A stretch of DNA of 64,000 bases from Schmidtea polychroa (lineage: Eukaryota). This document shows, in pieces, positions 1-64,000 of the stretch. The translations under genes were made by a program, and so were the position numbers. Numbering within the stretch: the first letter of the stretch is position 1; each line of letters opens with the position of its first letter. The notes beneath the pieces were generated by a model, which did no database searches, was not told the origin of the DNA, and worked only from the letters and a program-made list of their open reading frames with translations. The stretch covers positions 23,622,001 through 23,686,000 of the forward strand of contig CM097885.1 in NCBI GenBank assembly GCA_044892525.1, read 5' to 3'.

Positions 1-3000
1 GAAATTTTCTTTTAGAAATATAGTCAAAACCCAGTTTGAATTAAATGAAATGCGGTCAGTTTTGTTAAACAAAAACTCTCAAACATTTTTAAATTAATAA
101 CAGAACAAAATCTTATTTAAAAATTTACAAGTGATTTTAATCTTGATGAATAATTGTTGTTATAAAATGAAGCATTTTTGCATCATAGGCAATTTTTGTT
201 TTATCAAAAAAAATATTTATAAATGTAATTTTTATAATTAAATAATTTTGTCTGAAATGAAAGAGCATTTTCTTTGAGGCAATGCAGGCAATGAATAAAA
301 GAATGGGCGTGTTTTTTATCAATGAGTATTCTGGGTATTCTACGAATAACAAAGTGANNNNNNNNNNNNNNNNNNNNNNNNNNNNNNNNNNNNNNNNNNN
401 NNNNNNNNNNNNNNNNNNNNNNNNNNNNNNNNNNNNNNNNNNNNNNNNNNNNNNNNNNNNNNNNNNNNNNNNNNNNNNNNNNNNNNNNNNNNNNNNNNNN
501 NNNNNNNNNNNNNNNNNNNNNNNNNNNNNNNNNNNNNNNNNNNNNNNNNNNNNNNNNNNNNNNNNNNNNNNNNNNNNNNNNNNNNNNNNNNNNNNNNNNN
601 NNNNNNNNNNNNNNNNNNNNGCTCTGTGAATACTCATGAAGGATAATTGTTAATTACCCTGAAATCGTAGAAATCTGTTCAGTAAAAAAATGGAAATAAG
701 TAAAATTGCAAACTCCGGAAAAGTAGCATAAACTAATTAATTAATTGATGAATATTTCCAATAATCTTATGTATTAATTGGCTGTTGTAATAAATCTATT
801 AATAGTATACGAATTAATTTTATAATTAATATGAGAAAGCTTAATGTTAAATCTCGATTGCCCAAAGCCTGATACCAAAATGATCATCTTTGTAATGATT
901 AGGAGTTATAGAATGAAAAAATTAGGCCAAATTTAATTTTTTTCAAATTTAAATTATTTCCTGTTGAAAATTTGCTTTCAAAAGTACCTGTTTTAAAATA
1001 TAACTAATTAAAAATAATATTAGTTAAAAGCATTATGTAAATCAAGTTCTTAAAGAGTATTAGAATGTATACTTGGTTATCAAAATGCTTTAATTAAATC
1101 ATTTTTAGTAAAATATTAAATGTAAAATATAAATATTTTGTTTAAATTATATTTAATTTTTAAATATTTATATTTTGAGAAAATTGGAACAATCAAAAAA
1201 TTACGTAAATTTTATTTTAAAGTTAACAAAATTTATTAATTAATAAAATTACATAAATTTCATACTTATTTATTTAGATTGTATTTTAAAATTATTTTTC
1301 TATAAAAAAAACTNNNNNNNNNNNNNNNNNNNNNNNNNNNNNNNNNNNNNNNNNNNNNNNNNNNNNNNNNNNNNNNNNNNNNNNNNNNNNNNNNNNNNNN
1401 NNNNNNNNNNNNNNNNNNNNNNNNNNNNNNNNNNNNNNNNNNNNNNNNNNNNNNNNNNNNNNNNNNNNNNNNNNNNNNNNNNNNNNNNNNNNNNNNNNNN
1501 NNNNNNNNNNNNNNNNNNNNNNNNNNNNNNNNNNNNNNNNNNNNNNNNNNNNNNNNNNNNNNNNNNNNNNCACTTGAAATCTTTAATTCTTTCCTAAAAA
1601 ATGATTTACTTAGTTTTTTTTATATATAATGATCTTTTTGTGGTTAAATATACAAAATAAACATTATAAAAATAGACATAACAATATGATTTATAAATTA
1701 AAACCTGAGACATATTATTTATATCTAAGATTCGTATATATTTAATTTGTGTTGCAGTTTGAAGTCTAGACGTTGTATTTGTTATGGCAGAAATGATTCT
1801 TACGAAGCATTCTCCCTCAACATTTCCACATCATTTGGAGAAAGATTACTGACATCCTTCATTACATTTCAAAAGTTGATTTATATAACAACATGAAAAT
1901 AATAATTAAAAACAATATTTATATTAATGTTATCGATTCAAACCAATTATAAATGTAGGTTTTTTTTCTTTTTATAGATGATTAATAAATAAAAAATGCC
2001 GTCTTATTAGGCTGAATAATTGTAAAATAATTAAAAACAAATTTAGTGAAAAATATATGAGTGAAAAATATTATCTTTGCAAATTGCTTTCGTTTTAATA
2101 GTCAAATAATTGATGTACATTATTATTTATGTTGTTTTAATGAGTGAAACAAAGTCTTCCCGTATTGTTCTATTTTATAGAAGAATGAAAAGATTGTTGC
2201 TGGGTGAAATTTTAATTCTTCAAAAACCGCCCCGGTAAATCGATCAATAAATATTTTATTGAGAGAAAATTCCCCATTAAATTAAAATTATCTCCCAACT
2301 CCTCTGAAATAGATATGTCTCCCCTTTTTTAATTTTCAAAAGCAGATGAATTTTAAATGAGTCCCAATTTGATATTGATTTAATAAGTTTTTAGAAGTTA
2401 AAATTTTATTTTAGACTTTTTAATAAATTAAGAGACATTTTATTTCATTGGGGACTTTTTTTCAGAATATATTAGGTTTTAATTAAAATATATTTCTATT
2501 TTTTATAAAGTCATAAATTAAGGTACAAATCAGTACAAACCATGGTAAAAATATATTGAAAAAAATGATTTTATATTTCATTTTTGTCTTTTTTTCTTTT
2601 TAAAACAGTTTTTTGTAATTTTATAAATAATTGTTTCTCGGTGAGGATATTACCATTATTTATTTGCATTTTATTGTAATAATTTTTGGAAATATTTTTT
2701 ATATCCATTTTTGAGGGAAATATATTTTTCGAATTTCATTCTTATAAAATAAACATAAGGATGTTTATAAGAGGAAAAATCAAAATTACCAGAAATTGGA
2801 TCAGCACAGATACAAAATTAGATAGAATCCAGTAACAGCAAGAACAAGCAAAAGACAAAAATACATCATTATTATAATATTTCATCTAACGTTGTCACTT
2901 GAGTTGTGTTGAATTATTATATTGAACAAACCAAAGCAAAAAAGGTGAAAAAGGAAATTTGAATTTCGATGAAAACCTTTGAGGAAATTTGAGTTGTTAT

Positions 3001-6000
3001 ATGTTACTGAAAAATCCCTGAAATTGTTCCTAAACTTTAAATAATTTAACAAACATTTGCATTAGAATGTCATGATATGTGTATCGACTGCTATCTGTAC
3101 CACATGTTGATATGACCTGGATAGCACATGTGAATTTTGCATATTTAGCAAGTCTATATATTTAATTATATATGGGTACACTCGTTTGCACGGAATAAAA
3201 ACTTTTATACTACAGATTGGTGTACAAATCTATGGATGACTCATGAGACGTCATCAATTATTTTCATTCAAATTATTAATTTTTAATAACTTTTAACTTA
3301 ATTTGGATGTTTTTAATATTATTAGTCATATATATTTATTTCAATTATCTATTTTGGACAAAATGGCGAATATTTATTAAAGAATATTTTAAGATTTTAT
3401 GTTGACATTATGTTGATATTATTTTATCTCTTCATCGCTTTATTTTCTCGACAACTCATATTTTCTTTAATTGAATTCAATAGTGTTTTGGCATTGAGTT
3501 CTTAATTTTTAACTGTCATTTCAAAATAATTAAATTTAGAAAAAGGTTTTATTCCATCAAACATGTACACATATCAAAAATTGAAATGCATTTTGTACTA
3601 CATGTTATGTTTGTGTGCTCAAATTATTTTTCTATATAGAAATTTTTATTCAATACACATGTAAGTTTGTGTGTTTCGATAATATATATTTATTGATTTT
3701 TTCTATATTATAGAAGTTTTTATTCCTTCTAAACTGGTATATAGTGCCTGATTTATTTATATAAGTTTAAATAACATGCCAACTCTCTGCAAATTATTCT
3801 GGATGGTTATTCATCACCAGCGCAAGGGTTTTTAAGTTAATATGATAATAAAAACAATAACTACAAAGAATTTAAATTATTAAAAGTATACAATTAATAT
3901 GGTGCTTTATAATGTCAATTGCACATTGGTGTATCTCATTTATTACATTTATATGAAATGGAAAATTAAGCTTAGTGTAAAAGCGTAACTATTGAAGGCA
4001 AAGGAATGAGGGTCTTCCAAATAGTTTATATCACAGATGCCGCAAAATACCTTTCAAAAGGTCGTTTTAATGACTTGCTTTGTTAATGTTTAAAAGAAGT
4101 TACACATAGTTAATTTACTTATTTACAATATATTTAAAATCTTAATGAATAAATTAATTCAATTCAATCAAAGTGATTAGTAATTATTTAAAGTAATGTT
4201 TCTTCAAAATTAAGCATCTTTAAATTTATTTTCTATCTTTTTTATATAAAGTTAATGTTTTAATTGGAGTAAGTTCGCATTAAATTTTATACTTTATATA
4301 TATATATATATATATCCTTTAATTTCATTATCTTTCGACAATTAAAACATTTTGATTCGATACAATATATTACACCGATATAGAAAAAATTATATATGAA
4401 ATAAATTACGGACAAAATAATATTTAGTCAAGTTACGACAATTTAATAAATTTTTTCCCGTTCCAACGACGGATTGACGGGAAGGAATATTTCTCTGGGA
4501 TTCTCGATAAAGCGTTTATGAAGTTTTTATTGCATTCCCGATTTTATTGATAGATAATTTTTGAGAATTTCAAGTTTTGTTCTCAGCTTTTTGTTTTTAC
4601 GTTGTGTTTTTTCTGCTATTTTTATAATGTTTAGTTTGTTTTAATTGATGGAATTCAAATTTTTAATTTCAATGTTTTTGTTATTAATTTTTTAATTTTA
4701 CGAAAATGTTTTCTTTATAGATTTTTTTAAAATGTTTTTGAAAGAAAAAAAATATTTGACATTAACTGGAAATGAAAATCAGATTGACAAATCTTGACAT
4801 AATTGAAAGAAATTTATTAAATTAAATTATTTTTAAATTGACTTTCGGTAGACGGCAAACAATTAAAATAGAATTTTAATAAGTCGAAGCCAAAATTGAT
4901 TTTGCACTTTTTTCTAATCGATTTTGACAGTTTTTTTGATTCCAAGTTCTAATTTTATGGAATAGAAAATTAGTTTTAATTATTATTGTTAGACTTTTTA
5001 AAAATAGATTTCTAATAATTATTCATTGTTTTAATTGTGTATAGTATGGAAAACTGATGAAAGAGGAGTGCTATAAAGGTCTTTAACAATGTGCATACCT
5101 GAAAAGCTTTTTTTCGATAAGTAATATTAATGTTTTTCTCTCGATGAGGATCTGATTTGAGAAAATCAGTCATCCGTGAAATTTTTGTAGCGATGAAAAA
5201 CGAATAACTGAAAAATAAAGGAAGTTCTTTTAATGAGTTTTATTTTAGTATTTGATACTTTTTCTGTTTCATTAAATTTACTGTTAAGTGTACATTTGAT
5301 AAAAACTGCCTATAATATTAAAAATATAATAAATAAATTATATTATAAGAAACATACATACTCACATGTGTTCTGGATTTTCATTATCAGTTACACTTGT
5401 CAATTTATTATAGGATTCAAGAAAAGGCAAAACATATGAATGAAACATTCAAACATAGTGCATTCAATTTCAATAATAAAACATACTTGGAAACAAGCGA
5501 TAAAATACACTACCTAAATATGGTACACTAATTTTTATAAAAAAATTTTTTTTGAATGAAGTTGGAAAACAATTTTGAGTCTTTTACTTGAAGTACGCTT
5601 TATTGTGAGAAAACGAAGAAAGAAATTCGTTAGTTTTAATTGTTTATTATTATTCACTTGGAAAAAGGCAGTGCCCGAAAATCGTGAGTATCAACAAACA
5701 TCGATATATTACTGATTTATAGGCTCTATTTTTAATTCAATGGATAAAATAATCAGTGGTGAAATTGGAAAAAATAAAAGTTCTTATAATAATAATATTA
5801 TTATTAGTTGTTAAAAAATCATTTACATCAAAATAAAAAGTATTTTACAAAATCGTTGATAAAATAGTAAATATCAGTCAATTGGGTTTATAAATTGTTT
5901 AATTTTGATAATTATCTGAAAAATTTAAAAATTAAAAATAACTTACAATTTCTTCTAATAATTTTGCCATTAAAATCCACATAAATAATTTTAAAGGCGA

Positions 6001-7901
6001 AAATTTCATAATATGTTATAAAAAAAATAATTACTCATTATATTAATCAATAATCTATAGTAAGTTGTCTTGAACTTATAAAAAATGATCAGAATTTAAA
6101 ATTAATTTTAAAAAATTCGATACAAATAAATTGAATTAAGAAACTAATTTGGAAATAAAGAAGGAATTGGAAATCTCTCAAAAAACTCTTTAACGAAACG
6201 ATGAAAATCATGAATGGATATGACATGCGTAAAAATTAACTTTGGCTAATCTGAAGTGTGAATGGAGGTTTCATACTTTTAATTTATTAATTGATCTTGT
6301 GAAGTTAATAGTTTTATAGTTTTGAAAGCTAAATAATTAGATTAAAACATATCATTCACATTAAACCATCTCAACACATTTTCTATTGGTGACTCGATTG
6401 GGTGCAACAATTTCCTTCTACAAACAATTGTAAAACATATATTATCAAGATATATATATATATATAATTATAATTTTTTTTGCAAATATTCTTTATTTTG
6501 TTAGCATAATTTCTATTTTCATAACAGTTAATTGTATAGATATTAGTTGTATTCCATTTCAATAATTAATGGAGGATTCAATGCTATAGCAGGAGTCTTT
6601 ATTCAATAATAAATGGGAAACCATCAGATTGAATAATTTATATTTTACTCCTGTTCCTCTTTCTTTGGAAAGTGCAAATAAAAATATTTTTCTGTTGAAA
6701 ACATTTGGAGATCAAATAAAACTCATTTGATAGAGAAATCATGTTTTATTCAACATTTCTCCTTATAATTATTACTATTACTCTTATTTAAAAAAAACCT
6801 CAGTCAAGAATCTTGCTAATAAATAATTTAATTGAAAACATTAAAATTAGCATAAAATTCGGACTAAAATACGCATATTTGTTTTTAAAATTATTTGGAA
6901 AAATAACGTTGCGAATGATTTATTAAATTATTTAATAAATGAGTTTTAGGAATATAGTGAAAACATTATTCGATTTAAAATAATTAATTGGAAAAAATTT
7001 TATTAATAATTAATTTGTCTTTGTATTATTAATTTTGTTTGCAACTGGTCAAATATATTAATTGATCAATTTATTGTTAAAATTCCCTCTATTATGATAC
7101 AGATGAAAAGGAGTCTCAAACATTTTCTGAGGATGAATAAAAGGGCATGTATGGAAAATAAGGATCTATATATATTTTATATTGTATTTCATAGCAGACC
7201 AATGGGTTATACAAAATCGTGGCTCTTATTTCGAATTTCACAGCTTTTCGTATTTGTTCCTGAGATTCTTTANNNNNNNNNNNNNNNNNNNNNNNNNNNN
7301 NNNNNNNNNNNNNNNNNNNNNNNNNNNNNNNNNNNNNNNNNNNNNNNNNNNNNNNNNNNNNNNNNNNNNNNNNNNNNNNNNNNNNNNNNNNNNNNNNNNN
7401 NNNNNNNNNNNNNNNNNNNNNNNNNNNNNNNNNNNNNNNNNNNNNNNNNNNNNNNNNNNNNNNNNNNNNNNNNNNNNNNNNNNNNNNNNNNNNNNNNNNN
7501 NNNNNNNNNNNNNNNAATAATGAAAATTCGCAAGAAAACATAAATTGAATTAATAAAATAGAAAACAATTCTAGGGATCATTATCCTTATATAATTTATG
7601 TTTATCTGCTTGCGTTGTAGCGATATGTAAGGAAGCTATTAGGATTTCCATAAATTTGGGCGTTGAAAATGGCCTGTATTAATTCATTGTTAATTGTTTC
7701 TGATGGATATTTTAGGAAATAATAATATAAATTATTGATTTTCATTCATTTCCCACTTGAATTATTTAAGATGGCAATTAAAATAATGGGGAAAATTTTT
7801 AAAAATTAAACAGAAAATTTTGACTCTCAGTTTGTTTAATTTTTGTTTACATGTAATCAAGATTTTGGGAAATATTATTAGTTTTCTTTTGTTATTTGTA
7901 G

Positions 7902-9013
7902 GGTGTCTGTCCAACATATGTTCGATTTGCAACTCCAGGCTCATATCTGCATGAAATGGACGGTGAAAGCGCTGATTCTGGAAAGGGAACGAGTGACCTT
8001 GATGTTGCACATCAATCTAGTATGAAAGGTATTTTTTTTAAACTATGAAATTAAAAACTGGTTAAAATTAATTACAATGAAATATTTGTGAAATTTAAAC
8101 AATTGTTAGTGTTATCTGCACAAAAATAATTTGTACTATTTTTCGATGATTATTATATGTTAGAAAATGTGATCAAAGTTTATATTTAATTTTATATGGA
8201 TTTGACACTGAAACAGCAATTGAAATAAATTTCAATAAATTAGTTGTTGATTGAATATTCATTGAAGGGGATTGTCATTTAATTAATGTGGTTAAAATAT
8301 TATAATGGTGGATCCTAATAATTACACATGTTTTACTTTTGCAACTTTTTTCTGTTTAATCATATTACTTTAACCCTTTATATTTATAAAAGTTGCACCA
8401 TATTTTCTGTCGTTTAATAATTAACTTATTGATAGTATTTATTATTTAAATTATTTTGTTATTTTAAAATTATTGTTTATAAAAAGGTATTTGTTAAGTT
8501 TTGTTTGAATACTGTTTATTTTTGGTGACTTGATTGTAAGAGAATAATTATATAAGGTAGATGTGAACTATTTGGGCAAGTACTTCTTCCTTGTAAAGAT
8601 AAAAATTTGTATTTGAAATATAGCAAACTTTAACTTTTCATGTACTTTTTGAAAAAACAATTAGCTTCCTCAAAAAAATATTTGAAATTGTAAAGTTTTT
8701 GTTATTGTTATTTGGTTCTTGATGAATGTTGTTCCACTAAATTTTATATAAGTTAATTCGGAATCATCCAAAGATTTGGATGTAAATGTTGTAATTAATA
8801 AAACTATTAATATTTATATAAAGTTGTGTTGTTAATGTTTACAAAAAAAAATTTGCGTTGTTTGATTTTAGGGAAATTTACCAAAGCCAGGCCCATTTTA
8901 AAGTTATTACAAAAATGTAGACAGTTGAAAATTACATTTATGCAATTACATTTATCTTCATTCTTTCAGGCTATAGATCAACGATAATCAAATATTATAC
9001 CGCAACACTTTGA
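7902..9013 (+). CDS. Two probable 3'-terminal exons (7902-8028 and 8970-9013) of an unidentified host gene
   Basis: ttatttgtag acceptor, then open frame GVCPTYVRFATPGSYLHEMDGESADSGKGTSDLDVAHQSSMK-G, phase-1 GT donor at 8029. Next acceptor ttctttcag at 8961-8969 continues in matching phase as (G)YRSTIIKYYTATL-stop. Product not recognised. Confidence 0.55.
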
Positions 9014-9461
9014 TGTAATACGATAAGCTTTGAAGTGCGCTGCCAGATTTTGCAAATGACTGCATAATTACCGATAAATATTAATGTTTTATAAATTTAA
9101 AATGAAATCATGTATTTCGAAATTGTTACCGAATAAAAAATTATAATAATTATTTTTATTTTTTAATATTATAATAAAATTGTGATTATATATAATAAAT
9201 CTATAAGACCACTCTTATTTACAGTAAAACTTCATTTCACACTTGGTGTGCTGACAAATTTGTAGATCATTAAAAATATTCTACGAAATAAAGTGTTTGA
9301 AAATTACAATATGATCTATAGTCTGAATGAATGAAGATAAATGGAAAATAAATGACAAATCAAAAGTGACGAAATTAAAAGATTGTCACTATTGAATGCT
9401 ATTGGTTGGTATCAGTATTTTAGGTGTTCATGAAATAATGAGAAATTTTATTTTCTTTTAA

Positions 9462-9716
9462 CCTTTTGAGACCGGGGAATTTCGTCAAATTTTTTTAATT
9501 TTAAATATCATTTTTATTTATTTTATAATTATTTGATCATTTAAAAATTCCTAAGTGAGTGGTATTCAAACAAACATTCAGAAACACACAATATAACATC
9601 ACAATCCTTGCATTCATACCTTGTGTCTTTATTTAAACTCAAACGTTTATATACGTTCCGAGGATTTAATGAAAGAGTCAAAAACGTATATATATACATC
9701 ACCCGGTCTCAAAGGA
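9462..9716. mobile_element. piggyBac-type MITE
   Basis: TTAA on both sides (9458-9461, 9717-9720). Ends CCTTTTGAGACCGGG and CCCGGTCTCAAAGGA are imperfect inverted repeats. Confidence 0.8.
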
Positions 9717-11919
9717 TTAATCATAAAAATAAACATTTACTGAATAATAGTGAAAATTAATTACCTCGTTGAAAATAATATTTTTAATAAATTAAATCAT
9801 ACCTCAAAATGAGATATGCAGTGGAATTTTTTGAGTGTATACTAGAAAATGGAGATTTTTATTACGACGAATTTCAATATTTCAACGATATATTTTTAAC
9901 TGTAATAGACTGGAACAGGCGACAATTATATTAGGGGAAAGATTTCATTTAAATTGAATGCAAAATACACATTATTAATGGAACCCCCCATTTGTTGATA
10001 AAATTTTTTGTTTATCTTTTGTCTTCATCAATTGTAGCACTTTAGAATTTGTAATGAATTCTTTATCAGGTGGATTAGAATATTGCAAAATGTGGTAGAT
10101 TGTTAAATATGGCCCGGGAATTATTACTAAATGAAATCTTTTTACTCACTATTTTACTTTAAATTAATTCGTTCCTTTTTTGTTAAGAAATAATCATTGT
10201 ATTTCGTACGACACTTGAATTAATTAAATTGGATTACATAATCACTGTTGGAAATGGGAAACTTGTCAGCTGTCTTACCTCTGATAGTAGAATAGCGGCT
10301 CCCTTGTAGAAACTTGGAGAACTTAAATTGTTTAAAGGCTTTTCAAGATAAATCCTATTAATAATGTATGATTCACGATCTTCACTAACTCCTCCCCCCC
10401 CCCCCATGTATTGAAACAATTATGAACTCCGTGAAATAGCACGATTCCATTAATTATTTATTAAATAATTTTCATTAAAAAAATCATTCATTGTTGTGTT
10501 ATATAATTTTTTCATTAATTTTCTATTTATGTACATTATGTATATATGAAATATTATGTATATGAAATTATGTATAAATTATTTTCTAAATTATTTATCA
10601 TTATAATTCTTAATTAGTTGAAGCGTTTTATCTAAATATAAAATATTTGTTCGTCGCTGATCTATACACACGTCAGAAAAGATTTATATTTTTNNNNNNN
10701 NNNNNNNNNNNNNNNNNNNNNNNNNNNNNNNNNNNNNNNNNNNNNNNNNNNNNNNNNNNNNNNNNNNNNNNNNNNNNNNNNNNNNNNNNNNNNNNNNNNN
10801 NNNNNNNNNNNNNNNNNNNNNNNNNNNNNNNNNNNNNNNNNNNNNNNNNNNNNNNNNNNNNNNNNNNNNNNNNNNNNNNNNNNNNNNNNNNNNNNNNNNN
10901 NNNNNNNNNNNNNNNNNNNNNNNNNNNNNNNNNNNNNNNNNNNNNNNNNNNNNNNNNNNNNNNNNNNNNNNNNNNNNNNNNNNNNNNNNNNNNNNNNNNN
11001 NNNNNNNNNNNNNNNNNNNNNNNNNNNNNNNNNNNNNNNNNNNNNNNNNNNNNNNNNNNNNNNTAAAAGTAATAAATTTTCAAAAATAATAGCGTGAGAA
11101 ATTTAATAATAACTCAAAAATTGTTTTTAATCTAAATCACATTTCACTCATAAAATCTAGATTTTGCGATAAGTGGTTTCTGTAATTTGTTGCTTTCGGT
11201 TGTTATTTATGTCGAGGGTGATCAATCACAATTAAAACAAAGAAAAGACAGGTTAAGAGGAAAAGAAAAGAAAAATTATAGTTTTCGTTTACGTAATTCC
11301 ATCAGAGATTCGAAGATAATATTGATAAATGTTGGCGATGTTTTCTTCATAATTTATGGGGCATAATTATTTATGTCCCCCTAGAAAATATATTGTCTAG
11401 CATTTCTCTATTGTAAAACAAACAATTTTTGTTATTTATCTTTTTTTATTTTGAATTTTTAACTAGCAATAATAATATTTTTTATTCATTTTAAATGTTT
11501 GACATTCCAATCCTTGAATGGAGCTTCTGTATCGTCTTGGGTGCGTGTATATTTTATCGGATTGTTATTATTCGTAAAGAAAATTATAATATTTTATGTA
11601 AATTTATTGTTTTATTATGGTGGGTAAACTATGAATGCACAGAATTGGGATTGATAATACATTATTTTATTGTATTTGAAATTAATGAAAATTAATGAAG
11701 ACATTCTCAATATATATGAAAGGAGAGTGAAGATGTTTGGAAATTTCAAATAAAAGACAGAAGCATATAATGAAATCAGACTTGGATATATCTCAGTTCG
11801 TGTGAAATGCTAACTGTGGAAGATATTTCAAACTTTATGTAAGGAAGAAGCTTTGTCCTAGAGAATACCAGAGTATCTCAATAATAGTTGAGTAGTAAAA
11901 AGACTCAATTGCCTCATAG

Positions 11920-12206
11920 CAGTGGCTTAGAAAGGCGGGTTAGGGGTTAAACCTTCCCATTGGATTTTTCATGTACAAATATTTGTCGACATCAAGTGCC
12001 TAAAAGATCATCCACCTAAATAAGAAAAAAACAAAAAATTCTTTTTTTTCCTTTATTTTGTTTACTGTAAATGTAATACTGTGACATCTGTCTGTGCTCT
12101 GTAGTCTGTACTCTTATTCTTCCACTCTTGAAATGATTGATCATAATATTAATAAATATTTCTCAACTCCAAACCCTCCCTTAATAAATTCCTGGTTACG
12201 CCACTG
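11920..12206. mobile_element. hAT-type MITE
   Basis: Ends CAGTGGCTTA / TACGCCACTG. Perfect 8-bp TSD CCTCATAG at 11912-11919 and 12207-12214. Confidence 0.9.
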
Positions 12207-13094
12207 CCTCATAGGAAATTGAAAATAATATAGAATTAATGGTATAGTATTAGCTCATCCCTTCCTTCTTTCAGTAATAAATTTGCAAGTCCAGAGTGTC
12301 ATCCTGATATTGAAGATACGCCACCAGTGTATAAACCAGCAAGATTCTTTTTCAATTTAAGGTTTTGAACGTTTTATCGCCAGTTGTACGACCATATGTT
12401 CTTCACAAAAATTAATATTTTAGTATTCAATATATTCAACAAAACCAATCAATGTAGCATTCGAACTCAGCATTTTCGAAAGGGAGCACTTAGATCGGTG
12501 TACTTTTGGTATCAAATGATTTTCATCATGTGAAGCAATGGGTCCAATTCTCAATATAACTTTATTGTTAGAAAAGACATATATGTCATGCTCTGGAAGA
12601 TATTGAATGTTCATCTATAATGGAGGGAAGATGGTATAATAAAATATGCTTTTAAAATGTTTTGAAATGTTTACAGATATTTTTTTGATGACCTCAGGTT
12701 TTTGTTTGAAAGATTCCAAAATCTTACCCTCAAAATCTTCATATTTAGAGTTGAAATGAATGAGATTTTGAACCACATTATCGTTGTACATGTAATTCAA
12801 ACCTTTTCTTAACATATATTTACATACCTTTCTTATTTTTTCGGTATATTTATTGTTTCCACAATTTGGGAAGCATTTGGCCCTACTACACATGTCAATT
12901 TATTTCTCAATTTTTCTGAATATATTAAAGACTTCACAACCATTGTTGAACCTTTCTGGATTATTTTGGAAGATTATAGAATGCGAGGAAAAATTATATG
13001 TCTTCTTATCATTTTGTTTGATATATAAACACAATAATAATATTGAAAAATTTAAAAACTGCATTAGTGCCATTAATTCAATTTTAAAATGATC

Positions 13095-13290
13095 GTATCG
13101 ACTAATTGTATGAATCAGTTGTATCGATCAGTTCTATCGATTAATTTTATCAATCAGTTGTATCGATTAATTAAATCGATCAGTTGTATTGATTAATTGT
13201 ATCGATCAGTTGTATCGTTCAATACTATCGATTAATTGTATCGATCAGTTGTATCGATTAATTGTGTCGATTAATTGTGTCGATTAATTG
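13095..13290. repeat. 13-bp minisatellite (TGTATCGATCAGT / TGTATCGATTAAT variants), about 15 units
   Basis: Directly visible tandem units with an ATCGAT core. Confidence 0.9.
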
Positions 13291-14392
13291 TTAATATTTG
13301 AAAGAGTATTTTCAATTATTGATGATAACCTTATCAGCAAAAGCTTCAGTGAAGTTGAATCCCTAGTATTTATACCAAAATGATAGGTCATTGAAAAAAT
13401 TGTATTCAAATGAAAAATATCATTATAAAAATAAAAAATAGTAAAAAATATTTACAAATATTTGAAATATCTCAACTCTTTTCAATCTACATCAAAAGCA
13501 ATTTTTTACTAAGTCATAAATATTAATTATTTAGAGATGGAAAAAATTCCAAATTTATTCCAAAATCCTAAAAATAATCTTTAGAAAAATAAAATCATAA
13601 ATTTCCTGTGATTCTGATACAGATGAAAAGATTAATATATAAAATATTAATTCAATTGATAATAAAGCACGATTAAAACAAAAGGTTTTATATTATTGGA
13701 AAGTGATTAAATCGATTGGGATTCAATATAAAAAGTAATGAGCATTTCATTTCAAACAAATTTCTCCCCATTTAGAATCGCAATGATTTCTTTCATCAAA
13801 TCTGAATTAATAGTTTTTTTAAATTCCCACTTTTACTTACTTCCGGAAAATTACAACGACATTAACAATGGGAAAAGATTATATGTGGAGAGTTTATTGT
13901 TTTATTAAATTAGACTGATTGGTTTTATATGTAGCATTCATGAATGGGAGTATTTGTTTTTCATTTTTCTATAATCTATGATTTATGGGATTTGTTACTC
14001 CCGTCATAGGAGAATATAATATACATTTACAATTTTAATTAATTTGAATAATTTTATTAATGAAATAGTTACAAATATCAAGTAAAACAAAGATTTTAAT
14101 TTTACAGAGACGTGGCTGTTAGAGCTGCTATGGAACATGATATTAACAACAATTTTAAATGCTGCAATTTCACACCTTTTTATACTGTAATAATGTTTGG
14201 TGAATTCCATTACGTTGGTTAAGGCTCTTCTTCCTTATGGATCTTCTTCCTTTCAATTTAATACATTATTTTTGATCAAAGTTAGCCCTTTTTTAGAACA
14301 AAGGGTGTTACTTAATTTGTCTCAGAAACGCAATTTTTTCGGTAAATTATTTTTTACATATCCCAAACAATTTGCGCGCCATTTGTTTATTT

Positions 14393-14405
14393 GTTGCCTA
14401 GCAAC
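14393..14405. promoter_or_regulatory. RFX X-box motif GTTGCCTAGCAAC
   Basis: Exact match to the RFX consensus GTNRCC-N(0-3)-RGYAAC, next to a locally CpG-rich patch (GCGCGCC) in AT-rich DNA. Function untested. Confidence 0.5.
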
Positions 14406-14699
14406 GACTTTTTTAGAAATTAAAACAAAAAATGCTTGATAATATTCTTAATCCCACTTCATTTTCTTCAATGTGTATTATATTTTATGACAAAAGGAGT
14501 ATTTATTTTATTTTCACTTCGGATATCGTTTGGAATTTTATTGTATAGAGACTTTTTTAATTGAAAATTGAATTTTTAAAATTTTTCATAACTCTTTTAA
14601 AAAAGAATTTGGTAGGCCTTCGGAGAAATTAAATTAGAAGTACGTTGCGCTTTTTTATGTTCAAGTTGAATAATTTAAAAAATTAAACTCGTAATATTT

Positions 14700-15320
14700 T
14701 TAATCAATTGTATATTCTCCATCTTTCTCTTTCTGTTCTCATTCTTCACCGGTCAATTACTTTATTGATACCTGATTCGAAAAAACATTGAAGCAATAAA
14801 CAAGTCCATGTGGTTTTTTTTAATATCCGATTTTGTTTGATATTATTTTCGGTAAAGAAAATGTTACAAAAATCTATAAAGATGATAGTCGCTTGGTGTA
14901 ATGTCCGGAGAATACGTTGGAGGAAGAAGAATGTCCCAGGAAAATCCATTAAATATTTCTATTGTCTTTTTTGAGACATATGCGTAAGCGTTATCCTGGT
15001 GTAAAATTACCTTTCTTTGATTAACAAGCGCTGGTCTTTTATAAACCGACTATTTTTTAAATGATCCAGCTGAGCACAGTATATGTCTGTCTTAATTGTC
15101 TGCTTATAATCCAATAGTTCATAAAGGATCAGGCTCTTCATATTCCACCAAATGCATAACATTATCTTATTGGGATGTATTCCTGTTATTGGAGTAGGAA
15201 TTGGGGATTGGTTGGTGCTCAACCACTGAATCTTGCTTGCTGTATTGTAGTTAAGAATCCAATTCTCATCTCAACTCAAAAACAATTCATTATGTTCTCC
15301 ATTTATTAAAGATTGACAGA
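14700..15320 (-). pseudogene. mariner transposase remnant (C-terminal catalytic half)
   Basis: IHPNKIMLCIWWNMKSLILYELL resembles the mariner K(V/I)MLxxWW..GI.xYELL block, followed by DNA (HDNA-like) and YSPDITPSDYHL (YSPDLAPSD motif). Frameshifts and stops present. Confidence 0.85.
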
Positions 15321-16704
15321 TTAAAATGGACTGCGCGATGCTTCCTTCTAACTGAAGTGTAAAATAAAGAAATTTGCCTTTTCTGTAAAAAAAGCTTATG
15401 AGTTCTTAAAATATACTTTTAAACGACATTTCATTGTCAAACATACGAAAAATAAAGCAGGTTTAACTTCAAAGGTTTTGAGAAATGAAAATCAGAAAGA
15501 TTAACGAAATTATTTTTCATTTTGCTTCACCCGTCTTTCTAGTTCAAATTATAACGTTGTCCTTCAACTGGAAGGTTTGCAAGACGCTGTTGAAGATTAT
15601 AAAGGAATAATAATAAAGAAAAATACATTGGTCCTGTACAAATATTTTATTTTTAAACACTCATCTTTAGATTTTACATTAAAACGAACGAGTGCTTTCA
15701 TGACCAAATATTTCATGCTTGAGTGAATGTCTAAAACATTCAACCTTTCTACAAACGATTGCCGATTATATTTCTGTTTATTTTCTGTTGAAAAAATAAT
15801 TTCCCAAACATTTATTTGAGATTATTTTAGATTTTCTCTAATTTTTGCCGATAAAATAATTTATCGATTAATTGAATTAGACACTTTTTAGACACTTTTC
15901 TGACGTCCAAATCTGGCGACTCCCGATTAGTAAATAGAGGTCCACGTCTTGATCCAAGCCGATATTGTCAAGTTTTATAAAATAAGATTATTTATTGGAC
16001 GATTTATCTAATCTTTTTTTCTGTTTCTGTTATTGATCTTGTAATTTTGGTGAATTATTTTACAATAAAATTGTATAAATTAATCAAATTTTAATCATTA
16101 TTTGGAGTTTAATTTTCACCCTTAAGGGTGTCGGGACTTCAAAGTAATTGAATTAATAAATGGAAGGAATTAAAATAATTGAAACGATGATTTCTTAATG
16201 CGTTGACTCCTTAAAGGCTTATTTGTTTTTACTTGGCACGCCAAATGTATACAAGGTTTCATTTTATAACCCGAAAATATTTCTAGCGCTTCCAAGATGA
16301 CGATGTTGCTGAGTTCGATTCCGGATCGAATCAAGTATCATATGAAAACCAAATAAGCTCGAAACTAGTCCAACATTAGAAATTGCATTAAATATCACTT
16401 TAAAACTTTATTTAAATTTTTATTTAAACATTGGTTCAGTCGCCTTTTGTGAATATTTCATTTTTGTTTGATTATGCATTAATGCATTGATGATATTACA
16501 AATTTTTTCATTTCTGTTTTCTGGAACAAAGGTTTTTTTAACTTTTGGAAACTTAAATCACATATTATTCAATTGGTCGTTAACGAGGTAAAAAAAATCA
16601 TTCTTAGAACCATGATTTGTAAAGTTTCTTAGGGTTCTAATAAAAAAATACCATAAAAAGTCAAAAGTTTTAAATAAATCAATCTTAAGAGTATGTCTCA
16701 TATG

Positions 16705-17275
16705 CAGGAGCGGATGGACCTATCGGGCATCGCCCGGTGGGCAATTAACGCTTTTTGGGCCAATACGATATCAGCTATTCACTAAGTTTTTTTCTCATTA
16801 TCTACATTACAACAATTCAATACAGAATGCTTAATTTATGTTTAAAATCGTAGCGTGCCGAGTGTCGTGCGCAGGATCTGAGCCAATAGAAGACGATCAT
16901 TATAGCCGACCGGTTCGGTTCGGCTATAATGTGGCCTCTGTGGTTCGTACTGAGTTTCGCTACCCTTTGATAGTGTGCGTTTGAAGTAGTATTATTGAAA
17001 TAAGTTTAATAAAACATACTTTGGTCTTAGTGATTTTATTTATGGTTTAGATCTAAGACCTCTATCTTTTGGTATCCCAATCAAACTTTCAATATTTACA
17101 TATTGTTTCTGTTAATGTAATTTTGCTCAGTAGTCATAAGAATTAATGTGCTAGGACAAAAATAAAGACAAAATTGTCGTTTCGACCTGTCCGAATACCA
17201 CTAACGGCACTCTTAACATATTACAATTAAATGACCAACAAGCCTGGGCCAATTTGATCCCTCGGTCCGACCCTG
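16705..17275. mobile_element. hAT-type non-autonomous element
   Basis: Ends CAGGAGCGGA / TCCGACCCTG (8/10 inverted). Near-perfect 8-bp TSD CTCATATG / GTCATATG. Confidence 0.75.
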
Positions 17276-17789
17276 GTCATATGTGACTTATATGGTCGCC
17301 AGCGTATTAAATTTAGTTATAATTAATTTGAATAGTTTATTTATATTTTTTTGATTAAAGAAATTATTTTTATGATATAATTTATTGCATTGTGCTCTAC
17401 AACAGCAGTGTGAGTAGCATAAAATAGTCATATGGGACATTGAAGAACTCGTATGTTTTAGGTTCGCCATTACTGCTATTAACTATGAAGTTTGAAGAAA
17501 AATATTGAGATAGTTGGAGAAAAATATAGAAGGGAAGAAACAGCATCATATGCATTTAAAAAAGCAAACATAAATTAAATAAACCAGCATATTGAGGAAG
17601 TTCGATTGAAGAAGTAGTTTAGTAGTCATTACTTTGGACTATTACTTACTCTGTGTTGTAATAAGTCCTGAGTTTCGGTTTTTGAGTGGTGAATCTTTTG
17701 TTTAGTTGTGTTAGCAAAAATCAAATCGATTGTAAATGTAAAAGTTAATAAGCATTGATAATATCGAGAACCTGTTTTTGTTATTAATG

Positions 17790-18190
17790 CAGTGGTTCTC
17801 AACCCGTCTTCCGCGGAACATCAGTGTTCCACGGTTACGCTTCCAGTGTTCAGCGAAAAATATGACATTTTTTCTTTAAATTTGCATTTAAAATGCATAT
17901 CATCAAAAACCTCAATTAATTTTTTTATAAAATGATTCAATAACAAGGCCGTTACACAGATATATAAACAATGTTTATTAAACATACAAATATAAAAGTG
18001 TTTTTATTGCTTGTAATGGTTGCGCGTGGTATTTTCTTTGCTTATAAGAAGGCATTGTTTACGTTTACAACAGATTTATAGTAATTTGTGATTGGTCACT
18101 CATTGTGGGCAAGCATTGTTTTGTCAGTGTTCCTCGTAAAAAAATCATGTGAATGGTGTTCCGCGCTTTTATATTAATTGAGAACCACAC
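17790..18190. mobile_element. Charlie-like hAT MITE
   Basis: Ends CAGTGGTTCTCAA / TTGAGAACCAC(AC), subterminal TGTTCC(A/G)CG repeats. TSD not recognisable. Confidence 0.65.
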
Positions 18191-21100
18191 TTGGAGTCAG
18201 ATCAATAATCTGTTTTAATTTTTTTAATTTTACCAACAACCCCACCATATATTGATCATATGTTAATTGAAACAATAGAAAATAAAATTTAGACAGAGTC
18301 ATCAGGTTCCATAAAAAATCGTAGTAATGAGGATGTTATCAAGTGCAAAGTACTTACATTCAATCACAACGAGCTGAACTCACAAAGAAAGATCGAAAGG
18401 AATATAATACAAATAAAATGTCACAATTATATAATCAAAAAAATTTTGATAACCAAGTGATAGAGATAGGACTTTTTGTGTAACTAATGTTTTCTCAAAA
18501 TTCCTTTATCAATCAAAAGATAATGGCTTTGAACATAAGGGTCCTTCCCGAATTCAAAGGGTTAAATAGCATTTGAGTTATTTATTCAATATTTTAAAAT
18601 TGATTTTATTTAGATTTATTGTTTTGATTTATAATTGTTTACTTAGCTTCGTCAACAAATCTTTATGGTAGCATTCAATTGATTCCATCTAATCGGATTA
18701 ATTATTTCGTTCCCAACAAACCGATTCGGAATTCCTATCAAGTTATCAATGAAGGGGAGCAAGCCTATAATCTCGAGACATTTCAACAACAGTCCTTTTC
18801 CAACACCCTACACAGTCCTGAAACCATTCCGAAGCTATGCTCATATCAAACCTTATCCTTTAACTCTTTACCGCCTTATAATGCATAAGTCTAATATACA
18901 GAAAATCTCATTTGCCATTATCTGTAATTTTATAAGCACAAAAATCTGGCAGACAAAAAAGGTAAAAATTTACGGAAATTATTTTTTTTATTGATTGAAT
19001 TTTTTACATAAAAATTCCTTCTGTATTAATTTTGTTGTAAAATATCGAGCCAATTTGATTTCCACAAATTATTTGTTAAATATCCGATTTTGTGAAATTT
19101 TTTATGGATATTGATATTTGTAGACAAATCAATAAATGTTTTTTAAATCTTTTTCGTGTTTTTTGAATAAATTTATAAAGTATCCCTGAAAAAAATTCAA
19201 GAAAATTGTAAAAGAATTTTTAAAAAATTTTACATAATTATTTTTTAAAATTATTTGATTTTAAAATTTCATTTATTTTTATTATGGCTATCTATCAAAT
19301 TTTTCCATGTTNNNNNNNNNNNNNNNNNNNNNNNNNNNNNNNNNNNNNNNNNNNNNNNNNNNNNNNNNNNNNNNNNNNNNNNNNNNNNNNNNNNNNNNNN
19401 NNNNNNNNNNNNNNNNNNNNNNNNNNNNNNNNNNNNNNNNNNNNNNNNNNNNNNNNNNNNNNNNNNNNNNNNNNNNNNNNNNNNNNNNNNNNNNNNNNNN
19501 NNNNNNNNNNNNNNNNNNNNNNNATTACTTAGTCGAATATAAATAAAATATGAAAAATTATTTAAATCTAGTTTCTAAAGAAAAATTTTTATCTTTATAG
19601 ATTCCCCTTAAAAACTTAAAAACTTCCCCTTAAAAAAATATGATACAATTATGCTCTTTTGAGATACTTTCTGGTTGGTCTTTGAAATATTTTTGTCGCA
19701 CAAGGAAATATTTTAAAAAATTGGAATTCTACAGACCTTTATATTCAAATTCTTTCTATTTCTAAAGCACCAATTTCGAATTTGATTGAATAAATTTACT
19801 AATTGAGAAAAGAGAATTGGTAAATAAAGCAGGAAATGAAGCAAGTAAAGGGTCAGTTAGTTTTTTTATAAATTTAAAGGAATGGGATCAGTTTGGTAGA
19901 GCAAAAATGAGTAAACTATTTGTTGAAAATGAATAGAAACTATATATTGTTTTCTATGAGCTTAAATTTAAAAAAACGAATAAAATTCTATTGGATAAAA
20001 TTCAAGAATTTATTTAAGAATTTAAAACAAATGTATGTAAAAACATTAGTATGTTCATAAATGAATAAATTGAATGAAAATATTTTTTTTAAAAAGTATT
20101 GAAAATCTTTTGGATGAAATATTATAAACTATAAAATTATAACAATTGTGAAATTCTAGTTGATGCTGAATTTGTATGACAGTGAATTATTTGAATTATT
20201 TGTAAAAATGTCTCAAGGAAATTTGTTTACAAATTTTCATTAAATAAATTTTTAGAGCTTAAATTCTTATTTAATTAAAATGGAGTCATATGATTTAATA
20301 CTCATCATTTTATGCTAGTTTAATTAGAATAAATTCGATACGTGATCGAAATTATAAATGAAAAATTAAACTTTTTGGGATGGGATCAGAAATGAATGGA
20401 AACTCATTTTTAGGTTTTTTTATTGGCGACTTACGAAATTCATGTGGAACATTTCAGAGAAGGTTTCCAGCCATTTAAACTGATTAAAGTTTGTTAGCGC
20501 TAATATTCAGATGGTTTATACAATTACGTCGAAAATATACGAAAATGTATAAAAAATTAATTAAATCATTAAAAATTTTGAAAGTGAGTACTTCTTTCTT
20601 CACACTGTAGACAAAGGAGGCAATCATTTGTTTCGACAACGCATAAAAGCATATCATTATCCATAAAAGATATACAAAGTAAACTAAGACGATAACTAAT
20701 TACGGCTCTTCATACACTTGGCATGATTTTAGAATAAGGTGAGAATTATACCTAGGAAATTAAAACTTCCTCTTTCCTTCAAGAAATGAAATAGAATTCA
20801 GAGAAACGGTAATCCAAATGCCCAAATCCAATCATGGAGTTCTGTTTCCGTTTATTTATTTTGCTAACTTTCCTGATATTGTCTCATTTTATTTTTATAA
20901 TTCTATAACTCAATTTTTTGTTTTAATTGATAAATTGCCTAAAATCTTTTTACTAATAAATTTTTGTATTTTTTTGTTAAAATTACATTAGGAAAAAAAC
21001 GCTATAATCTAATTAAAAATCTGGTAAATTTTATCTTGATTTAATCGCTTTTAAAAATTGAAAATAAAATTAGTTTTTTGAAAATTATTGCAGCATTTAT

Positions 21101-21654
21101 TTACAGTTGATTTAATAAAGTAAATAGTTTGCGGCATTTTATATATCCGAGAATTTTAATATATCAAAGAAAACGACAAAATCTTTATTTAAAATATTAT
21201 TTATTTAATTTTCTGTAAAGTTATTTTAATTAATTATAAATCGAGGAGAAATATACACATTGTTGTTGACACACAAAAGACATGTAAATTCAAACACAAT
21301 GAAATATTATTAAACCTCACCAAATGAAGTTTTTTTTGGGTTGTTTGAATTAATCGGATGAAGTAACTGTTTTAGTGGAGAATAAGAAAATTCAAAATGG
21401 AGTCGGTGCTTTTGATATTTCTGTGAATATTGTTACATCTTTCCGTCATATCAATGTAATTCCTAAATTATTCATTATACTGTTTCATAGATTAACTTTT
21501 CTTAGTTGTTTTTATCCTATTTTACTTAATTTTTCTTTAGATTTTTGATAAAGCGAATGAAAATACAACAACTTCTATTAAATGACGAAAAAAAGGAATT
21601 AAGTTATTAAATTTATTAATTTCAGAAGCTAAATATTAATGAAATATTTGAAAT

Positions 21655-21674
21655 TAATAATAATATTATTATTA

Positions 21675-21733
<59 letters not shown>

Positions 21734-21755
21734 AATATTATTATTATTATTATTC
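21655..21755. repeat. (TTA)n microsatellite
   Basis: Visible trinucleotide run; explains the poly-Asn ORF 21629-21838. Confidence 0.95.
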
Positions 21756-23399
21756 AAATTAGTCACATTTTGAAATGACAAATTCTTAAAAATAATTGAT
21801 TCAGAACAACAACAAAAGTCAACTGATTTGGGGGACATCGAAATTAGAAAAAAAATCAGTGAAAACAGGAAATATTGTAATTGTAATTGAAATATTGAAT
21901 CGTTTAAGTGTTTTTATGTTGATGTTATTTTTTTCTAAATATCTGATGGAATGTTTGCCATGTAAATTACATTAACAAATGTAAAATGTTAGGTTGGCAT
22001 ATCTAATGATCAATATTTTTATAAACAAAATTAGCCTAAAAATAAACTTAATAATAATATTATAATTGAAATAAATGTTAAAATAAAAAAATCTACTAAA
22101 ACATTTATGTTTAATCGACAACATGACATTTTTATTTCAATGTTATGAAAAAACCAATTTTTCTTTATTGACTATTTCAAAAATACAATTGTTTAAATAA
22201 TGGTTTTAATTATTTCAGTTTCAAATTTTATATTAAACATTGATAGATTATAATTTGGAATGCTAATTCTCTCATTTAGTTATAAATAAAGTTTTGCATT
22301 TCGAAATAAAAATTGTTATTATTAAAATATTTTTTAACTGTTATATGGTAAAATTTAATTAATATGACGTAATTAAATCACCATATTAATTAAAATAAGA
22401 AAATAAGATCCAGGTGAAAATTTCAGTAAAATAAATCAGAAATTTTAACAGCACTCGAGTTAAAGTTCAAATAATAATATTATTTATTAAAATAATGAAT
22501 TTATTTTGAAGCATTTTTACTCTAATTTTACACGTATTTTTGTTGCGAGCCCTGTTGACATAAGGAAAAAGGGTAAATTACTAAATTGTCAGTTTAATTA
22601 ACCCAATAATTGTTGTAAGACAAGAGCTGTTAATTGCTAATTGTTCATTTCTCATTCTAAATCTTTCACATTAATTATTTTTTTCATTCGAATTTTGTGT
22701 AATTTTTCCAAGAAATTCAACATTAAAATTGGAAGTAATATTTGTATTTTGACATGATTCTTACATTTTGATTTTAATTTTATGGCCTAAACCGGTGATG
22801 AGCATATTTTATGTCATTTTTTTTAATTTAATTTCCAGTTCAAATATCTTATTTAAAATAAGTCTCTCAGTATTTACACTACGTGACTGACTTTGTATCT
22901 ACTCAAAGTCTAATTAAAAATTCTGATATTTTAAAGTATAGCCTGACAGAGTAAGTTTTTAACTTTGTTTGCTACCAAAATATTTTAGGTATTTATTCTT
23001 GCCTACCTTCCTACATTCATTTGAAATTCTTCAATTCTCATAAATTTCGAATTCATTTGTGAATAGCTCTTACACCTGTGAATGGCATTACATCAGTCTT
23101 ATTCATGTGTAATTCACTTGCGCATTACTCACACTTACATCACATTATCTATAACAGGCGCTAACATTTGTACTATATCTCATTCATTATTATGAATTTC
23201 ATTATGAATTCTTTTTCATCCGATTTCTGTTATAAATAACAAGGAAAATGCTATTAAGATTTTACAAGACAAATGTATTCTTCATCAACAGCGAACATGG
23301 ATCAATGGTCATCAGATGTATTTGTTACTTTTGAAGTGTCTATGTAGCCATAGAAAATGCAGACAATAAAAGCAACTCGAAAGCGTTATCAATGATCAA

Positions 23400-23890
23400 A
23401 CTATTGTTTATTTCATATATTGTTGGAGTAAGCAATTGACTACCGTTTATTTTTCAATATGAACCGGACATGCCATCGGCTGAAATAAGAAAATAGAAGA
23501 ATGTACATTAACAATTCTTCGCCAACCAATGCAATTGGAGGTGGATGAATCTTGTTTTATGAAACGTAAATATAACAGAGGAAGGGAACCGGAACAACAA
23601 TGGGTCGTTGGTGGAATGTGCAAAATGAAACCAAAGAACACTTCTTGATTTCTGTTGGTACTGTAACCAAGAAATTTTGATTTAATTTTAAAAGAAAACA
23701 TGAGCAATTATTTATATTTTTATTCAACTAGTCACTTATATGTTCAAAATATTTGTGATAATGATAAATCCTTAATTTCAGCAATAATTTCATTCAAAAT
23801 TGATTCTTATATTTTCAGAAAGTATTTTTTCACAAATTCTCCATCAGAAAATAGTTTAAATTTTTTTTGTAAAATATGGCTAGCTTTAAA
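23400..23890 (+). pseudogene. Merlin / IS1595-family (ISXO2-like) transposase remnant
   Basis: From ~23535: LEVDESCFMKRKYNRGREPEQQWVVGGMCK then (frameshift) ETKEHFLISV, matching the VEIDES..KRKYNRGR....WVFGG signature. Confidence 0.8.
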
Positions 23891-23899
23891 AGTATGATA

Positions 23900-24010
23900 A
23901 CCACTTTATGCTCATTGGATGCTCAACGTTGGTACTGTGGGCTTATCTTAGTGCACTATAATCTTCAACTATTCATGTGGGTTCGTGGACTACTGATAGA
24001 AGTTTTGGGT
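23900..24010 (-). repeat. Partial copy of the structured-terminus family (upstream domains only; tRNA-like domain missing)
   Basis: 16-nt exact match TCAACGTTGGTACTGT (23923-23938 = 32128-32143), plus collinear blocks ACCACTT, TAG..CACTATAAT and GGGTTC..GGACT..GATAGAAG shared with 32105-32235. Confidence 0.75.
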
Positions 24011-24069
24011 CTCATTTTTGCTACGGTCCCTCATTTATCGAATTTTTATTTTAAACCAAAAATTTAGAA

Positions 24070-24450
24070 GTCAATGGTTTTTGATTTTCAAACAATATGT
24101 TTCCAATACTACAACTCTTCTTGCACCTGCTCTGACATCATCTTTGACGGGATCGCTTTGTTCAAACTTTGGCGAATGTGTCCCGCTGCATGGGCTTATT
24201 TTTTGGCTCTTCACCAATTTCTTTCTTTTAACAAGTTTACAACAACTCACATGATGTGGTAAACTATTTTCCCACTTTGTTATTTTCTGGTTGGTTTGAT
24301 CCACTGGAAATTTTCCAGATGTGTCCCAATCATCAATGTCGTTGTTAGTTGCTTATTGACTGGTTTGTCCGTTTGTGCCTTCCAACTGCTGAACTTTGAG
24401 TTTCAACGCTTTGACTTTCATCTGACTCTTTGATTTTGACTGACAAGCAT
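24070..24450 (-). pseudogene. Decayed homolog of the 32348-32818 coiled-coil/basic ORF
   Basis: Minus-strand translation MKVKALKLKVQQLE aligns to VELRALRLRVRELE, and AHAAGHIRQ to KAARARIRQ. Same position relative to the structured terminus. Stops and frameshifts present. Confidence 0.6.
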
Positions 24451-27400
24451 CCACTCAAAACACTCGAATTAAAACACTTAGCTGTACTGCACCGTGTCTT
24501 TAGTCAGTTAAGTCCATCTGCTTTGTCATAGCTTTCATGTCTGAGTAAAAAATCTTTACGATAAGTTCCACTAACATAGAAATGATTAAAATAAATAATC
24601 TAAAACCCCAGTCGTTAGTGTCAGCCCTCTGTTTTAAGAAAATTTGTACTCCTACTAATTATAGATTCATCACTCATTTTACTTATTACCTTATCGACTT
24701 GCATCATTCTTACTCATTTCATTAGGACAATAAAAAAATTGAATCGTTTAGGGCATTCGGCACGTAGACTCATAAAATTAATAAGATAATGCAACAAATT
24801 CGTCAAACCATAAAGTTTATTAAGATAATGGATATGAAAAATAATTTGTAGACAGGTGGAATAATTTCCGATCGGTGCTGGGAATCGCACAGCTTCGAAT
24901 CTTTCTTTCCACCCATCTCAAACGGAAAATTGCGGTGTGATGGTTATGCTTTGCACGAGCAGTGGTTGACGTGCTAAATTTAAAGTGGGCTCCATCTTTT
25001 CTACTACTGTCACGAGCTCCATGTCGTCATTTATCACAGCACACGAGTGGAGGAATTTACCTAAAATGTTTGATTCCATAATTCAATACGGAAACGTGAC
25101 CATCATCGTATCTCAAATTTAACCTATTGAGAGCTTTACAATTACCCATAATTTCGGAAACGATAAATAAACAATTGCATGTAAATTCGATCGGCATTTA
25201 TTCCCTCAAGCTGTCTCGGTCATCACATGTGCAATCAAGAATTTCACAGTATCTTTATTCCAGTAATGTACGGTAGTTTTCCTTAGACGGGTTTTTATAT
25301 ACGTCATTGTCAAAACCTCGTGACATTCTCATTATTATATTTTATAGTAGTATTCCCATTTTGTATTTTATCATGACTCTCTCCTTTTTTATATGTCTCG
25401 CTTTCATATTTTATAGTAATATTCCTTCTTTGGTGTCTCGCGTTCACATACCATCGTGTCATTCTTGTAGTATATAATGGGCTCCATGTATCTTGATTAT
25501 GTATTGACGCAAATTTTAATAAACTGCCAATTTGAGTTTCCTGAGTCTATTGTCTCGTTCTTCTACAGATTTTCTCTGCAGAGTGTTAAGAATTCTCTTT
25601 CTCAGTATGGCTGCATTTTACAATTTCAGATCTGTGGTAATTATCTCTACACACCGACCCTGTGGGTTTGCAAAACCATCCACTACCTATTATGTTCCTA
25701 ACGTCTTCGTTACCAACTAGTTAACTCAATTCCACATCTTGTCGTATAATATTTCTGAACAGCCGATGCAAATATCATTGGCTTCGATCGACGTAACAAT
25801 GCATTTGGTGTATTTGCCGTAAATTCCTACTACCGATAACTTTTTTTCTTTCCAAGTTTTGATTGTATTTATTTGCTCTCGCCGTCGTGTTTTCACTGTT
25901 TTTGTTGAATTAACGTTATACCGTCGCAGGCCTTCCTACGACTCTCAAAAATTATTAAAAGAAATTCTTCAATGAACAACTTTCGACTTTGGTGTTGATA
26001 TCTCATTTTATAGGGCTTCATTGATGTTTTTACATGTTTGAATTTAACTCGACTTATAGTCATATGTGCATGCTATTTTCCGACACTTTTCGATCAAAAT
26101 TTATGGAAAAAGTCAGTTTTTGTATATAGGAATGACATATAAAAATCATTTGAATTATTGTTCTTCATCAAATACGTTTATCATTATTTAAAAAGGATTG
26201 TTTTGATCCATTATATGCAACTTTAAGCAACCAATAATTCATATAAATAAATAATAATACCGTATTTATTTGATTGTTAGCTAAACTTTAATTTAAAGCA
26301 GTAATTATGATCGTTTTTCGTTTTCCTGTCGGTATCGATAGTAAGCTACATTAAATATTCTACTAGTGATATAACACATAAAAATTTAATATTTTAATTA
26401 ATAACATTGCTGTCATTTCACATAAAATTTTGTTACAAAATTTAGAAGATGTTGGTTTTTAAAATCATAAAAATGTAGGTTATCTTGAAATTTATTGTTA
26501 TATCATTTGAAACTTTAAAAATGAATTTATTATTTGCAAATAAGCAAAGCTACTAAAGTAATTTAAAAACTAGAAAAATAGTTCGGTTTATAATCGAATA
26601 AATAAGGTATTAAATTTCATACGAAATTATCTATTAAATTGATTTTGTTTTAAAATTGTTAACATTTGAAATTTATTGTAATTTAAAAAATACAGATATG
26701 TAGTCAAATGCTAAAAATTTGATGATCCGAATCATGTTGGCGATTAAATTTATTATTTATCAAGGTTATTTATTTGTATTTATGATAAAATTTATTAAAA
26801 ATCTTTTTAACAAGTATGAAAATAATATTTATTCTATTCTATTATTTTTATCAATTCGTTTTTTTAATTATTTATCCACATTTCCAACGGCCATTTTAAA
26901 TAATTTTTATATTTATATTGCAATATTATCGGTAACTTTTATTAATTTTATATTGTAAATTATTTATTGTCTATTCTTTAAAAATGGTTTTCATAATTTT
27001 TAAACTTAGTTATCGCTACGTAACATTTCCGTAAACTAAGAAATTTTCATTGGTTTCTTACATAATAAAAAAATGTCAGAATTTATTTCCAAGTAATTTT
27101 CTTTTACCTTTAAGGCTTATTTAAATAATTGTATTCCTGTATTCATTTCATCAGTTGTCAATAGTTTAAGATAATAAAAATTTTGATATTTTAACTAGTA
27201 AAAATATTGAATTTATTTCAAACTTTACAATAAAAAGTTTAGTTTGGCCAAATTTATACAACATAAATCAATAACAAACTTTTTCTTTAACTTTCAACAG
27301 TCGATTGGTGGCATGAATTTTTGTATTGATTTTAAAAGTGTTGGTATATATTCAAGTTTTGTTTCTTTAACTCTTTCACTTCCTACCTTTAAGAAATTGA

Positions 27401-27729
27401 AATACCGGCTGAAATTAAACATTTTTTCCCAGTTACAATTAATATAAAAGTTAAGATGAATTAGAAATTTAAAAGTTTTTGAAGAAACGTGCAAAAAAGT
27501 TCTGCTATTGTGTGCAATTATATAAAATGGTCTTTACAAATAAATGTTTATCATTATAATCAAACAGTTGAAAAATCACAATATAAAAACTTGAAATACC
27601 AAAAATGTTGCTTTTCCATTCTTTTTCTTGTATACCATGTTCAACTGTTTGACAAAGAAACTTAGTATAACAAAATAAAAAATTATAAAATTCGTACATA
27701 AATATTACTATAATTTAATTAAATAATTT

Positions 27730-28549
27730 TTAATATTTCCAAATAGCTACTTGGATTTTGCTATATTCTTGAGGTTTAGATTTTTTCACCCTGGTATCAT
27801 CAGCTGAATTATGACTCCTCAACCAACTTGTCACGTAGGGTATTGAATTCCAAGTTTCTAGTGACGACAAATTGAGTACAAAGTCATCAAATTTGATAAG
27901 GTTTTGACTGTCAATCTGAATCTTATCAGTAATTATGATGTTCATTAATGAAAATCATCGTTCTGCTTCAGCATTGCTCATGTCAATCGTAATACTAATT
28001 TCCCAAGTACTCAGCTCCAGCAACTTTGCTAGATCATAAATTTGGCTGTTATTAATATTTTTTTGTCGGTTGATCGTACTTCAGAGCAATCTATCAACTT
28101 TAATTTCATATTTTTTATGATGCTGTCGAAAAGAGAATCTCTGGGTAGACTTTCATAAACTCTGTTTTCGACAAATATAATGTTTTTGAATGCTTCGAAG
28201 TTAATAACCTCATTCACTTTTTTCGTAACAACCGCGACGATCTTTGACTATTTGAAAAGCATTAAATGTTATTCTAATTAGTTGATCTCCCCTGGCAATG
28301 TTTATATTTCTAGATTGAAGAGCATGATATAGTAGAGATCACTCCTGGAAGATGTCAATCATTAGTGCTGAATCTATTAGGAAACATTTATTTTGTAATC
28401 GTTTTGTCATTCCAAAAAACTTTTGGTTATAGTTAGAAAAAACCATAAAGCAGGGTGACTTCGCCACACAACAAGCGCAGATCTTAGGCTGTATGAAGTC
28501 CATCTTGGTTCCAACACTCTTCCAATTTTAATCATATCCAAAATAAGGT
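27730..28549 (-). pseudogene. hAT transposase remnant (KIAA1586/ZNF862-like), C-terminal half
   Basis: IKIGRVLEPRWTSYSLRSALVVWRSHPAL, SNAEAER*FSLMNIIITD (dimerisation-domain motif) and ..YVTSWLRSHNSADDTRV. Runs into the N-gap at 28550. Confidence 0.75.
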
Positions 28550-29082
28550 NNNNNNNNNNNNNNNNNNNNNNNNNNNNNNNNNNNNNNNNNNNNNNNNNNN
28601 NNNNNNNNNNNNNNNNNNNNNNNNNNNNNNNNNNNNNNNNNNNNNNNNNNNNNNNNNNNNNNNNNNNNNNNNNNNNNNNNNNNNNNNNNNNNNNNNNNNN
28701 NNNNNNNNNNNNNNNNNNNNNNNNNNNNNNNNNNNNNNNNNNNNNNNNNNNNNNNNNNNNNNNNNNNNNNNNNNNNNNNNNNNNNNNNNNNNNNNNNNNN
28801 NNNNNNNNNNNNNNNNNNNNNNNNTTTCGTTGGAGTCTTTTAATAAAAATACTAACAACCTATAAATAATGTTGCGTGCCCACTGCAACACTATTACACA
28901 ATAAAAAATATATTATAAAAATTCTTAAAGTTAACACGTGTGAAATAATCAAATTTTTATACATTTATACAAGCGTTTAACTGTTGTAAGAACCTTGAAA
29001 ACTATAACCAGTTTTCAATAATACGATATAAAACAATATAAAGACTATTTTTAAAAAAATATATAAAATCACAAATTAATCA

Positions 29083-30395
29083 GATAAAATCACATCGTCA
29101 ATATCGATGCCGATTTCACGAATGAAAATGTCATCATCTTATTCCTCATCAAAATCGGGGCTCAAGCCACCAAAAAGCGGGCCAATCTCTTCGAATATCT
29201 GCCCGACATTATCCGGATCCGAGTCGTCGTCAAAGTCAGGATTCAAGCCTACTTCAGAAAATATCTGACCGTCATCAGTTTCGTCAGATCCTAAATAATG
29301 CCCATATGCCAGACTATAATTAGACCCCACTCATAGTCTCTTGTTATCGTTGTTCGACAAGGCTATTTTACTGTTCTTAAAAGTAAAGAGCTTGTGGTTA
29401 CGCGTCCCTATTCTAGTTTGTGGCACCGTATATACTACGCTGTTGTTGTAGCAGTCTAAATACGACTGGTGCCCTATCTCAGTATTACCAAGTTGAACTC
29501 CCTTAGCCCTAAGTGTTGCCTTATCTCCTAACAAACTATAACACTTAGGGCGCAAGAAAACCCACTCCTTATAACCAAGCCCTTTACTTTCGTCCTTAAA
29601 TTTCCCTATCACAGAATTCAAACTCTTTGAATACAAAGGTTGAGCAGGATCATAATTGCTAGTATCTAGAAGATTATCACGAATCATTGCCGGCAAAAGA
29701 GTGTCAAGCTTACAGTGCTTTATCTCTAAGAAAAAGGAGTCGGTGTCGCCGGCAACGATATTTATATCACAGTTAAACTCTAAACGATATTTTGCCAATT
29801 CTATATACTGTACATTCTCAGTTTAGACAGGTCTAGCACAAATTGGCCAATGTAGCTAGGCCTGTCTAAACATATAGAATCCTTATTTAGATGTGCAGCA
29901 ATCAAGTCATCATCAATTTTGATTTATTTCTTGAAAGTCGGCTTTGAAGCATATACAATCATCTTTTCAGCTGAATTGCATAGCCTCAAATTCATCCGTT
30001 TTTTTAAGGTTTTCCACGGATTTCCCATACAGACTATTATTAAATAGTTTATATAAATCTCTGTGCAGCTCGCATGTAGAATTTGAGCGTAAATTAGTAT
30101 TGGTCATTATATAATCTTTAAAAATGGGTGCATGCTTAAATTTAATTGCCCTATGTACATTTTTAATAATAGCCTCTAATTCTATATACAACTTGAGAAG
30201 TCGCCAATGAAGAACATGGTTCTTCTTCGGCCAATGCGTGAGCATCAGCTTCTCAACTTTCGAATCTGGCGGGCACATCTTTTCCGGAGCAATGGAAAAT
30301 CATTCAAAAAATCATGCACACACTGAGGGATATCGATATCCACTTCCATAGTATACCCATATGGAAGATTTTCAATATCCTCATTCATACATTCA
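29083..30395 (-). pseudogene. Protein-primed family B DNA polymerase, 5'-truncated and frameshifted
   Basis: YKLFNNSLYGKSVEN (motif B), AGDTDSFFLE (motif C), EWVFLRPKCYS, LRAKGV, KIALSNNDNKR..SLAYGHY. Confidence 0.92.
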
Positions 30396-30488
30396 TTCAA
30401 AAAAATATATTTGAATATATTTTTCAAAATAATATTAATAATAATAATAATATTAATAATCAAAACAACAAAGGAAAGGATACATTTA

Positions 30489-30800
30489 TTAAACATCAAA
30501 TTTTTTATACAATAACCAAGCTAAACAATGTTGACCACATGTTTGGTTCAATGGATTTTGAAACAGTTTTATTATACACAATAGGCTTTCCCATTGTTTG
30601 TAGTTTTGATATCAACAAAGCAGGGTAATAAAAACCCATAGGATCGAACACGAATATATTACCAGGTTTCATATATATATAGCTATCAATGTCCAACACC
30701 AAGATTAGACGATTGAGTATTGACGATTATTGCTTGATTATTGCTCAAATATGGAATTTTATCAAAAGGAAAAACTCCAACAAATTCATTTCCCAATATC
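30489..30800 (-). pseudogene. Adenain-like (C5) cysteine protease
   Basis: FVGVFPFDKIP..IVNTQSSNLGVGH (catalytic His region), IFVFDPMG (Asp), and after a frameshift QNPLNQTCGQHCL (Gln/Cys). Confidence 0.85.
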
Positions 30801-30900
30801 TGTTTTCCGATTTTATTGACCTGATCAGAACTACTTTAATAAATCCTGAGTATAAAAAAACAACTTACTCCATGACAACTTTTTGTGTTTCTGTATACAT

Positions 30901-31890
30901 TTATACCAACACGGTTCTATTTGAATTAATTTGAACTTCATTTTCAAATACTCCATATATTATAAAATGTACCGGTTCAGTAATGGCTTTTGCAAACTTT
31001 ATATCCAGTCGTAAATTTCCATTTTGGGGTAATTGACTCTGATTTCAATCAAAATCGGGGGCTAAAACAAATGTAAAAAATGGGTATTTGCTTTTAAAGT
31101 CTTCAAGAGTTATTCCGCAATTCAAATTTTTATCTAAATAACCCAGATTTCTAACAATACTCTGCATATATGTCGCACAGTAATTGTCATTCTCGAAATC
31201 TTGAATATATGTTTCTCTATAATCAGTATTTTTCGATAAAGTCAATGATGTAACACCAAAGTTTTTGAAAATTGAGCTGGAAGCAGTATATGATCCATTA
31301 TATTGTGTTTCACTTTGAAATTTTATCAGAATAAAATTAAGCATTCTTCTATCACCAAATATTTGTTCTTTATAGAATGATGAAGCACCATTAGCAATAG
31401 CAAATTGTACAATTTCCTTTGTTTTTAATGGATAAATTGCATGTTTTGAATTAAGACCCAATTGATGACCCGCTAATACTGAGGGGTCCACTCGAACTCT
31501 TCTCACCAATAATTTTGCATCAACTAATTGACATATTGGTGCACTAGTAAGAGATAATGCAGAATCAGACCTTTTCAGTCTAATATGTACATTAACTCCC
31601 GGTAGTAAATATTTCGGTTGATCCATAAAATCAAGTTGTAATGATGAGCACATGGTGAAAACCTTTGAGCCTTTTACCCACTTTTTTCTTTCATCATTAC
31701 TACCATCACCCATAGGAGTAAGAAATGTATTTTTAGTATCGGAATTGTAATTTACAATAGTTTATATTAATGCCTTGTGAATGAATGTATTATTTCCGCC
31801 CTCAATTTTGATATTATTAAATAAATTTTATAAATAAATTAAAAATAATAATCCAAGTGCTTATTAAAAAATCGAAATACCAACGTTTTA
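30901..31890 (-). pseudogene. Polinton double-jelly-roll major capsid protein, 5'-truncated, internal stop at 31045
   Basis: LQLDFMDQPKYLLPGVNVHIRLKRS, DAKLLVRRVRVDPSVL, and past the stop NGNLRLDIKFAKA..YGVFENEVQINSNR, typical of Polinton MCP. Confidence 0.85.
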
Positions 31891-32026
31891 ACAGAGTCTA
31901 TGTTATTCTGTTAGATTAGTCTGACATGCAAGGTATTTTAATTATTTTTTTGGTCCCCAGATATATCCGGTATTCACGGTATTGATTATTTACTCAACTC
32001 AAATAAAATCTTTAAAATCAAACAAT

Positions 32027-32085
32027 TGGTGGGTTACAGGTATTTTCAAGGTTTCTACCTACTCCTGCTGTTTCCAGCGCAACCC
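32027..32085 (-). ncRNA. tRNA-like three-way junction with encoded 3' ACCA (copy 1)
   Basis: Minus strand: GGGTTGC-GCTG GAAA CAGC-AGGAGT-AGGTA(13 nt)TACCT-GTAACCC-ACCA. The G-U pair works only on this strand. Expression not shown. Confidence 0.6.
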
Positions 32086-32347
32086 AGGATACAATTTGTA
32101 ACGGACCACTTGATACCCGTTGAGTAATCAACGTTGGTACTGTATCAAGGGTTTGGGTACTAGCAAAAAGTGAGCATGCTTAGCATACTATAATTGTCTA
32201 GCACCCACTGGGGTTCACGGACTGCCGATAGAAGGCCTATGTCCGGTTTCTTTAGTCCCCGTCATGATAATCAACCTTATAGAAAAATCACAATGCCCAG
32301 ATATGAGTGTACCAGTAAAGATTTATTCATAACAACAAGATCGGAAC

Positions 32348-32818
32348 TCATAGGATTGTAGTCGGTTCTTTCGGTGCAGACTCTGACAAAGTAGCATGGA
32401 GGGTCAATTGGGCCTGACAGGCTTGGCGGATTCTCGCCCGCGCCGCTTTACCCGGCCGGATCTTCTTCTTCGAGATCTTTGATGCATATTCCTTCGGTTG
32501 GTGAAACAGTTCACTCATAGGTCGGATCTTGGAAATGACCTCTCGATCAAGGTCCTGTTGGTGTACCTTGACCTCCAGCTCTCTCACTCTCAGGCGGAGG
32601 GCCCGCAACTCAACTTGATCTTGGGCACTCTGGGGTTGCAATTGAGTGATGAGTTTCATCCGCTTCTTCATCTCTGCGGGCGGGAACCAGGTGCTCTCGA
32701 AATTACGGCAATGGGCCTTGATTCGTGTTAACTTGACCCGGTATTCTTCCACTTGTTGCGCCCGCTCTCTATCTGCTCGTATTTCTTCCAGGAGTTTCAA
32801 CACTAAAATAAATGACAT
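32348..32818 (-). CDS. Unknown coiled-coil/basic protein, 156 aa, ending ~260 bp before the tRNA-like terminus
   Basis: Intact ORF, visibly more GC-rich than its flanks. Heptad-like ELRALRLRVRELEVK and basic KKKIRPGKAARARIRQ. Homologous remnant at 24.1-24.45 kb. Confidence 0.6.
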   Translation of the reverse strand: MSFILVLKLLEEIRADRERAQQVEEYRVKLTRIKAHCRNFESTWFPPAEMKKRMKLITQLQPQSAQDQVELRALRLRVRELEVKVHQQDLDREVISKIRPMSELFHQPKEYASKISKKKIRPGKAARARIRQACQAQLTLHATLSESAPKEPTTIL

Positions 32819-33307
32819 TAGAAATTGTTACCTCAGCATTGAGTGACGCACGTTATTAATGCTAAATGAATGTCGTCCCTTCGTCACCGCTCCCCTCTGC
32901 GCACATCTAGACCTAGTTCTATGGATTTTACCAAAGTTTATGGGACGGGTCGTAATGGCCAACGCTACGGAAAATTATCGTCGGTGGTAAAAATGGCTCC
33001 CGTTTAAAGAAATCATTGAAGTCAAAACGATGCACACAATGGAATTAGTATTGATAATTAATACATAAATAAACAATTGAACCAAGAAAATTATCGTCAA
33101 TAATAACACTGGTTAAAGAAGATGATCAAAATAAAACGATATCAATAATGAGATTAGTATTAGTGACCAGAACAGAACTAAGCAGTTAGATCAACACGAA
33201 CTGCCAAGACATACAAGGTACTATAAAAACATTCATCATATTACATGATTCGCACTGTAAATTAGCAACAAAATCATTTCGGGCTGTACAATGTTTAATT
33301 ATGAGTC

Positions 33308-33790
33308 CTAATCTTTGCTCGTCCCAATCTCCTTGGTGAAACTGGTGCCTTTTCGTGGTCGTCCGCGTTTTCTTTGCCGATTCGGTCCACACGGGGAAGT
33401 TCTTGGGTACTCCAGCCCACGGCGAAGGGCCGCGGTGCGCCTAGGATGACACTGAGCTCGAGCGTACCCATCAACATCCTCGAGTTCGCCGGCCAGGGTT
33501 GCTGTTTCGAGCCTGTACAGTCGATCCACCGCTCTCTTCGCATCGTCGAAGGCGTCGATCAGAGCCAAGGACGTATGGTTGAGGTACGGCTCTACCTTCG
33601 GGGTCACTGGGACCACGTTCTGGTAGGTCCAATCATGGATCTTGTACCAGATCCATCTGGACCTCAGGCAGGTGAGTGCTTCCTCCCGGTCCAGTCTGGT
33701 GACCTCGTCTGCCTCCTCTTGGGTTGTTCCGAGGCTCGAGTCAGTTGATGAGGGACCGGCCTGTACATTTCTTGGTCTAGTGCTGGGCAT
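33308..33790 (-). CDS. Unknown 160-aa protein with an AT-hook-like KRGRPRK near the C-terminus
   Basis: GC-rich ORF, same strand as and upstream of 32348-32818. The true 3' frame is uncertain because overlapping ORFs exist. Confidence 0.5.
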   Translation of the reverse strand: MPSTRPRNVQAGPSSTDSSLGTTQEEADEVTRLDREEALTCLRSRWIWYKIHDWTYQNVVPVTPKVEPYLNHTSLALIDAFDDAKRAVDRLYRLETATLAGELEDVDGYARAQCHPRRTAALRRGLEYPRTSPCGPNRQRKRGRPRKGTSFTKEIGTSKD

Positions 33791-35229
33791 GTCTATAATG
33801 ATAAAATTTAATAGAAGTTTCGTTCACGCGCCCCAGTTTCGTCAACGAAGAACGCTTGGGTACGAGGTTAAATTTCGAACTCTAGCATTATTCCATCAAA
33901 CCGCTAAACGATTTTTCTGATTTAAAGTGGAACTCCCAACCCCTAGTTGGTTCGCGCATTAAATGGTTCGAATTACAGAAAGAAAATTTCTTTTAACTTA
34001 AGAATTTACAATTTACAAATTATTAAGTTTATTAAATTAACTATTTATAAGTTATAGATTACCAGGTCAAAGCTGAAGTATTTAAATTTAAAATTAATAA
34101 ATTTGGATCTCGAAAGAAAAATAGAGGGGAATAAGGTAAGAAAAAAAATAGACAGAATAAAAGTCGGATTTTTGTTTATATGTTTCACTTTAATTTTCTA
34201 CTATATTGAATATTAGTTATTTTTAAAATAATTTTGTAGTTTTCTCGCTACATTTAAATAAATTTTGCCATAATATTCTTCGTAGGAATTATGCTACGCA
34301 GACCCACTATGGGAGGGGCATTGCTATGGGTCTTAGGTTCGTATCTAGCCCCTAGCAATTCCTAACCTTAGTGGTAGTGAGTGGCTTCAGCTTCAGCATA
34401 GTTCGGGCAAGTATTTTCTTTTCTACCTTTGACATTTTTTAATTTCAGGAATTGAAATCTTGTTGGCGAATATATTTCGTCAAGGTTAACTGGATAATTT
34501 ATTTTCGTATCGTACCACTTTATGAGCTAGGTAGTAGGTAATTTTATGTGGAACTTTTAACAAAATAATCTATGGTTCGTAATATGATAATTATTAAATA
34601 CCTTTATTAATACTTTTACTTGCATTAAAGTAATCTATGGACTCGTATAGTTAAACATCATAAAACATTATTTATATATTATTTCTAGGCTATGATTTTT
34701 GACTTAGCTTAGGGAGTTTGATCCTATAAAACCCAAGAAATAAGGGGGATTCCCTGTCCTTCCTGTCGTGCATGGGTTGACTACTGGGGTAACCTGGGTT
34801 AGTTTCGCGTGGGTGTGACAGGTTTTGCCCGAAAAGCAGAGTTCCTATTGACAGAGTCGATAGTGATTGGCGCATTTAGGAGAGCGTATGCATCGCCCAT
34901 TTGGTCAGCCAGACTGAGTTCGTCGAGGGTATCCTTCGGTTTGTAGGGTTGTTGCTATTATTAGAAGTGGTTCTATTGGCTGATTCTTATCATGAGGAAA
35001 AATAAATCGATAAGGTGACTTTTGAATTTTCTATTTATAGTATCATTTTAATAAATCAATAAATTGGTTTAAATGAATTATAGAATTATTTGGTGGGCAA
35101 GGACGAGGTTTTGGGTTACGGGTTTCGTGGAGAACAAATATGGAGAGGATGCAAATACTTTATTCATGGTATCTTTGGTTCTATTAAATCAGCTAAATTA
35201 GATTAGTTATTTGAATGATAAAAAAGACT

Positions 35230-35750
35230 TCTAATCTTATAATACCGAAATAATCTTAAATCGGAATAATACAGCAAATTAGATTTATAATTTTTAATAT
35301 CTAAATGAAATCAACTGGTCACAATACAATAAAATGGGTTTATAATTTTGTGATATCTAGATAATATTAAAGGAGAATAATACCAGAAATGGATTTTTAA
35401 CTTTACAATTTTAAATGATAATAGTACAATGAAATGGATTTATCATCTTATGACACCTGAATATTATTATATGAGAATAGTACCATACGGGTTTATAACT
35501 TTATAATTTTAAATGATAATAGTACAATATGATAGATTTATCATTCTATAATATTAAACGATGATATTACGATAAAATAGGTTAATTATTGTATGATATC
35601 TAAATATTATTAAATGTGATTAACACCATGAAATGGGTCTCTAAATTTTTTAAGGTTAAATGATAATAATACGATAGAGTGGGTTTGTCGTTTTATGGTA
35701 TCTAAATAATATTAAGTGGTAATGATCCAACGAACTGGTTTTATCATCTC
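35230..35750. repeat. Degenerate tandem array of alternating ~55 and ~44 bp monomers
   Basis: Recurrent AATAGTACAATGAAATGGATTTAT-like heads with alternating tails (..ATATCTAAATA(A)TATTAA vs ..ATTTTAAATGAT). Confidence 0.7.
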
Positions 35751-38700
35751 CAGACGAAACTTGAGGTCGAGGTGATTTGCAAAAATTAAGCTAGACTTTA
35801 ATTCGAATACGAGTGAACACACAAGAAAATCCCTTTGAAATAATTTAGAGGAGCTTTTATACTTAGTCAAATTTATGTTGCCGATAACATGATTCTAAAT
35901 AGCGTGGCATAGTAATTAATATCGATATTCTTATGAAACGTCCTTCCAGTTGGGAAAACCTCAGTAACCAGGTTTTAAATGAACTAAGATGTCTGTTTAT
36001 GAAAATCGAACGAGGTAGACTCTCTTATACAAAGGTAAAATACACTGATCATTAACCTATAATTTCATGAGATGCATTTTAACTAAGGTTTATTTACGAT
36101 ATGGTTGTTAATGAATAATTAGAGGAGGCATAATTTTGGTTAGTACCGATCCATAACCAATTCTACATAGTACAGTTATCGATATAGGACTTTATTGAAT
36201 ACATTTTCGTAATTGGATTTATCACTCTGATGATCTGGGATATTAGTATTCAATAGATCATTATAAAGTAGATGATTATAAAATTGAATTCGGGTTATTG
36301 AGTACTAAATCAATTTAACTATGAATATTATCGATAGAATCTAATAATTCAGTCTTATTTATACTAAATAATAGAATGTATTTAGCCGACTACTTGAAAA
36401 TCTTTGTAATAATTTAAGTCTGGGACGTTTCCCGTTTAGATTTTCCTACTGATGTATTCCTATAGAATAGTTGAGTGTGTATTTTAGATATGTCGTTTAC
36501 CGGAAGGTCGAATTAATTAAAATTTTCCTACTTTCCCGACTCAACTGAATACGGTACGATAGGCCTTATTGTATTGTTTCCCGTAATTAATTTCCCAAAT
36601 TTTATTTCGTCCGCATAGTCCCTGCGACTATGCCAACTACCTGGATGGATTTACCGCTTTTTTGTTCGTGGCGACCTTCCGGTTAAAAAAAAATGAAATT
36701 TTGTGCATGTAGGATCGTAGACCCGATTGTGTGCGTGTGGACTATCAGTTGGAAACAAGGCTGATAAGCGTCGCGAATACCACCCGTTGACGACGCTGGT
36801 CACTCTTGTTACGTAATAGTAACATTATGATAAAAAGGACAAAAATAATATAATTTAGCATAAAATAACAATTATATAATCAATAAAAATCAATCACCCT
36901 TACTTTCAATACTTGGTGTTTCAGAAAAAATTTTTGGCATACAAAAATATCTGAATTGTGACGAAAATGCGTCGGTATATATACCTGTTTTGTACACGTG
37001 TATGTATTGATGCATTAAAACAAACTCGAATTCTTTTTATTCCAGAATTTTCTATTTTGTAATTTTGATATTTTTAATGGCAATTTTGTGCCATAATTTT
37101 TGTTTTTATTTTTAAATTTTTATTCTTTAATTATTTTTTGTTAATTTTACGTCCATGATGGATTTGGAACGGTTCCAGAACATTCCATTTTAATTTTATT
37201 TTTATTTTAACTGATATTTTACGAATTTCTTTTTAAGATTTTTTATTTTTAATACTAATTTATTTATTTTCTCTCCTTTTTATGGTTTTAGATGGCTTTT
37301 GTGATGGTCGTCGCCATTTTTATGGAATGTTCTAGGTTTTTCTGGAATTTTTTACTGTTTTTATCGTCTTTCAAGTTATTCGAGTTTGTTTTTTGTAACT
37401 CTATGTTTATTTGGTTATTTTTGAGTTCGATGTTGCATAACTTCTTGCTTTTGGTATAATTTTATTTAATTTCTGTGTTTATGCTTTTGTTGTTTTCCCC
37501 TTTGATTAATATTGTTTATTTGGTGTATTTTTAATATTTAACTACACTTTTTGCTTTTTGCATGTTGTGTACCTACGCATTTCAGCCACAATTAGAAGTT
37601 TGGGTCTAGAAATCAGTTCTAGCCCAACACAATGCATTAAATTTTAAATAATTTTCGAAATACATAATTTTTATAAAATTATAAATAGTTTGGAACGAAA
37701 ATAATCAGACAGAACATAAAATTAATTTGTAATTATACACAATTTTCTCAAATTTATGATTTGTAAACTTCATTTTTTTTATTTCGATGAATGTTTCTAT
37801 TGATAACGTTTCATCGCCTAATTGTTCTCCTTTATAATAGCGCGAAATATTTTCAGTAGGTAGATGTGAGTCTTATAGATCACTATAAGTTATCGCGCAT
37901 ATACGCCCTTCCCATAGCACCGTTGTTTCGATCTTGCGAAATATCGTGTTGTATTAATTTTTAAGTTCAGGGTTCCATTTCTGATTGTAGCCAATGCATT
38001 TTTTTGGTTTTTAGACTAGTCAGAAACACTCAAATATTTTGCACCATAAAAATATAATTATTGATTTTTAAGTGCAAAGGAAAGTACAAAGTGAAATTTT
38101 GACTATAGCCTGAGGTGTTTCTTGGATATTCCTTAAAAAGAAACCATATTTTCTCAGACATCTTATATGAAAAAGACGTGTTCTTTAACGACAAACAAAA
38201 CTTTACAAAATTTGAGGAAAAATTTTCTTTTCGAGGCTGTGTTTTTAAAAGGAACTTTTTGAGAACATTAGTTATGATATCCTTCATGAATAATTTGCGC
38301 CTTGATTCAACTAAGCATACTTTGAAATAAAGCCTTGAAAAGTTTCTTAATTCTCTCGGCTAATATGTACAAAAAATATAAAATATTAAATCGTAAAATT
38401 ATTGTTATAATAAATAGCAATCTTCTTTACATACTGTAGTGTATTGTTATTTTTACTATTATTATTTTCCATGGAATTGTAATTACGATTTGTGACGCCT
38501 TGTCACTTTTATTATTATTATGCGTATTGTATAAAATAAATTATATAATGTAATTATTACTATAGAGAATTACAAATAATTAAAAAAAACAATAAAATAA
38601 AATAAAAAATCGATTGGAAGAAAGTGAACTAAAGAAAATTAAAGTTGGAAATATTTTACTAAAAAAATACAATTCTTTTGAGAAGTTCTTTACCAAAATT

Positions 38701-39947
38701 AAACGTGAAAAGTTTAGTTCCTTCCGAATTATCGAAAACTAATTCTCTCCTACATCCGATACTGACAATAACCAATTTGGAAATCGAGAACTCAAACTTA
38801 AGTGCGTTACTTTTTGTCTTACGATAATAAAATTTGTTAGAATTTTATAATTTTTTAATTATTTTTAGTAATTGTAATTTGTAATACATAATTGTAAATA
38901 ATATACATACACGCACCCAGTAGTCCCGACACAACTTTTAAAGGAGACTCTGCTGGGCTCTGCAGCTTTCATATACATATAAGAAATTACCTTCAATTTC
39001 CAATACCTACATACAACAATAATAGTACGACAATTAACATACAAATACTTCGGAAACTCCCAATACATACTATTAAATTTTAAATAAAACTAAATTCAGC
39101 AATTAATTCAACTATACTCATAAATATATCATTACTACCTAACACATTTTTTCTACACATACTCATCAAGATTGCTTTGCAAATGCTTTCTTGTCGTGCC
39201 ATTCATTACTTTAAACCTCTTCTTGACAGCAGCCAAACAGGCTTAAATATTATTAATATACACACCAATGATCTGTAAAAAAAGACTGGTTGACAACTTC
39301 ATGAGTATATGGTCTTAACATCGCTAACGGAGGACTCTGAAGAATAGAATAGAACCAATTAATTAAAGATTCTAATCGTTTACAATGCTATAGAAGTCTA
39401 GTAAATCAATGACTATTTTAAAATGTTAAAATTATTATAATTATTATATGTAATTAGTTTAAACACAATTAAAAGTGGAGATACTATTGTACCACGATAG
39501 ATTCTATTTCCAATTATATTCATTTCAACACCAAGATAATGAAATATTTATTAAACCAAAATAATTTTAATGTAGTTCTTGAAATTTATACAACTCGTTA
39601 ATCAAAATAATTATTGTTTGTTTTCTTTTGTAATTAATACATTCTTTACTTTTATACTGACAGCTCAAAATGTTAGGTTTTTGCGTTTACTGCTCATATC
39701 CACACATAATAAATTTATGTTGCGTTCTATATTGATTCCTGTTGCCTGAAATATTTGGTTAGGTGCAATTTCTGGAGCACAATACATAATATCATCTTTT
39801 TTTCAATTTTAGAATCAACCTTAGAACAAAGTAAAATATTAAATAGGAAAAGAGAATTTTACTGATTTTCTAAATTTGAGTCATTGTAAATGAAGTGTTT
39901 GTTAAAGTTTATATAGTTTTTGAGAACCAATCAAATCTTTTATATTA

Positions 39948-41467
39948 CAGTAATACCTCGTACAACGCTCTATATACGTTCCCGGAAATTGATCGTAATA
40001 GAAAACAGCGCTATAGGAGGCAAGAAACTAAACTTTAGGGGTTACGGTACTTCTGTGTTAAATAAATACAATTTTTTTTATTTTTAATTCATTTTTAATC
40101 AATAAATTGAAGATACATACATTTAATTCAGTTCAATATATACTTAAAAATAGAAATATTCGATACTTCTTCAATAAATAATGGAGTGTAAATTATCGGG
40201 CACAGAATTTTCATTTTCTTTAAGAAGAATTTTATTCCAAACACCTCGAATGGAATCATTTGTAACTTCATTCCAGGAGTCTCTAATAGTTTCAATCACC
40301 ATCATGATATTGAAACATTACCAAAATTTAAAAATTGTTTCCTTTTGTACATCAACTGTATGTAAAAGTTGCTTGAATATACGCCGAGGGTAATAGGCTT
40401 TAAAATTCGCTATAACTCCTTGGTCCATCGGTTGAATCAAAGAAGTCGTATTCGGAGGTAAAAAAATAACTTCCACAGGTATGGTTTTTGAAAACGCAGC
40501 TATATTTTTTGAATGCATTGTCAATTATAAGAAGAGCTCTGGATTCCAGTTTCTTACTCTCGCAATAATCTTTTACTACCGGGCAGAAATATTTCACAAA
40601 CCATAGCTCAAAAAAAGCAGCCGTTACCCAAGCCCTTACGTTTGGATATCGAAATGACATTATCCTTGGAGTAACCCTTCATTGCCCGAGGATTTTCAGA
40701 CTGATACAGAACCAACAGTTTCAATTTAAAATCGCCTGAAGTTCCCACCTAATTAAAGGGGCAAGCCGATCTTTGGCCGCTTTAAATCCAGGAGATCGCT
40801 TCTCTTCTCGTCTACGTTGAATATTAATTCGGGGGGATATTTTTTCTCCGCTATCAACGATTTTAAAGATTTAGTAAAATCTTTCACGGAACCTACATCG
40901 ACGCTAGCGGCTTCTCCACATTTTTTTGTTTTGAATATTAGCACGAACCTTAAATTTCTCAAACCATCCTCGGATTGCTGCAAACGTTTCTACCGATGAG
41001 CTGGCAGAAGGGTCGTCAGAGTTTTGTTTCTATAACTCTTCAAATAAACCTCTTGCTTTCTCCATTATGACTGCTTGACTCAATGACATATCTCTATTAT
41101 TTTGGTCTTCTATCCAGTAAGTCAACACTTTTTACATTTTTTCAATCATTGTGTTACGCGTTCGAGAGGTTTTTGTAGCTGAAAGTGGTGTTGTTGATTG
41201 CACAGATCTTTTAATTTTCTCAGCATTTTGCATAATTGTTCTAACAGTTGATCCGGGTAAATTCAATTCACGGCATACATCTACTTGACGTTCCCCATTT
41301 TCTATTTTTCGAATTACTATCAATTTTATATCCATGGATAAATTTCTTCTCGAATTTTTTGTTAAATCTTTCACACTTTCTTTCCGTTCCGACATTATTG
41401 ATAATATATTATTTAGTTATTTACAAAAATAAATAGAAACATTTCAACGAGAAACACCGAGTAACTG
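39948..41467 (-). mobile_element. Tigger/pogo (TIGD1-like) DNA transposon, frameshifted transposase 41395 to ~40130
   Basis: HTH (LSMDIKLIVIRKIENGERQVDVCRELNLPGSTVRTI), [65 protein letters not shown] left end; right end uncertain. Confidence 0.88.
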
Positions 41468-41555
41468 TTTAATTTTTGTTTCTAAAAAAATTCAAATGAT
41501 TTATGTGAATCCCCAAAATATAAACAAAAATGTATGGAAATTTGAAATCAATTTT

Positions 41556-41558
<3 letters not shown>

Positions 41559-41608
<50 letters not shown>
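41559..41608. repeat. (TA)n microsatellite
   Basis: Visible run. Confidence 0.95.
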
Positions 41609-41610
<2 letters not shown>

Positions 41611-42479
41611 TAAACGTCTATTAAATATAATATACACGAAACTAATTTGATGCCAATTTCCCATTTATAATTTCTCATATTGGTAATATGGATGTAATTT
41701 TATAGTCCTGAATGTGAATTTACATATTCCATTTCACATATGGTTTAAATGGAATTTGTTTCTATTCGTCATATAATTTTGATGATGGTTCATCTGTGAA
41801 TGATCGGTTTTCATTAATTAAAAGCTGGTTGTTGACTCGTCCAAATATTGTAGTAATACATATAACAATTATCTCTTACCTTGGTCTGGCTGGGTAGCCA
41901 GAACCACGCTCTGCTAGCATATCGAAAACATTATGACCCAGAAGACTTTCTTTATTAACTTAAGAAATACTCGTTAAATTATATTCGATTGAGTTGATTA
42001 GTAAATGCATCTGATGTTCATGAAAACATAAATTGGTTTAAATAGCGACTGCTCCTTTTTAATATTTTTCATATTTAAAATTTGAAATAATGATAAATTT
42101 TATGTTTTATACACAGTCTGTTTTATATACACAAATTTTCATTTGATTTGTTCGTTCTATTTTATCAAATAACAAATAATTACTTACATATTGTATTAAC
42201 AAATATGGATTCATATTATATTAAGTAATAAAAATAAGCATTTATCTTGCTAAAATGATGTTTATTTTATGATTTCATTTTTAAAATGAATAAGTATATA
42301 ATTACAAAAGTTAATTGTTTAGTCTATCTGTTTAATTAAAAGAATAATCTTTAGTTACATATTTAAAAATTATTACCAAAACATTCTAGAATATTCTAGT
42401 TAATTAACTAGAATAATATATCTAGTATAACTAGTATAATAACGATAATTAACTAGCAACTGCTGATATTTTAATATTA

Positions 42480-43210
42480 CAGTGTACTCTCGATGGGGAG
42501 GATTGTCACGGATAATCGAAAAATACGGATAATCACAATCATCAAATTTTTATTTTATTTTCGAATATAATATCATATACACAAGACAAATTTTTAACAC
42601 ATCTTCATATTCATTATTTATCAAAACAAACAAATAAGTAAAAATATAATATTTTATCATATATACGAACATAAAAATATAAAAAAGTATACTTTTATAT
42701 GTACATAAATTTTAAAAAAATATGTTATTTTCATTTGTTTTTGAGATTTTTTAACGAATCTCTTATTTCACTTCGAAATATTCTTAATTATATTCGGTTC
42801 CCCTTTGTTCAGCGTAATCCAGAATTGTTTCAATTCCATTAAATTGTGTTTCATGACTAACTTAACCACTGGTATCTTCCTCGCTTGTAGTATTACTAGT
42901 ATCTTCTTCCTCTTGAATAACAAGAGAAACGATATCAGGATCGTCCATGCGTTCAAAGCTTGGATCATTTAAATCATGATTGAGGGATTCCTCTATGTTT
43001 TCCTTATCTACGTCTTTGATTTTTAATTTTCTAATAATCCGCACATTTCAGATACAAAATTTTCTTCATTCTATTCCGAATCCATTAAATCTTTCCTACG
43101 AAAACTTAAGAATATTCGGGATAGCGAAAAATTCAGTTAAATCTATATTTTATAAATGTAACAAATTTCAAACAACGAATTTCCGGAATTTGTTAACGAA
43201 ATGATTTACA
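42480..43210 (-). mobile_element. Second pogo/Tigger remnant (3' end and acidic C-terminus)
   Basis: TA-CAGTGTACTCTCGAT end with GGATAATC subterminal motifs. MDDPDIVSLVIQEEEDTS..SHETQFNGIETILDYAEQ resembles the Tigger C-terminus. Confidence 0.65.
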
Positions 43211-43801
43211 CAGAAAATAGAAATATTTAACAAATAAATTATAGTTTAAACTTTTCCCAACCTTTCATCGATAATAGGCTTATCATATTTTCTCTTTTCG
43301 AACTTAAAATGGAAATTATATAAATGTGAATATTCATTTAAATCAATATTAAAGTAATAAATGAAAGAAATATATCAAATAAATAAATGAAAACATTTTA
43401 TGAAAATTTGTACCTTAATTGGATACTTGAACCATACAAAAAATATAAATTAAATCAGTGTTTTACGGAAGAAGACTGGATAATGAAATTTCATTCTTAT
43501 TGGTGACAGAAGTGACTATTAACGATTAAAATGAATGATATAAAATTTCAAATTACTTACATTGTGACTCCGAATCAGAGTCTAGTTCATCCCCAATATA
43601 AAATAGCAGTGGGGGCATCAACAATAATATTCCGATCATTGATTATTTGACATTCTTCATTCTTAATAGGAGCATCCCCAACACCAGTGGGGGCACCAAC
43701 AATAGTTTCGGATCATCGATTATTTGACAATCACCTGAAAATTTTATTAATTAATTATTTAAATAAAATAAATTTACTCGATGATAATTCCATAATAATA
43801 T

Positions 43802-43858
43802 TGGTGGGTTACAGGTAAGCAAACATTTTACCTTTTCATGCTGTTTCCAGCGTAACCC
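43802..43858 (-). ncRNA. tRNA-like three-way junction with encoded 3' ACCA (copy 2)
   Basis: Minus: GGGTTAC-GCTG GAAA CAGC-ATGAAA-AGGTAA(9 nt)TTACCT-GTAACCC-ACCA. Upstream hairpin CTTGATAC/GTATCAAG at 43882-43922. Confidence 0.6.
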
Positions 43859-44193
43859 AGAATACAAACAATGTCTTACCGCTTGATACCCATTGAGTGA
43901 TCAATGTTGGTGCTGTATCAAGTTGGTGAGTGTCCACAAAAAGCGACCGCATTACCTGTCCGATTCCTATTGGCTCCTATGACTAAACTGTTGCCCCAAA
44001 TTTAAAACACCTGTTTCGACCAGTCAGACGGGAGAATGACGTCTACCTCTGACTGGCAGTTATTGTTTTGGTTTTTGTCGCGTCTGTGTGCAAAATTGTT
44101 GTCAAATTGATGTGCGCGCACAGACGCGAAGAATTGAAAATTGATTTTGAGATTTTGCTGGAAGTTTGGTGTTGTTTTAAATGGAGAAAAAAA

Positions 44194-44292
44194 ATGGAAG
44201 GTGTCATTGAAATTAATATTCATCCAGTGGCTCTTTTCTCAATAACTGATGCATTTGAAAGAAGGTCTGACGTAAATTCTCGTGTCATTGGA
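44194..44292 (+). pseudogene. EIF3F: eIF3 subunit F N-terminal fragment (33 codons)
   Basis: MEGVIEINIHPVALFSITDAFERRSDVNSRVIG matches the eIF3f MPN start (LHPVILASIVDSYERR....RVIG). Similarity stops at RVIG, there is no GT donor there, and no downstream exon was recognised in the window. Confidence 0.75.
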
Positions 44293-44528
44293 AATGAATT
44301 GATATGTGATGATGATGTATATTCTTACAAATATAAAGTAGAAATTCAAAATATGTTCAATAACAAGTTTCGTTTATTTAATTTTCCCAAATCTGACAAT
44401 TTCAAAATGAAAAACTCTTGTACATTTTCTAGTATTATCCAAGATTTAGAAAATCTTAAAGAATCAGAGCCGTTATGCACGTATTCAAGAACATCACTAG
44501 TTACATTTATCACCGGAGACAAATCAGG

Positions 44529-45200
44529 TTAACAATAGTAATGATGGTGTAGTAGTAGGATGGAATCTAGTATTGATATTGAGTTGATATTGGGAGTATC
44601 AGTTGAAGTATCTGGAGATTCATCAAAGCATATAAGGTCAGCCGTATATAGCACATGTTCAGGTTCTTTCCTCCAGTCTGGACTAAGCATTAAGCCATTT
44701 GAACCATGAGACTCAAAGAAGTAAGGGCAGTTCCAGCAGGTCTTATTGAAAGTTTCAAGGTGATTGGATAATTTGGCCATGATCTTGTAGAATATCTTCA
44801 TATTTGGTTCCATATCTGGGTCTTCTTGGTTTTAGATAATGGTTAAATGGGAATGGTTTTGAAGTTTATGGAGTAAATGTTTAAAGATTGGCAAAGTTCC
44901 GATATGGATATGAGAGGGATTCTTAAGTTTCGTTCAGTGAGGCAGGATTTGAAAGATTTCTGGTGCTGGATTAGAATATCCTTTTACGCATTGTAGAATT
45001 CATCCACTGTCCGAGAGTCTTCATAAAATTTGAAGGTTGCTTTAACAGTTCGTAGCACCGATTTTAATAAATTTCATTTAAATAAAAATCTGCTCTGAGA
45101 AGACAGATTGGTCCTTTTAACGAGACTAGCTTCGGCGAGATGCCATAAACTTCTCCATCATCATTCTTTTATTGGACTTGCTCTAGTCCTGTATGCTCAC
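44529..45200 (-). pseudogene. Decayed unknown ORF upstream (minus sense) of terminus copy 2
   Basis: Long frames broken by few stops (LKSVLRTVKATFKFYEDSRTVDEFYNA*KDILIQ.., MEPNMKIFYKIMAKL..CWNCPYFFES). No family recognised. Confidence 0.35.
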
Positions 45201-45399
45201 AGGGCTGCTTCTGAAATATAATTTTGATCTTTTATTCTTTGTTATTGAATTCTTTGGCTCCGGTTACGATTTGATTTTTGTTATTCTTTATATTTGAGGT
45301 ACTGGGTGTTTTGTTAATTCAAATTACAACTATTATCAACAGGCAGATTTTATTATTGTGGACAGATGAAGACACAAACAAATAGACAGAATAATTAAA

Positions 45400-45770
45400 A
45401 ATCAACAATATTAATCAGCCATCACGATGTAAAAAGGTAAACATAGCCATCACAAGGCACAATAAAAATCATACTATCCATCCATAATATTGGAAAAAAC
45501 AAAACAATTAGTTATCACGATGCAAAAATAGGCTAATAACATGCTTAATAACAGTCATTACAAGGCGTAATTATAGTGAGTAATGAAACAGAACAAATAA
45601 AAATCACCGATATTAACCAGCCTTCACGATTTAAAAAGGTAAATATAGCCATCACAAGGCATAATAATAAAAATCATTATTAGGAAAAAACTACACTAGA
45701 TAGTCTAAACAGGCCAATAACAGGCCTAATAATAGCCATTACAAGGCGTAACTAAATAAATTGTAATGAG
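45400..45770. repeat. Degenerate ~195-bp tandem duplication with AGCCATCACAAGGC subrepeats
   Basis: AGCC(A/T)TCACGAT(G/T)TAAAAAGGTAAA(C/T)ATAGCCATCACAAGGCA occurs near 45417 and 45618. Confidence 0.75.
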
Positions 45771-46040
45771 TATAATAATATCAGTACTAACAACAGCAAT
45801 AATAAATAATAGTACAATAATAACAGTAATAATAATAGTGACAGTAGCAATAATAATAACAACAACAATACCAACAATAAAAAACAATAGTAGCAATAAT
45901 ACCAACAGTAGTAATAATAATAATAATAGTAGTGATAGTAAAGGTCATTACATGACGTAATAATATGTCATAATAATACTATTAAATTAATGCAATACAT
46001 TCATGTGGTAATTATAATAAGTAGCAATAAAATAAATATG
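45766..46040. repeat. (AAT/AAC/AGT)n low-complexity tract
   Basis: Visible trinucleotide mix. Confidence 0.8.
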
Positions 46041-46157
46041 TTAGTAGATAGCAACTATAAATATTAAATAGGTATATAAAGAAAAATAGTAATGATCATA
46101 TAGTTTGGTATTCAGGTAATATCCATAACTATGGTGGATAACCTTTAGTAAATTTAA

Positions 46158-46989
46158 TCATTTTCTCGCTCTATTGCTTATTTTACTTATTTTATATAAG
46201 TCATTTGGCAAAGGTGTTTGACACTTATAATTCATTAGGTTAATATACTCAGTTGTTAGGTTACGTCTATCTAATAATCGAACAAAAATAGCTACTTGTT
46301 CGTTAATATTAAGGTGATTCATGTATTTGTAGTCTTTAATTTTAATCTTAGTACAACAGCTGTCAAAGTAAGCGTTTATTATAGTCTTGTGATTTCTTAC
46401 TTCGTCATCTGTATTTATTATTATTTTAATTAAGTTAGTTTTATCTATCGTTAATGGAGTATTGTCTAGATTGGTTACTGAAGGGATATTTTTAGAGGCG
46501 ATAGTATTAAGTGCTAATACATTTTTATTATTGTCAATATATTTTGCATTAACAGTTGTAGTGATTAGAATGAAATTTTCGAAGTACATATTTAGCTTTA
46601 TTTTTCCCTTTCTACGTTCAAAAATTTCTTGGTCACTTATTGGTTTAATAGAAAAGGGTACTTTATCAATTTGATCGTCGATTAGTATCATGTCTTCTCT
46701 TTACGGAATATTTTTGCGAGAAGTGAGGTCTTAGTAGATTAATAGTAATTTCGGTTTTTGGTTCAAAAATTTTAGTACAAAATATAAGATTTGAATAGTG
46801 GGGTTTTGGTGACCTAATAAAATTCTTATGACTTGATTTGAGTTGGCCGAAGGCCGGCGAATTACGACTACTGAAAAAGGTTAAACATTTGTTCTTATCG
46901 TTAAGATGGGTAAAATGGGAGGTCGACGAGCTGCGTATACTTTTTTCGTCCTCTGGAGGAGGACGAAAAAATTTTTTAGCATGCTCATC
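46158..46989 (-). pseudogene. Unknown ORF (intact 177-aa 3' part 46158-46691; 5' part has stops)
   Basis: One frame from MSMLKNFF with three stops leads into MILIDDQIDK..; no family recognised. Confidence 0.4.
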
Positions 46990-47396
46990 GGATCTGAAAT
47001 TATTAGGATATTTAAACAAATTTTCTTTTTTATTAAGGTTTTCATTTTTGATTTTAGATTTTCTTTTCTTATTTCTATTTCTATATTTTTTGTATTTAAA
47101 TCTTTTAAAATTATTATGATTATCACTAAAATAATTAAAATCTTTTAAAAACCAATTAATGTTTTTCGAAAAATGACAAGTTTTTATTACTTTCCACGTT
47201 ATTATTAGTTATTATTATTTTTAAAATTTTTACCATTATTTGAATTTTTAAAATTATTACTTCTATTTTCATTAATTAATTTATTGGCACTATAAGTGTC
47301 ATTAGCATTAAAACTATTCGTATTTTTAAAATATTTATTATTACTTCCCACGTTATTATTTTTTTAAATTATTAATATTTATTTTAAAATTATTAA

Positions 47397-49888
47397 CCCT
47401 TTCGTGGACGCACTTTTTTAGTTGCTGTTCCCAGAACGTCACTTGCCATATCTTTTACATTTTTAAAGATGAAATTCTGAAAACAGCAAAATGAAAGAAA
47501 TGCAGTAATTATAATAATTTAATCATAAAATGATGATGCACATTTTGACGTTTTTTGCCGTCATGACACCCATGACAACTGAAAAGTTGTGGTAAGAGGC
47601 ATGACGTCAATAGACGTCATGACCGCTATACACGCCATGATAGTTAAAAATATTTTTTAGTGTTCTGTTCGGCACAATTATGGGGAATAAACGTCTACAT
47701 AATAGTTTATAAAATTCATAAATAAAGAAAAATATAATATTTATTATTTATTTATACAAAAATATCATATTTTTATTCATATACCACATTGCTTTAGCAT
47801 AAAAAACAGTTCAATTATCAAAACTTAAAAACAACAAAACAAAAATAATCTTATTATATAGTAACAGTTGTGTACATTGCAAATTTAAGTTTTATTTATA
47901 TTCTCAGGTGTGCCATTTTTCAAAACATAGTCCGGCGCAAGGAGCTGGCCTGTCCACGCAATTTTTACAACGGTATGATGTTTCACGCCTAACATTTTCC
48001 TTGTAGCATTGTTTGCAGCGCAAAAAAGTTGTTTTCCTTGACTGGTTATCAGCCGAAAGGATTTTTTTCTTGGAAATGTTGAATACTCTGTAGTAGTTCA
48101 AGTTGATAATCTTTGAATAATGTTGAAGTTGGAATAATTTCTATTCCTAACAAGGAACTTATTAATTTTTCACGAAAATCTAGCTGGCTAATTTTTTTAT
48201 TTGAATGTTTCTGGTATATATAAGAGGCATTCCAGACGGCTATTTCTAAAAGATGAAAATTCACCTTTTTGTACCATCGTATTGTTTTTCTTGGGCTGGA
48301 ATAGTAACTTGTCATCTGATCACTTTTATCAACACCTGACATATTGTAATTATATGCTTCTATCTCTGCTGGCTTCATTTTCGCCTTCCTGTATCTGTTT
48401 TTGACCTCTTTCATTACAGGCTTATATCCAGTTGTGATACTCAATACGTCCCTGTTATCTCTCCATTTACTTACATACACATTTTTATTTCTTTGTCATA
48501 TGTATTCACTTTTTTTAAATTTTTTTTATAACCATTGTAGGATTTCCTTTCCTATTTGATCGCAGAGTTTCAGTTGAGTGTGTCTTCTTTGTAAGTAATT
48601 GCCTGGATAAAGGAATGCTGTTGTAAAAATTATCCATATATAAATGGTGACCCTTGTTCAAGTACGGGTTCATTAGTCGGAGTACCAGAAATTGTGTTTT
48701 TCCAATTTCAGGTTTCTCATTCACGGATTTTCCCTTATAAATTTCAATATTTAATGTAAACCCATTTGGAGTGCACAATGCATAGAATTTTGTTCCATAT
48801 TTAGCCTTTTTTCCCTTAATGTACTGCCGAAAAGAGAGACGTCCTTTAAATAATAATAAAGAATCATCCAAGGATAAAGCTTCATCTGTATGAATCTTCC
48901 GAATGCTTCCGAAGAATTTTTTATTATTGCATTCAAAAGTTCTCGAACCTTAGATAACTTGTCGGTTTTATCAGCATATTGTTCATAATTCAGACAACGT
49001 AATATCTGCTCAAACCGTCTTCCAGACATGGTCGCAGGAAAAATAGGATGAAAATATAATGGAGATTTGCTAAATAAATGACGCGGAAATTTAATATTTC
49101 CTTGAAGTAAACAAAGTGCAAAGAAATGATTAATTTCTTCCACATCTGTTTCCTTGAATTTTTTAAAACGACAGTTTCTAGTTTTATGACCATTATCTTC
49201 ACACAACTTATTTCCATATATATTGGTGCACTTAACAAATGTTTCCATGATTTTTGGTGTCAATATCGTAGCATTATCAGGAAGAGCAATTTTAATATCA
49301 GATTTGGCATTATCAAAATGGAAATCTTGAATACTTTCTGTATCAGACGTCCAGTCATCATCATCACTATCAATATTTTCATCATTATTTTCCTGTTCAT
49401 CATTATTTAGTGCTTCCACTAAATTTTCGACGGAGATACTTGAATCTGAGACCAGCTCTGGTTCGTAATCTGGATCACCAGCAAACAGACCATCATCTTC
49501 AAATGGATCTGTGGAAATGGAATTGATTTCATCCGAATCGTCAAAATCATCATCTTCGACATCAGAAACTTCTGCAAATAATTTTTCTATTTTCTCTCTC
49601 TGCCTTTCACATGACATTTTTTGCTGTACAAATTTTAAATTATTTAGTATATTTTATAAATCCTACAAATAAATATTATTACCTTATTACCAAACACAAT
49701 CTAATTTTATTACCAAAAAAAAACAATATAACTTTTCACTGGGACACTTTTTTTATACTGAACAAATTTCCATAGACATTAAATGCACACAATTCATATA
49801 AACTCATATTTCGTGGCGTGTATAGCCGTCATGATTTTATTAGCAAAATAATTTTTGACGTGTATACACGTCATTGTCCATTAAAGGG
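47397..49888 (-). mobile_element. Full-length piggyBac element, frameshifted PGBD4-like transposase (49617 to 47904)
   Basis: TTAA at both flanks. TIRs CCCTTTCGTGGAC / GTCCATTAAAGGG. MSGRRFEQILRCL, DDSLLLFKGRLSFRQYIKGKKAKYG, YMDNFYNS, WRDNRDV, YNYNMSGVDKSDQ, RWYKK, and C-terminal CxxC..CxxC..C Cys-rich domain. Confidence 0.95.
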
Positions 49889-49949
49889 TTAATATCATTA
49901 TCATTGTCATTTTTCAAAAAAGATTGAGCTACGAGAAATAAGGCCTCAT

Positions 49950-50345
49950 TCATAGGACACTTATTTGTCGAATAATAATCATTATACAAAAACAATAATT
50001 CTGATTATAATTTACCTTTGACTGCCATATAGTTATAGCTTCATCAAATGCGCTCAAGAAGTCCGTGTGCTGCTCTTTAACCAATTTTCTTATTATATAT
50101 TGGTCTGCGATAAGTTTCCCCGCATATGTGTACGTATTCTGACTCACCTCTCTAATAATGTGGCTAACGAATTCCCAACATGCGACCTCCAAGTTCCTAG
50201 ACATCTCAATGGTTCCTGAAAAATAAAGTAAAAGGTGTTTAAGAATTAAAAACTCATTGATTTCTGCCCCAGTGCTAGCCAATGTTATATAGAGTAATTC
50301 TACTAAGCTCTGAGGATTTTCTCTAAAAATATTTAGCATGCTCAT
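49950..50345 (-). CDS. Unknown 131-aa protein
   Basis: Intact ORF. Shares a 19-nt start context with the 46.99 kb ORF. Confidence 0.4.
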   Translation of the reverse strand: MSMLNIFRENPQSLVELLYITLASTGAEINEFLILKHLLLYFSGTIEMSRNLEVACWEFVSHIIREVSQNTYTYAGKLIADQYIIRKLVKEQHTDFLSAFDEAITIWQSKVNYNQNYCFCIMIIIRQISVL

Positions 50346-50412
50346 CGGATTTCTGCGCAGTGCTATCGAATGTTATATTGGAATGAATTTTATCTGAGAT
50401 CATTTTAAAAAT

Positions 50413-50628
50413 CTAGAAAACTGGTAGAGAACTAGTAAGTTCTCCTAAGAAAATATCTGAGTTGCCATATAAAGCTGATATTAATGAATTAACATCAACT
50501 TTAAATTCGAATTCTTTTAAATTTTCAACTATCGCCTTGACTAGCTTTTCGACTAGACGCATTTTTCGCTTCTTGTCGTGCTCGGCATGAGACAATTGCC
50601 GGTGCTTGGGTTTCGCTTGTCGGAGCAT
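50413..50628 (-). CDS. Unknown small basic protein (71 aa)
   Basis: KPKHRQLSHAEHDKKRKMRL basic patch followed by a helical segment; tandem with 49950-50345. Confidence 0.3.
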   Translation of the reverse strand: MLRQAKPKHRQLSHAEHDKKRKMRLVEKLVKAIVENLKEFEFKVDVNSLISALYGNSDIFLGELTSSLPVF

Positions 50629-52088
50629 ACACTTTCATTGGTTGGGTCGGTCTAGATTTTGCTGACTAGTGCCTGTGATAAGCACATCAGGAGTGGTAGG
50701 TGATAATCTCGCTTCGACACAACTGTGACATTTCAATTACTGATTCGGTTATTTAATTATCACCTTAGGTAGATCGATCTGTATGCATGTGTTAAATTTT
50801 CGCACTCGATGATAACGTGTAATCACCCTGCTGTTTGTTCTCGCAAAATTTTTGTTAGTCACAATTTATTTTATCTGTTATCTGTTATTCGCAACATGTG
50901 TTGAGCAGTGTAAGATTTATTATCACCTGGTGGGGTTTCGCTGCTGATAGATTTTAAACCTATTCTATCTTGGGAAAATCATTTGGATAAATATTTATTC
51001 TACTGAAATGGAATGTAGCTCATGTTCTATGTCGGCCTATGGCACTCCTAGTGTCGTATTATTGATTGCACTCGTCAGATGATCTGCAATTACTGGCCTA
51101 ATGATTTCTAATCAGTTATACTTACAGTCCTAATTCAAAGAGTTGGTCAGAGTTATTGTTTATGTTATTGCCGTGCTATTTCTACCTTCTTATTTGGATT
51201 TTCTGTGATAAGAGAGATTTGTCATATATTTCTACTGTGTTAGTTCTACTGAGTACAGGACGTTTTCTACCTTGGCTATATTATGATGATGGCCTACTGG
51301 TGAAAGATCTAAAAATTTCGACGCTGAACGCCTCAGTCACCGCTCTACTCATTGGAACATTATCTTTTGAAATTTTTACTAGCACCATCTGTGATGAAAG
51401 AAATGTATGATTTTTCTCTTGAAATCTGACTATCTCGTCTATTGGTGACGGGTCCGTGGAGAAACCTCCACATTTCGGCCCAATATCAACCACAGTGATT
51501 GAAAACACCAGCACACAGCATCCCGAAGTTACCTTGAACAAAAGTGTACTGGGCAACAACTCCACTGTTCTATATATTCCCAAGCATGAACATGATTAAT
51601 AAAAATATTCTACCAAATATATACTTGCTATTATCATTATTATATTTCATCAATTAATATCAATAATTAAGATTCATTACGAAAAATTACTTCTAAAGAT
51701 TCATTAAAAGAAATTCACTACATTAAATTGTATCGATTGATGAGAGAAAAGTGACTACAAAATGTTTAATTTAGCATTACAAGTTTACAAATTTATATTG
51801 ATATACATGAATTATACTAGTAAAGATAAGATTCAAAACATAAAAACTTACCGATATCTAAGTAGTGAACTATCGAAGCGATATAGTTGAATTTGCTTTC
51901 TCAGAAATAACTTGCGAATAAATAGACTAGAACTTGATTTAAACTGTTGAAGATTCCTGGACTGAATTTACAATAGTCTTCAATAATAATAAGGAGAAAC
52001 TTTTTTTTTACTAATGCGTTCAATTTCAGAAAGAAATTGTTCAACACAATTTAGACCGACTTAAACAATTTAGAATGACTTATAAAAT

Positions 52089-52141
52089 CTTACTCCTGTC
52101 ATATTATTAATGCACAGTAACCCGCAGAAACAACGCTTCCC
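52089..52141 (-). repeat. Degenerate partial copy of the structured terminus
   Basis: Minus strand GGGAAGCGTTGT-TTCTG is near-identical to 60719-60736 and is followed by GGGTTAC; the remainder is decayed. Confidence 0.45.
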
Positions 52142-52649
52142 ATATAAATTAATGTAAAATACGATAATTCGTTCCTTGCCGAAAAAAAATACTAAAAAAA
52201 ATTTATGTACATATACATTTATTGAATGAAAATTATATACATGATCATGTTGTTAAGGATGGTAAATCATCTTGATCTTTCTTTCTGTCGCGGAATAAAC
52301 CGACCTGTAATACGAATTCATTTTACAAAAATTAAAAAGTATTCGAAATGATAAGTTTGTTGTAATGATACATAACTAATTTTTTTTTACTAAAAAGCTT
52401 TCTAGTGACGTTTGTTTTTGGCGACGCTTCAAAATTTGGTGAAAAGGCAATACAGCATTATCATTAAATAAATTTGTAGCGCCGACAAATTTGGGAACCG
52501 ACATCGTTCACATTAATTTCTTCACTTATCTTATTCATAGTTCGTTAATAATCATCCACGTTTAGTACGACATTTCAACGAGAGTCTGATTTACGATCAG
52601 GTATAGGTGTAGGCTAGGAAGAATTTTTTTTCATTAAATCAAGTTTTCA

Positions 52650-52996
52650 TTTTTCATAACTACAATTCGTCATTTTCCCACGAAAATTCGTCGACGATAA
52701 TTTCTTCTCTCATCGCTCACCCCGTCAACACTGAAAAATCTGCTAATTCAATTCCAAAGAAACGTAAACGGCCGTCCCGAGTCGATCGAACAGCAAAACG
52801 AAGAGAAAAGATGGAGGCACTAGAGGCTTCGTTATTTGCTGCCCAATCAGCCATCACCAAGATCAATACCAATCCTCAGATAGCGGTACCACCTGATACC
52901 TACAGAATAATTTCATCGGCGACCGTAGCACTGACGAAAGATCCTCGGCTGCAGGTTGACATGGATGCCTTGCTGATCGAAGGCGATGCGATGTAG
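52650..52996 (+). CDS. Unknown basic/NLS-bearing ORF ending 80 bp before terminus copy 5
   Basis: Frame is open upstream of the listed ATG: ..IPKKRKRPSRVDRTAKRREKMEALEASLF... The basic motif resembles KKKIRPGKAARARIRQ of the 32.3 kb ORF. True start unknown. Confidence 0.45.
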
Positions 52997-53076
52997 TTAG
53001 ACGAATTCCGATTCATGAATGATTGACAACGTTTTTCACGTAACGGCTGTCGAATGGTATAGCAACATTGTATTCT

Positions 53077-53132
53077 GGGTTCCGTTGGAAACAACATGAA
53101 GGAATTAAATATAAATTTTCTGCAACCCTCCA
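53077..53132 (+). ncRNA. tRNA-like three-way junction with encoded 3' TCCA (copy 5, divergent)
   Basis: GGGTTCC-GTTG GAAA CAAC-ATGA-AGGAA..TTTCT-GCAACCC-TCCA. Compensatory C-G to T-A change in the GAAA hairpin. Confidence 0.6.
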
Positions 53133-53520
53133 GTTCTGTGATATACAATTTATAAGAATGAAAGAGCTAAATTTAATAGATCCCTTTTAAATAACCTGCA
53201 ATTCAGGATGGCACCCACCTTTCCTACACAATTTGTTAACATTCTCTTTTTTGTCAAAAATTTCACAAGGACGACCAACTTTCGTATCATAAGACACTAC
53301 CTGGTGACCATGTTTGAACTGGCTGATCCAATTGTGTATTATGGTTCAAGAGTGACATATATTGTCATAGGTTTCCAATTGAAACTTTCCATATATACTA
53401 ATCTTGTATCTCATTACACAAATTTACAAAATATTTGATATTAACAGATTATTATTGTTTCCAATTACTATTATAATTTAACCAGTTTTAGAACAATTCC
53501 AATATTGTGAATCATTAAAT

Positions 53521-56500
53521 CAGAGCCGGATCTATGGGGGGTGCAAAGGATGCGATTCACCCGGGCCCCCTCTCAAAAGGGCCCCGCCAAACACTTTTAT
53601 CTTTCCACTTTTTGTTATTTATATTTTTAAAAAAATTGCACTCATTTTCCATTTTTTATAATTTTTTTTTTGACAAAAAATAAAAAAAAGATAAAATTAT
53701 TTTTCCAAAAAAGACATTACTTTTTTTCGAAAATGGTTGTTGTAATATTTCTGCAGCTGTATGAAAATATAGCAAAGAAAATTCTTCGATTCAATGTTTA
53801 ATGGGTAGGGAAATTTTTAAATTAGATCTAGCATCACTGTTTGTTGCAAATACGTCAAAATTAAATTATTCCGCCATTTTCAAACAGCAAAAAGCAAAAA
53901 TGTAAATGTGCGTCTGTTTTTTTTACTAAAAATAATTAATTTAAAAAGTGATTTATATTAAAATTATAAAATTACTTGTATTTTGTTTTAAATATTTGTG
54001 CAAAACTACTAACGTTTATTTGATTTGTATTTTTTATATGTACATAAATATTTGTTTTTGAATAGAAGTTTTATATTAATATATTATTTTGTTTGACAAC
54101 AGCCACAATGTAAGTGTGACCTTTTTTTTCTAGAAGAAATAATTAATTTAAAAGCAATATTGGTATATTTCTTTTTAGAAAATTGTTTCCGAACAATGGA
54201 TATCAATTTTATATATCAATATATATGAAGATTTTAAAATATATTGTAAATGATCCATTTATCTACATTAATCTACTTTAACTGAGAACTGTCAAATTAC
54301 TGAAAAGCTACTAAAACATATACATTTATTTTTGAATAATTTTTGAATAGACTTTTTATATTTTATAAACAACAACCAAAAAGTAAGTGTTTCTTTTTTA
54401 TTAGAAATAATTTATGTATTTAAAATTTTATATATATATAAATTATATATATTTATATTTATATTTATACATATTTATATTAAAACTATAAAAATATTTA
54501 TACATATTTCTTTTTTTAGAAAATATCCCTGGAAAACTACTAATGTATATTAGATTTATAGATATACTAATTTTTGAATAAATTTTGAATAGTAATTTTA
54601 AATTATTTTGCAAACAACCAAAATGTAAGTGTGAGCCTTTTTTACTAGAAATAATGAATTTAAAATATTATTATTTTTCTTTTTAGAAAATTTGTTTTAG
54701 CATTGGGATATCAATTTTATATATCAATATATGTGAAGATTTTAAAATATATTCTAAATGATCCATTGTGAGCCTTTTTTACTAGGACTAGGACTATTAT
54801 AAAATAATTTAAAATTATTTATATTTTACAATCTAAACAACAAAATTATGAAAAGGACTTACTTGTCAGGAGCAGAGAAACGGAAAATATCAGAACGCAA
54901 GCAAATCGAAGACAAAAAGCAGCGTTTCAGTTTGAAATCGTGGTGTCAAAAAAGTTTAGTTCAAGTAAGGTTCCAGTAAGAAACGATGAAACAGAAACTC
55001 AAAATATTATATCTGTGGATGTATATGAAAATAACAATCATACCATAATAGATTTACCGTCACCGATTAGTATTTCTGTTGAAAAAAACAAAAACCCTAC
55101 CACAGACGATTTGGCGACTAGTACCGTGAATGATTATTTGTCAGATAATGAACTTCTGGTATCTCCATATGAAGGCAATAATAATAATGTTAGTTTAGAT
55201 GTAAATACGTTTAGTACTGATCCGAATGATTGGGCATTTCCGACATCTTCTGTTTTTAGATCTGCCGTTATTAAGTTAGGCCCAAAACAGATAAGTCTTA
55301 AAAACTTTCCAAAGAGTAGAAATGAAGTGTTTTGCTTTTGTTGTTTCTTGTTTGGAACTGAATCAGAAAAAGAAAATCGTTTCATTAAAGGATACAATAA
55401 GTGGCAAAAATTATCAGATATTATCCAAAAGCATGAAACTGGAAGTTTTCATATAAATTGTTTCCTGAAATGGAAAAAATTAGAAGATAATTTAAAAAAT
55501 GATAACTACAATTGATCAGCTTCTAATTTCATCAATAAATAAGAGGAAACAAGAACTTATTCAGATTCAAAGCAGAATTTTAGATGCTATTATCTTTTTG
55601 GCCGAACATAATTTAGCTTTTAGAGGTACTAGCGAAAACATTGGAAGTCCGAAAAATGGTAATTTTTTAGGTTTAATTGAATTTTTAGCCAAATATGATA
55701 CGATACTGAACGATCATCTTGAAAAAATTAAATCTAAAAACATACATATCCACTACCTTTCTAAGACTATTCAAAATCAGTTTATTGTATTACTGGCTAA
55801 TGAGATATCTAAAAAATAATTTCAAAAGTCAAAGTCCAAATATTTCAGTATTCAGGTAGATTGTACGCCTGATATATCCCATAAGGAACAAACTACATTA
55901 ATTTTAAGATACGTTTTTCAGGATCTCGAAGCAAAACAGTATAAAATAAATGAAAGTTTTTTATGTTTTCTAGAGGCTTCTGACACAACAGGAGAAGGAC
56001 TAACTAAATTAATATTATGCGAGCTCGAAAGAAATGGTATTGAAATTCAAAATTGCAGAGGACAAGCTTATGATAATGGTGCAAACATGAAAGGCAAATA
56101 CAAAGGAGTCCAAGCAAGAATATGTGATTTAAATCATCTTGCGTTATATGTTCCTTGTTTAGTTCATAACTTTAATTTGCTTTTATGCGATGCTGCTTCA
56201 TCCTCTCTACAGTGTAAGAACTTATTTGGAAATTTACAACGTCTTCATCCACTAAAAGTTGGGAAATTTTAATAAAATACGTACATATAACATTAAAACC
56301 TTTGAGTGAAACTCGTTGGGAGGCCAGAGTCAGTAAAACCTGTAGTATCTCAATTGCCGCTAATACGTGAAGCTTTAGAAGAACTAGCAGCAACATCAAA
56401 TGATTCAAAAACAGTTTCATAAGCCAATGCTATACTAGATTATATCGTAACAATGCCATTTCTTGTATCATTAATTGTATGGAAAAATATTCTAATTGAT

Positions 56501-57674
56501 ATCAATAAAATAAATAAAATGCTACAAGCAGAAGCAGTAGTTCTGAGTGCAGCTATTGGTTTGGTTGATGCAGTGTTAATAAAACTACAAAACTACCGTT
56601 CATCACTTTTCGAGGAAGCTGTTAAAGAAGCTCAAATCATTGCAGAAACACTAAATGTTTCAACAGATTTTCCGGTGATTCGATTGCGCAAAAGGAAACG
56701 GTTATTTGATGAAATTTGTAGCGATGAAATGCCAGCTGATCCAGTTTTAAATTTTAAGATTTCATTTTTTCTTCGATTAATAGACATAATTTCATATGAA
56801 TTAGAAAGCAGATTTGCTGATGCAAAAGCAATTTGCAGCAAATTTAATTTTTTACTTAATTTAAAAAATATATCAGACGTGCAATTACAAGATTCTTGTA
56901 AAGAATTTATATCATTTTATACTGGAGATGTATCCACTCATTTAATTTCGGAAATTTTTTTGATAAAAACTTTTATTCCAGCAGAATTCGACAGCAAAAA
57001 TCTTTTGGATGTTTTAAATTTTTTAACACCACAATATTCTGATATATTTCCTAATTTTATAATTGCGTTGCGTATATTTTTAACCTTTTCTGTAACTGTT
57101 GCTAGCGCAGAGAGATCATTCAATAAGTTGAAGCTAATTAAAACTTACCTTCGTTCTACTATGGCTCAAGAAAGATTATCGTCATTGGCGTTATTGTCGA
57201 TCGAAGTAGATGAAGCAAAATCAATAAATTTTAGTCAATAGATATCTGTTTTTGCGGAAGAAAAGGCAAGGAGGCTTAAATAAGAGTTATGTTTTTCGTA
57301 TTTTTATTTTGGATTTTTATCTTAAATAAATTTCTATACTATTTACAAAAGTTCAACAAGTTGCAAATGAATTTTAAGTGCAATTTTTTTTATGTTTTTT
57401 TTTCGTTATATATTTTTTTGTTGTTTAATTATATTAATATAAATAAATAATTATTTTTTCTCTTAAAAGCTAATTATATTTAAAAAAAATCAAGTATTTT
57501 TTTAATAGCTGTGAATAATAAAAGTAAATAAATAAATCATGTTATTGTATTAATTAAAACTTATTGTTATTTTATTTTATTAGAAGAATAATTTTTTTTG
57601 AATGAATGGAAGAGGGCCCCAAAATCAAAATCGCTTCTTGCACCTGGGCCTCCAAGTGGCTAGATCCGGCGCTG
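53521..57674 (+). mobile_element. Full-length hAT element, ZMYM1-like transposase pseudogene (54848 to ~57281)
   Basis: TIRs CAGAGCCGGATCTA / TAGATCCGGCGCTG. Perfect TSD CATTAAAT. Motifs HNLAFRG, VDCTPDISHKEQ, RGQAYDNGANMKG, ETRWE, TVASAERSFNKLKLIKTYLRSTM. Internal ~250-bp repeats at 54.0-54.8 kb. Confidence 0.96.
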
Positions 57675-57909
57675 CATTAAATGAATGAAATTTCTCTCTA
57701 AAAGTCATGATTGATATAAATTTCATTATAATATTTGCTCAAATTTACATTTTACAATAATAAATCATTTCTTATTCATTAGTTCTTGTAATCAACTATT
57801 TTAATTTAAAATTAAACGAACCAGATCAGGATATTTACAAATTTAGATTCATGAAATTTAGTACCTCTTCAAATATTTTCATTATACTATATTTGAACCT
57901 AATTACAAT

Positions 57910-57966
57910 TGGTGGGTTACAGGTAGTCAAACATCTTACCCTTTCGTGCTGTTTCCAGCGTAACCC
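57910..57966 (-). ncRNA. tRNA-like three-way junction with encoded 3' ACCA (copy 3)
   Basis: Minus: GGGTTAC-GCTG GAAA CAGC-ACGAAA-GGGTA(11 nt)TACCT-GTAACCC-ACCA. The terminal G-U pair is valid only on the minus strand. Confidence 0.6.
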
Positions 57967-58461
57967 AGAATACAATGATGATCCTATCAATTGATACCCG
58001 ATGAATGATTAAGTGGGTTTCTTACATACTCTTCTTCTCCGCCTGAGAGCATCATCAAATCAAGTTTCAACGGTTACACAACGAATATTAAGCCCTTGCG
58101 CGCATTCTAAATTCTAAATTATAGAATCGAAATCAAAACAATTTGAAGCAATGAAAACAAACTAATGCTGGATCAAAATTTTCTGTTGTTTGATGACTGA
58201 ATTTAATCTCAAAATTACCGCATCATGAATTCAAAATTATACAGAAATTAGAAATAAGCAATCCGAAGCTGAGATTTGGTGATTATTTTTCGGATTTCGA
58301 GTTTTTAAATAATGCATTGTTAACAACAGGTTATTATGTGTACACGTGAAATTCAGTTTTGCAGCGTACTAGCGCTATTCTTAGGCAATCCAATCTTGAT
58401 TGATAGCCGACAATAAATGTTGTCTTTCAACATTCATTTTCATTATACCTTAGACACACAA

Positions 58462-58464
<3 letters not shown>

Positions 58465-58502
<38 letters not shown>
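58465..58502. repeat. (TA)n microsatellite
   Basis: Visible run. Confidence 0.95.
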
Positions 58503-58506
<4 letters not shown>

Positions 58507-58572
58507 TTTGCTGACTTCATTAAGGTTTTTCATAATAATCCAATTATATTCCGATTGAGCCCCAAATTTCCG

Positions 58573-58602
58573 TGGTCGGTTGCAGGTAACCTACATTATA
58601 CC
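58573..58602 (-). repeat. Truncated terminus copy (last hairpin, 3' stem strand and ACCA only)
   Basis: Plus TGGTCGGTTGCAGGTAACCTACATTATACC aligns with TGGTGGGTTACAGGTAAGCAAACATTTTACC (43802-43832). Confidence 0.5.
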
Positions 58603-60735
58603 AAAATTTATTTTGAGGATTTTTGATTGTGAAATATTTTGTAAATATCCTATGCGTGATTTTCTTTCCACCTCCAGCTCTTAGTTGGGTTGTCTGTAAA
58701 AATTTACAAACTACGGTGCCTGTCCCTTCGATGCGGGCGTGTAGGTTGATGATTTTAATCTTTATAGTTGAATAACTTGGACTTGCATGTTTTGTGTTTG
58801 ATTTAAAAAATTAGACTTTAGTTTTTGTGACTTTTGAAAATTTTGGGAAAATATTGATTTCTGAAAATGTGGGAAAAATAATTTTGGGTGTTTTTAAAAT
58901 TTGGGGAATTTCGAGTTTGAAAAATTTGGGAAATTTATTTTTTAGACTTTTTAAATTTTAGGAAAATTTTGAATTGGGCAATTTATTTTAGGGATTTTTT
59001 GAGCTGGAATTATTTATTATCCTATGTGATTTTTTCTTGTAATTTGTTGATTTTTTCCAAGTATTTTTATATAAAAATTTCTAAGTCGAGTGGTGTGACC
59101 TTCATTTTAAAGTACTTTCATATTTAATAAAAAAGTTTTCTAAGTATTTTATTAAAGCTTTTGTTCATTGTCCCACCGTTTGTTGAAGAATATGATTTTA
59201 TTTCTATAATATAAGATTTTCTATGTTTGATAATATACGAATGATGTTATATTATGGCATTTGATGCTGATGTTATTCACTGTCTCGTCGTGTGTGAAGT
59301 ATATGATTTTAATTCTATAATATAAGACTGTTAGGATCATCATAATATATAGAAGTTGTTAAATTATGACGTAAATTTAGAGACTTTGGAGCTCATTTCC
59401 ATGGAAACTATACATTTTTTCTATATAAAGACTATATATTTTCGTGTCCGTTATAAAATTCTGTGTTGTCCTGGAATATCTTCAGGGGGTAGTGGTGTGG
59501 ATGGGACATATCCATCTACTTAAATGCATTTTTCAAAAAAATATTTTAATTTAACTTCAACACAAAGTATCAAATTATTTAGTTAACTTAATTGTATGAA
59601 AAATGATGTACTATAATTTCGATTCAGCTTATTGTCGACACTTCAATCTCGAATCCTAAGAAAATTAGCTGTGCAATATTATCAATAAATCAAATTCAAA
59701 CATGTCTAACGAAGTCACTGAAATCGAACTGGAACTGAACAAGTCGAATCAACTGAAGCAGTTACTGAAGAAGTTGAAGAATCATCAAATCGAGTCAAAA
59801 TCAATGGATCAAATATGCCAGAAAAGCAGGAAACAATAACCTTGAGCTTATTAACAATGATATCTCTGATGATGGTCAAGATCTTCAACAATGTTAATTA
59901 CAATAAATTCTTTCTTCAAATTAATTGTATGTATGTAAGGGAATATGTAAGAATAATCTATATTTTTTTAATTTGCAATTTGCTTTATTGAAATTAGTCC
60001 GGTAAATTTATTTTTGGTTCATTAAAATGCAAGATTTATTTACTTTATCTGATAGCAGTTTGCAATAACTTATCGATAGCATGTATTGAATTCGATCTAT
60101 AGTTTATGCTGTGGTTCATCGTTATGGTAGATAGTTGCTACAGCAATTAAAATTCTAACAACTAGTGTGGAACTATTTTTATTAGGCAATTTTACGAATA
60201 GACTTTACAATTTATAAATAGGATTATTGTATACTGTCAATAAAGTAATTTATTTTATTGAAAAAGGCAAACGTAATTAACAAAACCTTTAAGCTTGATT
60301 ATAATTTGCAGCTAAACATGAAACAATATAGATGAGAACTCTAATGAAATTGTTAGGTCTGTATAACTTATTAGTTTGAAATATTTAGTTGACGATGATA
60401 TCCCAAATTTAGTTTGAAAGGTGAAACGATAGATTTTTATTCACAAGTCGATTAAAATTTCGATAAATAAACTATTTTTGTGTATAATAAAATTTAACTG
60501 ACTAATGTAGATCTAATTTTCTTTCCATTCCTATGTTTTCCATTGAATGTCTAGCAAAGTAAAGACCATGAACCAAATTGGAGATATTTTCTTTATCAAT
60601 AGACCGTGGACCTGAGAATTTTAACTAATTATGGTTCTCAGGAGCGGGCTTGCTTTTTAATAAAATTCATCTATTCGGCACATTACCAACTTTGTCTATT
60701 CAACAGTGTCGGGTGATAGGGAAGCGTTGTATTCT

Positions 60736-60791
60736 GTGATAAGCTGGAAACAGCATGAAAGAGTATAATTTTAGTTACCTGTAACCCAGCA
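60736..60791 (+). ncRNA. Decayed tRNA-like three-way junction (copy 4; ends AGCA)
   Basis: GTGATAA-GCTG GAAA CAGC-ATGAAA-GAGTA..TACCT-GTAACCC-AGCA. Upstream hairpin TCGGCAC/GTGTCGG at 60675-60712. Confidence 0.5.
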
Positions 60792-61048
60792 GCAAAATCC
60801 TCAACGTGGTAATATAAATGCTTAAAAATATCTTAGATATTATATAATAGATACGCTTAAATTTATTACAGATAATTTATTAAAGGTAAAGAAAACTTGT
60901 CAAGTTTAAAAATATTTCTATAATATTTTGCATGATGATTGAAATGGTTAGGGCGAGGGTTATATAATGTCAATTATAAATAATGTAATTTAAATCGAAT
61001 TTATAATTTATAATTATTTGAATCTGAAAGTGGCTGGTTGTCATTAAC

Positions 61049-62041
61049 ATGGAGAAATATATATCAAAATTAATGGCGGTTGTTGAATTTTTGTTGACAT
61101 ATCTTCAAATCATCTTATTGTTTGTTGGAATTTCTATCATGGCATTTGGGGTCGTCCTTATTACTTCAAATGATATTTTAGTCGACGACATTTATAAAGA
61201 TGTGACAAGTTCCATGATAACCTACATGAACGACCACAATATGACATTCTCTGAGCGCTGGAAAGGCAATAATACCTGGATAATGCACCGAGAAATATTA
61301 TTAGCAACACAATATTTAATAAAATCCGCCTTTCGATCTTTCGTATGGTTTGGGAAATTTTACATTTTTTTCGGACTAGGAATTACTTTGACTTGTTTAA
61401 TTGGACTAATTGGATTCTCAACTAAAAGTATGGTTATCGTGCTAGTATTTTCACTGGGGTCTCTAACAATGGCGGCGTGCATGATTGAATTTATCATCGA
61501 TTTGACTGAACGAATATATTTCATTAGCTATCAAACCTTGACTGAATTATACAGCTTCTTTGATCCGGAAATGTGCAGTATTTGCTGGACGAAAAGGAAA
61601 ACAAAAAGATTAAGATATCTCAAAGATCATTTGTCGAATCTTATTGCAGTTGGGTCGGCTGTCTATCAATGTTGTGGAATCGCGAGTTATAGAGAAATGA
61701 TTAGGATTTATAACCAGTCAATTACTCCAAAACAGTGTTGCAAACCCAAAGTGAGTGATAAGGACTGTCAAAGGAAGCTTCCTAAATTTATTTTTAAACC
61801 ATGCCTAAGACCCCTTGCAAAGTTTATCAAACGTTATTCGTTATTGAGATATAATGATTTAATATTTGGGCCGATTATAATCGCTCTACTGAGTGCTGCG
61901 ATTGGATCTTTTTTTATCACAGTCTTTGACATGTATGAACAACAATCGCATTGCTTCCGTATTTACAAGGAAAGAATGGCGATAAAATCAAACTCTAAAC
62001 AAAAGGAAATCATGAACGATGAAGATTTTAATATGTTGTAG
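61049..62041 (+). CDS. Tetraspanin family protein, intronless, 330 aa
   Basis: Four hydrophobic segments, CCG motif (YQCCGIASY), P-x-x-CC and further Cys in the large extracellular loop; intact ORF. Confidence 0.88.
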   Translation: MEKYISKLMAVVEFLLTYLQIILLFVGISIMAFGVVLITSNDILVDDIYKDVTSSMITYMNDHNMTFSERWKGNNTWIMHREILLATQYLIKSAFRSFVWFGKFYIFFGLGITLTCLIGLIGFSTKSMVIVLVFSLGSLTMAACMIEFIIDLTERIYFISYQTLTELYSFFDPEMCSICWTKRKTKRLRYLKDHLSNLIAVGSAVYQCCGIASYREMIRIYNQSITPKQCCKPKVSDKDCQRKLPKFIFKPCLRPLAKFIKRYSLLRYNDLIFGPIIIALLSAAIGSFFITVFDMYEQQSHCFRIYKERMAIKSNSKQKEIMNDEDFNML

Positions 62042-63154
62042 AAAATTGCAGATCTTTTGGAACTTAGGAAATAAGAATTTAGTTGAAAATATCCAAAGAA
62101 TCTTAGCTACTAAATGACTTTTATTTATTTGTAAAATAGAGAAACTAATTTTAAATAAAATAAGTTCATTTACTTTGAAAATTCGTACAAAATTTAAATT
62201 TTTTACAATATTAAGTCTTCTTTAATGAAGAGACTCGCAATAAGATTACAACATTAATTTCCGAAATCATGCTATTTGTGATCAACGTTCCCTCTAAGGC
62301 GAGAGGATCTCTGTGTGAAAAGCCAAAAGACTGATCTGGTCAAATCACACCAAATGTGCAAGTGCAGCATAATTTTTACAATGATGCAAATTGGTGACTT
62401 AGCATTCGTAGTTGATGTTATTATTTAATTACATTTGTTTATATATTACAAAATTCAAAATAAGTTCAAATAGTAAGGGTTTTGTTTGGTCTGGTGGTTT
62501 TTGGCTCGCGATAGCTTGTGATAACTTTGAGGGAATTTCAAAACGGCCGCGAATGCCAAAAGCTTAGACAAAACTTTGGTACTGATCTATGTCAGTTCTG
62601 AACCAATCACCTAATGTGTATTAAATCATTACATAATTCTCGAGCGACAAAATGATGACACAGTCATACAAATTATTACATAAGCCTCGTTCTATCGAGA
62701 ACTTTTAATAAAATCATTCTTTAATCTCAAATTAATTATAAAGTAGATAATTCAGTTTGTTATTTAGAAAAATTATTTTAGAATTTAGAATCTTTTGTAA
62801 TTTGTCGTCGTTTATGTAAGTTTAATTTAATTTGAATTTAATTTAAAATTATTTAGATACTTAGAAACCTGTTGCACGTTGAACCCCCGCTATTCGCTGG
62901 GTGAGAAAAACTCCTTAATGCAAAAAGATGTGTACACCATGAACCACTCAGATACATTCTCTATAGTAGGGGTTAGTGTACACAGCAATTGGTCTACAAT
63001 TTGTGCCTCATCAATTTAATGAATTTTATTTTTCTGGAAATTTATTTTAGCCATTTTAGAAATGGCTTTGAGGTAAGATGTTTAATTTTAAGTAAATTTT
63101 AAGGCTTGAATTTTAATTTTATTGAATTTTAATTTTTAATTCGAAGAAGAACAT

Positions 63155-63721
63155 ATGCTTAATGTAAAAAAGTACGTGATCTTATTGGAGAAATACTCGG
63201 TAAATTGTTCTCCAGGTGCGTTAAATTACTTAGAAAACGCCATTCACCATACAGCATATTATACTCGCCACCGATATAATTGCCAAGAAGAATTTACTAA
63301 AGAAAATCCCAATCTAGGAATGACAACTGACACTCGATCGCAATTAAACAAATTAGAAATGTTTAGAAATTATCAAAATTCAGAAATAGAAAGACAAGAA
63401 AAAGAAAAATTATACAAAGAAAAACTAGCAGATAAAGATTTTGAACGGCAAGAAAGAGAGAAAGCTCGTGAAATGTTGCGCAACAATTGTAAAAATATCT
63501 ACAACATGCAGCAAATCAACAATATTAATAGAGAAGCTGTGAGAGCTTTCAATAAAAGGAAAGCCGTGAAATTGCAACTAGACAATAAGATCATTGAAAC
63601 AAAACCGAAATTTAATTTTAATAAAAGAATTACTGTTAGAGATCTCTACGTGATGCTGAAAAAAAGAAAATCTTTAAAATTCTCAGGATACTCAAAGTTA
63701 TTAGAACTTATCAAAAACTAA
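63155..63721 (+). CDS. Divergent TAF4-like protein (histone-fold plus conserved C-terminal region only), intronless
   Basis: TTDTRSQLNKLE ~ TAF4 ASDVRAQLKFFE; EKAREM ~ QKAKEM; NINREAVRAFNKRK ~ DANLTALAAIGPRKKRK; KRITVRDLYVML ~ TRVNLRDLIFCL. Alignment by eye. Confidence 0.65.
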   Translation: MLNVKKYVILLEKYSVNCSPGALNYLENAIHHTAYYTRHRYNCQEEFTKENPNLGMTTDTRSQLNKLEMFRNYQNSEIERQEKEKLYKEKLADKDFERQEREKAREMLRNNCKNIYNMQQINNINREAVRAFNKRKAVKLQLDNKIIETKPKFNFNKRITVRDLYVMLKKRKSLKFSGYSKLLELIKN

Positions 63722-64000
63722 AAACAAGCTTTGTGATATGTTTGTCATTATGTCACTTAATATTAATATAATTTTATTATTTAATTAGTTTCAATTATGA
63801 TTTAAATTGAGAGATTTCGATATATTTAATATTTATCTCATGGGTTTTATTCTAGTTCTACTACTACACCGCTTGTATACATTCGTTTGTCTTGCTTTTA
63901 TACTCTTATGATATGTCAAGGCAACCCTCAGGGTGCAGTTTGAGTTCTTCCCACTATTCCTCTCTCAAAAAAATGTCTCAAAAACCATAAATTCCATATA

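What the first reader, a model, noticed from the sequence alone, without database searches (positions are those of the whole stretch)
32027..33790. Dispersed element family whose small-ORF strand ends in a conserved tRNA-like fold with an encoded CCA
Seen: a 56-59 nt three-way junction occurs complete at 32027-32085(-), 43802-43858(-), 57910-57966(-), 53077-53132(+) and 60736-60791(+), and partially at 23.9, 52.1 and 58.6 kb. It consists of a 7-bp GGGTT(A/G)C:G(T/C)AACCC stem, a GCTG-GAAA-CAGC hairpin, an ANGA linker, a variable-loop hairpin abutting the closing stem, then NCCA. Homology between copies ends at or within a few bases of the CCA. A second conserved hairpin and a T5 tract lie upstream, and the 32, 44, 53 and 24 kb copies follow unknown ORFs on the same strand. 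G-U wobbles and the GNRA loop point to the CCA-bearing strand as the folded RNA. Established: 3' tRNA-like structures are used by plant RNA viruses, by Mauriceville-type retroplasmids (RT initiates at a 3' CCA), and in MALAT1/mascRNA processing by RNase P. This fold has no anticodon arm and no canonical TTCRA loop, so it is not a tRNA. Inference: a mobile-element family under selection for an RNA 3'-end signal, serving as an RT recognition site, an RNase P punctuation mark or a self-made primer. I do not recognise it as a described family.
Basis: partly seen in the sequence, partly recalled or inferred. Interest (0 to 1): 0.95.

Follow-up and report, generated by a model that had tools for sequence, protein, structure and literature searches.

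The report
Dispersed repeat with structured CCA-ending tail
A family of roughly 2-kb insertions in an AT-rich, transposon-filled eukaryotic region shares only a folded tail of about 150 bases that stops exactly at CCA; it is most likely the RNA end-signal of an undescribed copy-and-paste element, but its likeness to tRNA is loose and its mechanism is untested.

Summary
The repeat is real. Five copies of a 56-59-nt three-way junction ending in NCCA lie at the stated coordinates, where none is expected by chance. Three copies fold cleanly on the CCA strand (z about -3), one weakly, and one has a broken closing stem.

Similarity between copies covers only the last 105-150 nt: a T5 tract, a long hairpin, TTGTATTCT and the junction. 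It ends at CCA.

New findings:
- Three copies are bounded by exact 10-bp direct repeats abutting the CCA. These give units of 1922, 1970 and 1985 nt (Monte Carlo P about 0.003 for two, below 5e-5 for three).
- The bodies of these units cannot be aligned with each other.
- Four of six copies follow a same-strand ORF.
- ORF2 of the GC-rich 32-kb copy has two metagenomic relatives and dN/dS of about 0.2, so it is a live gene. ORF1 is an orphan.
- No Rfam family, tRNA model or viral tRNA-like model matches. No reverse transcriptase was found among about 60 ORFs scanned in the window.

Best reading (about 0.45): the tail is a cis-acting RNA 3'-end module of a tail-dependent retroposon family. True tRNA mimicry remains a minority possibility. 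Whether the family is already catalogued in Dfam or Repbase could not be checked.

The parts
32027..33995 (-). The 32-kb copy (c32), the only GC-rich and intact-looking member. Its 5' bound is approximate and no target duplication was found.
   Evidence: GC is 45-58% against a window mean of about 27%, and falls to 26% upstream of about 33,990. The tail matches the other copies.
33308..33790 (-). ORF1 of c32, 160 aa. It is an orphan with an AT-hook-like basic C-terminus.
   Evidence: No relative was found among 5.8 billion clustered proteins, 1.84 billion representatives, PDB, Pfam, PHROGs or NCBIfam. GC3 is 0.62. The AlphaFold model had pLDDT 52 and was not usable.
32963..33307 (-). AT-rich spacer between the two ORFs. 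Together with the start of the next segment it holds a tandem duplication of about 110 nt (32970-33161).
   Evidence: GC 0.32. Self-match 33161-33086 against 33052-32970. The motif CGACGATAATTTTC occurs twice here and once upstream of the 53-kb ORF.
32348..32818 (-). ORF2 of c32, 156 aa, coiled-coil-like with a basic C-terminus. It is under purifying selection.
   Evidence: Two relatives at 81% amino-acid identity lie on short ENA metagenome contigs. dN/dS is 0.19-0.21 at dS of about 0.5. The 150 nt upstream are also conserved.
32027..32176 (-). Tail of c32: T5 tract 32164-32170, long hairpin 32109-32149, leader, and junction 32027-32085 ending in ACCA.
43802..45771 (-). The 44-kb copy (c44), 1970 nt between 10-bp direct repeats. 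Junction 43802-43858, hairpin 43882-43922, T5 tract 43937-43943. Two 83-nt direct repeats lie 202 nt apart near the 5' end.
   Evidence: The repeat ATATTATTAT is at 43792-43801 and 45772-45781. It is low-complexity and so is the weakest of the three duplications. Fold z is -3.1. The internal repeats are family D7.
57910..59894 (-). The 58-kb copy (c58), 1985 nt between 10-bp direct repeats. Junction 57910-57966. The 5' arm of the upstream hairpin is missing.
   Evidence: ATTGTAATTA is at 57900-57909 and 59895-59904. Fold z is -2.8. Tail similarity covers about 105 nt.
51211..53132 (+). The 53-kb copy (c53), 1922 nt between 10-bp direct repeats. Junction 53077-53132 is decayed. A 127-codon stop-free stretch ends just before the tail.
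   Evidence: TTCTGTGATA is at 51201-51210 and 53134-53143, one base after the CCA. Fold z is -0.2.
60642..60791 (+). The 60.7-kb copy (c61): a tail only, with a broken closing stem, ending in AGCA. Its upstream hairpin is kept through compensating changes.
   Evidence: No direct repeat was found.
23877..24002 (-). The 24-kb relic (c24), colinear with the c32 3' UTR and upstream hairpin. It lacks the junction. A 93-codon stop-free stretch ends about 70 nt upstream.
   Evidence: (E 0.11).
58573..58589 (-). Possible relic of the last 17 nt of a tail, inside the c58 body. Unverified.
   Evidence: A 15-of-17 match, seen by reading. Neither covariance model reports it.

Best explanation
The conserved 105-150 nt is the cis-acting 3'-terminal RNA module of a family of non-autonomous, tail-dependent retroposons.

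Proposed mechanism:
1. An RNA of about 2 kb is transcribed on the ORF strand.
2. Its 3' end folds into a long hairpin plus a compact three-way junction that ends in CCA.
3. A reverse transcriptase supplied in trans, encoded elsewhere in the genome, recognises this fold and starts cDNA synthesis at the very last bases at a nicked target. Every copy therefore ends at CCA and is flanked by a target-site duplication of about 10 bp.
4. Because only the tail is needed in cis, it has been joined to unrelated bodies that carry small ORFs.

Shown: the repeat, the fold, its structure-preserving variation, the exact 3' boundary, the 10-bp direct repeats, the association with ORFs, and selection on one ORF.

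Inferred: the RNA intermediate, the RT partner, and initiation at CCA.
For: 1. The family is real, and only the tail is shared.
2. Similarity ends exactly at CCA in all copies.
3. Exact 10-bp direct repeats begin 0, 0 and 1 nt after the CCA in three copies, giving units of 1985, 1970 and 1922 nt. In simulations of random sites, P(at least 2 of 5 within 70 nt) = 0.003 and P(at least 3) < 5e-5. The window has no general 2-kb periodicity.
4. The 5' ends of these units share nothing and there are no terminal inverted repeats. This fits retroposition rather than cut-and-paste.
5. The fold is kept through changes on both sides in 7 of 29 pairs, with 87% of cells paired against 35-41% for slid controls. 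The invariant GAAA loop and A-N-G-A linker read as RNA motifs only on the CCA strand. That strand folds better than its complement.
6. Same-strand ORFs end just upstream in 4 of 6 copies (binomial P about 0.013, worked by hand from the rates). ORF2 of the 32-kb copy is under purifying selection.
7. From established knowledge: 'stringent' LINE/SINE pairs and R2 elements are recognised through structured 3' ends, and they end precisely without poly(A).
Against: - No RT, endonuclease or integrase was found among about 60 ORFs scanned. All recognisable neighbours are DNA transposons: mariner, pogo, piggyBac, hAT and a Polinton-type polymerase.
- The youngest-looking copy (32 kb) and the 60.7 kb copy show no target duplication.
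- Three duplications of one fixed length (10 bp), and near-constant unit length despite unalignable bodies, are not typical of LINE-driven insertion and remain unexplained.
- The wobble-pair asymmetry is not significant (9 against 4), so a DNA-level hairpin is not excluded.
- Covariation rests on five sequences, and the direct-repeat test was designed after seeing the data.
- No transcript data are available.
Confidence: 0.45

Rival explanations
1. True tRNA mimicry. This refines the best explanation and could also stand alone. The 7-bp stem stacked on the 5-bp hairpin imitates the acceptor/T minihelix. Host tRNA enzymes (3' trimming, CCA addition, possibly RNase P) would then define or repair the RNA 3' end, and the RT would start at the CCA. 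This would resemble the Mauriceville retroplasmid or a viral tRNA-like end.
For: - A 7-bp closing stem, an abutting 5-6-bp hairpin (12-13 bp stacked) and a 3' A-CCA in 3 copies.
- The encoded CCA sits exactly at the boundary of similarity. Copying of a CCA-tailed RNA would leave this pattern.
- The exact 3' end shows no dependence on downstream sequence.
Against: - ARAGORN finds no tRNA-like gene.
- Rfam finds no tRNA, mascRNA-menRNA or viral tRNA-like match, even at E up to 10.
- There is no T-loop motif, D-loop or anticodon arm.
- The base before the stem can pair with the 'discriminator', making an 8-bp stem.
- The leader TTGTATTCT is nearly invariant (4 of 5 copies, one change in the fifth), which tRNA processing does not require.
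- There is no U-rich/A-rich triple-helix arrangement upstream of the kind MALAT1 has. The sequence was read.
Confidence: 0.18
2. DNA-level terminal structure of a DNA transposon, either a rolling-circle (Helitron-like) element or some other one-ended kind. The hairpins would act in single-stranded DNA as a termination or recognition signal, and unrelated bodies would be captured DNA.
For: - The three intact copies have almost purely Watson-Crick stems, which would fold as DNA too.
- Bodies are unrelated and only one end is conserved.
- All identifiable neighbours are DNA transposons and no RT is seen.
- A 10-bp duplication of fixed length suggests a transposase-type staggered cut. The 9-11-bp range is known for Mutator-like elements.
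Against: - There are no terminal inverted repeats. The complement of the 3' end is not found at the 5' ends.
- Helitron ends (5' TC, 3' CTRR, insertion between A and T, no duplication) are not met.
- The GNRA loop, the G-U pairs and the better fold on the CCA strand point to RNA.
- ORFs lie on the same strand as the fold.
Confidence: 0.15
3. Integrated DNA copies of segments or satellites of an RNA replicon (virus-like or plasmid-like). All segments would share a 3' replication signal ending in CCA while carrying different genes and a similar size of about 2 kb.
For: - Bodies are unrelated, unit length is similar (1.92-1.99 kb) and the 3' end is shared.
- The ORFs of the 32-kb copy are orphans whose codon composition is foreign to the host region: GC3 0.57-0.62 against 0.21-0.37.
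- From established knowledge, segments of several multipartite plus-strand RNA viruses share a 3' tRNA-like end.
Against: - At least six copies lie in 64 kb, with tails 72-85% identical between pairs. That means repeated old insertions, the pattern of a genomic repeat.
- There is no polymerase or capsid gene and no hit in IMG/VR.
- No viral tRNA-like Rfam family matches.
- ORF1 has an AT-hook-like motif, typical of nuclear DNA-binding proteins (read).
Confidence: 0.07
4. The tail is a short independent SINE-like element, or a conserved regulatory 3' UTR module of host genes. On this view the '2-kb units' are a coincidence.
For: - Only 105-150 nt are shared, and similarity starts abruptly.
- The 32-kb copy has a canonical AATAAA 21 nt after the ORF2 stop and about 150 nt upstream of the tail.
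Against: - No short-range target duplications were found within 60-500 nt upstream.
- The 10-bp repeats at about 1.95 kb are statistically unlikely by chance.
- ORFs are associated with the tail.
Confidence: 0.1

Closest known systems
Structured 3' tails of 'stringent' LINE/SINE pairs and of R2-type non-LTR elements (established knowledge; reviewed in PMC3747384 and PMC5135761, seen as titles and abstracts)
   Same: A conserved, folded 3' end is the only part shared by otherwise unrelated elements. Copies end at a precise base, carry target-site duplications and have no terminal inverted repeats.
   Different: No RT-bearing partner is seen. There is no 3' microsatellite or poly(A). The fold is a three-way junction ending in CCA rather than a single stem-loop. 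The duplications have one length (10 bp), and the units have nearly constant length and carry small ORFs.
Mauriceville/Varkud mitochondrial retroplasmids of Neurospora
   Same: An RNA 3' end with a tRNA-like fold and terminal CCA, at which the RT starts.
   Different: Those are small circular mitochondrial plasmids that encode their own RT. Here the copies are dispersed in a chromosome among nuclear-type transposons, are bounded by direct repeats, and have no RT.
MALAT1/NEAT1 mascRNA-type 3' tRNA-like structures (Rfam RF01684)
   Same: A tRNA-like fold at the 3' end of a long transcript that could define the end through tRNA enzymes.
   Different: mascRNA is a cloverleaf, its CCA is added and not encoded, and a U-rich/A-rich triple helix lies upstream. 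None of this is seen here, and Rfam gives no match.
3' tRNA-like structures of plus-strand RNA viruses (tymo-, bromo- and tobamo-like; insect tetraviruses)
   Same: Genome segments with unrelated bodies share a 3' structure ending in CCA.
   Different: The viral structures have pseudoknotted acceptor arms and mimic whole tRNAs. They are RNA genomes, not old DNA repeats. There is no Rfam match and no viral gene here.
Helenus-type TRIM elements with tRNA-derived LTRs (PMC10886601)
   Same: tRNA-like sequence spread through a genome by a non-autonomous retroelement.
   Different: Helenus carries truly tRNA-derived sequence inside two LTRs, with a primer-binding site, a polypurine tract and 4-5-bp duplications. 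Here there are no LTRs, no tRNA homology and 10-bp duplications.
Helitron 3' ends
   Same: A subterminal hairpin at one conserved end, with captured, unrelated internal sequence.
   Different: Helitrons end in CTRR, start with TC, insert between A and T and make no duplication. None of this applies here.

Membership tests
tRNA or tRNA-derived sequence | Cloverleaf detectable by tRNA finders or the Rfam tRNA model | tested here: not met
   ARAGORN finds 0 genes in the window. No tRNA hit at the Rfam gathering score or at E up to 10 on three tails.
tRNA or tRNA-derived sequence | T-loop and D-loop motifs and an anticodon arm | tested here: not met
   Read directly from the five copies. The arms are one GAAA tetraloop hairpin and one hairpin with a variable 9-13-nt loop. 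There is no third arm.
tRNA-like minihelix (substrate of tRNA 3' enzymes) | About 12 bp of stacked acceptor and T-like helices followed by an unpaired base and CCA | tested here: inconclusive
   7+5 or 7+6 bp and A-CCA in three copies. The base before the stem can pair with the A. Stacking and enzyme recognition cannot be tested with these tools.
mascRNA/MALAT1-like 3' module | Match to RF01684, with a U-rich/A-rich triple-helix element upstream | tested here: not met
   No Rfam match. Only a single T5 tract is present, in 3 of 5 copies, and there is no A-rich tract before the fold.
Viral 3' tRNA-like structures | Match to the Rfam viral tRNA-like families, and linkage to viral replicase or capsid genes | tested here: not met
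   No Rfam match. The ORFs have no viral relatives in IMG/VR, PHROGs or Pfam.
Mauriceville-type retroplasmid | Element-encoded RT on a small mitochondrial plasmid | tested here: not met
   No RT domain in any scanned ORF. The context is nuclear-type transposons and a tetraspanin-like gene, with no tRNA or rRNA genes.
Tail-dependent (stringent-type) non-LTR retroposon | Conserved structured 3' end shared among otherwise different elements, with a precise 3' junction | tested here: met
Tail-dependent (stringent-type) non-LTR retroposon | Target-site duplications flanking the insertion | tested here: inconclusive
   10-bp direct repeats in 3 of 5 copies, one of them low-complexity. None was found for the 32 and 60.7 kb copies.
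Tail-dependent (stringent-type) non-LTR retroposon | An autonomous partner with RT that carries the same tail | not testable with these tools
   None is in the 64-kb window. No eukaryotic genome collection was available. The one metagenome DNA scan gave only chance bacterial matches.
Tail-dependent (stringent-type) non-LTR retroposon | Variable 5' truncation among copies | tested here: inconclusive
   The 60.7 kb copy can be at most about 0.9 kb long before it meets the 58-kb unit. The three units with direct repeats are all about 1.95 kb.
Helitron | 5' TC and 3' CTRR ends, insertion between A and T, no duplication | tested here: not met
   The 3' ends are ...CCCACCA. The putative 5' ends are AC, AC and AG. 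10-bp direct repeats are present.
Mutator-like or other cut-and-paste DNA transposon | Terminal inverted repeats | tested here: not met
   The complement of the 3' end occurs only at the known copies. The 5' ends share nothing. Only the 9-11-bp duplication length fits.
LTR retrotransposon, solo LTR or TRIM | Paired direct long terminal repeats, primer-binding site, 4-6-bp duplication | tested here: not met
   There are no paired direct repeats around any copy. The duplications are 10 bp.

The most novel reading that the evidence does not exclude
A chromosomal retroposon family in a eukaryote that defines and protects its RNA 3' end with a minimal tRNA mimic (acceptor-like stem, T-like hairpin, CCA). 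Host tRNA 3'-end enzymes would trim and re-tail it, and an RT would start at the CCA. This would be a nuclear counterpart of the mitochondrial retroplasmid mechanism and of the 'genomic tag' idea. The tail would act as a portable module that makes any RNA of about 2 kb mobile.
Probability: 0.15. Interest if true: 0.85.

Novelty: new variant of a known kind. Interest (0 to 1): 0.58.

Why it matters
If the tail is an RT recognition and end-definition signal, it would be a compact three-way-junction solution to a general problem: how a retroposon without poly(A) gets a precise 3' end. It would also show that such a module can be moved between unrelated RNAs that carry small genes.

If the tRNA mimicry is real, it would link chromosomal retroposons to retroplasmids and to viral tRNA-like ends. 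That link has been proposed on theoretical grounds but not seen in nuclear elements.

In practice, the two covariance models built here give a way to annotate a repeat family that standard RNA libraries do not recognise. Such a family would otherwise be labelled 'unknown' in this genome.

Tried and rejected
- Rfam at gathering score on the whole window, and at E up to 10 on three tails, gave only noise. ARAGORN found nothing.
- Hammerhead or other ribozyme core: considered by eye and rejected. The junction strands are 0, 4 and 0 nt, and Rfam has no hit.
- Public DNA scans for the 20-nt core in metagenome, IMG/VR and prokaryotic genome collections returned five chance matches in GC-rich bacterial genes and none in viral contigs.
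- ORF1 had no relatives in the word-indexed search, the full HMMER search of 1.84 billion representatives, PDB, Pfam, PHROGs or NCBIfam. The single-sequence AlphaFold model had pLDDT 52, so no fold search was run.
- ORF2 had only two near-identical metagenome relatives on contigs of 549 and 638 nt that stop before the tail.
- Host identification failed. Exact look-ups of four window proteins found nothing. The tetraspanin-like ORF has one 36% relative from a metagenome. The ENA accessions are not in the paper library.
- Body homology was tested with BLASTN, TBLASTX, global alignment against block-shuffled controls, and diagonal enrichment of weak matches. The z values of 2.5-2.9 for three pairs are not backed by any diagonal excess once the expected band fraction is worked out correctly. 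The expected counts printed were half the right value; I corrected this by hand.
- Short-element (SINE-like) target duplications within 60-500 nt: none.
- Empty-site paralogues: flanks were searched separately, not joined, and gave only one 22-nt AT-rich match.
- Conserved 5' ends: none.
- A splice model joining ORF1 and ORF2 was considered in reasoning only.
- RIP as the cause of AT-richness is rejected: TpA/ApT is 0.83 and CpG observed/expected is 0.99.
- Literature searches for the motif strings and for tRNA-like ends in retrotransposons found no description of this element.
- Exploratory scripts printed frame translations and stop-free stretches of the copies, with offsets. The decayed bodies have no intact reference gene, so no gene breaks could be defined and none are listed here.
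Full report
CONTEXT. The window averages about 27% GC and has no tRNA genes and no Rfam match at gathering score. Its recognisable genes are remnants of DNA transposons plus one intact tetraspanin-like ORF:
- a mariner-like transposase
- a protein-primed B-family polymerase of the Polinton/Maverick kind
- a pogo-like CENP-B/DDE pair
- a piggyBac-like transposase in three ORF pieces
- a hAT-like gene

There is no RIP signature and no CpG depletion. This is nuclear-type DNA of an unidentified AT-rich eukaryote. Six runs of N were left untouched.

THE OBSERVATION. The 19-nt core of the motif occurs five times within three mismatches, at the stated coordinates, against zero in shuffles. A second pattern gives the same five sites. 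A covariance model of leader plus junction (R1) scores 78-94 bits on these five sites and at most 13.5 bits anywhere else.

Folded alone as RNA, the 32, 44 and 58 kb copies give the described three-way junction as the minimum-energy structure. Their z scores are -2.8 to -3.1, and their complements fold less well. The 53 kb copy folds weakly. The 60.7 kb copy has lost the closing stem.

Similarity between copies is confined to the last 105-150 nt and stops at CCA. RNAalifold adds an eighth closing pair, between the T before the stem and the A before CCA, in four of five copies. The 'discriminator' is therefore not certain.

Status of the claimed partial copies:
- The 23.9 kb partial is a true relative of the 32 kb 3' UTR and upstream hairpin but lacks the junction.
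- The 58.6 kb site is only a 15-of-17 match.
- The 52.1 kb site is unsupported.

STRUCTURE AND STRAND. On the 155-column tail alignment I counted five helices: a two-part upstream hairpin and the three helices of the junction.
- 86.9% of cells are standard pairs, against 35-41% when partners are slid by 1-3 columns.
- 7 of 29 pairs changed on both sides.
- Only 1-8 of 500 shuffles reach the observed values.

The best compensation is in the upstream hairpin, where the 60.7 kb copy replaces two U-A pairs with C-G. With five sequences this is suggestive, not proof.

G-U cells outnumber A-C cells 9 to 4, which is not significant on its own. The invariant GAAA loop, the A-N-G-A linker, the better fold and the ORFs all point to the CCA strand. 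A competing helix between the 3' arm of the upstream hairpin and the nearly invariant leader TTGTATTCT is also possible.

ELEMENT BOUNDS. I searched upstream for the bases that follow each CCA and found exact 10-mers:
- 1995 nt upstream at 58 kb, starting at offset 0
- 1980 nt upstream at 44 kb, offset 0 (low-complexity sequence)
- 1932 nt upstream at 53 kb, offset 1

In simulations with random sites of the same window, two of five sites share such a distance within 70 nt in 0.3% of trials, and three of five in none of 20,000 trials. The window has no general 2-kb periodicity of 10-mers.

The repeats are exactly 10 bp (possibly 11 at 53 kb) and bound units of 1985, 1970 and 1922 nt. The GC step upstream of ORF1 puts the 32 kb copy at about 1.97 kb as well. 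However, neither this copy nor the 60.7 kb copy shows a duplication. The test was designed after seeing the data, so I hold it at about 80% belief.

The 5' ends share no sequence and there are no inverted terminal repeats.

BODIES AND GENES. Outside the tail the units cannot be aligned, by BLASTN, TBLASTX, global alignment or a diagonal test.

A same-strand stop-free stretch of at least 75 codons ends within 330 nt of the CCA in four of six copies, against 18.5% of random positions. By hand, the binomial P is about 0.013.

The 32 kb copy stands out. It has two ORFs of 160 and 156 aa at 51-58% GC, with GC3 of 0.57-0.62. Host-like ORFs have GC3 of 0.21-0.37. An AT-rich spacer carrying a tandem duplication of about 110 nt separates the two ORFs.

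ORF2 has two relatives at 81% identity on short ENA metagenome contigs. With dN/dS of 0.19-0.21 at dS of about 0.5 and an in-frame indel, it is a gene under purifying selection.

ORF1 has no relative in any protein resource tried. It ends in an AT-hook-like basic motif. Neither ORF resembles RT, integrase, nuclease or capsid.

WHAT IT IS. The best-supported reading is a family of non-autonomous retroposons whose only shared part is a cis-acting, folded RNA 3' end. Four features fit target-primed copying by an RT that recognises the tail:
- a precise 3' junction
- flanking direct repeats
- unconserved 5' ends without inverted repeats
- a fold preserved through compensating changes on the ORF strand

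This is the principle known from stringent LINE/SINE pairs and from R2 (established knowledge).

Several points weigh against it:
- No RT is seen in the window, and every neighbour is a DNA transposon.
- The two direct-repeat-free copies include the youngest-looking one.
- The fixed 10-bp duplication, and the near-constant unit length with unrelated bodies, are not explained.

I put it at 0.45.

RIVALS.
- True tRNA mimicry (0.18) is compatible with the anatomy: 7+5 bp followed by A-CCA, with the CCA encoded at the boundary as expected for copies of a CCA-tailed RNA. It fails every tRNA or tRNA-like-structure model available and lacks T and D loops.
- A DNA-level signal of a rolling-circle or other one-ended DNA transposon (0.15) fits the neighbourhood and the Watson-Crick stems. 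It does not fit Helitron or terminal-inverted-repeat criteria.
- Integrated segments of an RNA replicon (0.07) would explain equal sizes and a shared end. It would not explain the number and age of the copies.
- A short independent tail element with coincidental 2-kb repeats (0.10) is disfavoured.

NOVELTY AND LIMITS. Nothing in Rfam 15 matches, and paper searches found no description. The nearest published case of tRNA-like sequence in non-autonomous retroelements, Helenus, differs in every structural respect.

Dfam and Repbase, the host genome and any transcript data were out of reach, and only five to six copies could be studied. I therefore rate it a new variant of a known kind (a tail-dependent retroposon with an unusual CCA-terminated three-way junction). 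Interest is 0.58. There is a 0.15 chance of the much more interesting tRNA-mimic mechanism.

Noticed in passing
window 29139-30726 (-): Remnant of a protein-primed B-family DNA polymerase (Pfam DNA_pol_B_2, E 1.8e-8), of the kind carried by Polinton/Maverick elements. It lies just downstream of the 32-kb copy on the same strand. At least two ORF pieces carry polymerase motifs, so the gene is interrupted at least once. The N-terminal part is not recognisable.
   Followed up: partly
window 48049-49617 (-): piggyBac-like transposase (DDE_Tnp_1_7) split over three ORF pieces that together cover most of the profile. That means at least two breaks, of a kind not resolved.
   Followed up: partly
window 54808-57241 (+): hAT-like gene (DUF4371 plus the hAT dimerisation domain) in several ORF pieces. 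Direct repeats lie at 54198-54767 just upstream.
   Followed up: no
window 40400-41395 (-) and 15010-15270 (-): Pogo-like remnant (CENP-B N-terminal domain plus DDE_1) and a mariner-like Transposase_1 fragment. Together with the others, every recognisable mobile-element gene in the window is of a DNA-transposon type. No RT was found among about 60 ORFs scanned.
   Followed up: partly
window 61049-62041 (+): Intact 330-aa tetraspanin-like ORF (Pfam E 8.9e-7, below the gathering score). Its only public relative found is 36% identical and comes from a metagenome, so the host lineage is poorly sampled.
   Followed up: partly
window 32027-33995 against the rest: The ORFs of the 32-kb copy have GC3 of 0.57-0.62, while host-like ORFs have 0.21-0.37. 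The element is compositionally foreign or very young. The ORF stretch at 53 kb is also about 50% GC.
   Followed up: partly
window 45386-45670 (-) and 32970-33161 (-): Internal direct repeats inside two family members. Two 83-nt repeats lie 202 nt apart near the putative 5' end of the 44-kb unit. A tandem duplication of about 110 nt lies between the ORFs of the 32-kb copy. The latter carries CGACGATAATTTTC, which recurs about 110 nt upstream of the 53-kb ORF start (52692-52705). These could be promoter-like monomers.
   Followed up: no
window 13069-13315; 35188-35723; 21634-21762: A 13-nt tandem array of about 19 units, a set of six tandem repeats of about 100 nt, and long (ATT)n microsatellites that recur at 30.4 and 45.9 kb.
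   Followed up: no
window 41533-41640 and 58433-58534: Another repeat family, present as an inverted pair at 77-78% identity. One copy lies inside the 58-kb unit, so that unit's body may be composite.
   Followed up: no
window 358-620, 1314-1570, 7273-7515, 10694-11063, 19312-19523, 28550-28824: Six runs of N, 212-370 nt each. Several long 'ORFs' listed by the ORF tool are artefacts of reading through them. They were left as they are.
   Followed up: no

Follow-up and report, generated by a model that had tools for sequence, protein, structure and literature searches.

A folded sequence motif of about 120 nt recurs as a dispersed family in a 64,000-nt stretch of Schmidtea polychroa DNA (GenBank assembly GCA_044892525.1, contig CM097885.1, positions 23,622,001 to 23,686,000 of the forward strand; hereafter the window, with positions counted from its first letter). 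The explanation that we favour, at a little short of an even chance, is that the motif corresponds to a folded 3'-end RNA signal of an RNA-borne mobile element and that this signal is recognised by the enzyme that copies the element.

The window is AT-rich, with roughly 27% G+C overall (16-46% per 2 kb; six N gaps), and is rich in broken mobile DNA, including a fragment of a protein-primed DNA polymerase and piggyBac-type, hAT and pogo-type pieces. BLAST and HMM searches of the window located five full copies of the motif and two partial ones. Copies 1 (32025..32148), 2 (43800..43921) and 3 (57908..58030) lie on the reverse strand, and copies 4 (60675..60793) and 5 (53023..53134, the whole motif including 2 nt beyond its CCA) on the forward strand. 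Of the two fragments, both on the reverse strand, f6 (23899..23939; E 0.0003-0.02, HMM) comprises the upstream domain alone and f7 (58573..58602; E 0.003-0.07) the 3' end alone, that is helix C, the closing strand and ACCA. Pairwise identity among the full copies is 64-80%; an HMM made from the remaining four copies recovered copy 5 at E 3.7e-15, and in a covariance-model search all five scored E 6e-21 or lower, the next match being at E 0.29. Since copies 4 and 5 have ten private states in common, as compared with at most four for the other nine copy pairs, the copies are not independent. The motif is a dispersed repeat family with subfamilies and copy-level decay.

Database searches gave no name for the family. 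Rfam returned no match at gathering score in the window, with chance-level E values of 1.4-9.6 around copies 1, 2 and 5, and ARAGORN no tRNA gene. Copy 2, the one copy of the five used for this search, matched nothing among phages and plasmids at E 1, while in prokaryotic genomes a strict motif pattern had no hit and a loose pattern had 22 loci, none of which fits the model (best E 0.25). No description of the motif was found in the literature covered, which took in few subscription papers and no repeat catalogues of the Repbase kind, and the family may already be catalogued elsewhere as an anonymous repeat.

The predicted fold runs from an upstream bulged hairpin through a linker and a near-invariant leader into a three-way junction. 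There a closing helix of 7 bp (A) opens onto arm B, 4 bp long with a GAAA cap, and 6 nt of junction lead on to arm C, 5 bp long with a variable loop. On an alignment made from sequence only (MAFFT), 121 of 137 cells are paired (88.3%), as compared with 34-40% for control structures slid along the same alignment. Double changes are found in 7 of the 29 pairs against 2.1±1.2 in shuffles, none of 500 shuffles reaching seven, and three of the seven sit where the register of copy 5 hinges on gap placement. A conservative test therefore counted 125 cells, omitting the upstream domain and arm C of copy 5; under nulls that ignore relatedness, applied to five related sequences from whose own rows the structure was derived, four double changes remained where 0.8-1.0 are expected by random substitution (p 0.004-0.010). 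Broken pairs numbered 12 against 18.4 or 15.8 expected (p 0.010 or 0.105, depending on the transition rate), so that this statistic is no longer significant when the transition rate is high. The best covariation in the set is that of the upstream outer stem of copy 4, TCGGCAC/GTGTCGG, to which the preliminary description had also pointed: all seven pairs form and two are double changes, but in the same copy three of the seven pairs of the closing stem are broken. A double change also marks the inner upstream stem of copy 2, and copy 5 contributes one of the four conservative double changes, in the GAAA hairpin. Single copies fold modestly (z -1.8, -2.1, -0.4, -1.5 and -0.2 for copies 1 to 5). 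Family-wide covariation is thus real yet thin, and at the level of the family the comparison of copies supports selection on RNA structure.

The direction of the substitutions adds to this picture. Among changes that keep a pair, 12 run from A/T to G/C and 6 the opposite way, whereas among those that break a pair 7 run toward A/T and 2 toward G/C (Fisher p 0.046, each double change entering as two), a bias that we read as compensation in active source elements followed by decay in an AT-rich host. Such decay bears on the possibility that the motif belongs to the host, as a cis-element or a family of non-coding RNA genes on which selection still acts at each locus. Copies 1 and 2, which retain 29/29 pairs each at 80% identity, and the position of copies 2 and 4 about 270 nt from host-like genes would fit such a family, but in each of copies 3, 4 and 5 a domain is broken, and f6 and f7 are fragments. 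In copy 3 the junction is complete (16/16 pairs) and the upstream domain has decayed (5/12 broken); in copy 4 the upstream outer stem is compensated, the closing helix has decayed and AGCA replaces ACCA. Pol III A and B boxes, as expected of a tRNA or tRNA-derived SINE head, occur in none of the five copies, a consistent downstream T-run is likewise absent, and the setting is a transposon graveyard. A host RNA family is thus very improbable.

An excess of G·U over A·C cells (11 against 3) and the invariant GAAA loop favour the strand given here for the motif, which is also that of the open reading frames (ORFs) upstream of copies 1 and 5. Together with the GAAA loop, a weakly paired or unpaired stretch, TTGTAT-CTG, is invariant in all five copies. 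A 3-bp pseudoknot between leader and junction was considered and not adopted, as copy 1 would need a register shift. Unpaired positions that do not vary, in leader, junction and tetraloop alike, within a compact multi-helix fold at a 3' boundary, are what an undescribed self-cleaving or self-processing ribozyme might show; it would trim the transcript of the element and so play the part of the hammerhead in Penelope-like elements, for which PMC6431247 gives a precedent. Simple patterns for hammerhead, twister and HDV-type cores, however, matched 0/5 copies, and the Rfam ribozymes gave no match, and we regard a ribozyme as decidedly unlikely. One weak hammerhead-like string is present in the window, at 5054, and is unrelated to the motif.

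The preliminary description had been centred on copy 5, in which it saw compensatory changes in several helices around a retained CCA. Copy 5 begins with an upstream hairpin domain (53023..53053; outer stem 53023-28/53048-53, inner stem 53030-33/53042-45) that falls 8 nt short of its length in copies 1 and 2. The near-invariant leader (53067..53076) follows, with 53067-70 as the 5' strand of a proposed outer helix, P0, and 53071-76 as an internal loop, and leads into the three-way junction (53077..53128), composed of helix A (53077-83/53122-28), hairpin B (53084-95), the junction itself and helix C (53100-04/53117-21, pairing dependent on register). TCCA and a 2-nt trailer close the copy (53129..53134), 53131-34 being the proposed 3' strand of P0. 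Every letter quoted in the preliminary description is present at 53023-53132 of the forward strand, while its reading of them as compensation holds in part. The change from GCTG/CAGC to GTTG/CAAC around the GAAA loop stands as a true, gap-free double change from C-G to U-A. The upstream stem TTGACA/TGTCGA does pair at all six positions, but homology with the stem of the other copies requires an 8-nt deletion, and the MAFFT alignment places it in another register; moreover, the change in its 3' arm is common to copy 4 and so is not an independent event. Similarly, the second hairpin, AGGAA/TTTCT, is fully paired (5/5) only with a junction shorter by 2 nt, and the MAFFT register breaks three of its five pairs. 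The closing strand GCAACCC cannot be counted as compensation at all, since its fit to the arm of copy 1 is a comparison across copies and in copy 5 it faces GGGTTCC, with a C·C mismatch in helix A.

Statistics for copy 5 are in keeping with this. In its 3' domain alone there are two double changes against 0.5-0.6 expected (p 0.07-0.10) and four broken pairs against 4.8-6.1 expected (p 0.13-0.43). The copy has a folding z-score of -0.17, and the structure first proposed for it comes to -17.8 kcal/mol, compared with -21.4 for a different, lower-energy fold; in the MAFFT register, changes affect 17 of 52 paired and 12 of 60 unpaired positions. Copy 5 is a decaying copy, and covariation is a property of the family that this copy supports least. 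The earlier inference that selection acts on structure and on the CCA and not on primary sequence therefore survives for structure at the family level, but not for copy 5 itself, for the CCA or for a free primary sequence, the last of which is at odds with the invariant stretch and loop mentioned above.

The CCA is kept in four of the five full copies and in f7, but not in copy 4. The same two bases, AT, follow it in copies 1 to 3, and the same five in copies 1 and 3. One reading of these ends is a mimic of the top half of tRNA with a free 3' CCA, a genomic tag of the kind carried by retroplasmids or viral tRNA-like structures (TLSs), and the copies would then descend from an RNA replicon or virus whose ends became integrated. 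Stacking of helix A (7 bp) and helix C (5 bp) would give 12 bp before NCCA in copies 1 to 3, within the 11-12 bp of viral TLSs and equal to the length kept in the valyl ones (PMC7749636); the G+C edge just past the CCA and the orphan ORFs of high G+C that precede copies 1 and 5, both described below, would also agree with a tag. Viral TLSs, however, retain a T-loop according to PMC7749636 and PMC8127992, whereas the loop of helix C varies in length and sequence and has the T-loop consensus (TTCRA) in 0/5 copies. No pseudoknotted acceptor stem was found in the copies, helix A being an ordinary nested helix, and the TLS models of Rfam gave no match, as was also true of ARAGORN. The bases shared beyond the CCA and the possible pairing of its CA with upstream sequence further argue against the CCA as a selected free end.

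That pairing would be P0, in which four leader bases ending in TTG face CA and the next two bases, with 19 of 20 cells pairable, one double change (copy 4) and two wobbles (copies 4 and 5). When 992 candidate 4-bp helices were screened, five reached 19 cells and only P0 among them had a double change. It was matched in 28 of 300 unrestricted column permutations, and in 16 of 3000 when helices had to close helix A, a restriction chosen after P0 had been seen. The computed pair probability of P0 is at most 0.15 in all five copies, its formation in copy 5 costs +1.1 kcal/mol, and a 6x2 loop separates it from helix A. An outer helix that pairs the CA of CCA with the leader is thus suggestive only, yet the invariance of TTG, the retention of CA beside a first C that varies, and the trailer are all easier to account for with it than with a free CCA. 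The free, tRNA-like end is a weak reading of the CCA, and the tag as a whole is unlikely. This corrects the tempting tRNA-like interpretation, with covariation belonging to the family and copy 5 being a decaying member of it.

The flanks of the motif place it at an edge. In 5/5 copies the 200 nt that follow the motif are poorer in G+C than the 200 nt that precede it, by a mean of 0.138, a drop matched by 12 of 20000 random sets from the same region (48 of 20000 with 400-nt flanks). As the drop lies past all five copies, the motif sits at the 3' boundary of inserted DNA that is richer in G+C. Orphan ORFs precede it in two cases. Upstream of copy 1, on the same strand, are ORF B (32348..32818; 156 aa, with a coiled coil and a basic C-terminal helix) and, upstream of it, ORF A (33308..33790; 160 aa, 57-60% G+C); both are intact, at 44-60% G+C. 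Copy 5 is preceded by one orphan basic frame in G+C-rich DNA (52613..52997, forward), which ends 26 nt before it and for which no relative of greater length was found among 389 candidates. Two relatives of ORF B were found, both unnamed, one 82% identical and the other 34% identical and fused to a CH-domain protein. Pfam and NCBIfam gave no family for ORF B and PHROGs a lone match at E 0.049; a low-information helical model had no viral fold match at E 0.001, and Atlas matches all fell under the recognition threshold of that resource. When ORF B and these relatives were combined in a profile, its best non-self matches lay upstream of copy 5 and f6 at E about 0.3, the frame upstream of copy 5 matching weakly at E 0.27-0.31. 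ORF-rich DNA is absent upstream of copies 3 and 4.

Copy 1 and f6 also have in common an upstream extension on the reverse strand (32179..32234 and 23947-24002, 56 nt aligned), which 0/200 shuffles match and which is the sole such result in 30 flank comparisons; in copy 1 this stretch has a good fold (z -3.1). For most copy pairs, upstream similarity does not exceed that of shuffles. A T-run stands at an equal distance, -21, in copies 1, 2 and 4. An 11-mer occurs exactly at 32972-32982 and 33088-33098 (reverse) and 52693-52703 (forward) and nowhere else in the window, two of its places being upstream of ORF B and one inside the frame upstream of copy 5; with one mismatch allowed there are five occurrences against 3.5 expected, which makes it a lead only. 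Far upstream of copies 1 and 2, 34141-34160 and 45376-45394 (reverse) match at 18 of 19 bases, which is borderline for AT-rich DNA.

Several other features of the neighbourhood were recorded. Upstream of f6, 24074-26100 (reverse) holds decayed cysteine-rich frames with N-glycosylation-like motifs, envelope-like by eye and with no family match. At 29331-31761 (reverse), with copy 1 and its ORFs directly upstream, a broken protein-primed DNA polymerase (PF03175) lies beside a 238-aa frame, which we take to resemble the C-terminus of a Polinton/Maverick capsid although database searches gave no match for it. About 100 nt upstream of copy 2 is a 9-bp inverted repeat with inner pairing (44005-44055, reverse). 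An intronless divergent tetraspanin (61049-62041, forward; one relative, at 36%) starts about 255 nt past copy 4 and, with the eIF3f-like fragment described below, points to an animal genome, a short SDEHAK motif is common to two orphan frames (46951-46995 and 50308-50352, reverse), and an AT-rich degenerate tandem array with units of about 240-270 nt lies just downstream of copy 5 (53880-54770).

An alternative that also accounts for a terminal position is a single-stranded DNA structure ending a rolling-circle or other DNA transposon of Helitron-like type, with capture of gene fragments upstream. G·T wobbles and GAAA loops are also found in DNA hairpins, and neither target-site duplications nor poly(A) or microsatellite tails were found at the copies, although old copies could have lost them. 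An eIF3f-like N-terminus (44194-44289, forward; E 0.02-0.04) stands upstream of copy 2, head-to-head with it and about 270 nt away; the sequence that follows is unrelated, and no splice donor is apparent. The Helitron CTRR 3' end was however not found at the copy ends, and 118 frames from the G+C-richer regions of the window contained no match to Rep/helicase, nor to reverse transcriptase (RT) or integrase. A bulged hairpin with a three-way junction is, in addition, far more elaborate than the terminator hairpin of a Helitron, and a DNA-transposon end is improbable. A solo LTR of an LTR retrotransposon would have TG...CA ends and a 4-6 bp target duplication; no duplication is common to three or more copies within the 200 nt upstream, a reach that a longer LTR would exceed. 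A single TAACCC hexamer lies within helix A in 4/5 copies and is altered in copy 5 and f7, and no telomeric repeat run was found after the fold. A reverse-strand reading as a primer-binding site and a reading as telomere repeat were dropped by eye, as the pairing pattern does not fit, and so were resemblances to Alu, U1, P5abc, xrRNA and sgRNA strings.

The position of the motif downstream of ORF stops at copies 1 and 5 would also suit a 3'-end module of the MALAT1 type, with RNase P cleavage ahead of helix A and with the new mRNA end protected by the upstream part. Leader-trailer pairing would lengthen the stem, as it does in mascRNA (PMC8457004). Here, however, the leader-trailer helix is set off by a 6x2 loop and not by a single bulged A, the copies were found to have no U-rich internal loop, A-rich tract (the ENE type) or T-loop, and the CCA is encoded. 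Such a module is quite improbable.

We also considered an undescribed class of animal element or RNA replicon, in which different orphan ORFs would stand behind one two-domain 3' fold that is self-cleaving or switches its CCA. In the closed state of such a switch the leader would pair with CA; in the open, tRNA-like state CCA would be exposed for primer-free reverse transcription. This is not likely; if true, it would mean a retroplasmid-like or new-ribozyme mechanism within an animal nuclear genome.

On the favoured interpretation, a 3' signal recognised by the copying enzyme, the motif would be transcribed as part of an RNA intermediate, and the reverse transcriptase or replication machinery of the element would recognise the fold, probably closed by the short outer helix using the CA of the CCA, and begin copying there. 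A start of copying at the fold would keep the motif at the 3' edge of insertions, together with variable lengths of upstream G+C-richer, ORF-bearing sequence. Compensatory changes would have accumulated while different source lineages were active, and the genomic copies would have decayed later. Several results weigh against this interpretation: no RT or integrase match near any copy in the frames searched, no target-site duplications or tails, weak links between the ORFs, no ORF-rich DNA upstream of copies 3 and 4, and the low pair probability of P0.

Among known systems, the Mauriceville/Varkud retroplasmid has a structured 3' end with a CCA tag as a possible RT start, and the motif is likewise structured and followed by CCA; in contrast, its copies are nuclear and dispersed, no linked RT was found and the CCA is not invariant. 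To our knowledge, structured 3' signals of animal retroelements are mostly single stem-loops or hammerheads. TLS-Val and TLS-His resemble the motif in a 12-bp stack before NCCA and in a 3' structure shared behind different ORFs, but they differ (PMC7749636, PMC8127992) in a conserved T-loop, a pseudoknotted acceptor and an anticodon arm, while the CCA of the motif varies and is probably not terminal. The MALAT1 ENE with mascRNA (PMC8457004) similarly lies downstream of transcribed sequence and combines a small fold of several arms with pairing between leader and trailer, but is set apart by its U-rich loop, A-rich tract and T-loop and by a CCA that in the motif is encoded. Terminons, among Penelope-like elements, carry a 3'-terminal RNA fold behind variable accessory ORFs, some coiled-coil, with host fragments nearby (PMC6431247), and the motif is alike in these respects, but no hammerhead core, telomeric repeat run or RT was found here. 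Stringent LINE tails hold a structured 3' signal that the copying enzyme recognises, and the 3' stem-loops of stringent LINEs and SINEs (PMC3747384) also combine a conserved RNA fold, compensatory changes, invariant loop or flank bases and dispersed 3' ends; the present motif differs in having two domains with a three-way junction and in that no tail, target duplication or LINE ORF2 was found. The motif behaves, then, like a retroelement 3' signal but lacks tested features of each named family. As a two-domain fold that covaries, includes a three-way junction and is Rfam-negative, it is a candidate new RT-recognition signal or ribozyme, and it gives a starting point from which to trace the element behind the orphan ORFs.
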